Below, in pieces: positions 1 to 64,000 of a stretch of 64,000 nucleotides of DNA (positions are counted from its first letter, which is position 1; each line of letters starts with the position of its first letter). Origin of the DNA: a virus (taxonomy: Duplodnaviria > Heunggongvirae > Uroviricota > Caudoviricetes); the IMG/VR virus record IMGVR_UViG_3300042564_004737. One strand, given 5' to 3'. A program made the position numbers and the translations under genes. The notes beneath the pieces are model-generated. The model made no database searches, was not told the DNA's origin, and saw only the letters and a list, made by a program, of their open reading frames with translations.

Positions 1-560
1 CGACGCTCGTCGCCGTGTATTTCGCACACACGACCGTCTTCCAAGGCCAGTGTCTTGACCGGTGCTGATTCTGTGTAGATGGGTTCTTGAACCGGGGCAG
101 TGGGCATCTGAACAACAGGATCTTCTTCTGTTGGATTTTCTGCAACAGCAACAATCTGTTTGGCTATGATGCTGGAGTCTTTGGTATTTTTTTCTTTGAT
201 GTCACTGTCATTCTTGACTTTTTCTTTCAAGTCCGTGTCGTGTTTTTCCTCAGCAACACTGTCAAGATACTCGGCAAAAGATTTTTTAACTTTGTCTAAC
301 CGGTCTTCGATGGTGACCTCTTCTTCCAACACATCTTCTGGATTGTCTACACCTTCACCTGAGCCGACCATGTAGCTGCTGCCTGGAACTTTTTTATTGG
401 GGTTGCCGCCCAACACAGGACCCTGGCTGGGCATTTTGTACAGGGCCGGCATCTGCGGCACCGACTTTTGTTGAGCATTCAGCCCAGTTTTGACACTGGC
501 AGGAGTAATGCTGCCTTCAATCAAGGCCAGGCGTTGCATTATAGTGTAGATTTCGTCCAT
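1..560 (-). CDS. Acidic hypothetical protein, probably head/scaffold-associated (partial, runs off window)
   Basis: Not in ORF track. ATG at 560 gives MDEIYTIMQRLALIE-GSITP..., open to the window edge, E/D/K-rich with VAEE/VAEN linkers. Confidence 0.75.
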   Translation of the reverse strand, partial: MDEIYTIMQRLALIEGSITPASVKTGLNAQQKSVPQMPALYKMPSQGPVLGGNPNKKVPGSSYMVGSGEGVDNPEDVLEEEVTIEDRLDKVKKSFAEYLDSVAEEKHDTDLKEKVKNDSDIKEKNTKDSSIIAKQIVAVAENPTEEDPVVQMPTAPVQEPIYTESAPVKTLALEDGRVCEIHGDER

Positions 561-561
561 G

Positions 562-1002
562 TTACTCCCTAGCGTCCTTTAAGAAACTGCGCAATTGCCA
601 GGCATATTTGTTCTGCTGACTCAATCGTTCAGCCATGAAGTTGGCAATGTCCTGTTTGTTTTCAGCTTCTGCCTCAGCAAAGCAACTGTTTAACAGAGCA
701 ATCATTGGTTCACTGTCGGCCAGCAGTTCTTGTATCATCAGTTTGGCCCGTGGCACTTTTGTTTGATCTTGTATGATTGATAATTCAGCATAACGAGCAA
801 GACTGCCCGGGACGTATTCATCTAGACTGCGAATGTATTCGGCTATGGGATCCACGGCGCTGTAGGCATCTTCGTAGATTTTTTGAAAGAATTTGTGTAG
901 TTGTGCAAAGTCTGATCCTTCCACATTCCAGTGAAAGTATTGAGCTTTTAAATAGTAAGCAAATTGGCTTGCAAGCAAGGTTTTTAGTTGTTCAGTTAGC
1001 AC
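562..1002 (-). CDS. dps: Dps / ferritin-like DNA-protecting protein
   Basis: FHWNVEG..F.QLH.FF..IYE...D.IAEYIR ferroxidase signature, 146 aa. Confidence 0.9.
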   Translation of the reverse strand: MLTEQLKTLLASQFAYYLKAQYFHWNVEGSDFAQLHKFFQKIYEDAYSAVDPIAEYIRSLDEYVPGSLARYAELSIIQDQTKVPRAKLMIQELLADSEPMIALLNSCFAEAEAENKQDIANFMAERLSQQNKYAWQLRSFLKDARE

Positions 1003-1189
1003 GGCGTTTCTTTCCTTTTTTCATATAGCTCGGAGTATTGGGTGTTGGATCCGTTGTGTATTTACCAGAAAAGAAACTGCCACCAGTTCTTGTGATCGTT
1101 CCACCTAGCGGCATGGCCACAGGGGCAATGGAGCCAGCACTGGTGCTGCCTCCGGAGGCGTCTTCTTTGACGAATTCAGCTGCTCTCAT
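992..1189 (-). CDS. Small putative internal head protein
   Basis: MRAAEFVKE-D leader, Gly/Ser-rich body, basic tail KKGKKRR; overlaps neighbouring genes. Confidence 0.7.
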   Translation of the reverse strand: MRAAEFVKEDASGGSTSAGSIAPVAMPLGGTITRTGGSFFSGKYTTDPTPNTPSYMKKGKKRRAN

Positions 1190-1467
1190 CGGCTGATCCT
1201 TAATATATTGTTTTTAATTTTGCCTGTGCCATAATCCACACGCATGTTGTCAGCATGGATGACTGCTGTGTCTGTGTTGTCCAGTTGATATGTGATGGTG
1301 TATTCACCGGGCTCAGCTTCAATTTGCAACGCTTCTTCCAGATATTGATCACGCCAGATCCAGGTGCGTTCAGCAAACAATTCGTCGTCCACATACACAC
1401 GGTACACCGGCGGCGTACCTGTCCAGTCACAACTGACATCACACAATACACGAACAAACTGTTTCAT
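1186..1467 (-). CDS. Hypothetical beta-rich late protein
   Basis: 93 aa; TAAATA 4 nt upstream of ATG. Confidence 0.7.
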   Translation of the reverse strand: MKQFVRVLCDVSCDWTGTPPVYRVYVDDELFAERTWIWRDQYLEEALQIEAEPGEYTITYQLDNTDTAVIHADNMRVDYGTGKIKNNILRISR

Positions 1468-1471
1468 GCTG

Positions 1472-1477
1472 TATTTA
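1472..1477 (-). promoter_or_regulatory. T4-like late promoter core TAAATA
   Basis: ACTAAATACAGC-ATG. The same core recurs upstream of many minus-strand late genes. Confidence 0.65.
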
Positions 1478-1485
1478 GTAGCAGT

Positions 1486-1674
1486 TTACTGAACTTGTTT
1501 GATTGACCCGATGTGCCAATCTTGAATATTATATTGGGATTTAAAGATATTACGGGCTGTTGCTGCGTTGGGAGCCCAGGTTGTTACATCAACCAAAGAA
1601 ACATAGCGTGGGTTTTCAATACGGATCTTTGCAGTCCATAGTTTTGCTCCGCTGATGATTTCTTTGGCTTTCAT
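1486..1674 (-). CDS. Small hypothetical protein with MKAKEI leader
   Basis: 62 aa; TAAGTA (1680-1685) 5 nt upstream of ATG. Confidence 0.7.
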   Translation of the reverse strand: MKAKEIISGAKLWTAKIRIENPRYVSLVDVTTWAPNAATARNIFKSQYNIQDWHIGSIKQVQ

Positions 1675-1710
1675 ACTGTTACTTATGAGAATCTGCTGCG
1701 GCTGTGGGTG

Positions 1711-3249
1711 TTACAGTGCGCCCCAGGTACCGTCTTCTTTCTGTTGCGGTTTGCCAAGTCCGGTGTCCAGACCCATGCCTTTGGCTCGCATGCCTCTGAC
1801 AACTATGTTGCCATTGGGCAGGGTGATCTGTCGCTGTCCAAACGGCATGTGATATGCCTGCGGCCCGCGCTGACTCACAATGGTCTTGGTGTCAGGATTG
1901 ATTTCATACCAGTCGTCGTCGTTAAAATTGGTGGTGTGTGCTGCTTCCATCACATCATACATGGTTTGTACCATACCCGGTGTAAATTTGCGTAGATTGA
2001 TTCTGCGGGCCTCCAGCCATTTCTGCACATCAGGACGCTGAAAATCAAAAGTCTTGATTTCAGCGCCGCGATACTGTTGTTGTAGATTGGCCAACTGCTG
2101 TTCATCTTTTACTCGTGCATATACTTTTGTGCCCTCTGGCAATTTGGCGTAGAACAACATTTCTGGCTCGGTGTTTTCTGTCACACCTTCGTTTTTGGCT
2201 CGGCCTGATTTCATGTTGGCCAGCCAGTGTGCCAGTTGTCCCTTGCGTCCACCTTGCTTGGCAGTTTTGCGTAGACTGCTTACACTGGCCTTGGTGTTGA
2301 TACCGTGACGCTTGGCATCGCCCTTGTCTTGGGGATTTCGCCCATCAGCAAAGTTTTCCGCCACATCGTGTGGCCCCTTGCTGAGCTGTTTATATTGGTC
2401 AAGAATACCCTGAATATCAGTTGGTTTGCCGCCCAAGGTGATTTGAATCAAGCTACCGGGTGCTGTCTTTTTGATCTTTTTAATATCTTGTTCAATTGAG
2501 TATTTAAGAAAGCCAGGCTCAAGGTTAAACTCTCTAGCATCAAACACTACGCGAGTGTTGTCAATGGGCAAATTGCCTTTGGGATCAATTGCTTGTATTA
2601 TCACTTGGTTGGCCGGCTTTGACCGCCGCCAGGCTTCTCGTCGAGCCTCATGCGCAGCGATTCCTGCCTGACCCTCTGGAGAAGCATTATAACGGTCAAC
2701 GTCATTTTTGTATGCAACATGGATATCAGCATCAACATTGAATCCTTGGCCGTCAAGGTATTCATCCATGTCCTCTTGCACCATGGTGTCAACCATGCGG
2801 TATGCTTCTCTACCAGCTTCCATTCCACGATTGATAAAAGCATCTGCTACGCTGTTTATTTCTTCGGCATCACTTTGGTTTTGACTTGTTGTGTCCATGC
2901 CGCTGACGTCAACTAAATCAAACTCACCTTCAGCATACAATTTTGCCATTTCTTTTAGAGCTATACCATATGCATATGGTCCAGCACCTTCAGCTCCACC
3001 TGGTGCGAATTCGTTTAATAAGCCTTCCGCCACACCTTCTGACTTGTTGCCATAGTTGGCAGCACCTTTTTTGCGACACTGAACTAATCGACCGGATGCA
3101 TAGGCACTGGGCCATACTTTGGCCGATGCCTTGACCTTGTAGTAGCAGGCATCTTTTTTGCCCTCGCCTAGTTCTGAATATTCCACCACAGGTCCACCAC
3201 AGTGCGGACATTTTTGTTGTGATTCTGTAATGATATCATTTATGTTCAT
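1711..3249 (-). CDS. Modular putative internal head polyprotein (512 aa)
   Basis: Start corrected to MNINDIITE (ATGA overlap with upstream stop). Modules KKDACYYKVK...CRKKG and NFADG...LANMKSGR are separated by GVAE/DVAE/GVTE linkers. Confidence 0.8.
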   Translation of the reverse strand: MNINDIITESQQKCPHCGGPVVEYSELGEGKKDACYYKVKASAKVWPSAYASGRLVQCRKKGAANYGNKSEGVAEGLLNEFAPGGAEGAGPYAYGIALKEMAKLYAEGEFDLVDVSGMDTTSQNQSDAEEINSVADAFINRGMEAGREAYRMVDTMVQEDMDEYLDGQGFNVDADIHVAYKNDVDRYNASPEGQAGIAAHEARREAWRRSKPANQVIIQAIDPKGNLPIDNTRVVFDAREFNLEPGFLKYSIEQDIKKIKKTAPGSLIQITLGGKPTDIQGILDQYKQLSKGPHDVAENFADGRNPQDKGDAKRHGINTKASVSSLRKTAKQGGRKGQLAHWLANMKSGRAKNEGVTENTEPEMLFYAKLPEGTKVYARVKDEQQLANLQQQYRGAEIKTFDFQRPDVQKWLEARRINLRKFTPGMVQTMYDVMEAAHTTNFNDDDWYEINPDTKTIVSQRGPQAYHMPFGQRQITLPNGNIVVRGMRAKGMGLDTGLGKPQQKEDGTWGAL

Positions 3250-3533
3250 TTTTTCTTTCCTTTTGTACTGACATTTATTGCTGGGCCTGAACGATTGGCG
3301 TCGGGATCTTGTCTGCGTTTTCTGGCTGCTGCACTTGCACGACCTTTCTTGCCCAGTGCATGTGCTTTGGACTGTGGCAAACACTTGGGCTTGCCTTCAG
3401 ATTCTGACCCTCTAGCACAGTCGCCGCGTATCTTACCATCGGGACCAAAGCGTACCCATTTATCTTTGAACCAGTCGCGAAGATTTTCATTGACGTCCAC
3501 GCCGGAACCGAATGCAAATTCATACAGTCTCAT
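3246..3533 (-). CDS. Small basic Cys-containing putative internal head protein (95 aa)
   Basis: Start corrected to MRLYEF; VNE-NLRDWFKDKWVR...C...KPKCLP...RKRRQDP. Confidence 0.75.
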   Translation of the reverse strand: MRLYEFAFGSGVDVNENLRDWFKDKWVRFGPDGKIRGDCARGSESEGKPKCLPQSKAHALGKKGRASAAARKRRQDPDANRSGPAINVSTKGKKK

Positions 3534-3534
3534 G

Positions 3535-4320
3535 TCAGCAGTTCCATCTACGGCGTGCTTTGCATATGGCCTTGTCCGGAGTTTTAGCACAGCTGATGCT
3601 GTGCATTTTCATTTGACCACGGCTGCGGCTGCAATAGCTCTTACGACGTTTCGACGCCTTCGAACCTTTCTTTAATTTGCTGGGCTTGGTAGTTACAGCA
3701 GTCTTTAGTTTGGACCCGGGATTTTCTCTGCGATAAGCGTTGACAGCTTTCTGACTCATGCCGGCAGTACGATCCTTTTTGTTGGCCTTTTGCCAATCTT
3801 CCATGATTGGCGTAGTCACTGCAAACACATACAACTCATCATCTGTCAGTGAGTCGAGGTCTTCCCATATTGTCTCTGCATCTACCCCATTGCGATCTGC
3901 AAGACTGTCAATGATAGACTCTATTAGATCAAACTCTTCGTTTAGTTCCACGCGATCTGTTGCACTTACTCCTGTGCTGAGTTCCAGTATTCTTGCCAAT
4001 TCATCTTGATTTTCTGTCATTGCGGTCTCCTTTTCTTCGTTTTTAGGCACACAGTTGGGAACCATTTTGTTGCTTTTTTTCTTCATACCAACTTGTTTGT
4101 GTGTGTCCCAGCATGCTTCATCCAAGTTGTCCTGTGAATGATCGCCGTGTGTTTCACACAGGCCACACATTTCACACACCATTTCCATTTCTGCGCTTTC
4201 GTTTTGCTTCTTCTTTCCAGCGCAATGGGCCCGCTGACTAAAGCCCTTGGGATGACTGCAATTGATACTTTTTTTGTATTTTTGGCTCCAGCCTTCTGTG
4301 GTAAATTCTTTTGTTTTCAT
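3535..4320 (-). CDS. Modular putative internal head polyprotein (261 aa)
   Basis: MKTKEFTTE leader; basic Cys modules after Glu: GWSQKYKKSINC..., ACWDTHKQVGMKKK...NCVP, DWQKANKK...ARRRWNC. Confidence 0.8.
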   Translation of the reverse strand: MKTKEFTTEGWSQKYKKSINCSHPKGFSQRAHCAGKKKQNESAEMEMVCEMCGLCETHGDHSQDNLDEACWDTHKQVGMKKKSNKMVPNCVPKNEEKETAMTENQDELARILELSTGVSATDRVELNEEFDLIESIIDSLADRNGVDAETIWEDLDSLTDDELYVFAVTTPIMEDWQKANKKDRTAGMSQKAVNAYRRENPGSKLKTAVTTKPSKLKKGSKASKRRKSYCSRSRGQMKMHSISCAKTPDKAICKARRRWNC

Positions 4321-4775
4321 GTTCTTGCCAGCACAAATGGTTGATCGCTGCCAATGAACTCAAGATAGTTGTTCAAGGCCGCTGGGTATTTATCGGTGGG
4401 CACTAGTTCATATCCCTGTGCATGGCGCCGAATCATTGCGGTGTATGCACTGGATCTGCCGCCACCAGACTTGGCACTGAACGCTAGATACGGTGGTTTA
4501 TATTTTTTTGCATAGGTGTTGATAGCGTTGATCACAGTGGCCATTACTCGTCCTGCATCACCACGCCCAGTCATTTCATGTGTTCCGCCGCGAGTAAATG
4601 CTACATCAGTTACTTCACCATTGCCTGCAGGAGTAAACGATATGCCAATTTCTCTGCCGTCAGCATCTGTGGCCGACGCATGAATTTCACCTTGAGCTGC
4701 AAACTGCTGATCCCACTTTAGTGGAAATGCTGTGTCAAGATCAACTACTTCGTTTAAAAGTTCACTGGCTCTCAT
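4317..4775 (-). CDS. Putative head-packaged protein, alpha/beta domain (GNAT-like possible)
   Basis: MRASELLNE leader; TGRGDAGRVMATV...LAFSAK...RSSAY segment. Confidence 0.65.
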   Translation of the reverse strand: MRASELLNEVVDLDTAFPLKWDQQFAAQGEIHASATDADGREIGISFTPAGNGEVTDVAFTRGGTHEMTGRGDAGRVMATVINAINTYAKKYKPPYLAFSAKSGGGRSSAYTAMIRRHAQGYELVPTDKYPAALNNYLEFIGSDQPFVLART

Positions 4776-5659
4776 AGTCCAATCTTTCCTGGGTACATGG
4801 GTCCAGATTCAACTCGTTCGCCGCCATCAAAGTAACTGATTTGCACAGGCAGTTCTTTCCAACCCAGGGCAGCAGCAGCCATGATACGATGATTACCTTC
4901 GTTGACCCAAGCACTGCCATCGTAGGCCACATTGATAAAAGGCTTGTATTCTTCATTAGTAAAACTATGCAGTGGCAATTTGCCAGTGTCTTTCATTATT
5001 TTCATAATGGCTGCTAGATCCGCTTGTCGTACATTTTGCTGTTCGTTTCGCATGCCCGGTAGTCGCTTGAGTATATCCATGGATACCATTGGTTCAGGTC
5101 TAACAGTAGCAGTGGTCTTGCCCATGTAGGGCAACCCGTTGCGGTCGGGACTTTTTTGCTTGGCATACGCAATAGCATCGTCAAGCCATTCTTCGTTGGG
5201 TACATCAACTCTGAGTTCTTCCGCCAGCTCGGGGCTCCATTGCATTGCTTTGCCACCTTTGACAGTTGGAGAAAAGCCTTGTCCTCGGTAGAATTTGGTC
5301 AGTTTACTTTGGCTTACTTGTCCTTTGTCCCAGGGGAATAATGTAAGGCTGATTCCATCTTCTCGGGCCATGGCTTGCAGTTCTTTCATAGCACGACTGC
5401 CCACCCCAGACCGTAGCGGATACGCTTGAAACCATTTGACTTCAACTGCGCCACGCCGGCTGAAGCTAGGAGTTAATTCAAACATTGCAAACTGTTGGTC
5501 ATCTCCCGAGCCCCAGGTCATCACATGATTGTTCTGCATGGTTTGCGGATAACGGGCATACACCTTTTCAATCCAGGTTCGTGCCCGGGCTGCTGCTTCA
5601 GCACCACCAATCTTGATTCTTGCTGGTTCGTCTTCGTGTAAAAATTCTAGTGCTCTCAC
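4772..5659 (-). CDS. GNAT acetyltransferase + ParB/Srx-like domain fusion (295 aa)
   Basis: GTG start overlapping upstream TGA gives MRALEFLHE. GNAT motifs RSGVGSRAM and FYRGQGF; ParB-like WVNEGNHRIMAA. Confidence 0.75.
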   Translation of the reverse strand: MRALEFLHEDEPARIKIGGAEAAARARTWIEKVYARYPQTMQNNHVMTWGSGDDQQFAMFELTPSFSRRGAVEVKWFQAYPLRSGVGSRAMKELQAMAREDGISLTLFPWDKGQVSQSKLTKFYRGQGFSPTVKGGKAMQWSPELAEELRVDVPNEEWLDDAIAYAKQKSPDRNGLPYMGKTTATVRPEPMVSMDILKRLPGMRNEQQNVRQADLAAIMKIMKDTGKLPLHSFTNEEYKPFINVAYDGSAWVNEGNHRIMAAAALGWKELPVQISYFDGGERVESGPMYPGKIGL

Positions 5660-8600
5660 GACGGCTCCATGACTGGCACAACCGCAACTTCGATACCATC
5701 TTGGTATCCTGCACGAGCCAGCCATCCTGCTGCAACTCTGTTGGCATCTGCTTGTGAATTGCCAATGCCGCTGAAGGTGTGTAGTGTATTGCCTTGGCTG
5801 TCTTTGATTGCCCATGTGCCTCTAAATGTTCCACTAGCGGCAGATTGCTGTGCTGCTTGTTGACGTTGGCGTTGCAGATCCAGGGTGCTACCAGGAACAA
5901 AGTTCTGTTCTACATCTGGCTCAATGTCAATGACGCCGGGCACAGGTGTTGTGGCCACAGGACCTTGAATTGGTGTGTCAATTGGTGCGTATCTAAAGTC
6001 ATCTCTGCCGCCAGCTTCGGGACTCATCAACCAGTCAGTGAATTCAGCATTGGCCTGTGCTTGATCAGCAGCATAGAATGTGCCCACTGTTCTACCATCA
6101 GAGATTTGATAGATCTTGTAGTTGCTTTGTCCGGGCGTGAGTTCAGCATAGGTATCTTTGACCTTGTTGCGTTCCAGTTGTGCTTGTTTGATAAAACTCT
6201 TTAGTGCAGCCTTGGGCAATTCACCAGCAGCAAATTTAGCAAAATAACTCAAGGTATCATTTTGGTCTTTAGGCTTGAGTACAGTGTACAGCTTCTTCAG
6301 GTATTCGTCGCGATACTTTGCCGGATCCATGGCAGCATCTAATGCCACTACAAATCTCAACAGCGTGGTTTCAATCTTGTCAAAGTTTTCATTTAGCCAA
6401 TCGCCGCCGGGACTGCGAAACTCAATGTATCCAGTCTTGGTATTGATACTGGTATACTTGCTGGTCGTGCCGCTGTGTATAACTTTGGTGGCCAGTTCGC
6501 CCAGGCCTGTTTTCATTTTTTGCAACATGGCAGCAGCATCTTCGGGACGCTGAGCGATTCGCTCTTTGATCATGCCCATGGCGCTTTTGGCATAGGTGTT
6601 GCCGGTGCGTCCAAATTGATCCAGCACATACTGGTCACCCAGCAGCAGAGCTAGTTTAACATAGTCCAGTTTGTCGTTGTCAAAGCCCGGCACACTCACA
6701 TTGATGTGCAGGCCGGTTGAATCATTGGTGTAGCAGCCTCGTTGTTTGGCCCAGGCCCGGACCTTGTTTAGATCACTAATCATGTCGTCAACAGGCAAGG
6801 GCGGGCTCACAAACTCCAGTCCAGAATCGTTGCTGTCATCTGGTTCCAGGCTGCCGTCAGGCTCAACCACATAAGCATCGGGTTCGCGGCGGCCACCATG
6901 ATAGTTGGCAGACCAGTTTACCTTGCGACCAATGGCCTCACGGAATTCATCAGCAACTTCTTCAATGCTGGCGCCTTCGCTGCCAGGAGTGCTCCAATAG
7001 GGCCAGGAAATATCGTACTGACTCGAAACATCGCTCATTGAGCGAATGCCTTCACTTCTCAGCCAATCCTCTTCATGATCATCATTGTAATAGTCTTCTT
7101 GTGCATCTTCCTGCGCATCATTCAGCCAGGGATCCAAACCGTCTTCAATGACTTTTTCGGCAGCGTCCATGTAATCTTCAGGGCTTGCTCCACGATTTTC
7201 CAACGCTTCTGCTGCGGCTTCGTCCAGGCCCAATATTTCAGCAATGTCTGCCTCTGACCAATTTTCTTTGCCGTATCTAAACACAATGGTGTTTTTGTAG
7301 GTTTCAAAATACTCCATCCATGCATCGCCTAGCCATGTCTGATAATCTTCGCTCATGCTGTCACGCAGGCGTTGAATGTCTCTTCGACCGTTGAAGTCAC
7401 CGTCAAAAAAGAACTGCGCTGCATCTTCGATGCTCATGACATTTTCGTCGGCGTCGTAGTCGGGTTCCATATCCGCAGCATCGTCGCCGCCATCAGCACC
7501 GGGCACAATCATCTCAAATTCCATGCCAGCCATGGCGCCTGTTTGTGCTGCCAGTTTCTTTAGATTTGTGGGACTCATGTTGATTTCAAACAGGTCCTGA
7601 TCTTCATACAGTTTCAGTTCACGACTCAGGCGGTTGACTATATCACGGTGTTCAGTGTCATCTTCGGCCAGGTGTTGCTTCAACACATTCATCTGTTCGA
7701 TGCCGCCCCGGCTCAACTGAAACCCATTCATCCTGGCTCGTTCAATTCGTGTCTTTTGGCTGGGGTGACTGCTGGTAGGTGACTGTGTCAGAACATCCAA
7801 CAGTTGCAATTCTGCTTCGTTCTTGGCAATGAATTTGAATACTTCGGCCTTGTTGTAGCCCAGTGTCTTGCACAGGCGCACTGCGAACTCGTCTGCGTCT
7901 AGTTCGCCTTGCCGATACTGTGCAGCCACTCGTACTTGAGTCTTGTAGTCCGCTGACGCATCATCGGTACCAGTGGCATGTTCCAGGGCAATGTGTCCCA
8001 GCTCATGTGCTATGGTAAATGCCAAGGCCGCATCTGGAGCATCCCAGAACACCGAAAGATCAATAGTGATGGTGCGCGAAATTGCACTGGCCTGTGCATA
8101 ATTTTCACTTGAGACTACACGAATGGTAGTGCCTTTCAACAGCGGCGCCCATTTGGGGCCTGCTGCTGCAATCAATTGGCGCAGGATGTCTTGGCATCGA
8201 GTAGTGAGTTCTTTGTACCTGGGCACCCATACTTTGTTGAACTGGTCAGGATTGGTGTTTCCTAGGGCAGCAACATCCACAAAAGGTCCGGCTTTGGCCA
8301 CGCCCGGTACCGCAGCAGCCATTGCGCCTGCACCCAACGCTTTTAACGCAGCCCGGCGATCAACTTCGGACAAGTCATCTTCAGCCACATTGTATGTGGG
8401 GTCAGTCCGTTGCCGCTGCATGCGATCTTCACGCAGGTTGGCAGTCTTCATCAACAGTGCCGGCTTGCCTTGCGTGTCTGTGCGAAGGTTTAATTTGTTG
8501 GCTTCTCGACCTGTGGCACCAGGTTGTACATCTTTTGTAAGAGCCATGCTAAAGCGTGGATCTCTAGCTTGTTTTTTTGTTGGAATATAACCAGAACTTT

Positions 8601-9999
8601 CATTGGCATTTGCACCACGGCGCAGCACATTCTTAAGTTCTTGTTTTGCTCCGTGTTCCAACCCAGCACGAGTCAATTGGCTGGCTCGCACAGCAGCCTT
8701 CACAGCGTCAGCGCCAGTGTTGATCGGAGTGGTTGTGGCGCAGCCTGGTGAACCAGCAACACATGCTGCCAATGCAGCCGTGGCTAACTTGTCCCGGATA
8801 CCTTCTTCTAACCCGTCATCGTTGAAAAACTCCGGATGCTGTTCGGCATAGTCACGCATCAGCACACCGGCCTGGGCGTTGGCTTGATTTTCCCATCGGC
8901 TACCAGTGGCGCCGGCAGTGTCTGGCACTGTTTCTATTTCGTGTTGTCTGGTGTGGGTGAGTTCATGTGCCACTGTGCGCAATATGTCCATCACATGGCG
9001 TCCAGCTAGGCTCACTTCCAATAGATTATGGTCAGAATTGTAACGGCCAAAAGTTTTGTTACGAGCGCTCCACTGCGGATCCTTCTTGAACTTCACTTGA
9101 GGCGGTTGCTCAATGCCCAACTGCTCCACACAGTAATCAATGAACGATGACACAATGTCAACGACACTGGCTGCGGGCTTTTCGCTTAAGAACATTTTTG
9201 TTTCGGGGCTCACACCACTGGGATTGCTGCTGACATCTTCAGTTTTGAATCCGTATGTGAATGGTCGTTTAACAACTATTTCACGCTCACGCAGGCTCAA
9301 CTCCCGGTCTCTGGCAGCGTTTCTAGCGTCAATCAATCGTTTGATAGCGCCTTGGTTGCGCAGCATTTTGAATGCTAGATTATCTGCACCAAACTCGCCA
9401 TGCTGATTCAGTCCGGCTTGTCGCATGGCTTTGATTTTGCTCATCAATTTGGCCATGTCATCATGATCACCAGATGCAACAGCACTATCAATTCGTGCAG
9501 CCAAATCTTCGTATTTGCTGCGAGTGGATATGTCATCTACTCCAGCATCTCTACGCTTGGGCACATCAATCCATTGATTGTTCAACACACTGTAAATGCC
9601 TTGACTCACATGTGTTTTATTAGCATCTTGTACATACAGTTCCACAGGATGACTGCCAATGGTGATGTTGTGCTGTTGGTTGTATTGAAACTTTTTAGCA
9701 TCAAACAGTTCGCGATACACTTCGCTGTTGTCAGCTTCGGGCAAATCAACCACCAGGTGTAGATCGATGTCAGAATTGGGAGTGTATGTGTACGCAGCAT
9801 TGGATCCGCTGATGGTTATATCTTTGAGATCGTATCCGCTTACTCCTAAAAACTCGCGGAAATCATCAGCTATTTGCAGCAAATGATCATGCACTTCGGG
9901 CCGTAACTGTTCGTTGTTGTCCCACAGACGCGGATTCAAACGCTGGTTAAACTTAACAGCGTCGGCCAAATTGTAGGAATCAAGTTCAAGAATATTCAT
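5656..9999 (-). CDS. Polyvalent polyprotein (1447 aa): Pol-beta nucleotidyltransferase, HExxH metallopeptidase, Tat-like signal + M48-like protease, amidoligase
   Basis: Start corrected to MNILEL, 7 nt after TAAATA. Motifs: GSNA...SDIDLH; AHELTH (8953-8967); DRRAALKALGAG...AKA; AHELGH (7993-8007) with SHPS..RI; GMEFE, PDGSL, EFVSPP, TGLHINV, EFRSPGG. Confidence 0.85.
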   Translation of the reverse strand: MNILELDSYNLADAVKFNQRLNPRLWDNNEQLRPEVHDHLLQIADDFREFLGVSGYDLKDITISGSNAAYTYTPNSDIDLHLVVDLPEADNSEVYRELFDAKKFQYNQQHNITIGSHPVELYVQDANKTHVSQGIYSVLNNQWIDVPKRRDAGVDDISTRSKYEDLAARIDSAVASGDHDDMAKLMSKIKAMRQAGLNQHGEFGADNLAFKMLRNQGAIKRLIDARNAARDRELSLREREIVVKRPFTYGFKTEDVSSNPSGVSPETKMFLSEKPAASVVDIVSSFIDYCVEQLGIEQPPQVKFKKDPQWSARNKTFGRYNSDHNLLEVSLAGRHVMDILRTVAHELTHTRQHEIETVPDTAGATGSRWENQANAQAGVLMRDYAEQHPEFFNDDGLEEGIRDKLATAALAACVAGSPGCATTTPINTGADAVKAAVRASQLTRAGLEHGAKQELKNVLRRGANANESSGYIPTKKQARDPRFSMALTKDVQPGATGREANKLNLRTDTQGKPALLMKTANLREDRMQRQRTDPTYNVAEDDLSEVDRRAALKALGAGAMAAAVPGVAKAGPFVDVAALGNTNPDQFNKVWVPRYKELTTRCQDILRQLIAAAGPKWAPLLKGTTIRVVSSENYAQASAISRTITIDLSVFWDAPDAALAFTIAHELGHIALEHATGTDDASADYKTQVRVAAQYRQGELDADEFAVRLCKTLGYNKAEVFKFIAKNEAELQLLDVLTQSPTSSHPSQKTRIERARMNGFQLSRGGIEQMNVLKQHLAEDDTEHRDIVNRLSRELKLYEDQDLFEINMSPTNLKKLAAQTGAMAGMEFEMIVPGADGGDDAADMEPDYDADENVMSIEDAAQFFFDGDFNGRRDIQRLRDSMSEDYQTWLGDAWMEYFETYKNTIVFRYGKENWSEADIAEILGLDEAAAEALENRGASPEDYMDAAEKVIEDGLDPWLNDAQEDAQEDYYNDDHEEDWLRSEGIRSMSDVSSQYDISWPYWSTPGSEGASIEEVADEFREAIGRKVNWSANYHGGRREPDAYVVEPDGSLEPDDSNDSGLEFVSPPLPVDDMISDLNKVRAWAKQRGCYTNDSTGLHINVSVPGFDNDKLDYVKLALLLGDQYVLDQFGRTGNTYAKSAMGMIKERIAQRPEDAAAMLQKMKTGLGELATKVIHSGTTSKYTSINTKTGYIEFRSPGGDWLNENFDKIETTLLRFVVALDAAMDPAKYRDEYLKKLYTVLKPKDQNDTLSYFAKFAAGELPKAALKSFIKQAQLERNKVKDTYAELTPGQSNYKIYQISDGRTVGTFYAADQAQANAEFTDWLMSPEAGGRDDFRYAPIDTPIQGPVATTPVPGVIDIEPDVEQNFVPGSTLDLQRQRQQAAQQSAASGTFRGTWAIKDSQGNTLHTFSGIGNSQADANRVAAGWLARAGYQDGIEVAVVPVMEPS

Positions 10000-10006
10000 T
10001 ATGTAA

Positions 10007-10012
10007 TATTTA
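10007..10012 (-). promoter_or_regulatory. Late promoter core TAAATA
   Basis: GCTAAATATTACATA-ATG of the 1447-aa gene. Confidence 0.65.
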
Positions 10013-10066
10013 GCGCAAATGGAAAAGCCACTGTTAAAGTGGCTTTGTGGAGTGTTGCAGTTTGTT

Positions 10067-10933
10067 TTATTTCTTTTTCTTGCTGGCAGCAATAACTTTG
10101 GTTTCTGCCACAGCAGGTGTAGCAGTTGCAACCTGGGCTGCCAGGGCCGATTGTTTTGCCAGCACATTGGGCGTAAATGCGTCAATCAGCGTTTCTTGTG
10201 CTTCGTGAGCAAAAGTATATGTGCCTGTATGGCGCAACAACACACGCTTGTCTACCCAGACCTTACCACCTAGATCACGCCAGTTTTCACAGAATGTCCA
10301 GTCTTCACTATAGTAGCGATTCTCACGCACTGCTGTGTCAAAGTAGGTTTTCATGTAGGGGTTGAGTTCTGCAGACAAGCCAATGTCATTGATAAATGGT
10401 TTAGTAGCAGGGTGTGCATTTAGTTTTTCAAAAACATCACGCTTGATCAACAAGAATCCTGTACCAGTTTTGCTCACTTCCTGCAGGCCGTCGGTGCCTT
10501 CTTCTCCGCCTTCGATGCCGTTTACACACCATTTGATGGGCAGGCTCTTCATTGGATACAGGCCGCCGATCACATCAACTTGTCGGTTCAACAACACCAA
10601 AATATGCCAGGGTTCAAAGCCAATGTCAGCATCAATAAACAACAGGTGTGTGCTGTCTTTGTTGTGCAAAAACTTAGCAGTGAGTGTGTTACGGGCACGA
10701 CTGATCAAACTTTCGTTTGTGAGCGTTTCCATGGTCCAATCAATGCCCAACTGGCGTGCAGTGTTGCTCCATTTGATATAGCTCATGAATGTGCTTTCAG
10801 TTAACTGACCGCCATAGCATGGCATACAGATGTGTACTCGCGTGGTTTTCAAGTAGTCAATGTTTACTTGGATTTGTTGTTGCCCGCCGACGGGAGTTGA
10901 GGGCAATTCTGTTGTTGGTTGTGCGTCAGCCAT
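10067..10933 (-). CDS. GT-A fold glycosyltransferase
   Basis: ICMPCYGG, SLISRARN, LLFIDAD (DxD), GTGFLLIKR, SEDW.FC; SD AAGGAAAAC before MADAQ. Confidence 0.8.
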   Translation of the reverse strand: MADAQPTTELPSTPVGGQQQIQVNIDYLKTTRVHICMPCYGGQLTESTFMSYIKWSNTARQLGIDWTMETLTNESLISRARNTLTAKFLHNKDSTHLLFIDADIGFEPWHILVLLNRQVDVIGGLYPMKSLPIKWCVNGIEGGEEGTDGLQEVSKTGTGFLLIKRDVFEKLNAHPATKPFINDIGLSAELNPYMKTYFDTAVRENRYYSEDWTFCENWRDLGGKVWVDKRVLLRHTGTYTFAHEAQETLIDAFTPNVLAKQSALAAQVATATPAVAETKVIAASKKKK

Positions 10934-10999
10934 GTTTTCCTTAAAGTTGGTTAGCAATATTTAATATGTGTTGTGCCACTGGCAAAATTTCTTTGCCAA

Positions 11000-11875
11000 T
11001 CACACTTCCACTGTGAGCAGTTTGAAATCACTGGCAGCAGGTTCGTGATTGATGTAGCCGCGTGGATTGCATAACACTCTGGTTTTGCCAATTGTGTAGT
11101 CAAATGGGTGATGTGTGTGCCCGTGCGTCCACAGTCGAATCTGCGGATGATCTTCAATAAACGCATCCAGCTCAGAACTGTAGGCACCGTTCATCAAAGT
11201 CGCATTGGCATACTGTGCATGTGTGCTGAGTCTGCTGGGTGCATGATGCCCTGCCACCACAAACTTTTGATCTGCTCGACCTTCGACACAGTGCTGAATG
11301 TAGGCCACAGATTGACGATGTTGTTCTACAGAATCCTCTGGGCTGAATCTAGCTGGCCGAGTTTTAAAAGTTGGTTTGTCGGGATTGTCAACATCATCAA
11401 AGGTTCTATAATTGACATTTCTGGTGCTGTTGCTGATGATCCTAAAATCGTTCATCATGCTGCTCATGTGGTACAGTGTGAGTGAGTCTTCACGATTCAT
11501 GTCGGTCCACAGTGTGCCGCCAATGAAAGTGATGTCATCAATGACCACTGTTTCTTTTTCCAACACATGCACATTTTTGAGGTAGCCCAACACATCTTTT
11601 AGGTGTTTTTCTGTTGTGGCAAAGTCTCCGTTGTAGTGCTCATGATTGCCCATGATGTAGATCACATGCGGAAACTGTGCAGAGCAGCGTTGCATAAAGT
11701 CATGATAACGATTGCTGCGATATTCTGGACCCATTATTCCATACGGATCCTGTTGCGTAATGTCCCGGGCCACAAGGATGTCGCCGGACAATATCAAGAC
11801 TTGTGCGTTTTGGTCATTGACGATTTCCAAGTCACCGAACTCTAGGTGAATGTCACTTGCTACTGCTATCTTCAT
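11000..11875 (-). CDS. Calcineurin-like metallophosphoesterase
   Basis: SDIHLE, GDI, GNHE, HHAP, HGHTH motifs. Confidence 0.9.
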   Translation of the reverse strand: MKIAVASDIHLEFGDLEIVNDQNAQVLILSGDILVARDITQQDPYGIMGPEYRSNRYHDFMQRCSAQFPHVIYIMGNHEHYNGDFATTEKHLKDVLGYLKNVHVLEKETVVIDDITFIGGTLWTDMNREDSLTLYHMSSMMNDFRIISNSTRNVNYRTFDDVDNPDKPTFKTRPARFSPEDSVEQHRQSVAYIQHCVEGRADQKFVVAGHHAPSRLSTHAQYANATLMNGAYSSELDAFIEDHPQIRLWTHGHTHHPFDYTIGKTRVLCNPRGYINHEPAASDFKLLTVEV

Positions 11876-11887
11876 GTTTGTTGTGCG

Positions 11888-12664
11888 TTAACGATTATAA
11901 GTTTTTTCGTCTATATAATCTGGGTTGATGTGGGAAAAATCAAGATCAATACTGTTTGCTTGTTTTTCTAATTGTAACACATTTTGCATCCATTCTGCAA
12001 GCTGAGTTTTACCAAACTGTCTGCCAGCGCCAACACTGCGGCGTGCTTCGTTGATCTGCTGTTGTATCTGCTCACCAATGCCTAACTTTTTATCAAACAT
12101 TGCTCGAATTGCCGGATCTGGTTGTCCGTACAGATCAGCAATGACCTGATCCTTGTCATGGTCATTGCCTTTGATATACATGCTGCGTATTTCACTGGCA
12201 CTGTTGGCATCTACTCCGTTTACTTGGAAGTTGATGGTGGGAGTGATGGCCACATAACCGTGTTTGGTCATGGGCTTTACGCCTTTGCCAGTCTTGGGCA
12301 GTGGTTGCAAATAACCTGGCGTGCCGTCTTTTTTTGGAGCAAAGTTGAAGCGTTCAGCGTCTTTGGCACTGACTGCAAATACCAATGCTGTTTTGTTTTT
12401 TTCGTCGTCGGACAGATTACCAGTGATTTCTGTTGCTTGATAAGGATTCTTCACATTGGCAATGTGGCTAGCCGGAACACCCAACTTGGTCATCATCATC
12501 ACTTTGTCACTGTAATTGAACGGACTGGTGATGGGTGCCTGCACATTGCTGGTGGCAATATACACGCTATTTTCTCCAAACTTTTTAGTCAGCCAATCAT
12601 AACTGGCCATATGACCGCGGTGAAATGGATGAAAACGACCAGGGTAGATTACAAGATAATTCAT
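11888..12664 (-). CDS. HxGH-family nucleotidyl(cytidylyl/adenylyl)transferase
   Basis: YPGRFHPFHRGH, NPY, NSASEIR; TAAATA (12672-12677) 7 nt upstream. Confidence 0.8.
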   Translation of the reverse strand: MNYLVIYPGRFHPFHRGHMASYDWLTKKFGENSVYIATSNVQAPITSPFNYSDKVMMMTKLGVPASHIANVKNPYQATEITGNLSDDEKNKTALVFAVSAKDAERFNFAPKKDGTPGYLQPLPKTGKGVKPMTKHGYVAITPTINFQVNGVDANSASEIRSMYIKGNDHDKDQVIADLYGQPDPAIRAMFDKKLGIGEQIQQQINEARRSVGAGRQFGKTQLAEWMQNVLQLEKQANSIDLDFSHINPDYIDEKTYNR

Positions 12665-12680
12665 TGTAGCATATTTATGC

Positions 12681-13115
12681 TTACATGTTTTCCAACAACC
12701 ATAGGAAAAGCGGAGTAGAGAATTTTAAACTCACATATCCATTGCAACCCATAACACCAAAAAACTTGTCCTTAACAAACAATTGAGATCCATTGGTGTC
12801 ATGATGATAGACTGTTTGTTCAAAGAACATGTGTCCCAGCTTGATCTCGTCCATTGCTACATTGGCAATTGACAACACAGCATCACTGATGATGTTGCCG
12901 TTTTCGTCAATAACGGTGTGATCTTGTGTTTTATTTTTCAGCACAAATTTAAGTTCATGCTCGCCTTCGTCATCGGCAATGTTGATCTCAACAGCGGTGG
13001 GTTGTGTAACATGCTCTGTGGCAAACACAACCGTGTCGTTTAACAACACTTCAAACGCCAATCGAGCAGTGTAATCAGTGCTGTCTAGGTCAAATGTGAT
13101 TGATGTTGTGTTCAT
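12681..13115 (-). CDS. Hypothetical beta-rich protein
   Basis: Start corrected to MNTTSITF, directly after upstream stop. Confidence 0.7.
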   Translation of the reverse strand: MNTTSITFDLDSTDYTARLAFEVLLNDTVVFATEHVTQPTAVEINIADDEGEHELKFVLKNKTQDHTVIDENGNIISDAVLSIANVAMDEIKLGHMFFEQTVYHHDTNGSQLFVKDKFFGVMGCNGYVSLKFSTPLFLWLLENM

Positions 13116-13116
13116 A

Positions 13117-13491
13117 TCAGTAAGTGACAGCCACTGTGTTGATCTCGGCCACCGTGGATCCGTCGTTTTCAAACCCAGTGACCACTGCTTTGAGCCATGT
13201 GTAATTGCCAGTCAAGTTTACAGGCAAACGAAATTCTGTTGAATCGTCAGTGAGATCATACACGTCAAACCAGTGGGCAGTGACTGGATCAAAATCCAAT
13301 GTTGCCTGAAATTTCATTGAACCGGGAAAGTTGGTTACTGTTACAAATATAGTTTGTAAACTGCCCTGACCCTGATAATAGCCCACCCCTTTGACTGGGT
13401 CACTTTCAAAGAATGTGGTGCTGCCATCGTAATTGCCGTTGGGAGTGCCCACAACTACATTGCTCAACAAGGTCAGTGTGGTCATAGACAT
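13117..13491 (-). CDS. Hypothetical, probable virion protein
   Basis: 124 aa, beta-rich and Thr/Gly-rich; in a late operon. Confidence 0.65.
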   Translation of the reverse strand: MSMTTLTLLSNVVVGTPNGNYDGSTTFFESDPVKGVGYYQGQGSLQTIFVTVTNFPGSMKFQATLDFDPVTAHWFDVYDLTDDSTEFRLPVNLTGNYTWLKAVVTGFENDGSTVAEINTVAVTY

Positions 13492-13492
13492 G

Positions 13493-13657
13493 TTATGCTC
13501 TCACAACTTCCACCACAATGCCTGCGCCCAGCAGTTCTTCGGTTACACTTTGCAGGGCTGCCACAATGTCGTTGCTGACAATTTCCGTGCCAGTATCGCT
13601 ATCTTTGACCAACTTGCTCAGTGTGATCACAACTGTTTCTTCGTGTATTTTTGCCAT
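13493..13657 (-). CDS. Small hypothetical protein (54 aa)
   Basis: Below track cutoff: MAKIHEETVVITLSKLVK...VVEVVRA; TAAGTA (13665-13670) 7 nt upstream; fills the gap exactly. Confidence 0.7.
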   Translation of the reverse strand: MAKIHEETVVITLSKLVKDSDTGTEIVSNDIVAALQSVTEELLGAGIVVEVVRA

Positions 13658-13667
13658 AGTGTATTAC

Positions 13668-14357
13668 TTATCCTTGTACGATGGTATTTGTCTTTTTTAT
13701 CAAACGAGAGTTGATCAAGCTCAACATGGTCAAACAAGCAGCGTCATTATGATCAATGAAATAGTAAGGTTCTGTCCATTTGAACGGCTGTGTTGTCCAA
13801 TCGGCCAAACAGGGACTCAGTCTGAAATCAGCACGGTTATTGTTTAAGAACTGCACAATCGATTGCTTTTGCTGATCGGTCAGTTTTGCTCTTGCAAAAT
13901 AGCTGCGATACTGATGTTGTGGATTCTTCAATGTCACAGTGTCTCGCACACGATCAATCACGGCCTGTTTATAATTGACCCATGCAAAATGACCCACAGC
14001 CAACAACTGATCAAACAACACAGCATCGTTTGTGTACAGACGAATGTTGCCCCATTCCACTAGCAATTTGAAAGGATATGCAGTGTCTATCAGCAGTTGA
14101 CAAATTTTGTGTAAATTGTCAATTACATCAGCGGGCATGCCGGGGTTTCTGGCAGACAGCAGGGGGGTGTGATAGGTGCGGCGCATCTGTACCACTTCAT
14201 CTATCCACTTGTGTGTGAGCCGTCGCAGACAAGTGGCTTCGCTAAGGCCAGCGGTCATGCAATACCTGTATTGATCGAAAAATAAGCGATCTCTACTGAC
14301 GGATTGAAATTCAGACAGCAGGGGCATCGAGTAAAATATATCCTTTTCCGTCCACAA
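13668..14357 (-). CDS. Hypothetical protein
   Basis: 229-aa ORF tiling after clpA; start uncertain (14327 possible). Confidence 0.65.
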   Translation of the reverse strand: MWTEKDIFYSMPLLSEFQSVSRDRLFFDQYRYCMTAGLSEATCLRRLTHKWIDEVVQMRRTYHTPLLSARNPGMPADVIDNLHKICQLLIDTAYPFKLLVEWGNIRLYTNDAVLFDQLLAVGHFAWVNYKQAVIDRVRDTVTLKNPQHQYRSYFARAKLTDQQKQSIVQFLNNNRADFRLSPCLADWTTQPFKWTEPYYFIDHNDAACLTMLSLINSRLIKKTNTIVQG

Positions 14358-16584
14358 TTGGCAGGGGACCAGTCAGCGGTTTGGTCACAAACATCAGCTC
14401 GTCAGCAACCATGATGGCCAATATAGAACAGTCTTTGATCTGATCAAACAGTATGCGCTTGCTGAGCGGAACACGAATCAGTTCGTCAATCTTGCGACTC
14501 AGCGGTCTAGCACCCATCTTGGGATCGTATCCTTTTTCCGACAGCATGTTGATAACACTTTCATCAAACATCAGCTTGATGTTCTTGGCGTACAGGCTCT
14601 GCTGTAGTTCTCGTGTGAACTTGACCACAACTTTCTTGATGGCCAATGGATCCAACTTGTTGAACTTGCACACAGCATCAATGCGGTTACGCAGTTCCGG
14701 CTTGAAGAAGTCTTTCATTGCACGATCTTCTTCGCCGTATTTTTCCAACGATTTGCCAAAGCCAATGTTGTTGTTTTCATTGTCTCTGGCACCTAAATTA
14801 CTGGTCATGATGATGATGCAGTTTTTAACATCAACTGATTTGCCACTGCTGCCAGTAATTTTGGCTTCGTCCAGCATCTGCAACATGATGTTGACCACGT
14901 CAGGATGTGCCTTTTCAATTTCATCAAACAGCAGCACACTGAATGGGTTCTTGGATATGTCACTGATCAATTTGCCGCCGCCCACATTGCCGTCATCAAA
15001 GCCCACATAGCCCGGCGGTGCACCAATCAAGCTGGCAATGCTGTGCTTTTCCTGAAACTCGCTCATGTCATATTTCAGCAGGTGCATGTCAAGATTCTCT
15101 GCCAGCAGCTTGGCCAATTCTGTTTTGCCTGTGCCAGTTGGACCCAGGAACAAAAAGCTGGCCACCGGCTTTTTGGGATTGCCAATGCCAGAGAAGTTGA
15201 TGTACACTCGTTCCAGCACAGTGTCAATTGCTGCATCCTGCCCGTACAGGAATTGTTTGACATTGCTTTCAAGTTCGGTAATTTTGATACTGCGTTCGTT
15301 TTGCAAGCGGTCCAGTGGAATACTGGTCACACGGCTGACCTGTGCCATGATCATGTGTTTGTTCACTGTGACTGTGCCTTGATCCAACACTCGCTGTGCA
15401 GCACAGGCACCGTCCAGCAGATCAATTGACTTGTCAGGATTCTTACGATCGTGTATGTAGCGTCCACTCAGTTCCACTGCTGCACACATGGCGTCTGTGT
15501 CAATCATCACATTGTGGAATGATTCCAGTCTAGGGCTGATGCCAATCAGGATCTGCTCAGTGGTGGCAGCATCCGGCTCACCAATGGTGACTCTGTGAAA
15601 ACGGCGCATTAGCGCACGATCACGCTCGAATGATTCGTAGTATTCTTCCCAGGTGGTACTGGCAATCACTTTCAAGTTGCCACTGGTGATGGCCGGTTTG
15701 ATCATGTTGGCAAAGTCCAGACTGCTGGATCCACTGGCACCCGCACCCATCATGGTGTGTGCTTCGTCAATGAACAGCACACAGTTCTTCTTGGTTTTCA
15801 ATGCTGTGATAACATCTTTGAACTTTTCTTCAAACTCGCCGCGATACTTGCTGCCAGCCAACAGGGATCCAATTTCCAGTCCCCAAACTTCTGCACCTTT
15901 GAGAAACTCTGGCACAGAGCCAGCATGAATTTCTTGTGCCAGTCCGTCAATGATGGCAGTTTTGCCCACACCCGGATCGCCCACCATCAGCACATTGGCC
16001 TTGAACTTGCGGGCCAGCACAGTGATCATTTCTTCCAGTTCGGCTGTGCGCCCAATCATGGGTTCAAGTTGACCTTCGGCTGCTCTGCGACTCAAATTGA
16101 CACAGTGTTCTTCAAGAATTTCGTCGGCCTTGGCGCTGGTCAATTCCACATCAGTGATGTTGTAATTCTTTTGGAAGAATTCAGCAAATTCTGTTTTGCG
16201 AACATTATACTTCAACAAGTAGTAATGTGCATGGCTGTTGGTTTCAGACATCATGGCCAAATACAAGTCCAACAAGGTAATTGTTCTACGGCCCGTGAAC
16301 AGTACCTGTGTCAGCGCCCGATTAAACACTCGCTCCAGTGCATTGGTTTTGCGTGGGGGATCTGTGCGGTCTGTCAACAGGCTGGTTTGACTCTGCAGGT
16401 AGTTGTGCAATTCAGATTCTAGTTGTTCAACTGGTGTTCCGTATTTTTCTAGTATTTTGCGGAACGATGGATACTGTACCATGGCCAGCAGCACATGTTC
16501 TGTCAGCACATATCCGTGTTTGTGTCCCACAGCAATGGCAGTGGCGTTGTTGACTACAGCATCGATTTCTGGATTATTTTGCAT
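14311..16584 (-). CDS. clpA: ClpA-like ATP-dependent Clp protease ATP-binding subunit
   Basis: Clp N-domain, Walker A GDPGVGKT and GPTGTGKT, KYRGEFEE, FIDEAH, FDEIEKAHP, IGF loop, GARPL; no ClpB middle domain. Confidence 0.9.
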   Translation of the reverse strand: MQNNPEIDAVVNNATAIAVGHKHGYVLTEHVLLAMVQYPSFRKILEKYGTPVEQLESELHNYLQSQTSLLTDRTDPPRKTNALERVFNRALTQVLFTGRRTITLLDLYLAMMSETNSHAHYYLLKYNVRKTEFAEFFQKNYNITDVELTSAKADEILEEHCVNLSRRAAEGQLEPMIGRTAELEEMITVLARKFKANVLMVGDPGVGKTAIIDGLAQEIHAGSVPEFLKGAEVWGLEIGSLLAGSKYRGEFEEKFKDVITALKTKKNCVLFIDEAHTMMGAGASGSSSLDFANMIKPAITSGNLKVIASTTWEEYYESFERDRALMRRFHRVTIGEPDAATTEQILIGISPRLESFHNVMIDTDAMCAAVELSGRYIHDRKNPDKSIDLLDGACAAQRVLDQGTVTVNKHMIMAQVSRVTSIPLDRLQNERSIKITELESNVKQFLYGQDAAIDTVLERVYINFSGIGNPKKPVASFLFLGPTGTGKTELAKLLAENLDMHLLKYDMSEFQEKHSIASLIGAPPGYVGFDDGNVGGGKLISDISKNPFSVLLFDEIEKAHPDVVNIMLQMLDEAKITGSSGKSVDVKNCIIIMTSNLGARDNENNNIGFGKSLEKYGEEDRAMKDFFKPELRNRIDAVCKFNKLDPLAIKKVVVKFTRELQQSLYAKNIKLMFDESVINMLSEKGYDPKMGARPLSRKIDELIRVPLSKRILFDQIKDCSILAIMVADELMFVTKPLTGPLPIVDGKGYILLDAPAV

Positions 16585-16613
16585 TGTGTCTTTCGTGAGT
16601 ATTCAATTAAAGT

Positions 16614-16642
16614 ATTATACTACGATCTAAACTTTAGATCAA
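16614..16642 (-). promoter_or_regulatory. Sigma70-like promoter for clpA with overlapping palindrome
   Basis: TTGATC-17-TATAAT; GATCTAAA-C-TTTAGATC at 16624-16640. Confidence 0.55.
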
Positions 16643-17427
16643 CCAACAGTTGTTCGTTTTTGTTCTATCATATTTAACAAATCTTCGGGTATGTGATCGG
16701 GAATAACAGCCTGTACCTGCACAATTATATCGCCTGGGCCAGTTTTGCTGGGCAGTCCACGACCCCTTAACCGTAATCTACTACCGGGCTGTGTGCCCCG
16801 CGGTATTAGAATGGTTATCTCTTCGTTGAACAGGTCCCGGACCACAGATTCACCACCCACAATCAGATCCCAAATATTCACCAACTGTTCGGTATGTAAA
16901 TTTGCTCCTTGCCGTTGCCATTTGGGATCGTCGCGAACGCTGAATGTTATTATCAAATCTCCACCACCCGGAGCAATGCCTTTGTACTGCACACTATCGC
17001 CTTGATTGATACCTGCGGGTATGTCTATTTCGATAGTGTTGGCTTGCCCGTGGCCCAGCCCAATGGTGCGTTTGCCACCAGTGGCCACGTCAGTTAGACT
17101 GATGGTCAGTCCTACTCTGCTGATGACTGTTTGTGGTCGCTGCCTAGTGCTCTGAGTAAACCTAGTGCCAAACACATCAAATATAGTGTCAAAGTCAAAC
17201 TGTTGTCCGCCCGGATGCGGGTGTTGTCCAAAATTGGGCCTAGGGTTATCGTATTGCTGTCGTTTGGCAGGATCGCTTAGGGTGTCGTAAGCAGTTTGTA
17301 GTTCTTGAAACTTGGCAGTGTTGCCACCTTTGTCGGGATGATGCTGAGAAGCCAGCTTGCGATAGGCTTTTTTTATTTCATCCGGAGTGGCAGTACGGGC
17401 AACATCAAGTGTTTTGTAGTGATCCAT
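16639..17427 (-). CDS. dnaJ: DnaJ/CbpA-type co-chaperone without zinc finger
   Basis: J domain with HPD (HHPDKGG), G/F region, C-terminal DnaJ domains. Confidence 0.9.
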
Positions 17428-17438
17428 ATTTAAGTCGT

Positions 17439-17473
17439 AAAAAAGCAGTCAACACAATAGTTATGCTGACTGC
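17439..17473 (-). terminator. Intrinsic terminator
   Basis: GCAGTCAGCATA-ACTAT-TGTGTTGACTGC followed by a T run. Confidence 0.7.
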
Positions 17474-17484
17474 TGAGTTAGTTG

Positions 17485-17685
17485 TTACTTTTTAGACTTT
17501 TTGTCAGGAACAGCAGTGCCTTCGTATTTTTTGTGTATCTTAATTTGTTTACATTGTTTTTTAAATTTGCCTGTCTTGCTGTCTTTGACTTCTTTGCATA
17601 CAAATTTAGTTTTTGGTGCTTCGTCTGCTGCCATAACTGGCATTGCAAATGCCGAGGCTAATACTAATGTTAATAATGTTTTCAT
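17485..17685 (-). CDS. Small exported basic protein with two Cys
   Basis: Signal peptide MKTLLTLVLASAFAMPVMA; Lys-rich. Confidence 0.7.
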   Translation of the reverse strand: MKTLLTLVLASAFAMPVMAADEAPKTKFVCKEVKDSKTGKFKKQCKQIKIHKKYEGTAVPDKKSKK

Positions 17686-17686
17686 G

Positions 17687-17809
17687 TTATGCTCCCTTCT
17701 TGGCTATCATGGCTTGAATTTTTTCTTGAATAATCTTTGCCCAGAAAGGCTGCGGAAAATTCCATCCTACGAATGCTCCTACTGCTATCCAAAATAATGT
17801 ATCTAACAT
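17687..17809 (-). CDS. Small membrane peptide (40 aa)
   Basis: Below track cutoff: MLDTLFWIAVGAFVGWNFPQPFWAKIIQEKIQAMIAKKGA. Confidence 0.65.
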   Translation of the reverse strand: MLDTLFWIAVGAFVGWNFPQPFWAKIIQEKIQAMIAKKGA

Positions 17810-17821
17810 ATTAAGTTCCTT

Positions 17822-18319
17822 TTAAAGTTCAGGTTTTTGTGCAGGCGCCGGCCCAGATCCAAATGTCTGTGATGGTGCTGTTGAGACCGGAGTTGTACCC
17901 CAGCTAGGGGCTGGTGCAAAACTTGTGCTGGGTGCATGAGGGCCAAAGCCCCCAGTAGTGGCACCAAATCCTGTTGATGGTGTGCTGGTTGTTGTAAGCC
18001 CAGGCGAAAAGCCTGTTGGTGGTGTTTGTATTCCGCCATTGTTGGCTCCACCAAGTTTTTCTTGTGTACGACCATATGCAGCAACCCCTAGCACCGCGCC
18101 CATGGCCAGGTGAAATAGTCCTGCACCTTGCAGTGTCAATGGACTCCACTGAGTAACAGGTTGTTTGAGTAAGGTCTGCAGCAGGCTCCACAGAATTGGG
18201 AATATTACAAAGTCAGTCACACAGGTCAGCATGTACATCCAACCCATGGCTGGACGCCATTTTGAGTTCATCCAGTCTTCTTTTTTTGTTTCGCTTGCGC
18301 TTTTTAGTTCTTCACTCAT
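17822..18319 (-). CDS. Putative holin (3TM holin-like) with Pro/Gly/Thr-rich tail
   Basis: WRPAMGW followed by hydrophobic helices; last gene of lysis cassette. Confidence 0.65.
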   Translation of the reverse strand: MSEELKSASETKKEDWMNSKWRPAMGWMYMLTCVTDFVIFPILWSLLQTLLKQPVTQWSPLTLQGAGLFHLAMGAVLGVAAYGRTQEKLGGANNGGIQTPPTGFSPGLTTTSTPSTGFGATTGGFGPHAPSTSFAPAPSWGTTPVSTAPSQTFGSGPAPAQKPEL

Positions 18320-18585
18320 TTTGCTGCCTTTTCAAAAATATTTTTTTGTATTTTATACCAATCATTCCAGGCATCGACTTTGACTGCACATTCATAGTAT
18401 GTGGTATAGTTGATGGTGATTGTTTTAGATACTTCGCTTAGTTTGGGATCCTGCGGTAGTTGCTGTAATGCAGGGCATGTTTGTGTTGCAATCGCGCCCG
18501 GGGCGTCGGGAAATTTTGCAGAGACTGGCACTGTTGTGCCACAGGCCTGTAATAGTACTACTGATAGTAATAATAGATATTTCAT
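18316..18585 (-). CDS. Outer-membrane lipoprotein spanin (Rz1-like)
   Basis: Lipobox LLQA-C, Pro-rich, follows i-spanin. Confidence 0.75.
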   Translation of the reverse strand: MKYLLLLSVVLLQACGTTVPVSAKFPDAPGAIATQTCPALQQLPQDPKLSEVSKTITINYTTYYECAVKVDAWNDWYKIQKNIFEKAAK

Positions 18586-19064
18586 TTCTTTGCCTCAACC
18601 GGAGTAGCAGAGTCATTGTGTGCTTTGACAAATTCTTTAGGTATTTCACATACACCACCAGGTAAAAATTTTGTATCATACTTGACAACTTCTCGATCAA
18701 TATATTGAACAACATCTTGACCACGCCGCTGAACAACTTCGGTTTTCTTGACAACTCGTTCTACAATTTTTACAGTTTCTTTTTTGCTTTCAGCTTCGGC
18801 CGCAGCTAACTTGGCTTCTACTTCTTTTACCTTGTCACGCCAGATCATTTCAGTAGTGTAGCCACCTTTAAAGTACACGCCAGCCAACAGCACAACTATA
18901 CTGCCAATTTGCAATGCTTTGTAGTATGGCGCCAATGGCGGAAAAAATTGTAAAATCTTATTGAGAAAGAAACAGAATAAAACTGTGCTAACGGCGCCAG
19001 TTATTAATACTGCATTGACTACGAACTGTAAAAAACTGTCTGAAAAGAAATGCAGTAACCACAT
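18582..19064 (-). CDS. Inner-membrane spanin (Rz-like)
   Basis: N-terminal TM segments then coiled coil; between endolysin and o-spanin. Confidence 0.7.
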   Translation of the reverse strand: MWLLHFFSDSFLQFVVNAVLITGAVSTVLFCFFLNKILQFFPPLAPYYKALQIGSIVVLLAGVYFKGGYTTEMIWRDKVKEVEAKLAAAEAESKKETVKIVERVVKKTEVVQRRGQDVVQYIDREVVKYDTKFLPGGVCEIPKEFVKAHNDSATPVEAKK

Positions 19065-19065
19065 G

Positions 19066-19680
19066 TTATAGTCCTAGTACATGCAGTGCGTGTTCGTAGT
19101 GCTTGATGCGATCTTCTAGACCAATGGTGCCGCCGTTGATGCGTTTGGTCAGTGTAACAATATCGCCCTTGTCAGCCCATTGGTTTAGATTATTTGTTTC
19201 CCAGAACCAACAGGCACTTTGCACTGCACCTTCAAATGTGGCCAGATATGCTGGCACATCTTCCACAGCCATTTCTACACTTTCGGCAAATGCTTGATAG
19301 TTGTCTTTGCCTGTGAGCTGAATTAGGCCACGACCGCAATAGCGATATCCGTCACCAGATGCTTCGTCACCATTGCCCATTCTGTTGGCATACACACGGT
19401 TGGCAATCATGGATTCTTTGTGTGCATACTGTTCGGCCACTGAATCACTGGTGAAATATTTGGCAAAAACACGGCGTAGAGATTCTTTGCGATAGTTTAA
19501 ATTTTCACTCAGCGCAGTAAACCCTGCACTTTCATGGGCGCATTGTGCTAAGAATCCGCTGACTCGCTGCGGAGTATCTATGCCGTAGTCGGGTAAGATT
19601 TTGTTTAGTGCTTCGGTCCATTGCGAAACATATGGATTGCTGGGTATGATTTGTTGCAGTTGTGCAGTGCTGATTTGCAT
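19066..19680 (-). CDS. GH19 endolysin
   Basis: FLAQCAHESAGF, RGRGLIQLTG-like motif, TKRINGG. Confidence 0.9.
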   Translation of the reverse strand: MQISTAQLQQIIPSNPYVSQWTEALNKILPDYGIDTPQRVSGFLAQCAHESAGFTALSENLNYRKESLRRVFAKYFTSDSVAEQYAHKESMIANRVYANRMGNGDEASGDGYRYCGRGLIQLTGKDNYQAFAESVEMAVEDVPAYLATFEGAVQSACWFWETNNLNQWADKGDIVTLTKRINGGTIGLEDRIKHYEHALHVLGL

Positions 19681-19740
19681 AGTGTTGACACCTTGTTAGA
19701 TACTGGTATTTATCCAGGCAACAAAAATGTGCAGTCGTAG

Positions 19741-19784
19741 AAAAACCCAAGCGTGCCAGGATGATCAGTCCGCAGAGGCTTGGG
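19741..19784 (-). terminator. Hairpin with U-tract (terminator or small RNA)
   Basis: CCCAAGC...GCTTGGG TTTTT with internal TGC-GGA/TCC-GCA pairing. Confidence 0.5.
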
Positions 19785-19807
19785 CCGTGTTAAGTTTATT
19801 TAGCAGC

Positions 19808-19975
19808 TTATCTGCCGCGCCCTGTAGTTCTTGTGGTGGGCTTGTTGGTGGTGACCTGTGACTTGGGTGTTTTCTTTGTTTGCTGTATAGTTGCAGCAGT
19901 TTCAGGTGAAATTTTGGTTTTAATTGCCTGTGCTGCTTTGATTGCCTGTATAAAAGTTGGTTTGTTTTCCGACAT
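19808..19975 (-). CDS. Small basic protein (55 aa)
   Basis: Below track cutoff: MSENKPTFIQAIKAAQ...RTTGRGR; TAAATA at 20006-20011. Confidence 0.55.
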   Translation of the reverse strand: MSENKPTFIQAIKAAQAIKTKISPETAATIQQTKKTPKSQVTTNKPTTRTTGRGR

Positions 19976-20023
19976 AATAAGCTCTTTCTAATAGTGTATC
20001 TCAGTTATTTAACACAATTGCGG

Positions 20024-20461
20024 TTATGCTTCCGGGAATATTCTGCCAGTCAGACTGAATCTCGTCTGCCCTGACTCAACACCGTCAACACTGTGATAGC
20101 TGTCTGCTTTGAGCAAATGCCAACGATTGCATTCAATTTTATAACTGTGTGTGAGATTTTTGTCATCATCATAAAATCTAGTGTAAACATTGTCGCCGCC
20201 TGTGTTGATCAAGTAAATTAACTTGGTCAGTGTGACATTATCTTTGTGCATTGGTTGATCTCCAGTCATGATCTGAAACCCCCAATACATAGTGTCGCAT
20301 ATATTTTGTTGACACCAGCGGTTAACTTCTTCGTTAAAATCGTCACTCCACACATAGACTTTATTCAATGGATTGGCCTTTGTTTTATATTGACCAAAGT
20401 CTCGATTTAACCGAGACATGATATCAACAGGGATAGCAGGAAGATTTAAATATCGAATCAC
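20024..20461 (-). CDS. Fe(II)-dependent DSBH dioxygenase-like protein
   Basis: HKD...H (SYHSV)...R pattern. Confidence 0.65.
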   Translation of the reverse strand: MIRYLNLPAIPVDIMSRLNRDFGQYKTKANPLNKVYVWSDDFNEEVNRWCQQNICDTMYWGFQIMTGDQPMHKDNVTLTKLIYLINTGGDNVYTRFYDDDKNLTHSYKIECNRWHLLKADSYHSVDGVESGQTRFSLTGRIFPEA

Positions 20462-21312
20462 GACAGTCCCATACTTTTTCTGATATTTGTAGCGCTGATG
20501 CTGGTTACTGTTTCGTCAAATGTTTCTTCACCTGATGTGTAGCCTACTCCGCGGCCCCAGCCAATGTGTACAATGTTGGGCACCACTTGTATTTCATATT
20601 GTCCTTGGAACAATGGATCTAGATCACGCCGTATAAAATTCTTGACCTGTTCGATTGCAAACGGATTAGATCCTTGCCAACCTTGCACATCACGCACTTG
20701 AATAACAACCTGTCCTGTTCGAGCAATTAGTCTTTCAAACAGGGCTCGATGCCCGGCATGCCACGGTTGCCAGCGGCCCAGCATCTGCACCGTTTCTCGT
20801 TGCCAGTCAAACCGCGGTCTCCTACGATTATACAAAATGTGATCGCCTACAAACTCTGCCCATTTTTCAGCATGTTGTTCTGTGATTCTAAAATCGTACT
20901 GTTCAGGTGGAACAAATGCCTTATTAGTATCTTCAAACCGGCCAGCATCAATAGTGTCCATCCATATGGTCCAGTCAGCTTTGAAGTTGTTCCTCATCTC
21001 CACCAGCGGTGCCACAAAGTCACAGATTACAAAGTCTCCGGAACATCGCACAGCAAAATCAAACATTCTAATACTTTGTCTAATACGGCCTTCGCGACTG
21101 AAGTCCCAGTCGTTGTATTGTTTGCGAATTTCGTCTGCGTTGAACCAGTCAACTTTGCTAGTGTATGTCAATGGTGGGTGTTCTAAATTTACCATACGAC
21201 TCACTGGCATAGTAAGTGTATTAGAATTTTCTTCTAAATATTTTTTAAGTGCGGTTGCAAAGAATGTTTTGCCCGAACCTGGTAAGCCCATTACTAATAT
21301 GCGTTGTGTCAT
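20458..21312 (-). CDS. Adenylylsulfate kinase-like domain fused to HxGH nucleotidyltransferase
   Basis: GLPGSGKT, NADEIR, FSREGRIRQ (CysC-like); C-terminal LGRWQPWHAGH and ISAT.IR. Confidence 0.75.
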   Translation of the reverse strand: MTQRILVMGLPGSGKTFFATALKKYLEENSNTLTMPVSRMVNLEHPPLTYTSKVDWFNADEIRKQYNDWDFSREGRIRQSIRMFDFAVRCSGDFVICDFVAPLVEMRNNFKADWTIWMDTIDAGRFEDTNKAFVPPEQYDFRITEQHAEKWAEFVGDHILYNRRRPRFDWQRETVQMLGRWQPWHAGHRALFERLIARTGQVVIQVRDVQGWQGSNPFAIEQVKNFIRRDLDPLFQGQYEIQVVPNIVHIGWGRGVGYTSGEETFDETVTSISATNIRKSMGLS

Positions 21313-21337
21313 GTTAACTCCTTTGATAATTGTCTTT

Positions 21338-22024
21338 TCATACTGGATATGTTACCAGTGGTCCTGCTAATTTGAACATTTCTCGAGTCTTGTCTGTTTT
21401 GAGTCCGGTAACTTGCAATACTGGACGCATACTGCGACTGGCATTGGCAGTGGCATGCGGAACATTGGCCCAGTCAAACACATGCACATCGCCTGCTCGC
21501 CATCTTGAGTAGGTTGTTGTACCATACAAGTAAAACTGTCCGGGTTCCCAATCTGTCAGCATAACACTCATACGGATAACACGCTCGGGATTGTCGGGAC
21601 AGCGTTCTTGCAACTTGTCAATATGCAAATTAAACATTTGACCCGGCTGCTGAAAGTGCATGCGAATTTTGGGATCTTCTATTCCAAAATAATTGCTCAT
21701 CTTTGTCAGTGTGGGAAATGCACTGATGTCAAATACTGCATCGGTCAATTGCAGATCAACTGGTGCACCTGTGTCGCGCAAATCGTTTTGCTCCTGTGCC
21801 AACATGGGACTAACTGTGTCATCATCATTACTGTAGAATTTACGAGTGGCCCAGGTAATGGGCTGGCCTTGTGCCTGCTGTACTTCGTCTGTCCAATTAC
21901 CTACAAAGCGTCCCAGCACTTGAAACCATTCGCCAGTTTTTTCAACTCGACGATTGTCAAAGTGATAATTGCTGTGGTCAACACACCATTGCCAACTGCT
22001 GTTGTATTCGGCTTGATTTTTCAT
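21338..22024 (-). CDS. 2OG-Fe(II) / Asp-beta-hydroxylase-like oxygenase
   Basis: Start corrected to MKNQAE (ATGA overlap). HID...PHATAN...R.VLQ. Confidence 0.75.
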   Translation of the reverse strand: MKNQAEYNSSWQWCVDHSNYHFDNRRVEKTGEWFQVLGRFVGNWTDEVQQAQGQPITWATRKFYSNDDDTVSPMLAQEQNDLRDTGAPVDLQLTDAVFDISAFPTLTKMSNYFGIEDPKIRMHFQQPGQMFNLHIDKLQERCPDNPERVIRMSVMLTDWEPGQFYLYGTTTYSRWRAGDVHVFDWANVPHATANASRSMRPVLQVTGLKTDKTREMFKLAGPLVTYPV

Positions 22025-22647
22025 ATTACTGTTACTGTTATGTCCGATGCTGCATAATTTTGCCAATGTTCTTCTGGCGGCAGTGCAATGCCCAAGGTCT
22101 TGCATAATTGCTGATTGTTTGAAACCTGTTGCGGATTGTGACTATCAGCTATGACCTGGTCAATGCAGTGATTCTGCTGTTTGATTTGTACTGCCATGTT
22201 TTTTAAATCAACATAGTAGTTATCATACCGGGGGTATGTGATGTTAAAATGACCGCATTTGACCCACCATCCTAGGCAGGCATCATTACTGCGTTGCACC
22301 AATACTATGGGTGATTCGGGAAATATGGCTCGTAGAAAATCAATGTGGTTGCAAAAGATATGGCTCTTGATAATTCGTATTCCGGTTGCATTTTTATCAA
22401 ACGGATAGTCAAAACTTTCTTCAAGCTGCGGACGGCTCAACACAGTGAGATCTTCGGGCAGTGGGCATGCCATGCCAGGATCCCAGTATGCTCCCAGGTG
22501 CATGAGTTCACGCTGGCCCGATGCATCATGCCAATAGGTCCATTCATCACGATAGTCCGAGCGATCGATACTGGCGCTGTAGTAGATGTTTTTGCTCACG
22601 CTGCTCCATTTAGAACCCGGCGCACCAGCTAGAAAAATATACTTCAT
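22021..22647 (-). CDS. Sulfotransferase-like P-loop protein
   Basis: IFLAGAPGSKWS (5'-PSB-like), IIKSH, IVLVQR...WW (3'-PB-like); motifs are divergent. Confidence 0.55.
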   Translation of the reverse strand: MKYIFLAGAPGSKWSSVSKNIYYSASIDRSDYRDEWTYWHDASGQRELMHLGAYWDPGMACPLPEDLTVLSRPQLEESFDYPFDKNATGIRIIKSHIFCNHIDFLRAIFPESPIVLVQRSNDACLGWWVKCGHFNITYPRYDNYYVDLKNMAVQIKQQNHCIDQVIADSHNPQQVSNNQQLCKTLGIALPPEEHWQNYAASDITVTVI

Positions 22648-23597
22648 TCGGGTTTGATCCGTCGAGCAACTGGTTGCCAGGTCTGTTGTAGTCGTGCCAT
22701 ACTGGCACGGACACCAGCCGGTGTATGTTCAACAGGGGTTGTGTACATCATGTTTTCTCGAAACTTGGCCGCAGCTTCGGCTGATCGTATAGCAGGAACA
22801 AAATTATCTTGATACCATGTTTGTATTTCTTGAGGAGTACCGGGTGGTAATACCATGTTCCAGCAGCCATGAATACTGAGCCCTGGTGCAGCCTTGCTCA
22901 TTAGTGGAATATTTTCCAATCCTGCTAGTGGTTGAGTATCAGCAATTCCAATGAATTTGAGTTTGCCTGCTTTGACCAGCGGGTATCCCACAGCCACAGG
23001 AGTTACACCAAACTCCACATGCCCGCCCATGACATCTAGCAAGGCCTGTGCAGGACCTTTGTACATTATAGTTTGCAGGTTGTCACTGCCGGGTACACTT
23101 ACTTTGTCCACAAGATATTCCACTGCCAGTTTGTGACCGCCACCTCCTATAGCCACTGACATTTTTTGCCGATTGCGAATGGCTGCAACAAATTCTTCAG
23201 GGGTGTTAATCTTGCTCGAAGGATGCGCCCAGAATGCCAAGGGACTGCGAGCAATGTTGGCAATGGGTTCTAGGTCCATGGGATTGTACTTGATCATGTT
23301 GAGATACCATACTTCGGGTGTGACCCAGTTTGACTGGCAAGCTGGCACTGCAATGGTATGTCCGTCTCGCGGCACTGTTACAAAGTGATTGATAGCAATG
23401 TTGCCATCCGCACCTGGCCGGTGTTCTGCCTTGAATACGATACCGGTCTTTCTTTCCACAATGTCAGCCACAATACGGAATGATATTTCATTGCCGGCAC
23501 CGGGTCCATTGGGGTAGACAACTGTGACGGGCTTGGTGGGTTGCCAAGCTGCCGCCATTAGCGGGGCCAGCAGAAGTGATACTAGTAATTTTTTCAT
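22644..23597 (-). CDS. tctC: Bug/TctC tripartite tricarboxylate transporter substrate-binding protein
   Basis: Signal peptide, P..GAG.., RPGADG.I, YKGPAQALLDVMGGHV, GTP..I. Confidence 0.85.
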   Translation of the reverse strand: MKKLLVSLLLAPLMAAAWQPTKPVTVVYPNGPGAGNEISFRIVADIVERKTGIVFKAEHRPGADGNIAINHFVTVPRDGHTIAVPACQSNWVTPEVWYLNMIKYNPMDLEPIANIARSPLAFWAHPSSKINTPEEFVAAIRNRQKMSVAIGGGGHKLAVEYLVDKVSVPGSDNLQTIMYKGPAQALLDVMGGHVEFGVTPVAVGYPLVKAGKLKFIGIADTQPLAGLENIPLMSKAAPGLSIHGCWNMVLPPGTPQEIQTWYQDNFVPAIRSAEAAAKFRENMMYTTPVEHTPAGVRASMARLQQTWQPVARRIKPE

Positions 23598-23612
23598 GAT
23601 CGGTCCTTTGAT

Positions 23613-23674
23613 TAAATAGTTATGATGAATTACAGCAAGATAAGAAATTTTTTATCTCCTTGTAATTTTATTTA
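23613..23674. promoter_or_regulatory. Face-to-face late promoter cores
   Basis: TAAATA on plus at 23613-23618 and on minus at 23669-23674, between divergent genes. Confidence 0.5.
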
Positions 23675-23694
23675 TCAAACAACGGAAAAATTTA

Positions 23695-24432
23695 ATGAAT
23701 ACCAAGATTTTTAATCTAATTAAAGAAAATTTAGAGATTGCCTTTAATCTAGCCAAGTACTCCAAAATTTGTGCAGACATTACAGAAAACACAGTAGTGG
23801 ATCAATTGCCATGGACACCAGTCCGCTACAGAAAATTCAAAGATGCTGTGGAAGCAAAACTGGCCATGGAAGATTGCGATTTCACCGGCACCTTGATCAG
23901 CATTGTGGACACACTGAGTGAACGTTATACCAATCGATTTTTTAGAGAAATTTGGCGCCCGCGCACCGGTGACTACGACTATACAGGCTGGGCGCTGGCA
24001 GAAGAAATTCAAAAGCAAAATCCCAAATCTGTACTGGATGTGGGCTGCGGTTATCATCCGTTCAAGGGCCGCATTGACAATTTAATTGGCATCGATCCGT
24101 ACAATCATGCTGCGGACTTTGAAGTAGATATTTTAGATTACCGAGTCAAACCCAGCAGTCATGATCATATTATTGCACTGGGATCTATCAATTTCAACAG
24201 CCGGGATGAGATCGAAGCACGATTTGCTCACTGTGTGAACTTGCTCATGCCTGCAGGCAAATTTTACTTGAGAGCCAATCCCGGCATCACACACAAAACA
24301 GGACCGTATGTGGATATATTCCCATGGAACTTTGAAATAGCCAATGAGTTTGCTGAAAAATACAATCTAAAATTGTTGGAGTTCAAACGCGATGCTAATG
24401 ATCGTTTGTATTTTGTGTATCAAAAACTTTAA
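23695..24432 (+). CDS. Class I SAM-dependent methyltransferase with N-terminal carrier-protein-like domain
   Basis: VLDVGCG, IGIDP, IIALGS.NF motifs; N-terminal ITENTVVDQLPWTP. Confidence 0.8.
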   Translation: MNTKIFNLIKENLEIAFNLAKYSKICADITENTVVDQLPWTPVRYRKFKDAVEAKLAMEDCDFTGTLISIVDTLSERYTNRFFREIWRPRTGDYDYTGWALAEEIQKQNPKSVLDVGCGYHPFKGRIDNLIGIDPYNHAADFEVDILDYRVKPSSHDHIIALGSINFNSRDEIEARFAHCVNLLMPAGKFYLRANPGITHKTGPYVDIFPWNFEIANEFAEKYNLKLLEFKRDANDRLYFVYQKL

Positions 24433-25099
24433 TCATTAACTGGCCAGCTGCTGCATGTGCCTGCTCCAATGGATGTCCTACACTAGTGATAGGGTATCCA
24501 TTTTTTTTGCTCCATTGTTGTAGGGTCAGGCCGTCAAATTGGGTCATGTGCGGACGAATATAGTCTTGTATATCTGTTATTGCTGGAGTAGTATGCCACC
24601 GTTTATCAAACATCAAGTCGTCCATGTATGTCATTATAAATGGACAATTTTTTTGTTTAAGTGTGTCCACCACTAACTTGACGCTCATCAAAGTTGTTAG
24701 TTTATCACGAAGCTCTGAATGCAACTGTTTGTAATAAATTTTTGATATATCCGTTTCGTCGATAGGCATAAGCGTAGCCCATTCATTCCATTCATTGTCA
24801 TAAAATTTATTTGGATTGTCTAGCATGAAATAGTCAAACCGGTCAATGAACGACCAATTTATAACAAACAATGCCTGTTCATTGGTGGCCAAATGCGTTA
24901 GTGCTCGTTCAGCAATTTGTAAATTACCTGCGCCTGGCCTTGCGTAGCACAAATAATTATAGTTCAAATGGCGTGCTAGGTGTGCTGGCCATGTTGATTT
25001 ACTGTGTTTTGGGTTGCGGCCAACAGTTTTATCCCACAAAACTTCGTCACTCAATTCACTGCCATAGATAAAACTACAGCCAAAACTTTTTAGATTCAT
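24395..25099 (-). CDS. SGNH/GDSL-hydrolase-like protein
   Basis: FGCSFIYG, GAGN, C-terminal HPLEQAH; paralog at 43089. Confidence 0.7.
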   Translation of the reverse strand: MNLKSFGCSFIYGSELSDEVLWDKTVGRNPKHSKSTWPAHLARHLNYNYLCYARPGAGNLQIAERALTHLATNEQALFVINWSFIDRFDYFMLDNPNKFYDNEWNEWATLMPIDETDISKIYYKQLHSELRDKLTTLMSVKLVVDTLKQKNCPFIMTYMDDLMFDKRWHTTPAITDIQDYIRPHMTQFDGLTLQQWSKKNGYPITSVGHPLEQAHAAAGQLMIKVFDTQNTNDH

Positions 25100-25137
25100 A
25101 GATAATTATATACCTGCTTTATGCAGTGTGTGTTGGA

Positions 25138-25713
25138 TTAACGCAGGCCAGCGGCCATTTGTAGGGATTTTAATTCAGCGTCAGTTTCGTAGATCTGCTT
25201 GTAGTGTAGGCCAGCGGCCACACGCACTTCGTTGAGATCCTTTTCGTAGCGTTCTCTGTAGGCTTTGGGACTCAGTGGCACTGTGTTGTCAAATGCGTCT
25301 CTGCTGAACGGCTGCGAGTTGCCTTTGTAGTGCATGGTCCAGTCGTCTGGCTCGTATTCGGTCAGTGTGTCTAGATCTTTTATCAATGTTTCCACATGCT
25401 GGCCTGCTGTGCTGCGTCTGCGTAGTTCCACATACACCAGATAGCGATTGGGCTTGATTTCGCCTGGGCTTTTGTCAGCATCCAACACAAAGTCATAGCC
25501 CTTTTCGAACCAGGCCATCAGATCCTTGGCCGCAGTGGCATCGCGCACAAAGAAGCTGACCACAATGATATCATCATCGTCGCCCATTTTGGAACTGAAT
25601 TCGTCCACATGAACTGTGGGCTTCATCAAGCCCTCCATGTCTTTAAAGCTGAGGCTTTCAGACAGCTGGTTGTTGGAGAAGATTTGCTTGTGCATCTTGT
25701 GCTTGTCCGTCAT
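25138..25713 (-). CDS. Conserved phage hypothetical protein
   Basis: HVDEFSSKMGDDDDIIVVSF; start may be 25695 (MHKQIFSNNQLSE). Confidence 0.7.
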   Translation of the reverse strand: MTDKHKMHKQIFSNNQLSESLSFKDMEGLMKPTVHVDEFSSKMGDDDDIIVVSFFVRDATAAKDLMAWFEKGYDFVLDADKSPGEIKPNRYLVYVELRRRSTAGQHVETLIKDLDTLTEYEPDDWTMHYKGNSQPFSRDAFDNTVPLSPKAYRERYEKDLNEVRVAAGLHYKQIYETDAELKSLQMAAGLR

Positions 25714-26239
25714 TTTGGTATTCTTCTTGATCTAGATCCTGCTCGTAGGCGTCATCTAGATCTGCTAGGTCAATATCTTGATCTTCCATTTCAATTGAAC
25801 CTGTGCGAATATCGCTCATCAAACTCTTTGGCATGGTGATTTCAACCAACCAAATTTTTTGTGTCATCATTCTTGCTTTGTGTGTGCCAGGCCGGTAATC
25901 CGACGGTTCTTCGATGCGCATGGGAATATTCATTGTGGTTTTCTTGAACTTTACAGTGCAATCAAACGGCAACAATCTAAGGGCGCCACGCGGATCCGGC
26001 ATGCGCTTTTCCGGCCACATAAACACACAAGTCACCATGTATTTGCCAATGTCGGGACCGGAAACCAGTTCGCCAATCTGCCAGTTTTGAAATGCATACA
26101 TGTCCAGTTCGTCCAGTACCCGTTCAAAGTCCAGCAGGGTCAACAGGCTACCTTCGCTCATGTAAATGTCGCGAATATTGTCGGCCACTTGCCAATAATC
26201 TGCACCGTCTTTGAATATTTTTTCGTCGCTTAAATCCAT
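25658..26239 (-). CDS. Conserved phage hypothetical protein, acidic tail
   Basis: LLDFERVLDELD...W..GELV.GP; TAAATA (26245-26250) 5 nt upstream. Confidence 0.75.
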   Translation of the reverse strand: MDLSDEKIFKDGADYWQVADNIRDIYMSEGSLLTLLDFERVLDELDMYAFQNWQIGELVSGPDIGKYMVTCVFMWPEKRMPDPRGALRLLPFDCTVKFKKTTMNIPMRIEEPSDYRPGTHKARMMTQKIWLVEITMPKSLMSDIRTGSIEMEDQDIDLADLDDAYEQDLDQEEYQNDGQAQDAQANLLQQPAV

Positions 26240-26297
26240 ACTGTTATTTAGTCAAATTCCGCACTGTAACCAAAAACTCACCAAATTGAACAGTGAC

Positions 26298-27554
26298 TTA
26301 TTTCTTTTCAAAAACCCATAGATCTTCAAAATTTCCACCCACAGTTTTCTTGGCCTGTCTAGTACCGCTGATGGCGCTCCATTGCACTCTGTACTGCGAG
26401 CTCAGCGGCAAATGTTTGAGCACTACATCTCGCATGTCTTGGCTGATCTGCACTTCTTGTTTGGCTTTGTTTCGATAGTTGGAAATGACAAAGCCAAACT
26501 TGGCACCGGGTCGCAGCACTTCGCAGCACAGTTTAACTGTTTCTTCCCAATAGCCTGTTAGCCAATCCTGGTAGTTGGGAAAGTTAGCAAAACTTTGATC
26601 TTTGCTGTCGTAGATTTCCAAATCAAAATACGGTGGCGAAAACAACACTGCATCAACTTGATTTTTATACTTGACATCAAACTGGTGCCGGCTGGCCAAT
26701 TGTTCACTGGGACACAGGTATAAATCTACTGTTTTTTCTGGCAGTTCAAACATGCTGTTGTTTCTAATACTGTTGTATTCAGTGTGCAACAAATTGCCGT
26801 TGTGAACCACACCAGGAATAACATCAGTGGCAACAAAATTCTTCCAGTTGGTGCTGTAAAATCCCAGCTGATAAGCATTCCACCCCATCACCGGAGCAAA
26901 TACAGTATCACCACGGAATACATTTTCCATTATGCCTTTGTAGGTGGCTGGATTAAAGATGCTGGCCCTGTTGGCGCCGATCATAAAGTCCAAACAGAAT
27001 TGTCCGTAGTCATCGTCAATTTTGCAAATATGATCAAAAAAAGCCGGTGCTGCCAGACTGTTTCGTATCTTGAACTGTTCAAACATTATTTTCAGCAGTC
27101 CAAAACAAAATTCACTATCGTTGTTGTAGAGTTTTTTGGTATTGTAAAATGTTTCAAAATTGATATTTTTACAAACTCTGCCGTATTTGCTGTTTGTTCT
27201 TCCGCTGAAAGTGGTTCCGTTGAATATGTTGTTGTTGGGAATGTCAAAGTAAAATTTCAAATCGTTGGTCATTGATCCATAACGACGGAACCATTCTGCC
27301 AGTGCTTTTTCTGGCTCCAGCACCAGCATCCGGTACATTTTTTGTTTGTACAAATCCAGTCGTTGTTTACGATTGTCTTTCTTTGCCACACGATCAATGA
27401 ATGTGTCAATATCGCTTCTCACTGCAAAATTGCCAGTTTTGTCACTGATGTCCAACACCGACAGTTGTTTGCAAAAATCCTCGTAAGAAATCTGTTTGTT
27501 GAATGTAAACAGCGCTAGAAAATCATCCAGTGTAAAAATTAATTGTTGTGTCAT
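26298..27554 (-). CDS. Amino-type (m4C/m6A) DNA methyltransferase
   Basis: Motif IV SPPYF, motif I-like VFAPVMGW, LRPGAKF. Confidence 0.75.
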   Translation of the reverse strand: MTQQLIFTLDDFLALFTFNKQISYEDFCKQLSVLDISDKTGNFAVRSDIDTFIDRVAKKDNRKQRLDLYKQKMYRMLVLEPEKALAEWFRRYGSMTNDLKFYFDIPNNNIFNGTTFSGRTNSKYGRVCKNINFETFYNTKKLYNNDSEFCFGLLKIMFEQFKIRNSLAAPAFFDHICKIDDDYGQFCLDFMIGANRASIFNPATYKGIMENVFRGDTVFAPVMGWNAYQLGFYSTNWKNFVATDVIPGVVHNGNLLHTEYNSIRNNSMFELPEKTVDLYLCPSEQLASRHQFDVKYKNQVDAVLFSPPYFDLEIYDSKDQSFANFPNYQDWLTGYWEETVKLCCEVLRPGAKFGFVISNYRNKAKQEVQISQDMRDVVLKHLPLSSQYRVQWSAISGTRQAKKTVGGNFEDLWVFEKK

Positions 27555-27601
27555 AATGTATGTTGTTGAAATTGTATTTACGTCAATTCCAACCTATTGT
27601 A

Positions 27602-28366
27602 TCAAAATTGAATGGCAGTGTCTTGATACACAACAAATTTTGTGGGCCAGTTGCTGTGCAAATGAAACTGAGGACAATGATTATATCCGCCCGGTGGGCC
27701 ACCAGAATTTTTCATTTGCATAAAAAAGATAGGCCGACCCAGCTTTCCTTCTTTTTTGCTGGGCATTGCACACCTCAATACTGTGCCCCGCGGCATTGTG
27801 ACCCAGGTGCAAGTTTCCACAATCCAGTCCACCAGTTGATTTACATCCACTGCTTGAAAGCCGCCCTTTCGCTTGTTGGCCCAGATAAGCCACGGTGCTT
27901 TTTCTTCTTCCTTTACGCTTTGCAACAGCAGTACAGCAATCTTTCGACTGTTGGCATTGAACCATGCAGGTACTTCATGCCAATTTGCAATGTTGACACT
28001 GTTTAATCGTTTGTATTTGATTTCGTCGGTTGACAGTTTCAATCCAGTAGACCATTCTGCCCATTGCACTGCATCATTTGTACCCAAAAAACGATCCAGC
28101 TTGTGGTAGATGTTGAGTGGCATATCCAATTGTTGAGATAAACTGTGCAAGGTGGGCAGATGTACTTGGGTGTTGCTGCCCGAAGCATATTTTACGCTGA
28201 TGTGAGTGCGTTGGTCACCATTGATGCCGATCATGTCACCTTTGGTTCCAGTGCCGCCGTCGGCGTCTACTCGTTCAAAACTGAATATCCTAGCAATGGT
28301 TTCTTGAAGAACCTGGTTCTTTTCTAAGTTGCGGCCAGCCCAATATTCGTTACTGCCCATTGTCAA
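27602..28366 (-). CDS. Putative PD-(D/E)xK restriction endonuclease
   Basis: GTKGD...ISVK...QVH catalytic-like pattern; immediately upstream of the MTase. Confidence 0.55.
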   Translation of the reverse strand: MTMGSNEYWAGRNLEKNQVLQETIARIFSFERVDADGGTGTKGDMIGINGDQRTHISVKYASGSNTQVHLPTLHSLSQQLDMPLNIYHKLDRFLGTNDAVQWAEWSTGLKLSTDEIKYKRLNSVNIANWHEVPAWFNANSRKIAVLLLQSVKEEEKAPWLIWANKRKGGFQAVDVNQLVDWIVETCTWVTMPRGTVLRCAMPSKKEGKLGRPIFFMQMKNSGGPPGGYNHCPQFHLHSNWPTKFVVYQDTAIQF

Positions 28367-28390
28367 TCCCGGTTGTTATCATATGCGTTA

Positions 28391-28419
28391 ATTATAGCAA
28401 AACACACAGCAATTGTCAA
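28391..28419 (-). promoter_or_regulatory. Sigma70-like promoter
   Basis: TTGACA-17-TATAAT. Confidence 0.8.
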
Positions 28420-28559
28420 CAGTGAACGACCAGCCAAGTCTAATACTTATGCTGTGGATTTCAAATATCAATACCACTAGAATTCCTGTAGTTAATGCCT
28501 AAATACTTGTGACAGCATGTTGCTGTTATTCTAAAAATCCTCAACTTTGGAGAAACACT

Positions 28560-29291
28560 TTGAGCAGACAACGATCAGCAAAAGCACAAAAACGCATGGC
28601 ACAAGTAGAAAACACCATTGATTTCTCTCAGGAACGACACTATCATCGTCCCAAAGCGATCACGCTGGTTCCGCGAACACGAAATCAAGAACGGTTGGTG
28701 TTGGCATTGCTTGATGCAAATCAACACATAATAGTGACTGCTGGGCCTGCGGGCACCGGCAAAACCTATTTGGCCATGCAAGCCGCAGTCAAAGCCCTTA
28801 AGGAAGGCTCTTGCGAACGCATAGTACTAACACGCCCGGCGGTGGGTGTAGAAGATGAATCACACGGATTCTTGCCAGGAGACCTAAACCAAAAGATGGA
28901 ACCTTGGACAAGACCCTTAATAGATGTGCTGCGAGAAACTTACCGCGCACAGGACATAGCTGCTATGATAGAAAATCAGTTGATAGAAATATCACCGCTA
29001 GCGTTCATGCGTGGGCGAACATTCAAGCACAGTTGGATCATTGCTGACGAAATGCAGAATGCCACACCAAATCAAATGAAAATGCTGATGACTCGTATCG
29101 GAGTGGGCAGCAAGATTGTGGTCACAGGTGATGTGGAACAAACTGATCGCCCGGGCAGCAACAACGGACTAATGGATCTGTGTCTACGGCTAGACCGTCT
29201 GGCAGTTGAGGGCATTGCAGTATGCCCACTGGAAGCAAGGGATGTTCAGCGTCATGCCATTATTGGCAATGTGCTACGACTTTATTCTTGA
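28560..29291 (+). CDS. phoH: PhoH-family ATPase
   Basis: GPAGTGKT, GFLPG, PLAFMRGRTF, DEMQN, GD..Q.D; TTG start after GGAGA; TAAATA at 28500-28505. Confidence 0.92.
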   Translation: MSRQRSAKAQKRMAQVENTIDFSQERHYHRPKAITLVPRTRNQERLVLALLDANQHIIVTAGPAGTGKTYLAMQAAVKALKEGSCERIVLTRPAVGVEDESHGFLPGDLNQKMEPWTRPLIDVLRETYRAQDIAAMIENQLIEISPLAFMRGRTFKHSWIIADEMQNATPNQMKMLMTRIGVGSKIVVTGDVEQTDRPGSNNGLMDLCLRLDRLAVEGIAVCPLEARDVQRHAIIGNVLRLYS

Positions 29292-29914
29292 CTTGTAATC
29301 AACTGGTAAATTTCTTTCCAGTTTTTGACTATCCTAACGCCTCCGTGGTAGAAATGCATGTTGTGTCCATGTTCTACCAGGAGGCTGCGTAGTCCTGCTC
29401 TGTGTCCTACAACAGCATTTTCAGGTTTGTCTTCGATCCAGTAACAGCCGGTGTCTTGGTATTCCATCAGGGCATCAACTTTGTCTGCACCGGTATCCAA
29501 GCACACAATTCGTTCAAACGCCTGTTTGCCAAACAACTTGTGCAGATTCATTTCGCGTAGTTTGCCGGCATTGGGATCAAGACTCAAACTGGTGATACAG
29601 TGAAACACATATCCGTGTTCTTCGTGTAGTCTTTTGACATAGTACATGGCATCACGCAGAGCTGGCAAGAACCCAATGGCAGCACTTTCGTTAAAGATAC
29701 GAATCAATTTGGTAACTTGCTCTTTTGGAATGCCATAGCGCACTGACATATCATAGTTGAGTTTGCTGCCAGGAACTTCTTCAAAGCCGTGTTCTTGCAT
29801 CCAAACATTAAAAGCCCACTCCCAATCCAACAACACGCCGTCAACATCTGTTAAGATTACCTTGTTGCAAGGTGCTTTTATTAGGACTACATTGTTGAGA
29901 TTTTTGTATTTCAT
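29282..29914 (-). CDS. HAD-superfamily nucleotidase (T4 30.2-like)
   Basis: LTDVDGVLLDW, WIEDK..NA. Confidence 0.8.
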   Translation of the reverse strand: MKYKNLNNVVLIKAPCNKVILTDVDGVLLDWEWAFNVWMQEHGFEEVPGSKLNYDMSVRYGIPKEQVTKLIRIFNESAAIGFLPALRDAMYYVKRLHEEHGYVFHCITSLSLDPNAGKLREMNLHKLFGKQAFERIVCLDTGADKVDALMEYQDTGCYWIEDKPENAVVGHRAGLRSLLVEHGHNMHFYHGGVRIVKNWKEIYQLITSQE

Positions 29915-29920
29915 GACATA

Positions 29921-29949
29921 ATTATACTACAAAATTCACATGTCGTCAA
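29921..29949 (-). promoter_or_regulatory. Sigma70-like promoter, leaderless gene
   Basis: TTGACG-17-TATAAT-6 nt-ATG. Confidence 0.7.
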
Positions 29950-30241
29950 GTGGCTTTTGGGCAGCCGTAGCATCCACTTTGATATCAATTGGATGTCCGT
30001 TTTCTTCAAACAATCGTTCAATGATATTGGCGTAGTGTTGATAGTAATAGCTGACAACTGTGTCCCATACCTTAGGAACTTGTACGCCATTCATGCTGCA
30101 CTTTTCTACTTTTTGCAGTTTGAAATCTAAAATGACGCTGGCCAATTGCCAGTCTGATGTTTTTAAATTTTTAGCAACAGCCATAACTTCGTCGATTTGA
30201 CCATTGGCTTTTTTATAGTAAGTCAGTGTTAGATATCTCAT
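29936..30241 (-). CDS. Hypothetical protein
   Basis: 101 aa, coupled to clamp loader gene. Confidence 0.7.
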   Translation of the reverse strand: MRYLTLTYYKKANGQIDEVMAVAKNLKTSDWQLASVILDFKLQKVEKCSMNGVQVPKVWDTVVSYYYQHYANIIERLFEENGHPIDIKVDATAAQKPLDDM

Positions 30242-31164
30242 AGTCTTGCCAGTTCACAAATTGTTGCACTTAGATTGATTTCTTGATCTGCCACCAGCGG
30301 AATATTTGCTATGCCATTGCGAATAATAATAATTGCTTGGTCTTGCTTTTCCACGTCTTTACTCCACAGATCAAGATTGTCATACATCCAACGGAAAGTA
30401 ACATCTGCTTCTTCTGGAGTGCTTTGCTGACACAACAAGGTTCTAGCTTCGCGGATTTTGCCACGCTTGAACATGTCCACACAATCCAGCTTCCAATCAC
30501 CCACTGCACGATCGTTGGCATTGGGTGCCAACAATACGCCAGACTGACTGTTTTGCTGTGTCAAGTTCAAGCACTTGCGCAGGTCTGGATAGGTTGCCTT
30601 CACATAGCTGTCTAAGGTATCAATGTCAAATTCAATGCCTTCTGTTACCAACACAGTGGCTGCTCTTGCTGTGAATTCTGTATGATCTGTTTTGGGAATA
30701 GCAATATGCTGACAACGACTGTGTATCGGTGGGAGAATTTTGTTGGGATAGTTACAGGTCAAAATAAATCTCACACTGTGACTGTAGTCTTCCATCAAGT
30801 TGCGCAGAGCTGGTTGTACCGAGTTGGGATTCATGTAGTCGGCTTCATCAATTAGTACTACTTTAAATGCACCAAACGGCATTGTCTGACAGAAACTGAT
30901 CAGCTTGTCTACCCATTCGACCTTCCTGGCTTCTTTACTACCGTTAGCATACATGACATCGTAGTCATCGATTCCCAACTCGTTGATCAACAGTTTGGCC
31001 AAAGTAGTTTTACCAGTGCCGGGACCGCCCGAAAACATTAAATGCGGAATGGTGCCGTCTCGGATCCAAGCTGCCACTTGTTGCCGGTGATTATCGTCCA
31101 CAAACACATATCCGTCTACTGTGTCTGGACGATATTTTTCTACCCAAAGTTTGGCTATTGCCAT
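30238..31164 (-). CDS. Sliding-clamp loader AAA+ subunit (gp44/RFC-like)
   Basis: WVEKYRP, GPGTGKTT, DEAD, SRC. Confidence 0.9.
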   Translation of the reverse strand: MAIAKLWVEKYRPDTVDGYVFVDDNHRQQVAAWIRDGTIPHLMFSGGPGTGKTTLAKLLINELGIDDYDVMYANGSKEARKVEWVDKLISFCQTMPFGAFKVVLIDEADYMNPNSVQPALRNLMEDYSHSVRFILTCNYPNKILPPIHSRCQHIAIPKTDHTEFTARAATVLVTEGIEFDIDTLDSYVKATYPDLRKCLNLTQQNSQSGVLLAPNANDRAVGDWKLDCVDMFKRGKIREARTLLCQQSTPEEADVTFRWMYDNLDLWSKDVEKQDQAIIIIRNGIANIPLVADQEINLSATICELARL

Positions 31165-31240
31165 ACGATTTCTTTCTTGTTTAATGCTAATAACATATTA
31201 TACACTGGCCAACCTCCAGTTGTCAACGCCATTGGTTGTG

Positions 31241-31510
31241 TTATTTCTTGGCTCGAGCCGTGCGTGTATCAGGCTCTATTGTGGGTTCTATTTTGGGTGC
31301 TGCGGTGGGTTCTGCGGCGTCAGCAAATCTGGAATTTAGACCTTTTTCCAGTGCTTGCGAATTGGGAAACATGTGTTTGGACACATCTATAGGTTTCCAA
31401 AATTTAACAAATAAGTTGTTGATGACCAACACCATAATAATCAACACAATTGTGCCAAGTCCGACCAAGATGCTTGATGCCAAAAACAGTGCAGACTGTT
31501 CAATATTCAT
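31241..31510 (-). CDS. Small membrane protein
   Basis: N-terminal TM helix, Pro-rich tail. Confidence 0.65.
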   Translation of the reverse strand: MNIEQSALFLASSILVGLGTIVLIIMVLVINNLFVKFWKPIDVSKHMFPNSQALEKGLNSRFADAAEPTAAPKIEPTIEPDTRTARAKK

Positions 31511-31536
31511 TTGAGTTTTCCGTTGAGTTAATTAAA

Positions 31537-32019
31537 TTATTTTGCCAGCAATACTTTTTCATTTTCGGCAGCCACCACACGCCTGCGCAGGCTTGAACTG
31601 GAGAATGAATGATCTCGTCCGTTGAATACCAGTTCAATTCCTCGCATGGCACCTTGATCTCGACCAGTAAAATCCTTTTCTTCGTATTCGACACCGAGAA
31701 TACGCACATCTACAGGAAGAATCAACAGCAGGTCCACAAGATCTCGTTCAGTTTGATACACTACAACTTCATCCACATAGCGGCATGCACTCAATTGTAT
31801 CTGTCGTTCCACAATGCTTTGTATGGGTGCATTTTTGGTGCCAGGTCGATCAATTGTGGGATCAGTTTGCAAGCCACATATCAAATAGTCACAGTGATTC
31901 TTGGCTTCTGACAGCATGGCAATGTGGCCTGCATGCAACATGTCAAAGGTGGAAAAGGTGATGCCAATCTTTTTGCCATCGGCCTTGAGCTGTTTGATGT
32001 GATTAAAAATCATGTTCAC
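31537..32019 (-). CDS. TagD-like cytidylyltransferase
   Basis: FDMLHAGH, ER..QL.AC.YVDEV, SSSSLR. Confidence 0.8.
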   Translation of the reverse strand: MNMIFNHIKQLKADGKKIGITFSTFDMLHAGHIAMLSEAKNHCDYLICGLQTDPTIDRPGTKNAPIQSIVERQIQLSACRYVDEVVVYQTERDLVDLLLILPVDVRILGVEYEEKDFTGRDQGAMRGIELVFNGRDHSFSSSSLRRRVVAAENEKVLLAK

Positions 32020-32417
32020 CCAAATCTGTGTTTGGATTCCACATGTTCCGCAGTGCTCATGGTATCGTCATCGGGCTTTTCATCCGACACCAGTAAAATG
32101 TCGTCAGTGTCAACTCGGCGAATACTGGTTTTAACGCCGTTGTCTTCGATGTCAATACCGCGAGTCCAACGACCGTGTGCCACACAAATCCAGTCTCCGG
32201 GCTTGACATCCTGTTGTTGCGGACCTACTGCCCAGACCTTGCCCCACCGTGGACGAATACCTAATCCAGTGCCATTGTCATTTAACAGTACTAGACCAGA
32301 TGATAGTTTGCGTTCTGAGAAATCCATGTCAGCTACAATAACAAAATCTCTAAGAGGTTTTACATTGGCTGCTGTGAGTTCATAGTGCCCGTAGGCTGTT
32401 TTTTTAAGTTGATTCAT
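32016..32417 (-). CDS. groES: GroES-like co-chaperonin
   Basis: KPLRD.VIV, SSGLVL, G.V.AVGP, VKPGD. Confidence 0.8.
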   Translation of the reverse strand: MNQLKKTAYGHYELTAANVKPLRDFVIVADMDFSERKLSSGLVLLNDNGTGLGIRPRWGKVWAVGPQQQDVKPGDWICVAHGRWTRGIDIEDNGVKTSIRRVDTDDILLVSDEKPDDDTMSTAEHVESKHRFG

Positions 32418-32419
32418 AT

Positions 32420-33028
32420 TTAAATTTTATTAACACCAGGCTTGTTTTGAGCAAGCTGGCGTGGGGTTTTCATTAATTCTTGTTTGACTGACTGTGTTCG
32501 TGCTATGGCCGCTGCCAGTCCTCCGCGGGGAACCGCAACTTTTTCCGGCACCACTACAGGGTCCTCTGTCAGTTCAGGAATAGCAGCTTCAAACTCAGTC
32601 AATTCGTCCATTGATTCAATATCTGGCGCATCCTCACCTGCTTGCATCTTGTCATAGTTGGAAACCAATCGTTCATCGTTGTACGCATCTAACACAGATT
32701 CGTTGACAACTTTCACAGCACGAGGTTTGACAGGTGCGGGTGTGTCTTTTGCAACTTTTTCTTTGGCAGCTTTTTTTTGACTTTGTTGTTTTTTAGCAGC
32801 GATGGTGCTGGTGGTTGGCAAATGATTGGCCGGAGCAGCCACTTGTCGTTGATAATGTTTGGCAACCTGTCTGTTTTTGGTTTCCACTACACGATTGCCA
32901 CTGTCCAGCACATCGCCACGGGCGTTGACATTCATGTTGCCTACTGCTCGAGTGTTTTCGTTTTCCAACATCAATGCGCCCATGTCAACCACTCGACCCA
33001 TTGCTGATTTATATACTTTTGTTGCCAT
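32420..33028 (-). CDS. Hypothetical late protein
   Basis: AVGNMNVNARGD; TAAATA at 33053-33058 and SD AAGGGG. Confidence 0.7.
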   Translation of the reverse strand: MATKVYKSAMGRVVDMGALMLENENTRAVGNMNVNARGDVLDSGNRVVETKNRQVAKHYQRQVAAPANHLPTTSTIAAKKQQSQKKAAKEKVAKDTPAPVKPRAVKVVNESVLDAYNDERLVSNYDKMQAGEDAPDIESMDELTEFEAAIPELTEDPVVVPEKVAVPRGGLAAAIARTQSVKQELMKTPRQLAQNKPGVNKI

Positions 33029-33055
33029 GTTTATCCCCTTGAAATATACAGCTAT

Positions 33056-33586
33056 TTAACGCAGAAATTCTTCTACATCTAATTTATAATACATGCTGTT
33101 GATCCGGTGTACTTTTAATTTGTAAAGAACATAACTTGCCACACTTGATCCGCGCCCCACACCCCAAATGATCTTGTGTTCAGTCATGACATCTACCATG
33201 TACACCATATACCGCAACAGATCAAAAAGATTGCGTTCTTGATACAACAGCAGTTCGTGCCCACAGCGTTGTAATTCTTCTTCTGTTGTGCATAGCGATA
33301 ACACATGTGCGGCAATATCCATTGTTTGATACTGTTCGGGCATGTGCCATACACTCTGTTGTTGCCGATGCCATTGTTCAACTGAGCAATTGTGATTGTG
33401 TTGTTGATAAAACTCCGGCGCAGGATCCAATAAATTGTTCATGACATCCAATGCCACGCTGGAATCCACTATCATGCCTGACAGGTCAGCAGGTTGATGA
33501 CCCTTCATTAAAAGATCACAAATATCTGCCTGATTGAATATCAACTGTCCAAATTCAGTTTGTGTTATCTTTACCAAAATTACCAA
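33056..33586 (-). CDS. DNA polymerase III alpha (DnaE)-like fragment
   Basis: WGVGRGSSVASYVLY.L.VH.I...Y.L..EEFL, a family-C palm segment; about 176 aa; start uncertain. Confidence 0.7.
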   Translation of the reverse strand: MVILVKITQTEFGQLIFNQADICDLLMKGHQPADLSGMIVDSSVALDVMNNLLDPAPEFYQQHNHNCSVEQWHRQQQSVWHMPEQYQTMDIAAHVLSLCTTEEELQRCGHELLLYQERNLFDLLRYMVYMVDVMTEHKIIWGVGRGSSVASYVLYKLKVHRINSMYYKLDVEEFLR

Positions 33587-34166
33587 ACACTATGGTGTTG
33601 CCGGTGTTCTGAGAATTGTCAATTTCGTCTTCGGGCCAATGCAGATCTAATTCTCTCCAAGATGCAATGGTGCTGAGGCTTACAATGTTTTCAGTTTCTG
33701 TTATTTTACTATGGTAATGAATCAAATTAGCATCGTTCCACCAACCAGCTTGATCGTATGGTCCAATGGGTTCGTCCTCGCCATGCATGTAAGTAACTTC
33801 GCCGCCCAGCTCACTGCGTACTTCTACTTCACCAATGATCATTCTATCTTCGCAGATTGCATTTAGTTTACAGTATAACATAATGCCAACCAGCTGGTCA
33901 ACTGGTTCATCGGGCAGTGTGATGATCTTAACACCGGCCGTGGCCAGCAGTTTACATTGTTCTTGATTGTCTTTGTTGATAAACACACCAGAATCCAACG
34001 ACTGTCCAATAAAGTATTTGATACGATCAAATGCGATATTATGACTTTCGCTATCTGTGGTAGCAGTCATCATCCATAAACGGATCTTGTAGTTATTCAT
34101 CCTCAACATGTCATTGAAGAAAAAGCCAGCGGTAAAGTCAACTTCGTATTGTAATCTTACATTCAT
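33555..34166 (-). CDS. Hypothetical protein
   Basis: 203 aa, coupled to neighbours. Confidence 0.7.
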   Translation of the reverse strand: MNVRLQYEVDFTAGFFFNDMLRMNNYKIRLWMMTATTDSESHNIAFDRIKYFIGQSLDSGVFINKDNQEQCKLLATAGVKIITLPDEPVDQLVGIMLYCKLNAICEDRMIIGEVEVRSELGGEVTYMHGEDEPIGPYDQAGWWNDANLIHYHSKITETENIVSLSTIASWRELDLHWPEDEIDNSQNTGNTIVFGNFGKDNTN

Positions 34167-34405
34167 GATATGTCTATTATTTGGTCAAAGTTTGTATCTT
34201 TGCCGTCTTGAGATTTGTTAAAGAGTGCAGCAGCTTTTTCTGCATACTTGTTTTGATGTGTTTCAATGGCCATTTGAATCTGACGGCAAAGATCGTTATT
34301 GCCCAATCGTCGAGCAATGCCCATTTTCTTATTGAGTTCTGATATTTTTGAGCCTAGCTCGTCAATGGTCAACGAGTCTACACTGCCTACCAACGGATGT
34401 TCCAT
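34163..34405 (-). CDS. Small coiled-coil hypothetical protein
   Basis: TTGACT-17-TATAAT (34412-34440) 6 nt upstream of ATG. Confidence 0.7.
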   Translation of the reverse strand: MEHPLVGSVDSLTIDELGSKISELNKKMGIARRLGNNDLCRQIQMAIETHQNKYAEKAAALFNKSQDGKDTNFDQIIDIS

Positions 34406-34449
34406 GCATTAATTATACAGCAGGTTAACCGTAAAGTCAACCTGTTTGG

Positions 34450-35358
34450 TTAAGCAAATACAGGGCCGTTGTTTCCGGTGCAGAACCATTTGCTGGCAAT
34501 GTACTGTAAGGTACATGCTTGGCCAATTGCAGAAAAGGTAATTGTTCCAGTGCCAGATGTTTTCCATCCAGCATTGGTCACTGTGATCACCATGTCGCCA
34601 CCGTCAGCAACCATGGCAAAAGTTTTGATCTGTCCATCAACGCCAGCGGCCAGTGTGGCTGTTTCAGCAGCACTGGTTGTAAAATAGCTGGTGGCAAGGG
34701 TCAAACTGGCCGCGGCCGATGCAGCTAAATCTTCACTGGACGACACAAACAATGGATTGACGAATCTATTGCGTGGACGAGTCAGTTCACTTAGGTAAAC
34801 AGTTGAACCGCCATCTTCAGTATGGAATTGGAATTCGTATGTGCCTGTTTCGGTAAAAGTAATGACATTGCTTGCAATACCTTGGATACCTGAAACGCTG
34901 GCAGCAGAAGATCCTGTGCCCACTGCTGCTGGTAATGTTAGAGTGTGTGCTGTACTGGACACAGTAACTCGCACAATCACAAAGCTCAGTGTGCCTGCTG
35001 CTGAAAAATTACTGAATGCCAAACTGATGCTGCCACCAGTTGTCACAGTTTGATAGTGTCCGTTGGCATAGTTGACGCCAACTGAACCGGTGAGTGTTCC
35101 CAACGCTGCCCGTGTTTGGGAAAAATCTTGTATCTGAGCATTGCTCAACAAGGATCCGTTCATGTTGTTGTCCAGCACAGTTCCTGTGAGTGCTGCTTTT
35201 AACACAACTTTGCTTTGCAGGTCGTTGATTTCATCAGCAGCATACTGGAAATTGGTTTTGGTATTTGTGAAGTTATCACGAAAACCTTGCGAATTGTTAT
35301 CTTGCCCGGCAACTGGGTAAGCGCCGTCGATGTTGTTTGGGTTAATTGCACTGGTCAT
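34450..35358 (-). CDS. Virion structural (tail/baseplate) protein
   Basis: YPVAGQDNNSQGFRDNF N-terminal coiled coil, Thr/Ser/Ala beta-rich body; TAAATA at 35383-35388. Confidence 0.7.
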   Translation of the reverse strand: MTSAINPNNIDGAYPVAGQDNNSQGFRDNFTNTKTNFQYAADEINDLQSKVVLKAALTGTVLDNNMNGSLLSNAQIQDFSQTRAALGTLTGSVGVNYANGHYQTVTTGGSISLAFSNFSAAGTLSFVIVRVTVSSTAHTLTLPAAVGTGSSAASVSGIQGIASNVITFTETGTYEFQFHTEDGGSTVYLSELTRPRNRFVNPLFVSSSEDLAASAAASLTLATSYFTTSAAETATLAAGVDGQIKTFAMVADGGDMVITVTNAGWKTSGTGTITFSAIGQACTLQYIASKWFCTGNNGPVFA

Positions 35359-35422
35359 AATATGTCCTAAGTTATCTTTAAATATTTATCAAAACTGTAT
35401 TCTGCTTAAAAAATACTGAATT

Positions 35423-36319
35423 TTAAGCGTAGTAGCTGATTGTTATGCGCCCAGCAGTGCCAGCGCCGCCATTGGCGCCACCGCCATTTGTGCCTGGAAT
35501 TTGTGTACCACCGAGTGGAACCAAGCTATTACCGTTTTCCCCAGAATATGCGCCATTATCGCCGGCAACCACGTCTCCGCCTAGACCGCCATTATAACCG
35601 CCACCACCACCGCCACCACCACCACCGTCACCAGATTTGTTAGTGCCGTTGCCGCCGTTGACTGTGCCAGCCTGGCCAATTACGCCATTGGCTCTTCCGT
35701 CAGATTGTACCCCGGCACCTCCACCACCACCGCCACCATTGGCCACAGCTTTGGAAACTCCGTTGACCTGTAACACTGTTGCGCCCCCACCGCCACCACC
35801 TGATCCGGAACTACCTCCGGCTCCGGAACTTCCACCAACGCCTCCATTATAACCAACAGATGAAGACCCGCCGCCGCCGCCAGGTCGACCGCCGCCATTT
35901 AAGCCTCCTCCACCTCCGCCACCAATGGAAATAATCACAGTATCTCCTCCTGCAGCACCGGTTACATTTCCTGCAATAATTCGACCAGGAGATCCGGGAT
36001 AGCCATTTCTAGCAGCGTCATTTCCGCCACCTCCGCCACCACCTCCGAGCATATCAGTAACAACAATGTTTCCGGCAAACGTCAGTGGTAGAGTGATTGT
36101 GATGTCGGTAGTATAAGTGAAAGTGTATAGTGAAAGTTTACGGGCACCGTAAAAGTTGCTGATTGATATTGGCCCAGATGTGGGCACATTAGGTGCAAAA
36201 CTACTACTGGGCACATAGATGCCGCCTTTGTAATACTCGCCAAGACCAACAGGGGCTGATCCTCCAAACTCGGCTTGGATGTCAGTGAGACTGAGAGGGC
36301 CCGAACTAGGCAACGTCAT
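35423..36319 (-). CDS. Glycine-rich tail-fibre tip/adhesin-like protein
   Basis: MTLPSSGPLSLTDIQAEFGG N-terminus and multiple poly-Gly tracts. Confidence 0.7.
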   Translation of the reverse strand: MTLPSSGPLSLTDIQAEFGGSAPVGLGEYYKGGIYVPSSSFAPNVPTSGPISISNFYGARKLSLYTFTYTTDITITLPLTFAGNIVVTDMLGGGGGGGGNDAARNGYPGSPGRIIAGNVTGAAGGDTVIISIGGGGGGGLNGGGRPGGGGGSSSVGYNGGVGGSSGAGGSSGSGGGGGGATVLQVNGVSKAVANGGGGGGGAGVQSDGRANGVIGQAGTVNGGNGTNKSGDGGGGGGGGGGYNGGLGGDVVAGDNGAYSGENGNSLVPLGGTQIPGTNGGGANGGAGTAGRITISYYA

Positions 36320-37368
36320 TATATTGATCCAAATGCAGTGACATTGCCTTTGGCTGTGAAGTTTCCGGCGCTGTCCAAGGTAGCAATGGTAGTGTTGTTA
36401 TAGCTGAAATATAAAATTCCACTAGACTCATTGATGGTAAAGCCGCCAGCACTTACACTGTTTGCAACCAATGCATTTCCGCAATTGCCCACAATTAAAC
36501 CGGCAGCAATGCCAGTTAGTCCGGATCCAGACCCGTTGAAAGCAGAAGCTGTAACTGGCCCCACTGAGACAATATTTGCAGCAGTAATGCTTCCTGTTGC
36601 AGTGATTGATGCAGCGCTGACATTTCCTGTGGCGCTTACTTGTCCACCAGTACGGATATTGCCACCAGTGATATTGCCAGTGGCCACCACGGTACTTCCA
36701 GTTGAGAAGCCGCCACCGGTGACAGTGCCCACTGCAACAATACCCCCTGTAAGAAAAGCATTGGCAATATATGCTGATCCCCAATAGTTACTAGTACCAC
36801 CTAAACTTAGTGTGCCATTGGCTGTGGGAGTAATTGCAATATTACTTTGCCAACTGGTGGTCAAATTATTAAATTGCCATTTGGCTATGTTACTAGAACC
36901 AACTAGTAACCCGCCATTGTTCAATGCTGACCCAGTGCTTTGATTGTTACCAACTGTGATAGTTAAATCATTTGTAGTAATTGTGTTTGAATTTTGTGAA
37001 GTGGTGGTGCCTTGCACTACCAAATCTCCAATGATCAATCCGTCGCCGGCTATGAATAAATTGCCACCGCTGATATTTCCAGTGCCACTTACTATACCGG
37101 CGCCAAAATTTACATTCCCAACAAAAGTGTTGCCACTGACATTTCCTGTGGCGCTTACTTGTCCAGCGGTTCGTAGATTTGCGCCGTTGACATTGCCCGT
37201 GACGCTAAGAGAAGATAGTATACCAACGCTGGTAATATTGGCCTGTGCAGCATCCGCCACGGTATTGGCCAAAGTAGTGCTGGCTTTACAGCTGGCAAAG
37301 TTTGCATCTAATTCACTCAGTGGTATAGGACCAACTTGGCCTGCAAAAAGGTAAGGAACTGTAGCCAT
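36319..37368 (-). CDS. Tail-fibre-like protein
   Basis: VSATGN(V/I)xGGN repeats; C-terminal G.F.A.G.VTAF. Confidence 0.7.
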   Translation of the reverse strand: MATVPYLFAGQVGPIPLSELDANFASCKASTTLANTVADAAQANITSVGILSSLSVTGNVNGANLRTAGQVSATGNVSGNTFVGNVNFGAGIVSGTGNISGGNLFIAGDGLIIGDLVVQGTTTSQNSNTITTNDLTITVGNNQSTGSALNNGGLLVGSSNIAKWQFNNLTTSWQSNIAITPTANGTLSLGGTSNYWGSAYIANAFLTGGIVAVGTVTGGGFSTGSTVVATGNITGGNIRTGGQVSATGNVSAASITATGSITAANIVSVGPVTASAFNGSGSGLTGIAAGLIVGNCGNALVANSVSAGGFTINESSGILYFSYNNTTIATLDSAGNFTAKGNVTAFGSI

Positions 37369-37412
37369 TAAGTGGTCTTCCTATTGGGGTTAATTTTATG
37401 ATTTGTCATATT

Positions 37413-40103
37413 TTACTCTAAAATATTGCGTTTGGGAAATACAAGGTATTTATCGTAGTCTGTATAGCCGGTAGTGGTTGCGTACATGTCTACTGGTGCT
37501 ATAAACTGCATGCTGCCGCCATCAAACTCTGTGCCAGGCGCAGCAGTGGTCCACGAGGACACAAAAGCTGGGCCTGTTTGACCAAAGTTACTATTGTACC
37601 ACGGCAGTGTTTGTCCCAAACTGTTGACCCAGGAAACTATTACACCAGTCTGGTCAAAAGTAGTATAACTTGGTGGGGTTGGAATCCAATGTGCTTTGGA
37701 ATTTACAGTGCCGCCTGACACATAAATGCCAAGTGTTTTGCCTTGGGGTATTCTCAGTACCACTTGTGTGGTTGTGCATGACACCACATAATAACTGCCG
37801 TTATAGGTTGACGAATTTGCACCAGTAATGGTTACATTTTCACCAGCAACAAATGGCGCGGTGGGTTCTGTACCATAGGTTACAACCAGTGTTCCTGCAC
37901 CGACGGTGACGGTGGCGATGTCCAGGCTAAATGTATCCGGATCCCAATGCTTAGTTAATGTTCGATCTAGCTCGTATCGGTCAACTTCAAAGTCAACCAA
38001 GTTTAGTTGTTGTCCAAATTGTGTACGGATGTTGTAGGCAATCTGTCCACTGTTGCCCGGTGTCACATAGGCAATCACCCAGGCCGGAGTAAATCCCAAC
38101 ACACGCCCATTGGCCTGCGGAGACAACATCCAGCGTGGTAGCAAGTTACTGACTTGTCCCACAGTGTCAATGACTTGATTACGCATGTTTATCAAACTGT
38201 TTGGAAATACTGTGTCAATTTCTGTGCTGTCATTGGCATTGATAGGATATGGTAACACCACTTCTTTGCTGACACTTTCGCCACGGTCATTGACCAAATT
38301 GTCAATGATACGACTATAAACAACTTCATATATGACATTGCCAGCATCATCTGTTGCCTGTGCTGTTTCAATGCTGCCTAATACTAGATTTTTCCAATAA
38401 TGGTTTTCGTACAAACTTGAAACATAATCAGCATAGGTAGCAGCCGTTAATCCAAATGCGTGATCGTAAACAACTTGGGTTGCACGACCAAAATTTGGGT
38501 CGTCCTCGCGATATAACAAAGTAGGCGCAATGATGGTTGAATCTTGCAACAGACTGTTGACCAAGTCTCGGTCATTCTGCGGAGGCATTGCTTGAATATA
38601 CAGATTCTCATAAGGCTGGTTGTACTGTCTATCAACTCGGATTGAAAATACTTTGTCAACTCTGACCTGAGTGTTGGTGCTGAAGGCTTCCACTGTGAAT
38701 ACAAATGTAAGATCAAAGGTAGTTGGTGAACTTACGCCTTGATTGTTGCTGGCCACATCAAATACTGTGGCTCCGCCATCCAGTGCAAATGTGTTAAAAC
38801 TGCATCGCCCAGCAATATTACCCGACGGCAACAGCGTCAACCCTTGTGGTAAACTGCTGTTGCTGCCTGATTTCAACTGGTATTCCAACACAATTCCTGA
38901 AGCATTTACTGCTTGCACATACAATATGCTGGTAGAACCGTTGACAATGGTACCCAATGGACTTGGCACCAAGGCCCGATCTGCAGGGGATGCCGGAGTG
39001 AGCCAAGTTATTTCTGTATCTATAGGCCCTTGTACAGTTAAAGAAAAATCTGACCAGACACTGCTGACATCAGGTTCTCCGGCTTGGTATACTCGAACTT
39101 GAAAATCATATATGTTTTCTTGCAGGCCTTGGCTGGGAATATAACCGTACAACCACCCAGTTCCAGGATCCAACTCCAATCCAATTGATGCTAATTCTAC
39201 CGCACTATCTGACACATAAACAATTGGATATCCGTCGGCCTGTACTGCATTGAATTTGAATGCAAAATAATTGTCACTGCGAACAGTGCCAACACTGCCG
39301 GGCAGTGTCAACAATACAGGAACTCTGATTGGTGTACCATCTGCTGTTACAAAAGTATTGTCGGCTGTGATGTCCGTGGTGTCGGCTGTTAGGCTGTTAC
39401 GACTCAGCACTTGAATATTAAATGTTCTCAATGCACTGGCTTTGCCATCTGTCAACTCAAGCACAAACTCGTAGGTTGCATTGTTGCTCTGTGTGGGGAA
39501 ATCAAACGGAAATTGTGAAAATCCCTGACCGTCTCTGCTGAATCCAGCTGTTGCTGAGTTTGGTGCCACTGGTTGAACAAAGCCTGTGATCAGGCCAGTC
39601 AATGAAATGCTAGTGCCCGGCGGCAATGTGCCTGCTGCCAATTTTACAATTGTAATATCAGTAGCGTCCGAATCCACATATTGAATTTGTAAATCTGTTA
39701 TTAGGGTTCCGTCAAACACTGTGGCAATGGTGCCTGATGGTGTAACAAATTCCGGAGCATCTTGTCCAGCAACAGTGATACTAAATGTTCTATCTGCCAA
39801 CCGATTGATTACGGTGACATTTCCAATGGTTGTTGTGGTGTATGCTCGCACAGCAAATCTACTAGTGACATCACGGGCAACTTCTGATGGAACACCCTGC
39901 ACATTGGCAATGGCTTTTGGTATACCAACAATCAGTCCATTGGCAGCAACTTGCACACCATTGGGCAGTTCACCTGCAATGACCTGATACAGTACAGGAG
40001 TACCCAACTCTGGCTCTTCGGCCAGCAACGGAAACTGAAAAAACACACCTTCGGGGTATGTTCCTAAATTACCAGCAGGAGTAAGCCAAACCGGTTGTGC
40101 CAT
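37413..40103 (-). CDS. Large baseplate/virion protein with Ig-like repeats
   Basis: Repeated W.TP.G.LGT and G.LP.G..L...G.I.G units, 896 aa. Confidence 0.7.
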   Translation of the reverse strand: MAQPVWLTPAGNLGTYPEGVFFQFPLLAEEPELGTPVLYQVIAGELPNGVQVAANGLIVGIPKAIANVQGVPSEVARDVTSRFAVRAYTTTTIGNVTVINRLADRTFSITVAGQDAPEFVTPSGTIATVFDGTLITDLQIQYVDSDATDITIVKLAAGTLPPGTSISLTGLITGFVQPVAPNSATAGFSRDGQGFSQFPFDFPTQSNNATYEFVLELTDGKASALRTFNIQVLSRNSLTADTTDITADNTFVTADGTPIRVPVLLTLPGSVGTVRSDNYFAFKFNAVQADGYPIVYVSDSAVELASIGLELDPGTGWLYGYIPSQGLQENIYDFQVRVYQAGEPDVSSVWSDFSLTVQGPIDTEITWLTPASPADRALVPSPLGTIVNGSTSILYVQAVNASGIVLEYQLKSGSNSSLPQGLTLLPSGNIAGRCSFNTFALDGGATVFDVASNNQGVSSPTTFDLTFVFTVEAFSTNTQVRVDKVFSIRVDRQYNQPYENLYIQAMPPQNDRDLVNSLLQDSTIIAPTLLYREDDPNFGRATQVVYDHAFGLTAATYADYVSSLYENHYWKNLVLGSIETAQATDDAGNVIYEVVYSRIIDNLVNDRGESVSKEVVLPYPINANDSTEIDTVFPNSLINMRNQVIDTVGQVSNLLPRWMLSPQANGRVLGFTPAWVIAYVTPGNSGQIAYNIRTQFGQQLNLVDFEVDRYELDRTLTKHWDPDTFSLDIATVTVGAGTLVVTYGTEPTAPFVAGENVTITGANSSTYNGSYYVVSCTTTQVVLRIPQGKTLGIYVSGGTVNSKAHWIPTPPSYTTFDQTGVIVSWVNSLGQTLPWYNSNFGQTGPAFVSSWTTAAPGTEFDGGSMQFIAPVDMYATTTGYTDYDKYLVFPKRNILE

Positions 40104-42161
40104 TTATAGTCTTCCTACAACAACTTCAATAATGTTATCGCCCACAGATTCCTCCAGGGCCTTGCCAATGATGGTGCCTGTAATGGGATCTTGTTTTGGT
40201 CTAGCATAGCCGTCACCAGCACTCACCAACATGTCACCTTTGCGGACGGTGCCGCGTACTCGAACTGGCACACGGCCGATCAGTGCCACTGCTACCACAT
40301 GTTCGCCAGTCAAATGACTGTTCATCAAATGTGCTGGATGGGTAGACACAACCCCAGCTATGCGCCGGGTTTCATCTGATGCGATGGTAACTTCTGCTGT
40401 GCCGCCAAATTCAACCACAGTACCAGGAGCATACGCAGCATCAGCTAGATAATTTTCTGCTAGATCAGCGTATTGTGCGGAAGTTGCAACACCAACAAAC
40501 GATGTACCAGTTACTGTACCACTGACACTGACACTTGCGCCAGCAATGATACCAGGAGTTGTAATGTTGCCGCCTGCTACATTGCCAGTGGCATATATAG
40601 CAGCAGTTGAATTGACATTGCCGCCTTGCACATTGCCGGTGGTAACAATCTGGCCAGCGGATGTAATGTTGCCGCCTGTGACATTGCCAACTGCTAAGAA
40701 TCTTCCTGACAAGTAGATGTTGGCAGCATTGACATTTCCAGTGGCAGATACTACGCCAGCATTGACATTGCCACTGTCAACATTGCCAGTGATGCTGGCA
40801 GCAGGTCCACTGAAGATTCCCACTGCCACTATGTTGCCGCCGCGCACATTGCCTGTAACAGAAGCAACGCCACCAGTGACCAAATTAGCACCAGTCACAT
40901 TTCCAGATGTGCTGATTTCACTATTAATAACACTGTTGCCAGTGGTTAAATTGGTGCCAGTTATATTGCCATATGTAAAAATGTTACCGCCTCTGACATT
41001 TCCAGTGGCACTGATTAATCCACCAGTCAGCACATTGCCGCCGGTGATGTTGCCAACAGCCGACATTTGTTGTCCAGCATTGACATTGGTACCTTGCACA
41101 TTTGCAGTGGATACCAGCAGTCCACCAGTGGTGATATTGCCGCCTGTGACATTGCCAGCTGCTATAAATCGTCCTGTTAGATAAGCGTTTGCTGAATTCA
41201 CATTTCCTGTGATGTTGGCATTGCCGGTTAGTTCTAATCCAGCTGGGTTGACTATCATCAAGTTTGCAGTGCCGTCAACGTCCATGACAATGTTGCCAGC
41301 AGATACGGGAATTTTTAAAAGGGTTGTGCCGTTTTGAATTTGTGTCACAGCCACATTGCTGACCACAGTGACATTGCTTAAGAATCCGCCGTCGCCGATG
41401 ATAAAATTACCCGAGACATTGCCAGCGGCACTGACTGATCCTGTGGCAGATATTGCACTCAGTGCTATGAGATTGCCAGTTATGGTATTTCCCACAACAC
41501 TTAGACTGGTCAGCGCACCAACTGAAGTGATATTGGCCTGAGCTGCTGTGGTCACTGTGGCTGCTGTGGTGGCTGTGACTGCTGTGGTTGCATTGCCCAC
41601 AGTCAACGATGCCGCAGTTCCTGTTAGACCAGTGCCGGGCCCCGAAAAAGCTGCCGCAACAATGTTACCACTGGCCGACACAATGCCGGTGACGTTGACG
41701 CCTGCTGTGGTAAACACTGCTACATTGCCGGTGCCTGCAACAGAAATGTTGGCGTTGCCACTGCCGGCTGTGGTTATGTTTGTGGTGCCATTGATCAAGG
41801 CCACAGGCGCAGATGCAACGACGCCAGTTAACAAACTGCCATTGCCAATAAAAAATGAGTTGCTGGTTATGTTTCCCGTGGCAGACAGCACAGCTACATT
41901 GGCCACTGCTGCATTTGGAACTTCTCTCCAAATTATGCTGGAACCGTCGTAGTTTTCAAAACAGTAATAAAAGTATTCTTGATCGTACGCCGTCATGCCT
42001 GCTAGGTCACCAACAGCACCTACCAATGTGGTGGGCGCAGTGGGTTGCGATCTAGCAAAAAGCTCACTAAAATTAGTGTTGGTTTTGATAAATGCAGTGC
42101 GTATAGGATCGCCCAACCCGTCATTGGGAGTAGCGCCTACATTGATAATTAATTGAGCCAT
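40104..42161 (-). CDS. Tail fibre with C-terminal autoproteolytic chaperone-like domain
   Basis: INVG..PNDG.GD.IR.AF N-terminus, 17-aa repeats, C-terminal ADLAE.Y...GTVV..GG...VAL.GRVPV. Confidence 0.8.
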   Translation of the reverse strand: MAQLIINVGATPNDGLGDPIRTAFIKTNTNFSELFARSQPTAPTTLVGAVGDLAGMTAYDQEYFYYCFENYDGSSIIWREVPNAAVANVAVLSATGNITSNSFFIGNGSLLTGVVASAPVALINGTTNITTAGSGNANISVAGTGNVAVFTTAGVNVTGIVSASGNIVAAAFSGPGTGLTGTAASLTVGNATTAVTATTAATVTTAAQANITSVGALTSLSVVGNTITGNLIALSAISATGSVSAAGNVSGNFIIGDGGFLSNVTVVSNVAVTQIQNGTTLLKIPVSAGNIVMDVDGTANLMIVNPAGLELTGNANITGNVNSANAYLTGRFIAAGNVTGGNITTGGLLVSTANVQGTNVNAGQQMSAVGNITGGNVLTGGLISATGNVRGGNIFTYGNITGTNLTTGNSVINSEISTSGNVTGANLVTGGVASVTGNVRGGNIVAVGIFSGPAASITGNVDSGNVNAGVVSATGNVNAANIYLSGRFLAVGNVTGGNITSAGQIVTTGNVQGGNVNSTAAIYATGNVAGGNITTPGIIAGASVSVSGTVTGTSFVGVATSAQYADLAENYLADAAYAPGTVVEFGGTAEVTIASDETRRIAGVVSTHPAHLMNSHLTGEHVVAVALIGRVPVRVRGTVRKGDMLVSAGDGYARPKQDPITGTIIGKALEESVGDNIIEVVVGRL
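40500..41880 (-). repeat. Coding tandem repeat with about 17-aa (51-nt) period
   Basis: FIAAGNVTGGNITTGGL / LVSTANVQGTNVNAGQQ / MSAVGNITGGNVLTGGL / ISATGNVRGGNIFTYGN; boundaries approximate. Confidence 0.75.
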
Positions 42162-42214
42162 TTAGAATCCTCTGGTATTGTATTTACCAGATTACTCACG
42201 CTCGTGGGTTTGTG

Positions 42215-42538
42215 TTAGCCTGGACTAAAACTGCTGCCGCAACCGCAGGTAGATACTGCGTCGGGATTGTTGATAGAAAAACTGGCGCCCATTGGGCCTT
42301 CTTCGTAGCGTATGCTGGCCTTTTCCAAGTATTGATAGCTGATGCTGTCTACCAACACCTGTATTGAGTCATATTCAAAGTCAAAATCATCATCGTTTTG
42401 CTCTTCATCCATTGTGAACCCGTAGCTCATTCCTGAACAGCCGCCGCCTTGCACAAACACTCGTAGTTTGAGGTTGGGATTGCGTTCTTCCGCAATCAAG
42501 TCTTTGAGTTTTGCTATTGCTGTATCTTCTAATATCAT
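42215..42538 (-). CDS. erpA: HesB/IscA/ErpA Fe-S cluster carrier
   Basis: GGGCSG.SY and CGCG.SF. Confidence 0.9.
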
Positions 42539-43080
42539 TATAGTCTTTCGTTACAAACGTCCCAGTTGATAATTTTCCAGATGTTGTCAAGGTATGCTTC
42601 TTTGTCCCACTGGTAATCAGTAGCCCACACATGTTCCCACCAATCAATAAGTACGCATATATCTGTACGAACTGCATGGTTGGCAATTGTTTTGATTTCG
42701 CCGCTGGTGCTCAAATATACCCAACCTGATCCTTGGATTTTCATTGCGGCTTCTTTCACAGCCGCTTTAAAATCTTCGTATGTTTTGAACTTTTCTTCTA
42801 TCAGTGCAAGTACTGCACCGCGGGGACGATTGGCGCCTTTGGGAGCCCTAAGCTGAGGGAAAAACTTGTTGTGTAGAAAACTGCCAGCACGATTGAAATC
42901 TGCATTGCCTTCGCCAGCGTTGTAGCGTTTGGCATAGCCTTTGGCCAGATGCCCGTAATGATAGTTGATGCTGTCTGCACTCAACACAGGCATCAGATCT
43001 TTTTCGCCGTAGGGCAAGGGAGTAGTTTCCAGCTTGGCCGGTCTAGTGCTGGCTTCTATTAGGTCAATTTGTTCACGCAT
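42538..43080 (-). CDS. sod: Fe/Mn superoxide dismutase with short leader
   Basis: LPY...L.P, YHY, LHN.FF, GSGW, DWWEH; leader MREQIDLIE; TAAATA 5 nt upstream. Confidence 0.9.
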
Positions 43081-43088
43081 GCCAATAT

Positions 43089-43799
43089 TTAGTCCAACGC
43101 TTGTGCATATCTATCTATCCACAACTCACAAGCTGCAATATGTGCATCTTCAAGCGGATGCAGGCCAACTTTGGTAACCTCAAATCCCTTGTTATAACTC
43201 CAGTCAATAAAATTTTGACCTTCAAACAGTTCTAAGTTTGGTTTGACCAATGCTTGTAATTCTTTTACATAGTCAGGAGAATGAATATCATATTCTTGGT
43301 CAAACATCATATAATCCATATATGTTTGTATACTGTTGATATTTTTACTTTTTAAATATGATTGCACAGCAAATATGGTCTGTAAGTTTCTAAACTTGTT
43401 CCACAGAATACTACTGTTAGCACGATGTTTATAAAAATCTATCATGTCTTCTGCCTGCGTGTGTGATACAAGATCTTTTAGTTTTTCCGGAACACAAGTT
43501 GGGCCCAGTGTAATCCATGTTTCGGCTTGTCCAATGTAAAAGTCCCATCGGCTACACCAGGTCCAATTAATTACTGCCAGTGTGTCCTCCACCGGATTAT
43601 TTGCAACATATGAATATATCTGTCGAGCAATATGATCGTTGCCACACCCGGGAATAGAAAATGTTTTGTACGCAACACCTAGTCTAGTTGCAGCTCTGCC
43701 AATCCATCCCAACGACCCATCATTGTTGTGTTGTTGCTCGGATCCGAACACAAAACTGTCACCAAAACTTACTATTTTTTTATCTGACAGATTAAACAT
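43089..43799 (-). CDS. SGNH/GDSL-hydrolase-like protein
   Basis: FGDSFVFG, GCGN, HPLEDAH; paralog at 24395. Confidence 0.7.
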   Translation of the reverse strand: MFNLSDKKIVSFGDSFVFGSEQQHNNDGSLGWIGRAATRLGVAYKTFSIPGCGNDHIARQIYSYVANNPVEDTLAVINWTWCSRWDFYIGQAETWITLGPTCVPEKLKDLVSHTQAEDMIDFYKHRANSSILWNKFRNLQTIFAVQSYLKSKNINSIQTYMDYMMFDQEYDIHSPDYVKELQALVKPNLELFEGQNFIDWSYNKGFEVTKVGLHPLEDAHIAACELWIDRYAQALD

Positions 43800-45349
43800 T
43801 ATATTAAATTTCTAACAGCTTCTAGTTCAGGAATGTAATCAGCCAAGCGAACTCCTCTTGCTCGATCCAATTGGTCGTTGTAATTAAAAAATGCTCGAAG
43901 TTCATTGATATTGCAAGTTGGATTACCAGAGTAGTGCGTATATATGCTGTCTATTGCAGTTTTACAACTTTTTCCATTGGACAGATAAGTTGAAGTATTC
44001 ATACATCGCTGCATAGACTCCATCACTAGGGCTGCGTTGGGATGATTGTATACCGATTGCCAGGGCAAATAATTTATTTGCAAATAAACAGCAGTGAACG
44101 GGAATTCACGATCCAAGAACTCAAACAACAGATGTAGATTGGTCACATTGTATATTCCTGGCACTGTGTTTATGCTGATAAAGTGTCCCTGCGACTGCAA
44201 CAACTTTGCATTGGCTATGACTGTGTCCCATTGACTTCCGGATCTCCAATAGTCATTTACATGAGCAAATCCGTCAATGCTGAAACTGAAATTTGTGTTG
44301 GAAAAATTAGAAACCAACTTTAGAAACTTATCTGATATTTTGACACCATTGGTACACATGGACAGTTGAAAATCTGTTTTATTTTTCTCCACACAGCGTT
44401 GCATAAATTCCAACACCTCGGGCATGATTGTGGGCTCGCCACCTTGAAAATACACTTGACTTTTCTTGTCTAGCTTGTTGATGTCAATTTGATCTATGGA
44501 TGGAGTAGCAGGATCCCACTGAAGTCTGGCCGGAGGTACAATGTTGAACTTTTTTGATTCGATTCCAATTGGATTACTAAACACTGGCTGGCATCCTCTA
44601 CATTTGATGTTGCAGTGATTTCCCAATGATATTTCATAATAATAAGGTCGCTCAATTTTCTTCAAGTCATCAACAGAGTCAAGGTCCAGTTGCGAAACCC
44701 AATCCAAAGTTTCAAACTGTCTGTAGCTTTCAATACCAAGATCCTCGTATTTGTAACAGACACTGCAATGTTCCGGCAGCCGAGTGCCTTCCGACATCAG
44801 GTCACGAATGACATTATAGTTGGGGTCTGAGGACCAGTCTTGCAACTGTTCTACTGTGGTTACTTTTTTTGAAGATCGCGCACACAACACCATTTTGTCG
44901 CCAGTGTTGTTGAAATTGATCCAAGGATAGATACAAAAACTTTTATTTTTATTGTAAACTAAATCTTCCCAGTAGAATATTTTCTTTGAATTGGCATTTT
45001 CTCTAAAAATGGTAACTTTTTTTAATTCTTCCAACTGCACCATTAGCTTAAATGTAGCCGACAAGCATTTCCAATGCGTCCACTGTGCCTGCGGTTGATC
45101 CAACATCACAATAATATCAAACTGTTGAGCAAATACTAACAATTTTCCAAAAGGTATATCCGACACTGAGGTGTGATAGTATCCGGGGTCATTGGGTACA
45201 ACTTCAGGATCAGTCAACAAGCCGTGATTGACAATGCTGTTATGTACGCCCAAACCGGATACTTCATGGTCAGTTGACTCGTCGTTGTTGCCTAAAAATA
45301 ATATTTTTTTTGATTGATCTTGCAATTCAACAAATTGATTCATACTCAA
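43799..45349 (-). CDS. Radical SAM protein (SPASM/twitch-like) with N-terminal extra domain
   Basis: CNIKCRGC, GGEP, TNG, FSIDG; extra Cys in FCIYPW...C and CSVC. Confidence 0.85.
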   Translation of the reverse strand: MSMNQFVELQDQSKKILFLGNNDESTDHEVSGLGVHNSIVNHGLLTDPEVVPNDPGYYHTSVSDIPFGKLLVFAQQFDIIVMLDQPQAQWTHWKCLSATFKLMVQLEELKKVTIFRENANSKKIFYWEDLVYNKNKSFCIYPWINFNNTGDKMVLCARSSKKVTTVEQLQDWSSDPNYNVIRDLMSEGTRLPEHCSVCYKYEDLGIESYRQFETLDWVSQLDLDSVDDLKKIERPYYYEISLGNHCNIKCRGCQPVFSNPIGIESKKFNIVPPARLQWDPATPSIDQIDINKLDKKSQVYFQGGEPTIMPEVLEFMQRCVEKNKTDFQLSMCTNGVKISDKFLKLVSNFSNTNFSFSIDGFAHVNDYWRSGSQWDTVIANAKLLQSQGHFISINTVPGIYNVTNLHLLFEFLDREFPFTAVYLQINYLPWQSVYNHPNAALVMESMQRCMNTSTYLSNGKSCKTAIDSIYTHYSGNPTCNINELRAFFNYNDQLDRARGVRLADYIPELEAVRNLI

Positions 45350-45564
45350 TGCCGCCGGGTAATTCGACCGCGGGTTAGATCGTACTGACTAAATTCCAAT
45401 TCTACTTCGTCGCCCAGCAGTACTTTGATGTTGTTTTGTCGCATGCGGCCGTTTAGCACAGCCAGTACAGGATTTTCGAAATTTTCTAATTTGACTCGAT
45501 ACATGGTGTTGGGTAATACATCAACAATTTTACCTTCGAGCTTGATTGGTTCTTCTTTTGCCAT
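45346..45564 (-). CDS. infA: Translation initiation factor IF-1
   Basis: MAKEE.I.LEG.I...LPN..YRV.LEN...G.MR...I.VL.GD.V...YDLTRGRI, 72 aa; TAAATA 5 nt upstream. Confidence 0.95.
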   Translation of the reverse strand: MAKEEPIKLEGKIVDVLPNTMYRVKLENFENPVLAVLNGRMRQNNIKVLLGDEVELEFSQYDLTRGRITRRH

Positions 45565-45572
45565 TCGAGTAT

Positions 45573-45992
45573 TTATTGAAAGTCCACTGTGGCGGAAATC
45601 TTGCGTAACCTATCGTATCTGAAACTGCGCCAGGCTGCTGCTTCAATGTCATATACTCGAACAGCAGTAGCTTCTTTGTATTCTGCTGAATCTTCCGTAA
45701 CAGTGCTTTTGCGGTCAATCCCGTCAACCGACTGCGCTGTGTTGTTTTTTATTGGTGATGGCTCTGGTGAGACTGGAATGTATCTGGAATTAAGAGTACA
45801 CTGCATTTGACGCACAGATCCGTCGGCCTTGACAAATTCCACAGTGACCAGACCCTGCTGCAACATGTTGGATACCCAGTGACGGATAACAGCCCGTTCT
45901 TTATTGTTGCTTTCTTGATATTGCGTACCTGGTTGCGATTTTAACAATCTCATCACTTCATTTTGTTCCCATGTATCGTGTGTCAATTCCAT
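45573..45992 (-). CDS. WYL_2/Sm-like SH3-barrel protein
   Basis: V.F.KADGS.R.M.CTL and VYD.E..AWRSFR; start corrected after SD AGGAG. Confidence 0.7.
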   Translation of the reverse strand: MELTHDTWEQNEVMRLLKSQPGTQYQESNNKERAVIRHWVSNMLQQGLVTVEFVKADGSVRQMQCTLNSRYIPVSPEPSPIKNNTAQSVDGIDRKSTVTEDSAEYKEATAVRVYDIEAAAWRSFRYDRLRKISATVDFQ

Positions 45993-46017
45993 TGCCTGCT
46001 CCTGTTTGATATAAAAA

Positions 46018-46239
46018 TTACTCAGTGATTCCGCTGTACTGCATTGCAAACCAAGTGGCAAGTGCTTGGTTGTAGAATTTAAAATTCACATGCTGTGTTT
46101 CATTGGTGAAGTTGCTGGCCCACCCGGGATGGTATGCAAAATCAAAATCCACATGTTGTTGCAGTCCTTGAGCAGTCAGTTTAGAAACTATGGTCAACAC
46201 AGCGTCTATCTTGATTGCGTTTAATCTCACTACTGTCAT
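46018..46239 (-). CDS. Small protein, F-x-L-K-W family
   Basis: TTGACT-17-TATAGT (46245-46273) 5 nt upstream; ends F.FYNQALATWFAMQY. Confidence 0.65.
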   Translation of the reverse strand: MTVVRLNAIKIDAVLTIVSKLTAQGLQQHVDFDFAYHPGWASNFTNETQHVNFKFYNQALATWFAMQYSGITE

Positions 46240-46269
46240 GTACAACTATAACAAAATTGATATTACGAG

Positions 46270-47064
46270 TCAACTCAGTTTGCATACCGGAATAGGCGTC
46301 ATCTTGTGCAGGTTTCTGGCGCGAATCTCACGATACTGTTTGAGCTTTTTCTTTTCTGCTGTGGTAGCATACAGTTCTAATTCTGAGTATGTGTCTTGAC
46401 GCATGGCCAGTTCCAGTTCAGGATAGGTCATGCCCAGTTGACTTTCGTCGGTACGACCGTCTGCCCAGAGTCCGTCAGTGGGTGGTGCGTCAATGATCTC
46501 TTGTGGTATGCCCAGCTCTGCTGCCATGGCCCAGACTTGTGTTTTCATGCAGTCACCAATGGGGCTGATGTCTACACCACCATCACCATACTTGGTAAAG
46601 AATCCCACACCAAAGTCTTCTACCCGATTGCCGGTGCCCACCACCAGGCCATTATGCGCCTGTGCAATTTGATACAGAGTCATCATTCTCAATCTGGCTC
46701 GACTGTTGGCAAATGCCAGTTCAGACGTGCTGGTATAATCACCGTTGTCAGCGGCACAAAATGGACTGAGCTTGGTGTCAAATGCATTGAAAATACGGGT
46801 CAAGTCCATGTTCATGTGTGTGACATTTGAGTAGCGTTCCAGCAACCACCCAGCTTGCAGTGAGCTACGATTGTTGAGTTTTTTGGCTTGACGAATCGGC
46901 ATCTGTACCACAATGGTTCGCAGTCCTGTAAGAGCGCACAGTGCGCTGACCACGCTGCTATCAATACCGCCTGAGATTCCTACCACAAAAGTGGTAATTT
47001 TGGCACTCCGGGCATACTGCTTCAACCACTTGACAATGTGATTGATTTGTTTTTTTGGTGTCAT
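46270..47064 (-). CDS. nadE: NH3-dependent NAD+ synthetase
   Basis: GISGGIDS, ANSRARLRM, GTGN..E, TKYGDGG, K..V, PTDGL; start corrected to MTPKK. Confidence 0.92.
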   Translation of the reverse strand: MTPKKQINHIVKWLKQYARSAKITTFVVGISGGIDSSVVSALCALTGLRTIVVQMPIRQAKKLNNRSSLQAGWLLERYSNVTHMNMDLTRIFNAFDTKLSPFCAADNGDYTSTSELAFANSRARLRMMTLYQIAQAHNGLVVGTGNRVEDFGVGFFTKYGDGGVDISPIGDCMKTQVWAMAAELGIPQEIIDAPPTDGLWADGRTDESQLGMTYPELELAMRQDTYSELELYATTAEKKKLKQYREIRARNLHKMTPIPVCKLS

Positions 47065-47066
47065 GT

Positions 47067-47387
47067 TTACTTGAATAAAATACCGGCCATTATCGCAGCT
47101 TGTAGTATGAACCCTATGCCAATGGTCAAGATATTGAGTATGTCTTTGAGTACCACTGCTCGTATGAACAACAACAACAATCCGGTCCATAAAAACAACA
47201 CAATATCCAATCCTGGAGTACGATCAGTTACACCTTTCAACAAGGCCAACAGTGTGGGAATGGTTGAAAAATGAATCAAGATTGCAGCCAGCCAGCCCAG
47301 AGTATCTGCTGTGATCCTGCTGAGTTGAATGGTCACAAACGATTGCACCTGTTCACGAATTTTGTTCATTACATTTTCAGACATCAT
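47067..47387 (-). CDS. 3-TM membrane protein (SemiSWEET/PQ-loop-like)
   Basis: LGWLAAILIHFSTIP followed by two further helices. Confidence 0.55.
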   Translation of the reverse strand: MMSENVMNKIREQVQSFVTIQLSRITADTLGWLAAILIHFSTIPTLLALLKGVTDRTPGLDIVLFLWTGLLLLFIRAVVLKDILNILTIGIGFILQAAIMAGILFK

Positions 47388-47959
47388 GTTTTTTGTGCCT
47401 TTTCAGAATAAAAAATATGGCGTCCAATTTTGGCAACCTTGGGTTTGCCCCATTGCGGATTTACATAGTCGGCGTGATAATACACTGCTGTGGTAAGACT
47501 AGGCAGTCTAAAGTTTTCCAACAGCACCCGCTTGGCTACTTCGTAACTTTCATTCCACGCTGCGGCGTGTATGGGTTTGTGTACCGATGTGCCATCACAG
47601 AACCAAGAGAACTGGCAAATGACCCGTTGGTAAACTACATTTTTTTCATAGACCACACCGCATACTGTGTTGGCAAAGTTTCCACTTTCCACACGATTCA
47701 GCGTGACCTGAGCCACAGCGACCTTGCCCTCAAACGGTTCTGAGGCTGCTTCATAGTAAATATTGCGTGTTAGGCACTCCAGCTGTTTGGCCCGATCACT
47801 GGCCGAAACAAACTCGTATCGAGAAGACTCCAGTCCAAACGACAACATGTCCAACTTCCAAGATGTAACTGCTACCAATGCAAAAACTACACCGACTAAA
47901 CTGATAATTTTAATTACCCAATTGCTGTAACTAAAATTATGATCTGCTACTGCTATCAT
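47384..47959 (-). CDS. SleB-like cell wall hydrolase
   Basis: CL..NIYYEA..E...G..AVA.V.LNRV, CQFSW, YYHA.YV.P.W, IG.HIFY; N-terminal TM anchor. Confidence 0.9.
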   Translation of the reverse strand: MIAVADHNFSYSNWVIKIISLVGVVFALVAVTSWKLDMLSFGLESSRYEFVSASDRAKQLECLTRNIYYEAASEPFEGKVAVAQVTLNRVESGNFANTVCGVVYEKNVVYQRVICQFSWFCDGTSVHKPIHAAAWNESYEVAKRVLLENFRLPSLTTAVYYHADYVNPQWGKPKVAKIGRHIFYSEKAQKT

Positions 47960-48082
47960 ATTTTCTCCTTTGTGGTCTGACCACATTAGACGAACAAAGG
48001 TTCGTTAGATACTTAGTACCAACAACCCTGTTCTGCTCATTTGATTAGAATAACGGCATGTTTTTGCCGTTATCTGCGCAGT

Positions 48083-48271
48083 TTACTTGGCAACAGCCAT
48101 TGCTTCTTTTTCGGCAGTGATTTCTTTGCGGCGTTCTTTGATGCCTTTGCTCATTTCCTGTAGAGCTTTTCTAGCCCGAGCAGCCGCAGCTTTTACACCT
48201 TTGGTGGTGAACTTCTCGTTTTCAGAGATGTAAGATTCATAAGCGGCTACGATTGTTTCGTGTTGTGTCAT
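48083..48271 (-). CDS. Histone H1-like (Hc1-type) basic DNA-binding protein
   Basis: KF..KG.KAAAARARKAL.E......RKEI. Confidence 0.75.
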   Translation of the reverse strand: MTQHETIVAAYESYISENEKFTTKGVKAAAARARKALQEMSKGIKERRKEITAEKEAMAVAK

Positions 48272-48317
48272 TTTGATTTTCCTTTATAAAGTTTGTGTTT
48301 TACTTAACACTGTTCAC

Positions 48318-48346
48318 AGTATACCTGATTTTTTCACAGAAGTCAA
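48318..48346 (-). promoter_or_regulatory. Sigma70-like promoter
   Basis: TTGACT-17-TATACT. Confidence 0.7.
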
Positions 48347-48347
48347 G

Positions 48348-48593
48348 TCAATTCAAATAGATATGTCGCCGATTCCAACAGTCCCAAATGGTAATGTTGC
48401 TGATGTTGTGTGACCAAGTTACGGTAAAAAGATTCAGGGTGTTTTGGTCATAAATTTGTAGGCGATGATCCTCAACTTTGGCACTGGCATTGCGATTGCT
48501 GGCCAGCCATTGGTTGAGTTTTTCTTTAGCGTTATCATCTCTCACTGCTATGATATAAATTGCCGTGGTGCTTTTGTATGATGGTATGGTCAT
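48348..48593 (-). CDS. Hypothetical protein
   Basis: 81 aa, coupled to upstream gene. Confidence 0.65.
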   Translation of the reverse strand: MTIPSYKSTTAIYIIAVRDDNAKEKLNQWLASNRNASAKVEDHRLQIYDQNTLNLFTVTWSHNISNITIWDCWNRRHIYLN

Positions 48594-48856
48594 TAATGTA
48601 GAAATTGGCCGGTATTTTGTTGCGACTGCATGTCGCTCATATACTTAGCAAAGTTCTCATCTAGACACAACACCCGATCGTCCCACTGCAATGACAGGTC
48701 ATCTGGCACTCCCAAAATGCGCAACAGCCCGCCCATGTGTACTTCGGCAATGCCGTGTTCATAAAGTACATACATTAGTCCAAGCATTTGGATTTTTAAA
48801 TCGTCAGTTAGGTCTGTGTCATCTTCTAGCATAGCATTAGTTATCAGTTTGAACAA
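48593..48856 (-). CDS. Hypothetical protein
   Basis: 87 aa, acidic. Confidence 0.6.
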   Translation of the reverse strand: MFKLITNAMLEDDTDLTDDLKIQMLGLMYVLYEHGIAEVHMGGLLRILGVPDDLSLQWDDRVLCLDENFAKYMSDMQSQQNTGQFLH

Positions 48857-48859
48857 AAT

Positions 48860-48885
48860 AAAAAAGCGACCGAAGCCGCTTTTTT
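48860..48885 (-). terminator. Intrinsic terminator with UUCG tetraloop (possibly bidirectional)
   Basis: AAAAAAGCGGC-TTCG-GTCGCTTTTTT. Confidence 0.85.
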
Positions 48886-48902
48886 ATGTACCCAGTGTCT
48901 GC

Positions 48903-49250
48903 TTAGGCGCTGGCTTGTTCCAGCAACTGTTCAGCAGTGAGCTTGGACTTGACAGCCTTGACAGGTTTGCCAGTCATTTTGACTTCGCCACGCTTGGCGA
49001 TTTTTGTCTTTTCAGACAGCTTGTTGGCTACTGCATAGCCGGCGTCGCCCGCCACGCCTTGTGCGGTCAGAAACTGTAGAGCTTCCAACTTGGTCATTGC
49101 GTGTGGCAGTTCTTGCAGGTTGATATCCGTGCAGCCTGCTTTGTTCAAAATCTTGATACGAGATACCAAGTCATTTGCAAAACGGGCCTTGACAGTACCG
49201 TCTGCGTTTTTTGCTGTACCAACTACCGTGAATGTCTTTTCGTTTGTCAT
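48903..49250 (-). CDS. Conserved basic phage protein
   Basis: 115 aa with its own promoter, SD AAAGG and terminator. Confidence 0.75.
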   Translation of the reverse strand: MTNEKTFTVVGTAKNADGTVKARFANDLVSRIKILNKAGCTDINLQELPHAMTKLEALQFLTAQGVAGDAGYAVANKLSEKTKIAKRGEVKMTGKPVKAVKSKLTAEQLLEQASA

Positions 49251-49319
49251 AAATTGCCTTTAAAGTTGCCTATCTAAGTTTAAAAATATGTTAAGACTCA
49301 TTTCCTAACACATATACAT

Positions 49320-49348
49320 ATTATAGTTGATTTGTAATAAATGGTCAA
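49320..49348 (-). promoter_or_regulatory. Sigma70-like early promoter
   Basis: TTGACC-17-TATAAT. Confidence 0.8.
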
Positions 49349-49376
49349 CCATAATTTGTATTCCGGTTTGCCAAAA

Positions 49377-49505
49377 TCACTTGGCTAAAATATCCACTTG
49401 GGTCTTGGCCCGTTCAACCGAGTTGTCCAGAATTTTGGCAATTCCACCAAATCCAACTTGGCTCACAACCATACCCAACACAAATCCCGTAATAAGTTTG
49501 ATCAT
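49377..49505 (-). CDS. Small membrane peptide (42 aa)
   Basis: Below track cutoff: MIKLITGFVLGMVVSQVGFGGIAKILDNS...; ATGA overlap. Confidence 0.6.
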   Translation of the reverse strand: MIKLITGFVLGMVVSQVGFGGIAKILDNSVERAKTQVDILAK

Positions 49506-49687
49506 TGTTCGTCCTTGTCTGTTACTAGTCCTTGGTCCAGCATGTATTCAACTGCACTGCGGTAGGTGTGAAAGCGGGCCAAGATTGATCCGGTGCGACC
49601 CACTGGATCGGCTGTCCACGATACCACATGATACATGTCGGTCTCTTCGTCCTGCTCAATGGTGTATTTTGACATGGGCATTACCAA
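49502..49687 (-). CDS. Hypothetical protein
   Basis: About 60 aa, tiles the operon. Confidence 0.6.
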   Translation of the reverse strand: MVMPMSKYTIEQDEETDMYHVVSWTADPVGRTGSILARFHTYRSAVEYMLDQGLVTDKDEQ

Positions 49688-50031
49688 CTTGAGTTGTAAA
49701 ACACTCGCAGGCCCAGAAACAGTTCTGCACGAGCAGCCTTGATAAATTCAAGATCTTTTTCTCGATAATGTTCATCAGCATCGCGGCCAAAAAAGAACCC
49801 ACCAGTGCCCGGCAATTGCTTATGCGTCACTGCCTGCTCCAGTGCATCAATGTCTGCCCAGGTCAGTTCTAGTTCAACGCCGTTAAATGAGCCGTACTGT
49901 AGATTTTTTGATTTAGCGAGTTGTTCCATCCAGCCATGCAGATTAGGATGCTTGCGCCAGTAGGCCAGTTCTCGCGAGCTGGCCTCTTGATCGGGTCCAC
50001 TGGCCACATACGCATTCATGTCTAGTCCCAT
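49681..50031 (-). CDS. Conserved phage hypothetical protein
   Basis: MGLDM.AY...YWRKHPNLHGWM; SD AGGAG. Confidence 0.75.
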   Translation of the reverse strand: MGLDMNAYVASGPDQEASSRELAYWRKHPNLHGWMEQLAKSKNLQYGSFNGVELELTWADIDALEQAVTHKQLPGTGGFFFGRDADEHYREKDLEFIKAARAELFLGLRVFYNSSW

Positions 50032-50062
50032 TTTGTCTCCTGTTTAGTTCAATGAAAAATTG

Positions 50063-50416
50063 TCACTGCTCTTTTTGCACTACTGTTTCACCGCGCACAC
50101 GACTCAAGGTGTGTTTATTGCGCTGGTCTTGTTCTTTACGATCTCGTTTTTTGCTGGTCGATACTCCCAACATAAGATCGTATTCACGAGCCCACGCAAC
50201 TCCCTTTAGCCAATGTTCTACCCCCTCCAAACTTCCGGCATATATCGAAGCATCTCTGCTGTATATAGGCAACGATTCTGTGTCTTTGGGCATAAGGCTA
50301 AGTGCGTTGTGATTTTCGGTCCAGTCACCGTGTGGGTATCTGGCAAATTTAAGTCCGAGCTTATCAACTTCTTGCTCAAGTCTGCGAACTTTTTCAATTG
50401 TAGTCCATCCGTTCAT
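50063..50416 (-). CDS. Hypothetical protein
   Basis: 117 aa. Confidence 0.7.
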   Translation of the reverse strand: MNGWTTIEKVRRLEQEVDKLGLKFARYPHGDWTENHNALSLMPKDTESLPIYSRDASIYAGSLEGVEHWLKGVAWAREYDLMLGVSTSKKRDRKEQDQRNKHTLSRVRGETVVQKEQ

Positions 50417-50529
50417 AGTGCTTGAATCCTTTTGATAACTGCCTGAGCCGCAGTCAGGTCAGTTATGGGCAACTCCCAAGGAGTCCAGGCTGTGTAAGGT
50501 TGAGTCCAACTTATGGTATACAATGTCAT
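50413..50529 (-). CDS. Small Trp-rich peptide (38 aa)
   Basis: Below track cutoff: MTLYTISWTQPYTAWTPWELP...; ATGA overlaps at both ends. Confidence 0.6.
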   Translation of the reverse strand: MTLYTISWTQPYTAWTPWELPITDLTAAQAVIKRIQAL

Positions 50530-50831
50530 TCTTCAATTCCGTATTCTGCTTTTAATGCATCCATTGCTGCTCGAACTTTTTCAGCCACAGGACGATATTT
50601 CACAGGATGAATAGGATGATAGCTCCATTCCTGGCCACCCCAGATCTTGCTACCGTTCAATAGTTTGTCCATTTCTGCCAGGATTTCAAACCTAGGATCA
50701 GCCCAGAACTTGAATTTATTATCAGTCACGATGGGCATGACATTTACAGGACCGCATGGGTGAGCTGTGTCGCCTGTGCCCAGGTCATCGTGTCCGCATC
50801 GATTGCACTTCATTTTTGGACTCTCAAGCAA
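50526..50831 (-). CDS. Hypothetical protein with N-terminal CxxC...HxC
   Basis: CNRC...HPC. Confidence 0.65.
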   Translation of the reverse strand: MLESPKMKCNRCGHDDLGTGDTAHPCGPVNVMPIVTDNKFKFWADPRFEILAEMDKLLNGSKIWGGQEWSYHPIHPVKYRPVAEKVRAAMDALKAEYGIEE

Positions 50832-51081
50832 ATTCGTAAAACTTAACTGAAGGGTCCAGCTTCTGGAGTTCTTTGGCGGCGGCTGTCAAGGCACGGTAGC
50901 GAGTCTGAACTTGACTGCGGCTCAGTTCACCATCGCAGGTCAAATTCTCTGGGCTTAGGTCAGCATCAATGCTGTCTGCAATACGCTGACGATCTGTGGC
51001 GTTCTGCAGGCTCAGGGCTCGCTGTCCAAACAGTTTGGCAAAAGAATTTTTACGATCCAGGTAAGTGTTCAGTGCTGACAT
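50824..51081 (-). CDS. Conserved phage early protein
   Basis: LSPENLTCDGE; promoter plus SD AAGGAG. Confidence 0.75.
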   Translation of the reverse strand: MSALNTYLDRKNSFAKLFGQRALSLQNATDRQRIADSIDADLSPENLTCDGELSRSQVQTRYRALTAAAKELQKLDPSVKFYEFA

Positions 51082-51110
51082 AGTGACTCCTTGTTGCTGT
51101 TTAAGTGTTA

Positions 51111-51139
51111 ATTATAGCAGAATGGCAATTATTGGTCAA
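51111..51139 (-). promoter_or_regulatory. Sigma70-like early promoter
   Basis: TTGACC-17-TATAAT. Confidence 0.8.
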
Positions 51140-51154
51140 CCAAAATCAGTCATA

Positions 51155-51400
51155 TTATTTTTTTAACATTTTAACAACGGTCTTAGAAACTTGGTTAGCA
51201 GTTCTAATAGCTTGACTCTGCGTTTGACTATGAATCCTTGCTTCATTTCTTTGAGCTCGGAGTTCTCTTCGAATTTCTTGAGGACTCAACCCTTCGTTAT
51301 CTAATTCATGCTCGGTCATGGGCGCTGGAGATTTGTGTGTGTCTTTCAGAAGAAACCAAACAAGCCCTGCAAATACTATAATGCATACTACAATAGTCAT
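51155..51400 (-). CDS. Membrane-anchored small protein
   Basis: N-terminal TM helix then coiled coil. Confidence 0.65.
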   Translation of the reverse strand: MTIVVCIIVFAGLVWFLLKDTHKSPAPMTEHELDNEGLSPQEIRRELRAQRNEARIHSQTQSQAIRTANQVSKTVVKMLKK

Positions 51401-51418
51401 ATTTTTTCCTTTTGTAAA

Positions 51419-51814
51419 TTAGCTTTGATTAATTTTAAACGTCTGCTTACAATTAGTCGACACAATGTCATCTTTGAGGGTACTGGTACACTCTAGTGTA
51501 GTAAGTTCTTTTGTAAATATCTTTTGAACAAGTGTAGTGTCATTATTTGCAATAACTTCGGACCTCAAGAATGTTAACTTATTTTGTTCAAGAATTTGTT
51601 TGGTTAACTTAGTTGCAGTTGTTTCCATGTTGGCGGATTTATTGTAATGATTATAAATCCCTAACCCGCCAAAGTACAACCCAAAGAATAAGATTACAGA
51701 TAAAATCCCACCTAAGTCTTGCAGTTTAGCAAACTTTGATTGGAGTGATCCAACAATTCCTGCTGAAATAAAATGTGACAAAATTGCTACTGCTGCAAAG
51801 ATTGCGAATTCCAT
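51419..51814 (-). CDS. Membrane protein
   Basis: Two TM helices; SD AGGAG. Confidence 0.7.
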   Translation of the reverse strand: MEFAIFAAVAILSHFISAGIVGSLQSKFAKLQDLGGILSVILFFGLYFGGLGIYNHYNKSANMETTATKLTKQILEQNKLTFLRSEVIANNDTTLVQKIFTKELTTLECTSTLKDDIVSTNCKQTFKINQS

Positions 51815-51846
51815 ATCTAACTCCTGTTTTGTTTCTGTATGTGTTA

Positions 51847-51875
51847 ATTATAACGGTTTTGGCAATTACTGTCAA
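51847..51875 (-). promoter_or_regulatory. Sigma70-like early promoter
   Basis: TTGACA-17-TATAAT. Confidence 0.85.
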
Positions 51876-51880
51876 CCGTT

Positions 51881-52156
51881 TTACATTGACCAGTAAGTTT
51901 CTGACGCAGGGTTGCACGACCAAGGAGTGTCTGCATCAATTTCCACAGGTGCGCCAGTCATCAAATTCTTCACAGTCATCTTGGGAGTCCGGTAAGTGTC
52001 ACGGCTCACAATGTTCAGTTGGTCCACAGTCCAACCTGCTTTGCGGCAAAGACGAGTGCGGGTGGCGTGAGCCGCAGGGAAAGTTTTGTATGCACGGGTT
52101 CGGTTGGGACCGTCTGTTACGATAAGACCGGTAGCTTTTGCGACGATGTAAAACAT
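51881..52156 (-). CDS. Hypothetical early protein
   Basis: Ends CNPASETYWSM; SD AGGAG. Confidence 0.75.
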   Translation of the reverse strand: MFYIVAKATGLIVTDGPNRTRAYKTFPAAHATRTRLCRKAGWTVDQLNIVSRDTYRTPKMTVKNLMTGAPVEIDADTPWSCNPASETYWSM

Positions 52157-52185
52157 TCTGACTCCTGTTTGCTGTTTATGTGTAT

Positions 52186-52214
52186 ATTATAGCATTTTGG
52201 GCATTTGGGGTCAA
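52186..52214 (-). promoter_or_regulatory. Sigma70-like early promoter
   Basis: TTGACC-17-TATAAT. Confidence 0.8.
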
Positions 52215-52263
52215 CCTTTTTCGCACATAAAAAAAGTACTACTTTACGGTGCAAAAAGTAGTA

Positions 52264-52713
52264 CTAAAGTACTATAGAATTATACAGTTGTTCTACGGGT
52301 ACACTGTGTGATTGATAGCCCTCCAGCACCAGGTCAAAATATCGATTGATGGGTGCAGCATCCGGGTGTCCTGGCTGCATCCGATAAGTCAGTGCATGAT
52401 AGGTCCTTGACTCATGCACCACTTCAAGAGCACAGCGATCGTAATAGCTGGGATATCCTTCCAACTGGTCCAGTGCCTCAAGATTCTCCGGAGTGATTTC
52501 CCATAGTACTCCGTCAACATAGCTGCCTTCACATGCTTCAACATCAGCATGAAACGCAAAACGAAACACATGATCAATCAGGCGAGCATGACCCATGCTT
52601 CGGGCACCAGGGCAACGGCGTGTCATCTCATCCTGATTGGTATTCATCCCGTATGCAAACATTAAAAGTTGTGGTTTTACCATATTTGTATTCATGTTAT
52701 TCCTCCACAACAT
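52264..52713 (-). CDS. Gamma-glutamylcyclotransferase (AIG2-like)
   Basis: FAYG.N, V.GVLW.I, LD.LEGYP..Y. Confidence 0.85.
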   Translation of the reverse strand: MLWRNNMNTNMVKPQLLMFAYGMNTNQDEMTRRCPGARSMGHARLIDHVFRFAFHADVEACEGSYVDGVLWEITPENLEALDQLEGYPSYYDRCALEVVHESRTYHALTYRMQPGHPDAAPINRYFDLVLEGYQSHSVPVEQLYNSIVL

Positions 52714-53272
52714 TAAAAAAACGATAGTGGTCTTCTAACGTCCAAGTGTCAAGATTGTCTATTGACTTGCCGTTAAAAGTTTTAATTTCAATATCTGGTG
52801 CAATTAGCTGGTAGCGTTTGAAAAAAGTCCATCCGTCTGGAGTGCTATCATGCAAACTGGCTTCACGCAAGGCTTTGTCGACTTTTTTGCTCACCCGACA
52901 GGTAGGCATGTTGATAGCCTGCTGAATAGTTATTTTGCCATCAATTAAGAGATCACGAACCACACAAAGTGGAATTACATGCTCAAACGTCACATCCTTG
53001 GCAGCTAAACTGACCCCACTTTGGTTGTAGTGGCTTTTGATTCGTCCCTGAATAGCATACTCCTGATAACGACGAATAGCTTTGTCCATATCATCACGCC
53101 ATAAACGAGCTTGCATATCTTCTTCAACGACATTGTTACGATATAACTTTAATAGGCGTTCAAGGGCTACAACTGCCCATTCCTCGCACTGACGATATGC
53201 CTTGTCGTTACGCTTGACCCTAGTATAATTTTTAACACGCATGTTCTGCATGCTTTCTTGTAGTGTAGGCAT
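52697..53272 (-). CDS. Putative HNH-type nuclease (EHxxP)
   Basis: VTFEHVIP; coupled to the upstream ParB-like gene. Confidence 0.5.
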   Translation of the reverse strand: MPTLQESMQNMRVKNYTRVKRNDKAYRQCEEWAVVALERLLKLYRNNVVEEDMQARLWRDDMDKAIRRYQEYAIQGRIKSHYNQSGVSLAAKDVTFEHVIPLCVVRDLLIDGKITIQQAINMPTCRVSKKVDKALREASLHDSTPDGWTFFKRYQLIAPDIEIKTFNGKSIDNLDTWTLEDHYRFFNVVEE

Positions 53273-53273
53273 A

Positions 53274-54479
53274 TTAATATAAATCCTTTCGAGCAGGTAT
53301 AAATGGAACGCTACTGTTCAAGGCAGGAATGCGTCCACCTGTCCACGTTTTGGACAATTGATGCCACAAAAATGTACCACCTGTATTCCAATTTTTAGCC
53401 ACCTTGATGTGTTTGGGTTGATGCTGTACCGGCATATTTGCATAGTATTTTTTATGCCAATTCTCATAAGCCTTGCGCACCTTTACCCAAAAATCACTTG
53501 ATTCGTAAAAGTCTGACCCAAATAATTGATGCAAGTGATCTCCTAGACTAACAATTTCATCATCGGTGTAGTCTATTCCATCTTCTTTGGCCATGTTAAA
53601 CCATGCACACATGATCTCAATCTCCTGCGAAACAATATTCCGCGGAGTAGGAATGGTGGTAGTGTACATACAGAATTTACGAATAGTGTCACTGGTGTAT
53701 TTGTCGATTTCTGTCATACGACTGATAGCACCTGACATATGTGTGTCTCCAAACTTTTCCGCTGTAACAAACAATCCTGCTTGTTCTAGGTATTGTTGTT
53801 TTAGCTCGGCTTCAACCCATTCACTCTTTTTACTGCCATCAAGTCGAACACCTAGCACCATCTGACGGTACAAGTCAATACTGTCTAAACGCAATTTACC
53901 AATGTCACTATTGCCACTCACAAAGTTTTCACGAATATCTGCACGATTTTTTATTTTGTAAAGAATACTGGGAACCATAACCTTACGAGGATCTTGATTA
54001 AAAATCATAACTGCAATAATCCAATACACAATTGCTGTGTGTTGGGCGTCCCAACTTGCAAATAATTTAGTGCCCACAGGATATAATTTGGCTAAATCTC
54101 CGCCGCCTGTGACCTCATATAGTTTAATAGGATCAGCTTGCACCTCGCGGAAGTTTCTAAGTATTTCAATTACCCAGGTTAGGTTAAGAATTCGTTGGAT
54201 TGTGATGTCGATCAAAATGTCCGACATGGGAGTAAGACCAGCCACGCATAGTTGCAAGTCTTCAAAACATTTAACAAGTGGATTGTTTTTTTGGAATACC
54301 GCAATGGCATTCTTGAGTTGACTTCGAACTCCTGAGGACTTCATGGACAGAAGAGTGGAGAGTGTGTCATTGAAACGCTGTTTTAGGTCAACGAATTTAG
54401 AACCACTGTGATTGTACTGTGCGTTCTGTTGATCCGCATAACTCTGCGGTACAGCGGGTGAAATAAAGTTTGTTGTCAT
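53274..54479 (-). CDS. ParB/DGQHR-superfamily protein
   Basis: IDITIQR.L and SWDAQHT; promoter TTGACA-17-TAACAT near 54554-54582. Confidence 0.55.
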   Translation of the reverse strand: MTTNFISPAVPQSYADQQNAQYNHSGSKFVDLKQRFNDTLSTLLSMKSSGVRSQLKNAIAVFQKNNPLVKCFEDLQLCVAGLTPMSDILIDITIQRILNLTWVIEILRNFREVQADPIKLYEVTGGGDLAKLYPVGTKLFASWDAQHTAIVYWIIAVMIFNQDPRKVMVPSILYKIKNRADIRENFVSGNSDIGKLRLDSIDLYRQMVLGVRLDGSKKSEWVEAELKQQYLEQAGLFVTAEKFGDTHMSGAISRMTEIDKYTSDTIRKFCMYTTTIPTPRNIVSQEIEIMCAWFNMAKEDGIDYTDDEIVSLGDHLHQLFGSDFYESSDFWVKVRKAYENWHKKYYANMPVQHQPKHIKVAKNWNTGGTFLWHQLSKTWTGGRIPALNSSVPFIPARKDLY

Positions 54480-54615
54480 TTCTAAATACCTTTTTAAATT
54501 GTGATTTTCTCCGGCGTAGCCAGTGGCATGTCCATCGATAATTGAAATTGTATGTTAACATAAAAATTAATTTGTGTCAACTATAACTTGAAACTGGTAA
54601 TAATTTATGGAGATA

Positions 54616-54960
54616 TCATACAATCACCTCTTTCTTGATTTGTCTATCACTGTAGTGCTTGTGACCAATGCGCCGAATGGTGTCGGCTGCTGTTTGTGGA
54701 TCAGCTTCGAACATGTCACGAATGTCATCTTCAGTGATACCCGGTTGTGCAGTAATGACGTAGATTTCGTAGTGGCGTTGGCTATTGTATCTAGCTCGCA
54801 ATTCCCAATGCATGATGTTGGGCGGCCTTGGTGGTTCAACACCCTTTAACAGTGCAAATGTACGGTCAGCCGGATTGGGCACACGAACCACAGCTTCCAG
54901 TCCATTGCAGTTCCACATGATGGCAAACATGGTTGGCCGTTCGTCAATTTCTTCAGTCAC
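54616..54960 (-). CDS. Hypothetical protein
   Basis: LRARYNSQRHYEIY. Confidence 0.7.
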   Translation of the reverse strand: MTEEIDERPTMFAIMWNCNGLEAVVRVPNPADRTFALLKGVEPPRPPNIMHWELRARYNSQRHYEIYVITAQPGITEDDIRDMFEADPQTAADTIRRIGHKHYSDRQIKKEVIV

Positions 54961-54971
54961 AATAAATTCGC

Positions 54972-55190
54972 CTATTGAGGTTGTTTGAAAAAATCCTGCA
55001 CTCTCAACACTGCTTCGTCCCAGCTGGGTGCTACCACTGTGACAAAAGCTTCGCCGGCCACAATGTTCATGTCAAACGGCACCACTCCAGAAAACCTAAA
55101 TCCTTCCGGAATAGTGATCTGAACCTGATACTCTGTCAGGCTCTTGATGTCACGCATCACATGTTCGATTGTTCGGCCGTCTTGGTTCAT
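54972..55190 (-). CDS. Hypothetical protein
   Basis: 72 aa, ATGA overlap. Confidence 0.65.
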   Translation of the reverse strand: MNQDGRTIEHVMRDIKSLTEYQVQITIPEGFRFSGVVPFDMNIVAGEAFVTVVAPSWDEAVLRVQDFFKQPQ

Positions 55191-55411
55191 AACCGAAATT
55201 GTTGCAGCACTGAACGGGCTTCAGCACAGTTGCCCAGAGTTTCTTCCATGGCCTCAAGAATCACCAAGCGTTGTAGCACATCGGCACAGCATTGCTCTTC
55301 GGCTGTGAGCTGTTCGTACCAGTCCAGGTATTCTGATTCGCTGTCAAGATGCCACATTGTGTCCAGCATTTCGACCTGGTACGGAGTGAGATTTGTAAGG
55401 TGAATATCCAT
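55187..55411 (-). CDS. Small acidic hypothetical protein
   Basis: Start corrected to MDIHLTNL; promoter TTGACT-17-TATAAT at 55437-55465. Confidence 0.7.
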   Translation of the reverse strand: MDIHLTNLTPYQVEMLDTMWHLDSESEYLDWYEQLTAEEQCCADVLQRLVILEAMEETLGNCAEARSVLQQFRL

Positions 55412-55479
55412 GGTGTTTCCTAGTGAGTGAGCTTGTATTATAGCTGATCTAGGGTTTGGAGTCAAGTACAGCAAAAGTA

Positions 55480-55740
55480 CTAACACCATTGCAGCGAAAA
55501 TGCTGCACAATCGCGATCTGAATCAAAGTAAAAAATATATTGTCCCGGACTTATATCCGAACTGACTGTTACCAATTCCCAGCGCCACTCACCGGTGCAT
55601 TCGCTTTTACACCAGTTGATCACAGAGTCCAGCGCCCCAAACGGTTTGGAAATTTTTCGGGTGTGTTGAAAACTCTCAGCTGCTCGCAGTTCGAAACTGA
55701 AAGTTTTAGATCGTTTTGCAACAGCGGTTGACATGGACAT
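55480..55740 (-). CDS. Small protein, F-x-L-K-W family
   Basis: Ends YIFYFDSDRDCAAFSLQWC. Confidence 0.7.
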   Translation of the reverse strand: MSMSTAVAKRSKTFSFELRAAESFQHTRKISKPFGALDSVINWCKSECTGEWRWELVTVSSDISPGQYIFYFDSDRDCAAFSLQWC

Positions 55741-55766
55741 AATTTATCTTGACACAGTGACCAAAT

Positions 55767-56543
55767 TCAAACTGAATATTTTTTCAGTGTGGCATTGTAT
55801 TTGGTCATGTCAGCACAGGTGTACTTTTGATATGAATCTTTAAGTATATCCGGCATGGGCACAGTGGTGATCGGCACTCCGTATTGTTTCGCCACCTCCA
55901 TAAAACTCTGTGGCTTACCAGTGCCCACATTCCATATGCCACTTTCAGGAATTGACATGAACCGCAGGTGTGTGTCAACGATCTTGCTCACATGCACAAA
56001 GTCTCGATGATACAATTCACTGTTTTCAAACACCTTGATAGTGCCAGTGGTTTCGGCCTGTCGCCGAAACTGGCTGTGCGGACTGGCCTGATTGCCTTTG
56101 TGGTCTTCACCTTGAGATCCGTACACATTGAAATAGCGGAACCCTTGTGCTGTGTTGCCACCTTGATGTCGGGCATGATGTCGCTCAAACAAATACTTGC
56201 TCCAGGCGTAAGGAGTTTTGGGATCAACTGGACTGTGTTCAGCAAAGTCACTGATCAGGCCATACACACTGGCCGAACTGGCGTACTGAAAGTTCACACC
56301 AAATCGTTTGCATTCGTCAAACAGTTCCGCAGAAAATTCATAGTTCTGACGCAGTACTCGGTCAACATCACGCTCTGTGGTACTGCTGATGGCACCCAGG
56401 TGTATGACCCAATCTTGATCGATCACACCGGGTCTGGCACCGTCGTTCCAGTCGTATGTGGTCACTTCGTGATTTGCGTTTTTTAACGCAGTCAACATGT
56501 GACTGCCAATAAAACCTTTATGACCTGTAAGTAAAATTTTCAT
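55767..56543 (-). CDS. hldD: ADP-L-glycero-D-manno-heptose 6-epimerase-like
   Basis: TG..GFIGS, H.GAISSTTE, YASSASVYG, Y.WSK, RYFNVYG, RDFVHV. Confidence 0.85.
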   Translation of the reverse strand: MKILLTGHKGFIGSHMLTALKNANHEVTTYDWNDGARPGVIDQDWVIHLGAISSTTERDVDRVLRQNYEFSAELFDECKRFGVNFQYASSASVYGLISDFAEHSPVDPKTPYAWSKYLFERHHARHQGGNTAQGFRYFNVYGSQGEDHKGNQASPHSQFRRQAETTGTIKVFENSELYHRDFVHVSKIVDTHLRFMSIPESGIWNVGTGKPQSFMEVAKQYGVPITTVPMPDILKDSYQKYTCADMTKYNATLKKYSV

Positions 56544-57022
56544 AAATTTAAAATTTCTTGTAATGTTTTGTCAATGTCTCCACGATGTTGTATAGCAACA
56601 CCACCAGCATTCTGCCATTCTTCACAGTTGCTGGTACGGTCGTCAATTAAAACATCACCTGGGTTACAATGCACATGTTTATCATGACTATATGGTCCAA
56701 ACATTACAGGAATATCCGGGTAGTGAATGGTGGCCCAATGCACTTTATCATAGAAGGCCCACTTAACATCATTGCCTTTGGGTACTGCTGTTAAAAACAT
56801 CAAATTCCAATTATTGGATTTGCATTTTTCTTTGCAAGCCGTAACAATAGTGTCCGCTTCTGCTGTTTTATCTAAGTCTCTATACAGACGTGGATTATCC
56901 CGTAGTCGTGTCCACTCCTTGTGTTCCCAGCGTTCGTCATCTTGTTTTTTACGCAACACACTGATTGCATAGGCGTTGAAGTCTGCAATTACATCATCCA
57001 TATCTAAATATACTGTTCTCAT
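56540..57022 (-). CDS. HAD phosphatase (NT5C-like)
   Basis: YLDMDDVIADF, K..W, LIDDR..N. Confidence 0.75.
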   Translation of the reverse strand: MRTVYLDMDDVIADFNAYAISVLRKKQDDERWEHKEWTRLRDNPRLYRDLDKTAEADTIVTACKEKCKSNNWNLMFLTAVPKGNDVKWAFYDKVHWATIHYPDIPVMFGPYSHDKHVHCNPGDVLIDDRTSNCEEWQNAGGVAIQHRGDIDKTLQEILNL

Positions 57023-57378
57023 TTTTGGCTGTCACCCTTGCCCACACGGTAATTGTCTGCTATACTGTCGGCAGTGCTTACTTCAATGATGGTTCCGGCT
57101 TCCAAACAGATCACCTGGTGCGGTTGCAATGGTCTATTGCGCCAGACGCAGCCTGCTGTCAGTTCTGTTTCGTGCTGGCTGGCATCGCGTGTTTCAATAA
57201 ACTTGACAACAAACTTTCCATCCAGCACATACCACGACTCATCTTTTTCTGCATGAAAGTGCATGCTGAATTTGGCATCCTTGTTGAATTTCAACAGCTT
57301 GCCGCAGTACTTGTCCGTGGTGGCCCATATCAGTTCTGAACCCCAGCCTTTTTCTACAAAACCTTCTAATCTCAACAT
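57019..57378 (-). CDS. Cupin sugar isomerase-like protein
   Basis: KGWG.E, SMHFH..KDESW, P.QPH. Confidence 0.75.
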   Translation of the reverse strand: MLRLEGFVEKGWGSELIWATTDKYCGKLLKFNKDAKFSMHFHAEKDESWYVLDGKFVVKFIETRDASQHETELTAGCVWRNRPLQPHQVICLEAGTIIEVSTADSIADNYRVGKGDSQK

Positions 57379-58130
57379 TGAATTTCCTCTAGTGTTGGTG
57401 CATACACACCGGTGTGTTGCACAGTGACGGCTGCTGCCCGATTGGCAAAATCTATGGATTTCTTCATGCAGCCTGTATTTAAAAATTCTACAACCAGTGC
57501 AGACAAAAAGGTATCACCGGCACCACACACATCTGTCACTTCGACCAGTGGTGTTTGATAACTGTTTCCTTTGTATTTTGCGCCGTCTTTGCCGCTGGTC
57601 ACAATCAGTTCACTGCATTCGGATTTCAACAAACTGTGTTCCAGTGCGTTGATTTTTACAATGCATCCTTCCAATCTTGCCAACTCAGTTTTTTTTGTAT
57701 CAACAAAGATCGGGCCACGAAACTCTTTGCGTACCCATTCAATTGCTTCGTAACTTACAAAGCCTTTGTTGTAGTCCGAAATCACAATGGCATCGTAGTT
57801 GTTGATGCCCACGGGCCATGATCCGGCTTGTATGCCTGATGATTGTGTATCGTTGTCTATTCTAACAATGTGCTGTTTGCTTCGTGCATCGATCAATCTG
57901 GTTTTGGTACTGGGCGGGCCGTCTGTGATGTACTTTACATTGCAACCCAGTGCTATCAAATTGTCATTGACATTGCCGGCCATGCCGGGGCGTGACAGTT
58001 CGTAAAGAAGCTTGAACACCGGCACCGGCGCTTCGGGACTGATGCGATCTATAGACCCGTACTGGTAAACGTCTACACAGTCATCGCCCAGCAATAATAT
58101 GTTGAATTTTTTCTGTTGTGGAGTAGCCAT
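57372..58130 (-). CDS. hldA: Heptose-7-phosphate kinase (RfaE1/HldA, PfkB family)
   Basis: RISPEAPVPV, GMAGNV..NL, SDYNKG, DVCGAGDTF. Confidence 0.88.
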   Translation of the reverse strand: MATPQQKKFNILLLGDDCVDVYQYGSIDRISPEAPVPVFKLLYELSRPGMAGNVNDNLIALGCNVKYITDGPPSTKTRLIDARSKQHIVRIDNDTQSSGIQAGSWPVGINNYDAIVISDYNKGFVSYEAIEWVRKEFRGPIFVDTKKTELARLEGCIVKINALEHSLLKSECSELIVTSGKDGAKYKGNSYQTPLVEVTDVCGAGDTFLSALVVEFLNTGCMKKSIDFANRAAAVTVQHTGVYAPTLEEIQC

Positions 58131-58479
58131 TGATCCTGTCAAACCATTCTGTTTGTTTGCAGTATTCTTGTCCAATGTAGCCGTGAGCTTTCCAGTCACT
58201 GCCTTTGACCATGATGTCTGCGTTGTACTCTTTTAAAATATCAATCAAGTCTTGATCAGTGTTGAAGATTTTTACTTGATCCACTGCTCTAAGACTTTGC
58301 AACAATTCTTGGCGTTCTTGTTGGGAGTTTATTGGTCGGTCTAGGCCTTTGATCGTTTTTACTCTGCTGTCCGAATCAATACACACCAGCACATGATCGC
58401 CTAGCGTACTGGCGTGCGCCAACATGCGCAGATGTCCCACATGCACAATGTCAAATGTCCCATTCAATACAATCTTCAT
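58081..58479 (-). CDS. hldC: Heptose-1-phosphate adenylyltransferase (RfaE2/HldC)
   Basis: GTFDIVHVGH, SD..V...KG..RPI, KG.DW, YSTT. Confidence 0.85.
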   Translation of the reverse strand: MKIVLNGTFDIVHVGHLRMLAHASTLGDHVLVCIDSDSRVKTIKGLDRPINSQQERQELLQSLRAVDQVKIFNTDQDLIDILKEYNADIMVKGSDWKAHGYIGQEYCKQTEWFDRINGYSTTEKIQHIIAGR

Positions 58480-58715
58480 TTGATATAGTGTTTTTGTATG
58501 TATTCATCGGCCCTGACAGGGTCTCGCGTGTAACACAATATATAGTCAACAATGTCGAAGTGGTTGCAAAAATCATCGCCGTAGGCCACACCAAATTTTA
58601 TTGCGTTAAAGATGTGATCTTTACGCCATTTTTGGTAGTCCCGTTTGGAAACTGCTGTTGTTCGATTTTGTACAGCCACGGCAGTGAACACACTGTAGCC
58701 ACGCTGCATTGTCAT
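58476..58715 (-). CDS. Hypothetical protein
   Basis: 79 aa, coupled to neighbours. Confidence 0.65.
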   Translation of the reverse strand: MTMQRGYSVFTAVAVQNRTTAVSKRDYQKWRKDHIFNAIKFGVAYGDDFCNHFDIVDYILCYTRDPVRADEYIQKHYIK

Positions 58716-58888
58716 TTTTTCAATGCCTCGGACGCTGGGTTATCAAACAGATCAAATTGTCGATGTTGGTCACTGCTGGGTTCCGTCCAGTATTCACACT
58801 CGCACACATATCGATTTTCAGTGTGTGACGCATTCCTTAAAAATCCATGTGGCGCATCCGGATGAGTTTTACAAGCTGGTTGATGCAT
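58712..58888 (-). CDS. Small Cys/His protein (58 aa)
   Basis: Below track cutoff: MHQPACKTHPDAPHGFLRNASHTENRYVCECEYW...; ATGA overlap. Confidence 0.7.
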   Translation of the reverse strand: MHQPACKTHPDAPHGFLRNASHTENRYVCECEYWTEPSSDQHRQFDLFDNPASEALKK

Positions 58889-58891
58889 GAT

Positions 58892-59221
58892 CTAATTCCA
58901 CCTCATTGCTGCTATTGTGGCATATTTGGCATGCTTGCGTCTAATCTTTATGGTCAGATAATTCTTTGTCTCATCTATAGACGGCCCCACGGTCCAGTCC
59001 CAGTCCCAGCCTTGACGACCCACATGTTGTTCTATCCAAGGTCTGTAATGATCATTGGGGTCTGCTGACTCAAAAGTCACATAGGCTGCACCGCCCAAAT
59101 CATACCAGAATGGATCTTCGGGCCCGGGCCCTGCTACGATCGCACCTGTTGGCCAGCGAACATTGATCACAACTCCGGGCATGAATCGCCACCAAAGTTT
59201 TCTTTTAATATTCATAACCAT
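58892..59221 (-). CDS. Small protein, F-x-L-K-W family
   Basis: Ends KYATIAAMRWN. Confidence 0.65.
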   Translation of the reverse strand: MVMNIKRKLWWRFMPGVVINVRWPTGAIVAGPGPEDPFWYDLGGAAYVTFESADPNDHYRPWIEQHVGRQGWDWDWTVGPSIDETKNYLTIKIRRKHAKYATIAAMRWN

Positions 59222-59493
59222 TTTAGAAAAAACACAAGATATTTTTTTTCATCCACAATGTCATAGGTGTCTGTTATGCTGCCGCCTGCGTCTTCATGCA
59301 GTTGTATTCCATAAGTTTCTTCGATATAATTTTTAAAATCACGCTCATCAAATTTTTTTCCCAACGGAATCAAGCTGTTCATGTATTCCAGGCGTGTCGT
59401 TTTCAGGCCCTGCCAATACTTCCAACGTCGGCGACGAAACTCAATGTCAGGATCACTGTCGTCAAAATCTTGAAATGGAACAATGCTGGCCAC
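59212..59493 (-). CDS. Small protein, F-x-L-K-W family
   Basis: Ends IVDEKKYLVFFLKWL. Confidence 0.7.
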   Translation of the reverse strand: MASIVPFQDFDDSDPDIEFRRRRWKYWQGLKTTRLEYMNSLIPLGKKFDERDFKNYIEETYGIQLHEDAGGSITDTYDIVDEKKYLVFFLKWL

Positions 59494-59500
59494 GGTGGTG

Positions 59501-59764
59501 TCATGCCCACTTCAATGCAAAGGCCACTGCCTGTTTGGGATCATCAAACTCCACATCATAAAAGCTAGTGCCCACGGTGCCTCTTGGTGCTACTTGTCTA
59601 TGTGAGGTGCCGCGTCTCATATGCCATCCTTCGCCGTGCCACATCATGATAGGCCGGCAGTGCAACAAATTGCCCACATGCTGTTGCAAGTAACTCAGCA
59701 CTTCGGCCCAGGGCTGATAGGTTCTCACTGTGTGTTTAGCCGCGGCGCATGGTTGCGATGTCAT
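59501..59764 (-). CDS. Small protein, F-x-L-K-W family
   Basis: Ends VEFDDPKQAVAFALKWA; start uncertain. Confidence 0.65.
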   Translation of the reverse strand: MTSQPCAAAKHTVRTYQPWAEVLSYLQQHVGNLLHCRPIMMWHGEGWHMRRGTSHRQVAPRGTVGTSFYDVEFDDPKQAVAFALKWA

Positions 59765-60134
59765 GTGCTTCTTCCGAGCTGAACACCGGAACTGCATTGC
59801 TCTTGTGCATGGTGCCAATACCGAGAATTTTTGTGCCAGTGTATTTGGGAATGTCTTTGGTGCGTAATGCACCCGAATGTCCTGTGTCCAGACTGGGAAT
59901 ATGCCTGGTGTTGGCACGATCATTTGAGGATGAGAGATTGTACTGCAAGGGTTCTGCTCGCATGGCTCTAGCCCGGCGTTTTTCTTCCGCTGCCACACCT
60001 TGAGATTTTAAGATCTCTTTCCAGCTGGCATCAAGTTCTCGTGCTCGTTGTGCTTCGGCAGCGTTGCGAAACTTGACCTTGCCCTTGCGTTTGCCTGTCA
60101 GACTGAGGGCAGGATGGTGTAGGTGCATGCTCAT
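59736..60134 (-). CDS. Conserved T4-like hypothetical basic protein
   Basis: YTG...GI.TMHKSNAVPVF...A..I..MRR. Confidence 0.75.
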   Translation of the reverse strand: MSMHLHHPALSLTGKRKGKVKFRNAAEAQRARELDASWKEILKSQGVAAEEKRRARAMRAEPLQYNLSSSNDRANTRHIPSLDTGHSGALRTKDIPKYTGTKILGIGTMHKSNAVPVFSSEEAHDIATMRRG

Positions 60135-60361
60135 TTTTTCAATAACTCCCAGGTATATTCAGAATCTTGCATGTAGGCAACAGGTTTGATCCAGCCGTAG
60201 TTGATACAATCTGCAAGGATCATTCGATATTCTTTTGGACATTTTTCACTGATTTCAAAACCAGCACGTGGCACCAAAGTAAATTCATTGGGGCTGAAAT
60301 GCCAGTCAGGATCGCCAGACTTGATTGTTCGAAAGGGTCGACCAGAAGTAATCTTTATCAT
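60131..60361 (-). CDS. Hypothetical protein
   Basis: TTGACC-17-TATAAT (60368-60396) 6 nt upstream of MIKITSG. Confidence 0.7.
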   Translation of the reverse strand: MIKITSGRPFRTIKSGDPDWHFSPNEFTLVPRAGFEISEKCPKEYRMILADCINYGWIKPVAYMQDSEYTWELLKK

Positions 60362-60392
60362 GCTGTTATTATAACACAATTGGGATTAATGG

Positions 60393-61088
60393 TCAAGCAA
60401 GATCAACCTGTGTCATTTTGATGTAAACTCTGTCCCGATAATGGCCGCGATGATGTTTGAAGTGCGTTGTGCCCGCGGAAAACATCTGCGGCTGTTGAGT
60501 CAGGGTGTCAAACAACTTGTACAGCACATTGTCATTCTTGATTTCTACCAAGTATGGCTCTGGAGAATTGTTGCGCACAAACCAAAACTGCCAATGAGAT
60601 CCGGCCCCAGCACGACTGCAAAATATTTTCTTCACAAGGGTAAACTTTCCTGCAATCTTTGCTGTGGCAGCGGCGGTCATTGATGCTGACTGTGTCTGAC
60701 TCATCACATGATCAAGGCCAGTGTCTTCAGCATAAAAGTATGGCAGTCGATACAGCAGACCTTCTTCAGATTTCTTCAGTTGATAGTTGCCAGTGACCAC
60801 ACCATACAGCTTGCGTCTAAATTCACTCATGACACCTTTGGACTTGAGTGCTGTCATCAACAGTCGATCAGCATAGTATCGGCGAATGTCAACTGCTGTG
60901 TCGCGATCCTGAGGGTCTACTGTTACTGAGTGCAGATCCAACCAGGCAAATCCACCTTCTTGCGACAATCTATAGCTGGCGCAGGCCATGGCAATTGGAT
61001 CATCTTTGAACACAATTGGTCCTTCAGGAGGCTCGTTGTCAGTGGTGAGAAAATCGTCCCAGTTGATTGTACGCAGTGCAGTTGTCAT
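60393..61088 (-). CDS. Hypothetical protein
   Basis: Start corrected to MTTALRT. Confidence 0.7.
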   Translation of the reverse strand: MTTALRTINWDDFLTTDNEPPEGPIVFKDDPIAMACASYRLSQEGGFAWLDLHSVTVDPQDRDTAVDIRRYYADRLLMTALKSKGVMSEFRRKLYGVVTGNYQLKKSEEGLLYRLPYFYAEDTGLDHVMSQTQSASMTAAATAKIAGKFTLVKKIFCSRAGAGSHWQFWFVRNNSPEPYLVEIKNDNVLYKLFDTLTQQPQMFSAGTTHFKHHRGHYRDRVYIKMTQVDLA

Positions 61089-61089
61089 G

Positions 61090-61803
61090 TCAATCCCAAA
61101 GATTTTGATAGTATTTTCCAAACAGAGCAAAACCGGTTTGGATTCGTTTTTCGTAGGCCATGCGACCTTTCATGTCAATCTCAAATGTGTCTTTTGGACC
61201 TTTGATCATTTCACTATTGCCATTTTCCAGTTTCTTCCATTGAAGGTCATGTTCACCGGAGTGAAACTGATCTTCCCAACTGTCGTCAACCTTGCTGTTG
61301 AACGCAAAAATCATTTCGTCCAGGACCCATTCCCAACGAGCAAAATGATTGGAATCTGTGTCCCATTCATTTTCTTTGGGCTCTGCAGATGTGCTACGCA
61401 GTTCTTTGGGAACATCTTTGTCGTCAACACTGCCAGCGCCGTGTTGCTGTTCCTTCAGTTGTCGCAGCATGGGCAACACAATCAACGCCAGTGTATGATC
61501 CATGTTCCAAGTATCCCACGGGTCAATTTCGACTTTGATTGTACGCTGTTGTCGACTGTGAATCCAAGTCAGGAATTTACTCAGCACAGTGTCCGGACGA
61601 TTGTGATTCCAACGGGTAATCTCGCCCACTTGGGGTTCAGGCGCTATGCTGCCGTGCGCCAGCCATTCGCCAAACTGGTGTACCCAATGCGGCTTGCTTT
61701 TGATGCCGTATTCGCCTTCTTGTTCTTTGACCCAGAAGCAAAGTAGTTCGGCCAGTTGGTAAGGACCGAAATAATTTGTGTGTGGTCCAATTTTTACTTT
61801 CAT
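61090..61803 (-). CDS. Conserved T4-like hypothetical protein
   Basis: IDPWDTWNMDHTL, RW.WVLDEMIFAF, GF.LFGKYY..LWD. Confidence 0.8.
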   Translation of the reverse strand: MKVKIGPHTNYFGPYQLAELLCFWVKEQEGEYGIKSKPHWVHQFGEWLAHGSIAPEPQVGEITRWNHNRPDTVLSKFLTWIHSRQQRTIKVEIDPWDTWNMDHTLALIVLPMLRQLKEQQHGAGSVDDKDVPKELRSTSAEPKENEWDTDSNHFARWEWVLDEMIFAFNSKVDDSWEDQFHSGEHDLQWKKLENGNSEMIKGPKDTFEIDMKGRMAYEKRIQTGFALFGKYYQNLWD

Positions 61804-62174
61804 AATTTGTTCACCTTTGAAATTTCCGGCTCACTGCAGAGAGATTGCACTGCGGTAGCATCAGCAGAAGAAATCAACGCCCGCATTCCGGGATAACGAG
61901 AATGGAACTGTTCGTCCAGCTCAGGAATACTTTTGCCCTGACACACAAACTCACCGGTTGTGGTATTGTAGCAGTAGTATTGATCTTGAAATTTTTCTAT
62001 ATTCAACAACACAACATCCGGAGTTTCTGACTCCAACTCCGGGTCTGCGGATCGCAGTTGGTGAAGCTGTGTCATCAATCTATACACTATGTATTGTTGG
62101 ACAACAAAAAATAATAGTTTACCAACAAAATAAATCGTCACAAGCACAGTGAGAAAGTTTACAAATTCACTCAT
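61800..62174 (-). CDS. Membrane-anchored hypothetical protein
   Basis: N-terminal TM helix; promoter TTGATC-17-TATAAT at 62213-62241. Confidence 0.7.
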   Translation of the reverse strand: MSEFVNFLTVLVTIYFVGKLLFFVVQQYIVYRLMTQLHQLRSADPELESETPDVVLLNIEKFQDQYYCYNTTTGEFVCQGKSIPELDEQFHSRYPGMRALISSADATAVQSLCSEPEISKVNKL

Positions 62175-62237
62175 ACAATCCTTAAAATGGGTCCGGGTCT
62201 ACAGTCCGACTTATTATACAACATATTTCTCAAATGA

Positions 62238-62420
62238 TCAACGGACTTTTTTTCTTTCAAGTTCCAATCTGGCAGTGAGTTCTCTTTGTAGATTCTGATC
62301 AGCTTTGGTTGCCCGGGTCAGGATGGCCATCAGGTATCCTGCGGTGTAAGTGGCGCCGCGCTGTTTTATCAGACACTGAACCAGCTCGTTCCATTCTTGT
62401 CCTGGATCCAGGTGAATCAT
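62238..62420 (-). CDS. Hypothetical protein
   Basis: 60 aa. Confidence 0.6.
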   Translation of the reverse strand: MIHLDPGQEWNELVQCLIKQRGATYTAGYLMAILTRATKADQNLQRELTARLELERKKVR

Positions 62421-62437
62421 ATCACAATTTCCTTACA

Positions 62438-62653
62438 TTAATCCAAATTCACTCCGGGCATGAGTTTCTTACCGGTCCAGTGATCGTTGGTTACACAAAT
62501 GCCCCGCAAGAAATATTTATTGTTGGCAGTGACAGTTTCCAATGCTTTGGATCGTGCCGTACAGTCCTGCTGGGTGTCGTGGCGTTCGGTATATTGATGT
62601 TGCCACACACCAGCCGGATTGAATATTGCAATAATTAACACCCAACTGTTCAT
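62438..62653 (-). CDS. Small exported/membrane protein with two Cys
   Basis: MNSWVLIIAIF...C...C. Confidence 0.6.
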   Translation of the reverse strand: MNSWVLIIAIFNPAGVWQHQYTERHDTQQDCTARSKALETVTANNKYFLRGICVTNDHWTGKKLMPGVNLD

Positions 62654-62654
62654 C

Positions 62655-63005
62655 TCATGCTCCAGAATAGGCACAGCCACGAACGTCAGTATTCAAGTTT
62701 GGCTGATGCAGTTTGATCAGTTCACGCTCACGAGCATGTGCTTCAGCCTTGCCACGAACCACATCCACGATCACCTGCACAAACGAATCAGCACCACGCT
62801 CACGCATGGCTTGGTAAAGAGTCCAACTTTTGTTCTCACTGCGCGAGCGGTAGATGTGCTTGTTGAAGCGGGTTGCCAAACTCTTGTCCACAGTGCTTTC
62901 GGTCTTGGCAGTTACGCCAATGTAGAAGTCCGCACCAGATTGCAGCATGTAGATCACATGCGTACGATCTGATCGTTTTTTACGGGGTGTGTTTCTTGCT
63001 TCCAT
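62655..63005 (-). CDS. GIY-YIG nuclease
   Basis: HVIY.L...FYIG.T...RF.KH...E..LI....P.LN; TTGACC-17-TATAAT (63012-63040) 6 nt upstream. Confidence 0.75.
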
Positions 63006-63062
63006 GTGTATATTATAGCATTTCGAGCATTAATGGTCAACCGTTGTTTTTATGCTACATTT

Positions 63063-63518
63063 TTACGCTTTTTTCCTACGCAAATCAAAGAATTCCACAT
63101 TGGCTATCCATTTATTGTCAACCAAAAATCCCCAATCTCTTTGCTGTGGGCCCGGCATAAACAAGGTCCATGGCGTGACGCCCGGTTCCAATTCCACACG
63201 ATGATAGGTGTTTGCACCCGCAGTTCTAAACGAACCCGGTGCCCGCCAATGTCTGGTTTCGCCAACCATCTTACCCTCAGCATCAAATTCTGGAACCCAC
63301 TCCCAGTAGCCACCACGCAGTATCAGCGTGGCATAGGGCCACGGATGATCATGCACCACATCTGGATCGCTTTTTAAAAACTTGTGTACAAAGATGTTGA
63401 ACGGAAAACGTTTACGATCCTTGAGAAATACATAATATCGTTCCAGATAGGGTTCTTCTGCGGTGCGATCCAAAATTACTCGGTGTCGACCCCAGCGTTG
63501 AAACAGTTGTTTTATCAT
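63063..63518 (-). CDS. Cupin-like protein
   Basis: H.F..SD...HDHPW...GGY.E...YHRVEL; TTGACT-17-TATACT (63525-63553) 6 nt upstream. Confidence 0.7.
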   Translation of the reverse strand: MIKQLFQRWGRHRVILDRTAEEPYLERYYVFLKDRKRFPFNIFVHKFLKSDPDVVHDHPWPYATLILRGGYWEWVPEFDAEGKMVGETRHWRAPGSFRTAGANTYHRVELEPGVTPWTLFMPGPQQRDWGFLVDNKWIANVEFFDLRRKKA

Positions 63519-63554
63519 TGTTGTAGTATACGCTAACCAGGAATTTTAGTCAAG

Positions 63555-63584
63555 AAAAAAGGCTACCAGGGCGGCAGCCTTTTT
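63555..63584 (-). terminator. Intrinsic terminator
   Basis: GGCTGCC-GCCCT-GGTAGCC followed by TTTTTT. Confidence 0.75.
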
Positions 63585-63619
63585 GCATGTGTTCAGTTTG
63601 AGTTGAACAGCGAGGGGAT

Positions 63620-63886
63620 TTAGACCAGGCCTAAAGACATGGCTTTGTAACCAGCAGCAATCAACTTGCGGCTTGGTGTGCCAATCGCGTACTCAGTGAC
63701 CTGAACGCCATTGCCAGCTTTGCGGCTGTTTGCATATACTGCAAAACCGCTTTGGCGAATCCGGCTCACTTCGGCCGAGATGTTCTTGATGCCAAAACGC
63801 TTGGCAGCTTGGCTGGCAGTCACTGTTTCACCGGAGTGAAGAGCAGAGAACAATTTGTAAGTCTTTGTTTCAGTGTTAAAACGCAT
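63620..63886 (-). CDS. Winged-helix DNA-binding protein
   Basis: T.SQAAKRFGIKNISAEVSRIRQSG..VY, an HTH plus wing. Confidence 0.7.
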   Translation of the reverse strand: MRFNTETKTYKLFSALHSGETVTASQAAKRFGIKNISAEVSRIRQSGFAVYANSRKAGNGVQVTEYAIGTPSRKLIAAGYKAMSLGLV

Positions 63887-64000
63887 ATAAATGTTACCTT
63901 TCTTTGATAATAAACATTAGCTGTTAAACTACAGCATGTATCTAGTATACAACAATTTTGCGCATCAAGCAAGCGGTTTTGAATAGCATTTAGCCATAAA

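Follow-up and report, generated by a model that had tools for sequence, protein, structure and literature searches.

Gene layout and conservation of the locus

The locus lies within a 64,000-nucleotide stretch (hereafter the window) of a 340-kb phage. All four ORFs of the original prediction were found in place, closely packed as an operon on the minus strand (Table 1). Stop/start overlaps between the TctC and 208-aa genes, the 208-aa and 228-aa genes, and the fusion and 145-aa genes, together with a 25-nt gap containing AAGGAG before the fusion gene, suggest that these genes are co-transcribed, as had been proposed; however, the true start of the cluster is further upstream, at the TctC gene. 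The longest ORF of the 228-aa gene extends to 22105, and the end at 22024 was adopted from the gene caller and the stop/start overlap. The ATAAATA motif before tctC, a possible T4-like late promoter, occurs in 8 minus-strand copies versus 0 plus-strand copies in the whole window. In two lake metatranscriptomes, 0.09 and 0.06 of the words were matched; because the matches were only short contigs (a few of them identical), they show neither transcription, co-transcription nor habitat. The window also contains a NadE gene (46270-47190; PF02540 E 6e-52), 25 kb from the fusion, and a second HxGH-type protein (11888-12664) with the motif GRFHPFHxGH.

Table 1. Features of the phage locus, with strand and basis of assignment.
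Feature	Position	Strand	Basis
145-aa 2OG-Fe(II) oxygenase-like protein	20024-20461	minus	motifs; PF13640 below cut-off
284-aa fusion, candidate minimal PAPS synthase	20458-21312	minus	two-domain AF2 model, homologues, PHROG
N-terminal domain (aa 1-165), APS-kinase fold, shortened lid	20818-21312	minus	structure and profile matches
C-terminal domain (aa 171-284), minimal HxGH nucleotidyltransferase, candidate ATP sulfurylase	20458-20802	minus	fold and motifs
228-aa 2OG-Fe(II) oxygenase-like protein	21338-22024	minus	invariant triad and Arg
208-aa sulfotransferase-fold protein, non-canonical 5'-phosphosulfate loop GAPGSKWS	22021-22647	minus	AF2 and structure matches
TctC/Bug-family periplasmic binding protein, first gene of the operon	22644-23597	minus	PF03401 E 3e-24
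245-aa methyltransferase-like gene, divergent	23695-24432	plus	weak Pfam methyltransferase matches, E about 0.1
234-aa DUF6071/SGNH-like protein	24395-25099	minus	PF19547 E 2e-4, below cut-off
ATAAATA motif upstream of tctC	23669-23675	minus	possible T4-like late promoter

Both proteins predicted to be Fe-dioxygenases contain the relevant motifs, but neither reaches a family cut-off. In the 228-aa protein, the HxD...H triad and 2OG-binding Arg (H134, D136, H190, R200) are invariant in 9 sequences. An Asp/Asn beta-hydroxylase cluster is among its Atlas neighbours (0.96), and no Pfam match was found. The 145-aa protein matched PF13640 at E 0.002, and its motif residues, by reading, are H72-x-D74, H123 and R134. 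Neither the 208-aa nor the 228-aa family had a significant match in PDB sequence searches.

The 208-aa protein, predicted to be sulfotransferase-like, has a sulfotransferase fold in its AF2 model (pLDDT 88.6) but lacks the canonical PAPS-binding Lys/Arg. Its top six VIA matches were sulfotransferases (TPST1 5wri, Z 11.1, rmsd 3.3, 161 aligned), whereas the match to PF13469 reached only E 0.054. The canonical 5'-phosphosulfate loop P-[K/R]-S-G-[T/S] is absent; P10-G11-S12-K13-W14 is found instead, and K13 might stand in for the missing loop residue. In the family, K94-S95-H96 is invariant and R119 near-invariant; we take these to map to sulfotransferase catalytic and 3'-phosphate positions.

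Conservation of the cassette was counted over 80 related loci, some of them cut by contig ends. The 228-aa type oxygenase was present in 78, TctC in 76, the methyltransferase in 74, and the DUF6071/SGNH-like gene in 21. The small C-terminal domain of the fusion was near the cassette in only 26/80 loci. The 145-aa oxygenase gene was found in 0/80 and is a singleton among kinase loci. The four genes originally regarded as a unit are thus not conserved together. The 208-aa gene keeps TctC, the methyltransferase and one of the oxygenases as constant partners. The fusion accompanies them in some loci as an accessory gene, and 20024-20461 was inserted locally, outside the conserved module.

These counts bear on whether the 208-aa protein uses PAPS made by the fusion. 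It is possible, if doubtful, that the fusion makes PAPS but the 208-aa protein is not its client, being rather a kinase-like or ligand-binding P-loop protein in a separate uptake and tailoring cassette, with the two brought together by chance insertion. The loop GAPGSKWS is unlike GxPRSGT, the best Foldseek match was a UMP/CMP kinase (E 0.01), 54/80 cassette loci (contig-end cuts included) have no fusion domain nearby, and the fusion occurs in many other gene contexts. However, the six sulfotransferases rank above kinases in the VIA list, the K94-S95-H96 and R119 conservation falls at presumed sulfotransferase sites, and two near-complete phages whose cassette has no fusion nearby (G553, G554) carry a strong copy of the small domain elsewhere in the genome.

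Kinase and small C-terminal domains of the fusion

The 284-aa protein has >7,900 homologues, was modelled as two domains (AF2 mean pLDDT 93.9), and matched PHROG 10255 'kinase' (E 1e-40). The proposed fusion of a CysC-like kinase to an HxGH nucleotidyltransferase was confirmed: the match to Pfam APS_kinase (PF01583) scores 24 bits, above the cut-off of 21.1, and GRWQPWHAGH occupies residues 179-188. The best five structure matches of the kinase domain were APS kinases (4rfv, Z 16.8, rmsd 1.9, 129 aligned), and the family profile matched 2yvu at E 8e-15. Among 55 diverse members, the P-loop GxxGxGK[S/T] (G9-K15-T16) is kept in 53, and the APS-site residues R63, F71, R76, D60 and P102 in 55, 53, 53, 51 and 50, respectively. 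Two features argue against an APS kinase. DGDN with both aspartates, which are reported to be essential in human PAPSS, is replaced by N58-A-D60; the first position is Asn in 39/55 members and Asp in 12/55, and the second Asp is kept in 51/55. The lid with RDPKGLY...FTG is also absent; R125-x-x-D-T-N-x-x-F133 takes its place, and the lid is about 24 residues short (34 vs 58 residues between flanking motifs). The conserved D98 may substitute for the missing Asp. The modelled domain has an APS-kinase fold and would phosphorylate APS to PAPS. Extra domains with sulfotransferase-like loops and no Pfam match occur on the kinase in P0148, P0175 and P0180; these were not counted as evidence.

The C-terminal domain (~110 aa) matched PPAT 4nah (Z 10.6) and NMNAT 1f9a (Z 10.2) in structure. 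G-R-x-Q, HxGH, G-R and S-x-T-x-x-R are invariant, and the HxxH and SGTxxR residues H185, H188, S273 and R278 were all invariant in the family alignment. HxGH with SxTxxR forms a PPi-releasing, alpha-beta-splitting active site. The original caveat that GRWQPWHAGH is closer to NadM/NMNAT than to Sat was borne out. The best matches are NadM-type, all far below cut-off (NadM NCBIfam model, 22.7 bits; cut-off 127); the NadM motif GRxQPxHxGH is present, and the profile matched NadM 1f9a at E 5e-12. However, the NMN-binding segment that follows strand 3 in NadM is missing (about 8 vs about 33 residues); the deleted stretch presumably contains the helix that stacks nicotinamide.

The comparison with Sat argues against a sulfurylase in part. 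The sequence and fold matches are NadM and PPAT rather than Sat, and QxRN is absent, with G-R-x-Q-P in its place. A PF01747 (Sat) search gave nothing at E 1, and hhalign against a Sat alignment of only two divergent sequences gave a probability of 2.5%. Among the structure matches for residues 171-284, no Sat chain was found except 1x6v, which spans both domains; because the whole-fusion model was the query and kinases filled the lists, this excludes nothing. G253-R254 is invariant, and the next residue is D in 44/69 sequences and G in the phage protein and the apr-linked SAR11 protein; the consensus YGRDVG (41/60) recalls Sat VGRDHAG in sequence. The small domain is an HxGH nucleotidyltransferase outside the Sat family, and its ancestor was likely a NadM-type enzyme.

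Distribution of the small domain in SAR11 and other bacteria

The small domain is 52% identical to a SAR11 protein encoded upstream of aprMBA and 45% identical to a domain fused to canonical CysC. We surveyed 151 Pelagibacterales genomes, which are incomplete, with related genomes counted as independent. The small domain and AprA were each present in 125/151; both were found in 119, the small domain alone in 6, AprA alone in 6, and neither in 20 (odds ratio 66). CysD was present in 5/151 genomes, 0/5 of which had the small domain (p 1e-4). In six SAR11 genomes, the small-domain gene immediately precedes aprM-aprB-aprA in the same orientation, a position occupied in Allochromatium by sat (PMC3779200); no APS kinase over cut-off was found in the five of these six genomes that were searched. 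AprBA is highly conserved in SAR11 but ATP sulfurylase is mostly missing (PMC5069961, PMC10356861, PMC12636525). The small domain probably replaces the ATP sulfurylase gene in many SAR11. Two observations argue against replacement: the only five SAR11 genomes with Sat all retain the small domain, and a CysD match was found in 4/8 alphaproteobacterial carriers.

The possibility that the small domain always serves sulfotransferases was rejected for SAR11: PF13469 occurs in 83/151 genomes, 70 with and 13 without the small domain, and is absent from 55 with and 13 without it (p 0.67).

A marine bacterium (P0262) has the small domain joined to a complete canonical APS kinase (PF01583 E 6e-63), and in P0223 the fusion has the reverse order; the small-domain gene is also found beside a full-length 175-aa CysC-like gene (TIGR00455, 124.6 bits). 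Among 401 alphaproteobacteria, 8 carry the small domain. All 8/8 lack Sat, and 8/8 have a sulfotransferase, to be read against the 83/151 seen within SAR11 rather than a class-wide rate; the sulfotransferase is adjacent or within 3 kb in three.

Two other activities have to be weighed. The small domain could be a pared-down NMN/NaMN adenylyltransferase, or one for another cofactor, that helps to rebuild NAD during infection; the substrate of the kinase would then be a pyridine or adenine nucleotide, and the whole protein would resemble a reversed NadR. We regard this as improbable. Motif 1 and the profile matches are NadM, automated annotation calls the domain cytidyltransferase, PPAT or FAD synthase, NadE is encoded in the window (a point against our reading), and no NadD was found in G552, a genome with the stand-alone domain. 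However, the NMN-binding segment between strand 3 and the C-terminal part is largely lost, and NadD and CoaD are separate genes in 4/5 and 5/5 SAR11 genomes. No NAPRTase/Nampt was found in this phage, NadE is distant, and there is a separate GRFHPFHxGH protein at 11888-12664. A cofactor enzyme also leaves unexplained the AprA linkage, the aprMBA position, the CysD exclusion and the canonical CysC fusion.

The small domain could instead be an APS:phosphate adenylyltransferase (yielding ADP), an APS hydrolase or an APS-binding module, with the kinase using host APS. The comparative evidence all points to APS and does not fix the co-substrate, some phages have kinase-only genes (phiRSL1, RsoM2USA, L173/G556), and the small domain stands alongside CysD or Sat in some genomes. 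We give this little credence, since the PPi-releasing HxGH and SxTxxR are both invariant and the mutual exclusion with CysD in SAR11 points to a shared reaction. To our knowledge, APAT enzymes are HIT/GalT-type, none HxGH.

A candidate minimal PAPS synthase

In 20 phage loci, an unambiguous PF13469 sulfotransferase is encoded no more than 8 kb from the fusion. In Xylella phage Sano and Stenotrophomonas phage DLP6, no sulfotransferase is annotated near the fusion, which, like the missing loop Lys/Arg of the 208-aa protein, argues against sulfation supply. Neither Sat nor PF01507 (CysD/CysH) was matched in this phage genome. Freshwater phage cysC is common, transcribed in lakes, and read as auxiliary metabolic (PMC10914622; bioRxiv 2021.01.05.425418), and a DUF2061 gene occurs in 8 fusion loci, mostly directly after the fusion; a classical cysC raising host assimilatory sulfate reduction is nevertheless very unlikely here, given that no PAPS reductase family match was found in this genome, that the recurrent neighbours are sulfotransferase-fold, oxygenase, methyltransferase, SGNH, glycan and structural genes, and that this reading leaves the second domain out of account.

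We consider it likely, on comparative sequence evidence, that the 284-aa protein acts as a minimal PAPS synthase whose ATP sulfurylase is of a type not described before. The idea, part of the original prediction, gained strong comparative support from the canonical CysC fusion and coupling, the AprA co-occurrence, the CysD exclusion and the sat position before aprMBA, although the small domain is no Sat member. ATP sulfurylase (Sat) belongs to the HxGH superfamily, and animal PAPS synthases run kinase then sulfurylase. The same order in the phage protein had been offered as evidence; kinship with the animal enzymes on this ground was rejected, given that reversed and split arrangements are also found in the family.

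The small domain would bind ATP via HxGH and SxTxxR and transfer AMP onto sulfate, giving APS and PPi. It would be a sulfurylase on a NadM-like scaffold with the NMN-binding segment deleted, and the invariant R180, Q182, R207 and R254 are likely sulfate and nucleotide ligands. The N-terminal domain would then phosphorylate the 3'-OH of APS to give PAPS; PAPS formation pulls the unfavourable sulfurylase step forward. In the weakest step, PAPS may supply phage sulfotransferase-fold proteins, here 22021-22647. The pathway would serve sulfation rather than assimilatory sulfate reduction, probably late in infection, with a small molecule or surface glycan as target; among the glycan, protein or base first suggested as product, no evidence favours one. 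The SAR11 version most likely works in the opposite direction, following AprBA and converting APS and PPi to ATP and sulfate.

More broadly, it seems reasonably likely that the small domain is a third and smallest ATP sulfurylase type, one that arose on an NMN adenylyltransferase scaffold, separately from Sat and CysD, and that thousands of aquatic phages use for sulfation and most SAR11 for completing the oxidation of sulfite to sulfate with ATP gain. Nothing in the literature searched, mostly outside subscription journals, identifies the small domain as a sulfurylase. With AprBA conserved and ATP sulfurylase mostly missing, it has not been clear what becomes of APS in SAR11, the most numerous of marine heterotrophs; the SAR11 gene concerned encodes 124-126 aa and is now named 'cytidyltransferase'. 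If our reading is true, the SAR11 sulfite-oxidation pathway, reported as incomplete, is closed by the small domain; surveys under-call sulfate activation and sulfite oxidation where this family replaces sat or cysDN; and many phage 'cysC' genes encode complete PAPS synthases for phage sulfation, not host cysteine synthesis. A PAPS synthase of 284 aa would also find use in biotechnology as a source of PAPS.

Phage 'cysC' has been published, and the papers handle it as a plain kinase; the second domain is apparently unpublished. The phage fusion shares with PAPSS1/2 (1x6v) and the Aquifex Sat-APS kinase (2gks) an APS-kinase domain (Z 15.4-15.7) and an HxGH-superfamily adenylyltransferase, in the order of the animal enzyme. 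It differs in length (284 aa vs 546-630), in its shortened kinase lid, in a second domain of about 110 aa that is not Sat, and in having relatives with reversed or split order. With CysC (PF01583, TIGR00455), the kinase shares the P-loop, APS-site residues and fold (Z 16.8), but has Asn for the first DGDN Asp, lacks the RDPKGLY lid, and scores 17.5 against TIGR00455 (cut-off 138.7). The 208-aa protein shares a fold with TPST1 (5wri) and Stf9 (2z6v; Z 9-11), but is about 15% identical to them, has a non-canonical 5'-phosphosulfate loop, and its gene is always paired with TctC, methyltransferase and oxygenase. With NadM (M. jannaschii 1f9a; Francisella 2qjt), the small domain shares GRxQPxHxGH, the NP motif and the fold (Z 10.0-10.2); it differs in a deletion of about 25 residues in the NMN-binding region and in its invariant R207 and GRxVGY, which are not typical of NadM. 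In contrast to Sat/Met3 (PF01747), it has no QxRN, GxxKxxD loop, or N- and C-terminal domains, gives no profile match, and has an HxxH-to-SxT spacing of 82 rather than 143 residues; it shares with Sat/Met3 the HxxH, a possibly equivalent GR[D/G] loop after strand 4, SxTxxR and, in its SAR11 relatives, the gene position before aprMBA.

Kinase and HxGH domains of the fusion

We propose that the small HxGH domain of the 284-aa fusion would convert ATP and sulfate to APS and PPi, that its kinase domain would convert APS and ATP to PAPS, and that PAPS would pass to phage sulfotransferases. The first two steps, taken together, are probable; delivery to the 208-aa protein as local client is held with less confidence.

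The phage record is 340,172 bp long and 98% complete (CheckV). The four ORFs of the original prediction were all found on the minus strand, but the operon begins upstream of the interval it gave, with a TctC-family gene followed by the 208-aa gene, the 228-aa gene, the fusion and the 145-aa gene. Three junctions are stop/start overlaps and one is a 25-nt gap containing AAGGAG. An ATAAATA motif (8 minus-strand and 0 plus-strand copies in the window) lies upstream of tctC, suggesting late expression.

Coordinates of features in the window and at related loci
Feature	Location	Strand	Remarks
tctC	22644-23597	-	PF03401, E 3e-24
208-aa gene	22021-22647	-	
228-aa oxygenase-like	21338-22024	-	
284-aa fusion	20458-21312	-	
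145-aa oxygenase-like	20024-20461	-	
Methyltransferase-like	23695-24432	+	N-terminal 75 residues appear acyl-carrier-protein-like helical (sequence impression); conserved Ser absent
258-aa HxGH protein	11888-12664	-	GRFHPFHxGH; PF01467, E 7e-7
Calcineurin-like phosphoesterase	11000-11875	-	Adjoins 258-aa HxGH gene
ClpA/B-type AAA chaperone, DnaJ	14311-17427	-	Adjoin next entry
GH19 endolysin, holin-like genes	17822-19680		
DNA-methyltransferase-like (PHROG 498, E 2e-6); radical SAM (PF04055, E 2e-11)	26298-27554; 43799-45349	-	Adjoins paralogue of 234-aa DUF6071-like gene
TagD/RfaE-type cytidylyltransferases	31537-32019; 58081-58479	-	Second near PfkB kinase
PfkB kinase	57372-58199		
NadE	46270-47190	-	PF02540, E 6e-52
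Second tailoring locus	L310:1844-7385		314.8-320.4 kb of phage genome
208-aa homologue, cyanophage-like	L174:3489-8804		Marine record with psbA; methyltransferase-like and amidinotransferase-like genes
Fusion beside flagellar cluster	L178:7066-10801; L180:7061-10801; L270		Stellaceae-like soil alphaproteobacteria
132-aa HIT-like protein, SAR11	L301:1142-1540; L302:8836-9234; L303:8694-9092; L305:744-1142		Convergent to small-domain-aprMBA-TauE block
Short 344-aa Sat, SAR11	L307:5914-6948; L308:5204-6238		Low-GC islands (22-23%); both genomes retain small domain

The AF2 model of the fusion showed two domains (mean pLDDT 93.9). The best structural matches of residues 1-165 were APS kinases (4rfv, Z 16.8, rmsd 1.9), with gluconate kinase ranked second (Z 13.6); APS kinases also led in Foldseek and in a 72-sequence profile (E 8e-15). 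D60, R63, F71, R76 and P102 align to APS-kinase motifs and were kept in 50-55 of 55 diverse members. Asn mostly takes the place of the first Asp in DGDN, and the lid is ~24 residues shorter. The domain is predicted to work like an APS kinase, yet without these two defining features of canonical CysC.

Residues 171-284 form an HxGH fold structurally matching PPAT (Z 10.6) and NMNAT (Z 10.2). Their profile matched NadM first (E 5e-12), as the original caveat had anticipated, within ~77 positions; past these, ~33 NadM residues correspond to ~8, in a segment that we take to carry the nicotinamide-stacking Trp. G179, R180, Q182, H185, H188, G253, R254, G257, S273 and R278 are invariant, and R207 nearly so. 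The consensus YGRDVG (41/60) resembles the GRD loop of Sat; the Sat QxRN motif was absent and Sat profile comparisons gave no match. Judged by sequence, the small domain is neither a Sat nor a complete NadM. Phage cysC has been described in print as auxiliary, but we found no paper describing this second domain in the literature searched.

The sulfotransferase-like gene and possible products

The modelled 208-aa protein has a sulfotransferase fold, and its six best matches were all sulfotransferases (TPST1, Z 11.1). Because GAPGSKWS replaces the canonical loop, use of PAPS is only slightly favored. Among 80 related viral loci, the 208-aa gene was accompanied by the 228-aa oxygenase (78 loci), TctC (76) and the divergent methyltransferase (74). 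The kinase was nearby at 31 loci, the small domain at 26, and no locus had the 145-aa oxygenase; all are lower bounds because of contig ends. Across these loci, the four genes of the original prediction are not conserved together. Of four near-complete phages that carry the cassette, three had a strong small-domain copy, far from the cassette in two; the fourth had a weak match alone. Conversely, 20 fusion loci had a clear PF13469 sulfotransferase within 8 kb, and the kinase-only homologue of phiRSL1 lies in a cluster of glycosyltransferase and sulfotransferase genes. It is somewhat unlikely that the fusion serves a client other than the 208-aa protein, and such a case would still fit PAPS synthesis by the fusion.

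The second tailoring locus encodes a UDP-glucose/GDP-mannose dehydrogenase, an SGNH protein, an oxygenase paralogue and, on the opposite strand, a 417-aa sulfotransferase-like protein; the SGNH and 417-aa pair lies downstream of the fusion in related phages. This locus hints weakly at a glycan product. It also encodes a 305-aa protein with an amidinotransferase-like start. The cytidylyltransferases and PfkB kinase may serve sugar-nucleotide synthesis, and the family of the first cytidylyltransferase was the commonest fusion neighbor in other phages (22 loci).

Genomic partners of the small domain

The fusion family comprises >7,900 proteins (1,821 clusters at 50% identity), including those of cultured Xylella, Xanthomonas and Stenotrophomonas phages. 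P0262/P0405, from a marine bacterial chromosome, join the small domain to a complete canonical APS kinase (PF01583, E 6e-63); in P0223 it is fused to the short kinase in reversed order, and split forms occur as neighboring genes in both orders. Since the small domain is repeatedly paired with two different APS kinases, the metabolite common to these arrangements is likely APS.

The small domain was present in 8 of 401 alphaproteobacterial genomes, one being Pelagibacter. All 8 had an adjoining kinase and a sulfotransferase somewhere in the genome (≤3 kb away in 3); CysD was matched in 4 and Sat in none. Two of the Stellaceae-like genomes have a >1,200-aa sulfotransferase ~31 kb from the fusion on the same contig. 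Flagellin glycan sulfation is possible in these Stellaceae-like carriers.

An NAD role for the small domain is quite unlikely: the phage encodes a stand-alone NadE, but no NAPRTase or Nampt was found in its genome, and the 258-aa HxGH protein appears a better NMNAT-like candidate. NadD and CoaD are separate genes in SAR11 (4/5 and 5/5 genomes, respectively); NadD was not found in one genome (G552). Catalysis of a different APS reaction is slightly less probable still. The fusion as a plain assimilatory cysC is the least probable reading.

The small domain in SAR11

Among 151 genomes of the order of Pelagibacter, the small domain was found in 125, AprA in 125, Sat in 5 and CysD in 5. The small domain and AprA occurred together in 119, each alone in 6 and neither in 20 (odds ratio 66, Fisher p 1e-14), and the small domain was absent from 5/5 genomes with CysD (p 1e-4), these p values ignoring shared ancestry and the assemblies being incomplete. 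No association with PF13469 was seen in the 151 genomes. AprBA without sat is reported for P. ubique (PMC5069961; PMC10356861), as is very strong purifying selection on aprAB (PMC12636525) in published work.

In six SAR11 genomes, a stand-alone small domain of 126-130 aa lies directly upstream of aprM-aprB-aprA, with a TauE sulfite exporter close behind; AprM is a membrane protein assigned by position and weak QmoC likeness, and AprB scored over the TIGR02060 cut-off. No APS kinase over cut-off was found in the five of these genomes searched. In nine further genomes, the kinase and domain (gene order read in two) or the domain's coordinates alone (seven) were convergent beside aprA. The 132-aa HIT-like protein could also act on APS. 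The apr-linked protein shares 52% identity with the phage small domain, and the GRGVG variant is common to both. In Allochromatium, sat sits before aprMBA, the position taken by the small domain in the six SAR11 genomes (PMC3779200).
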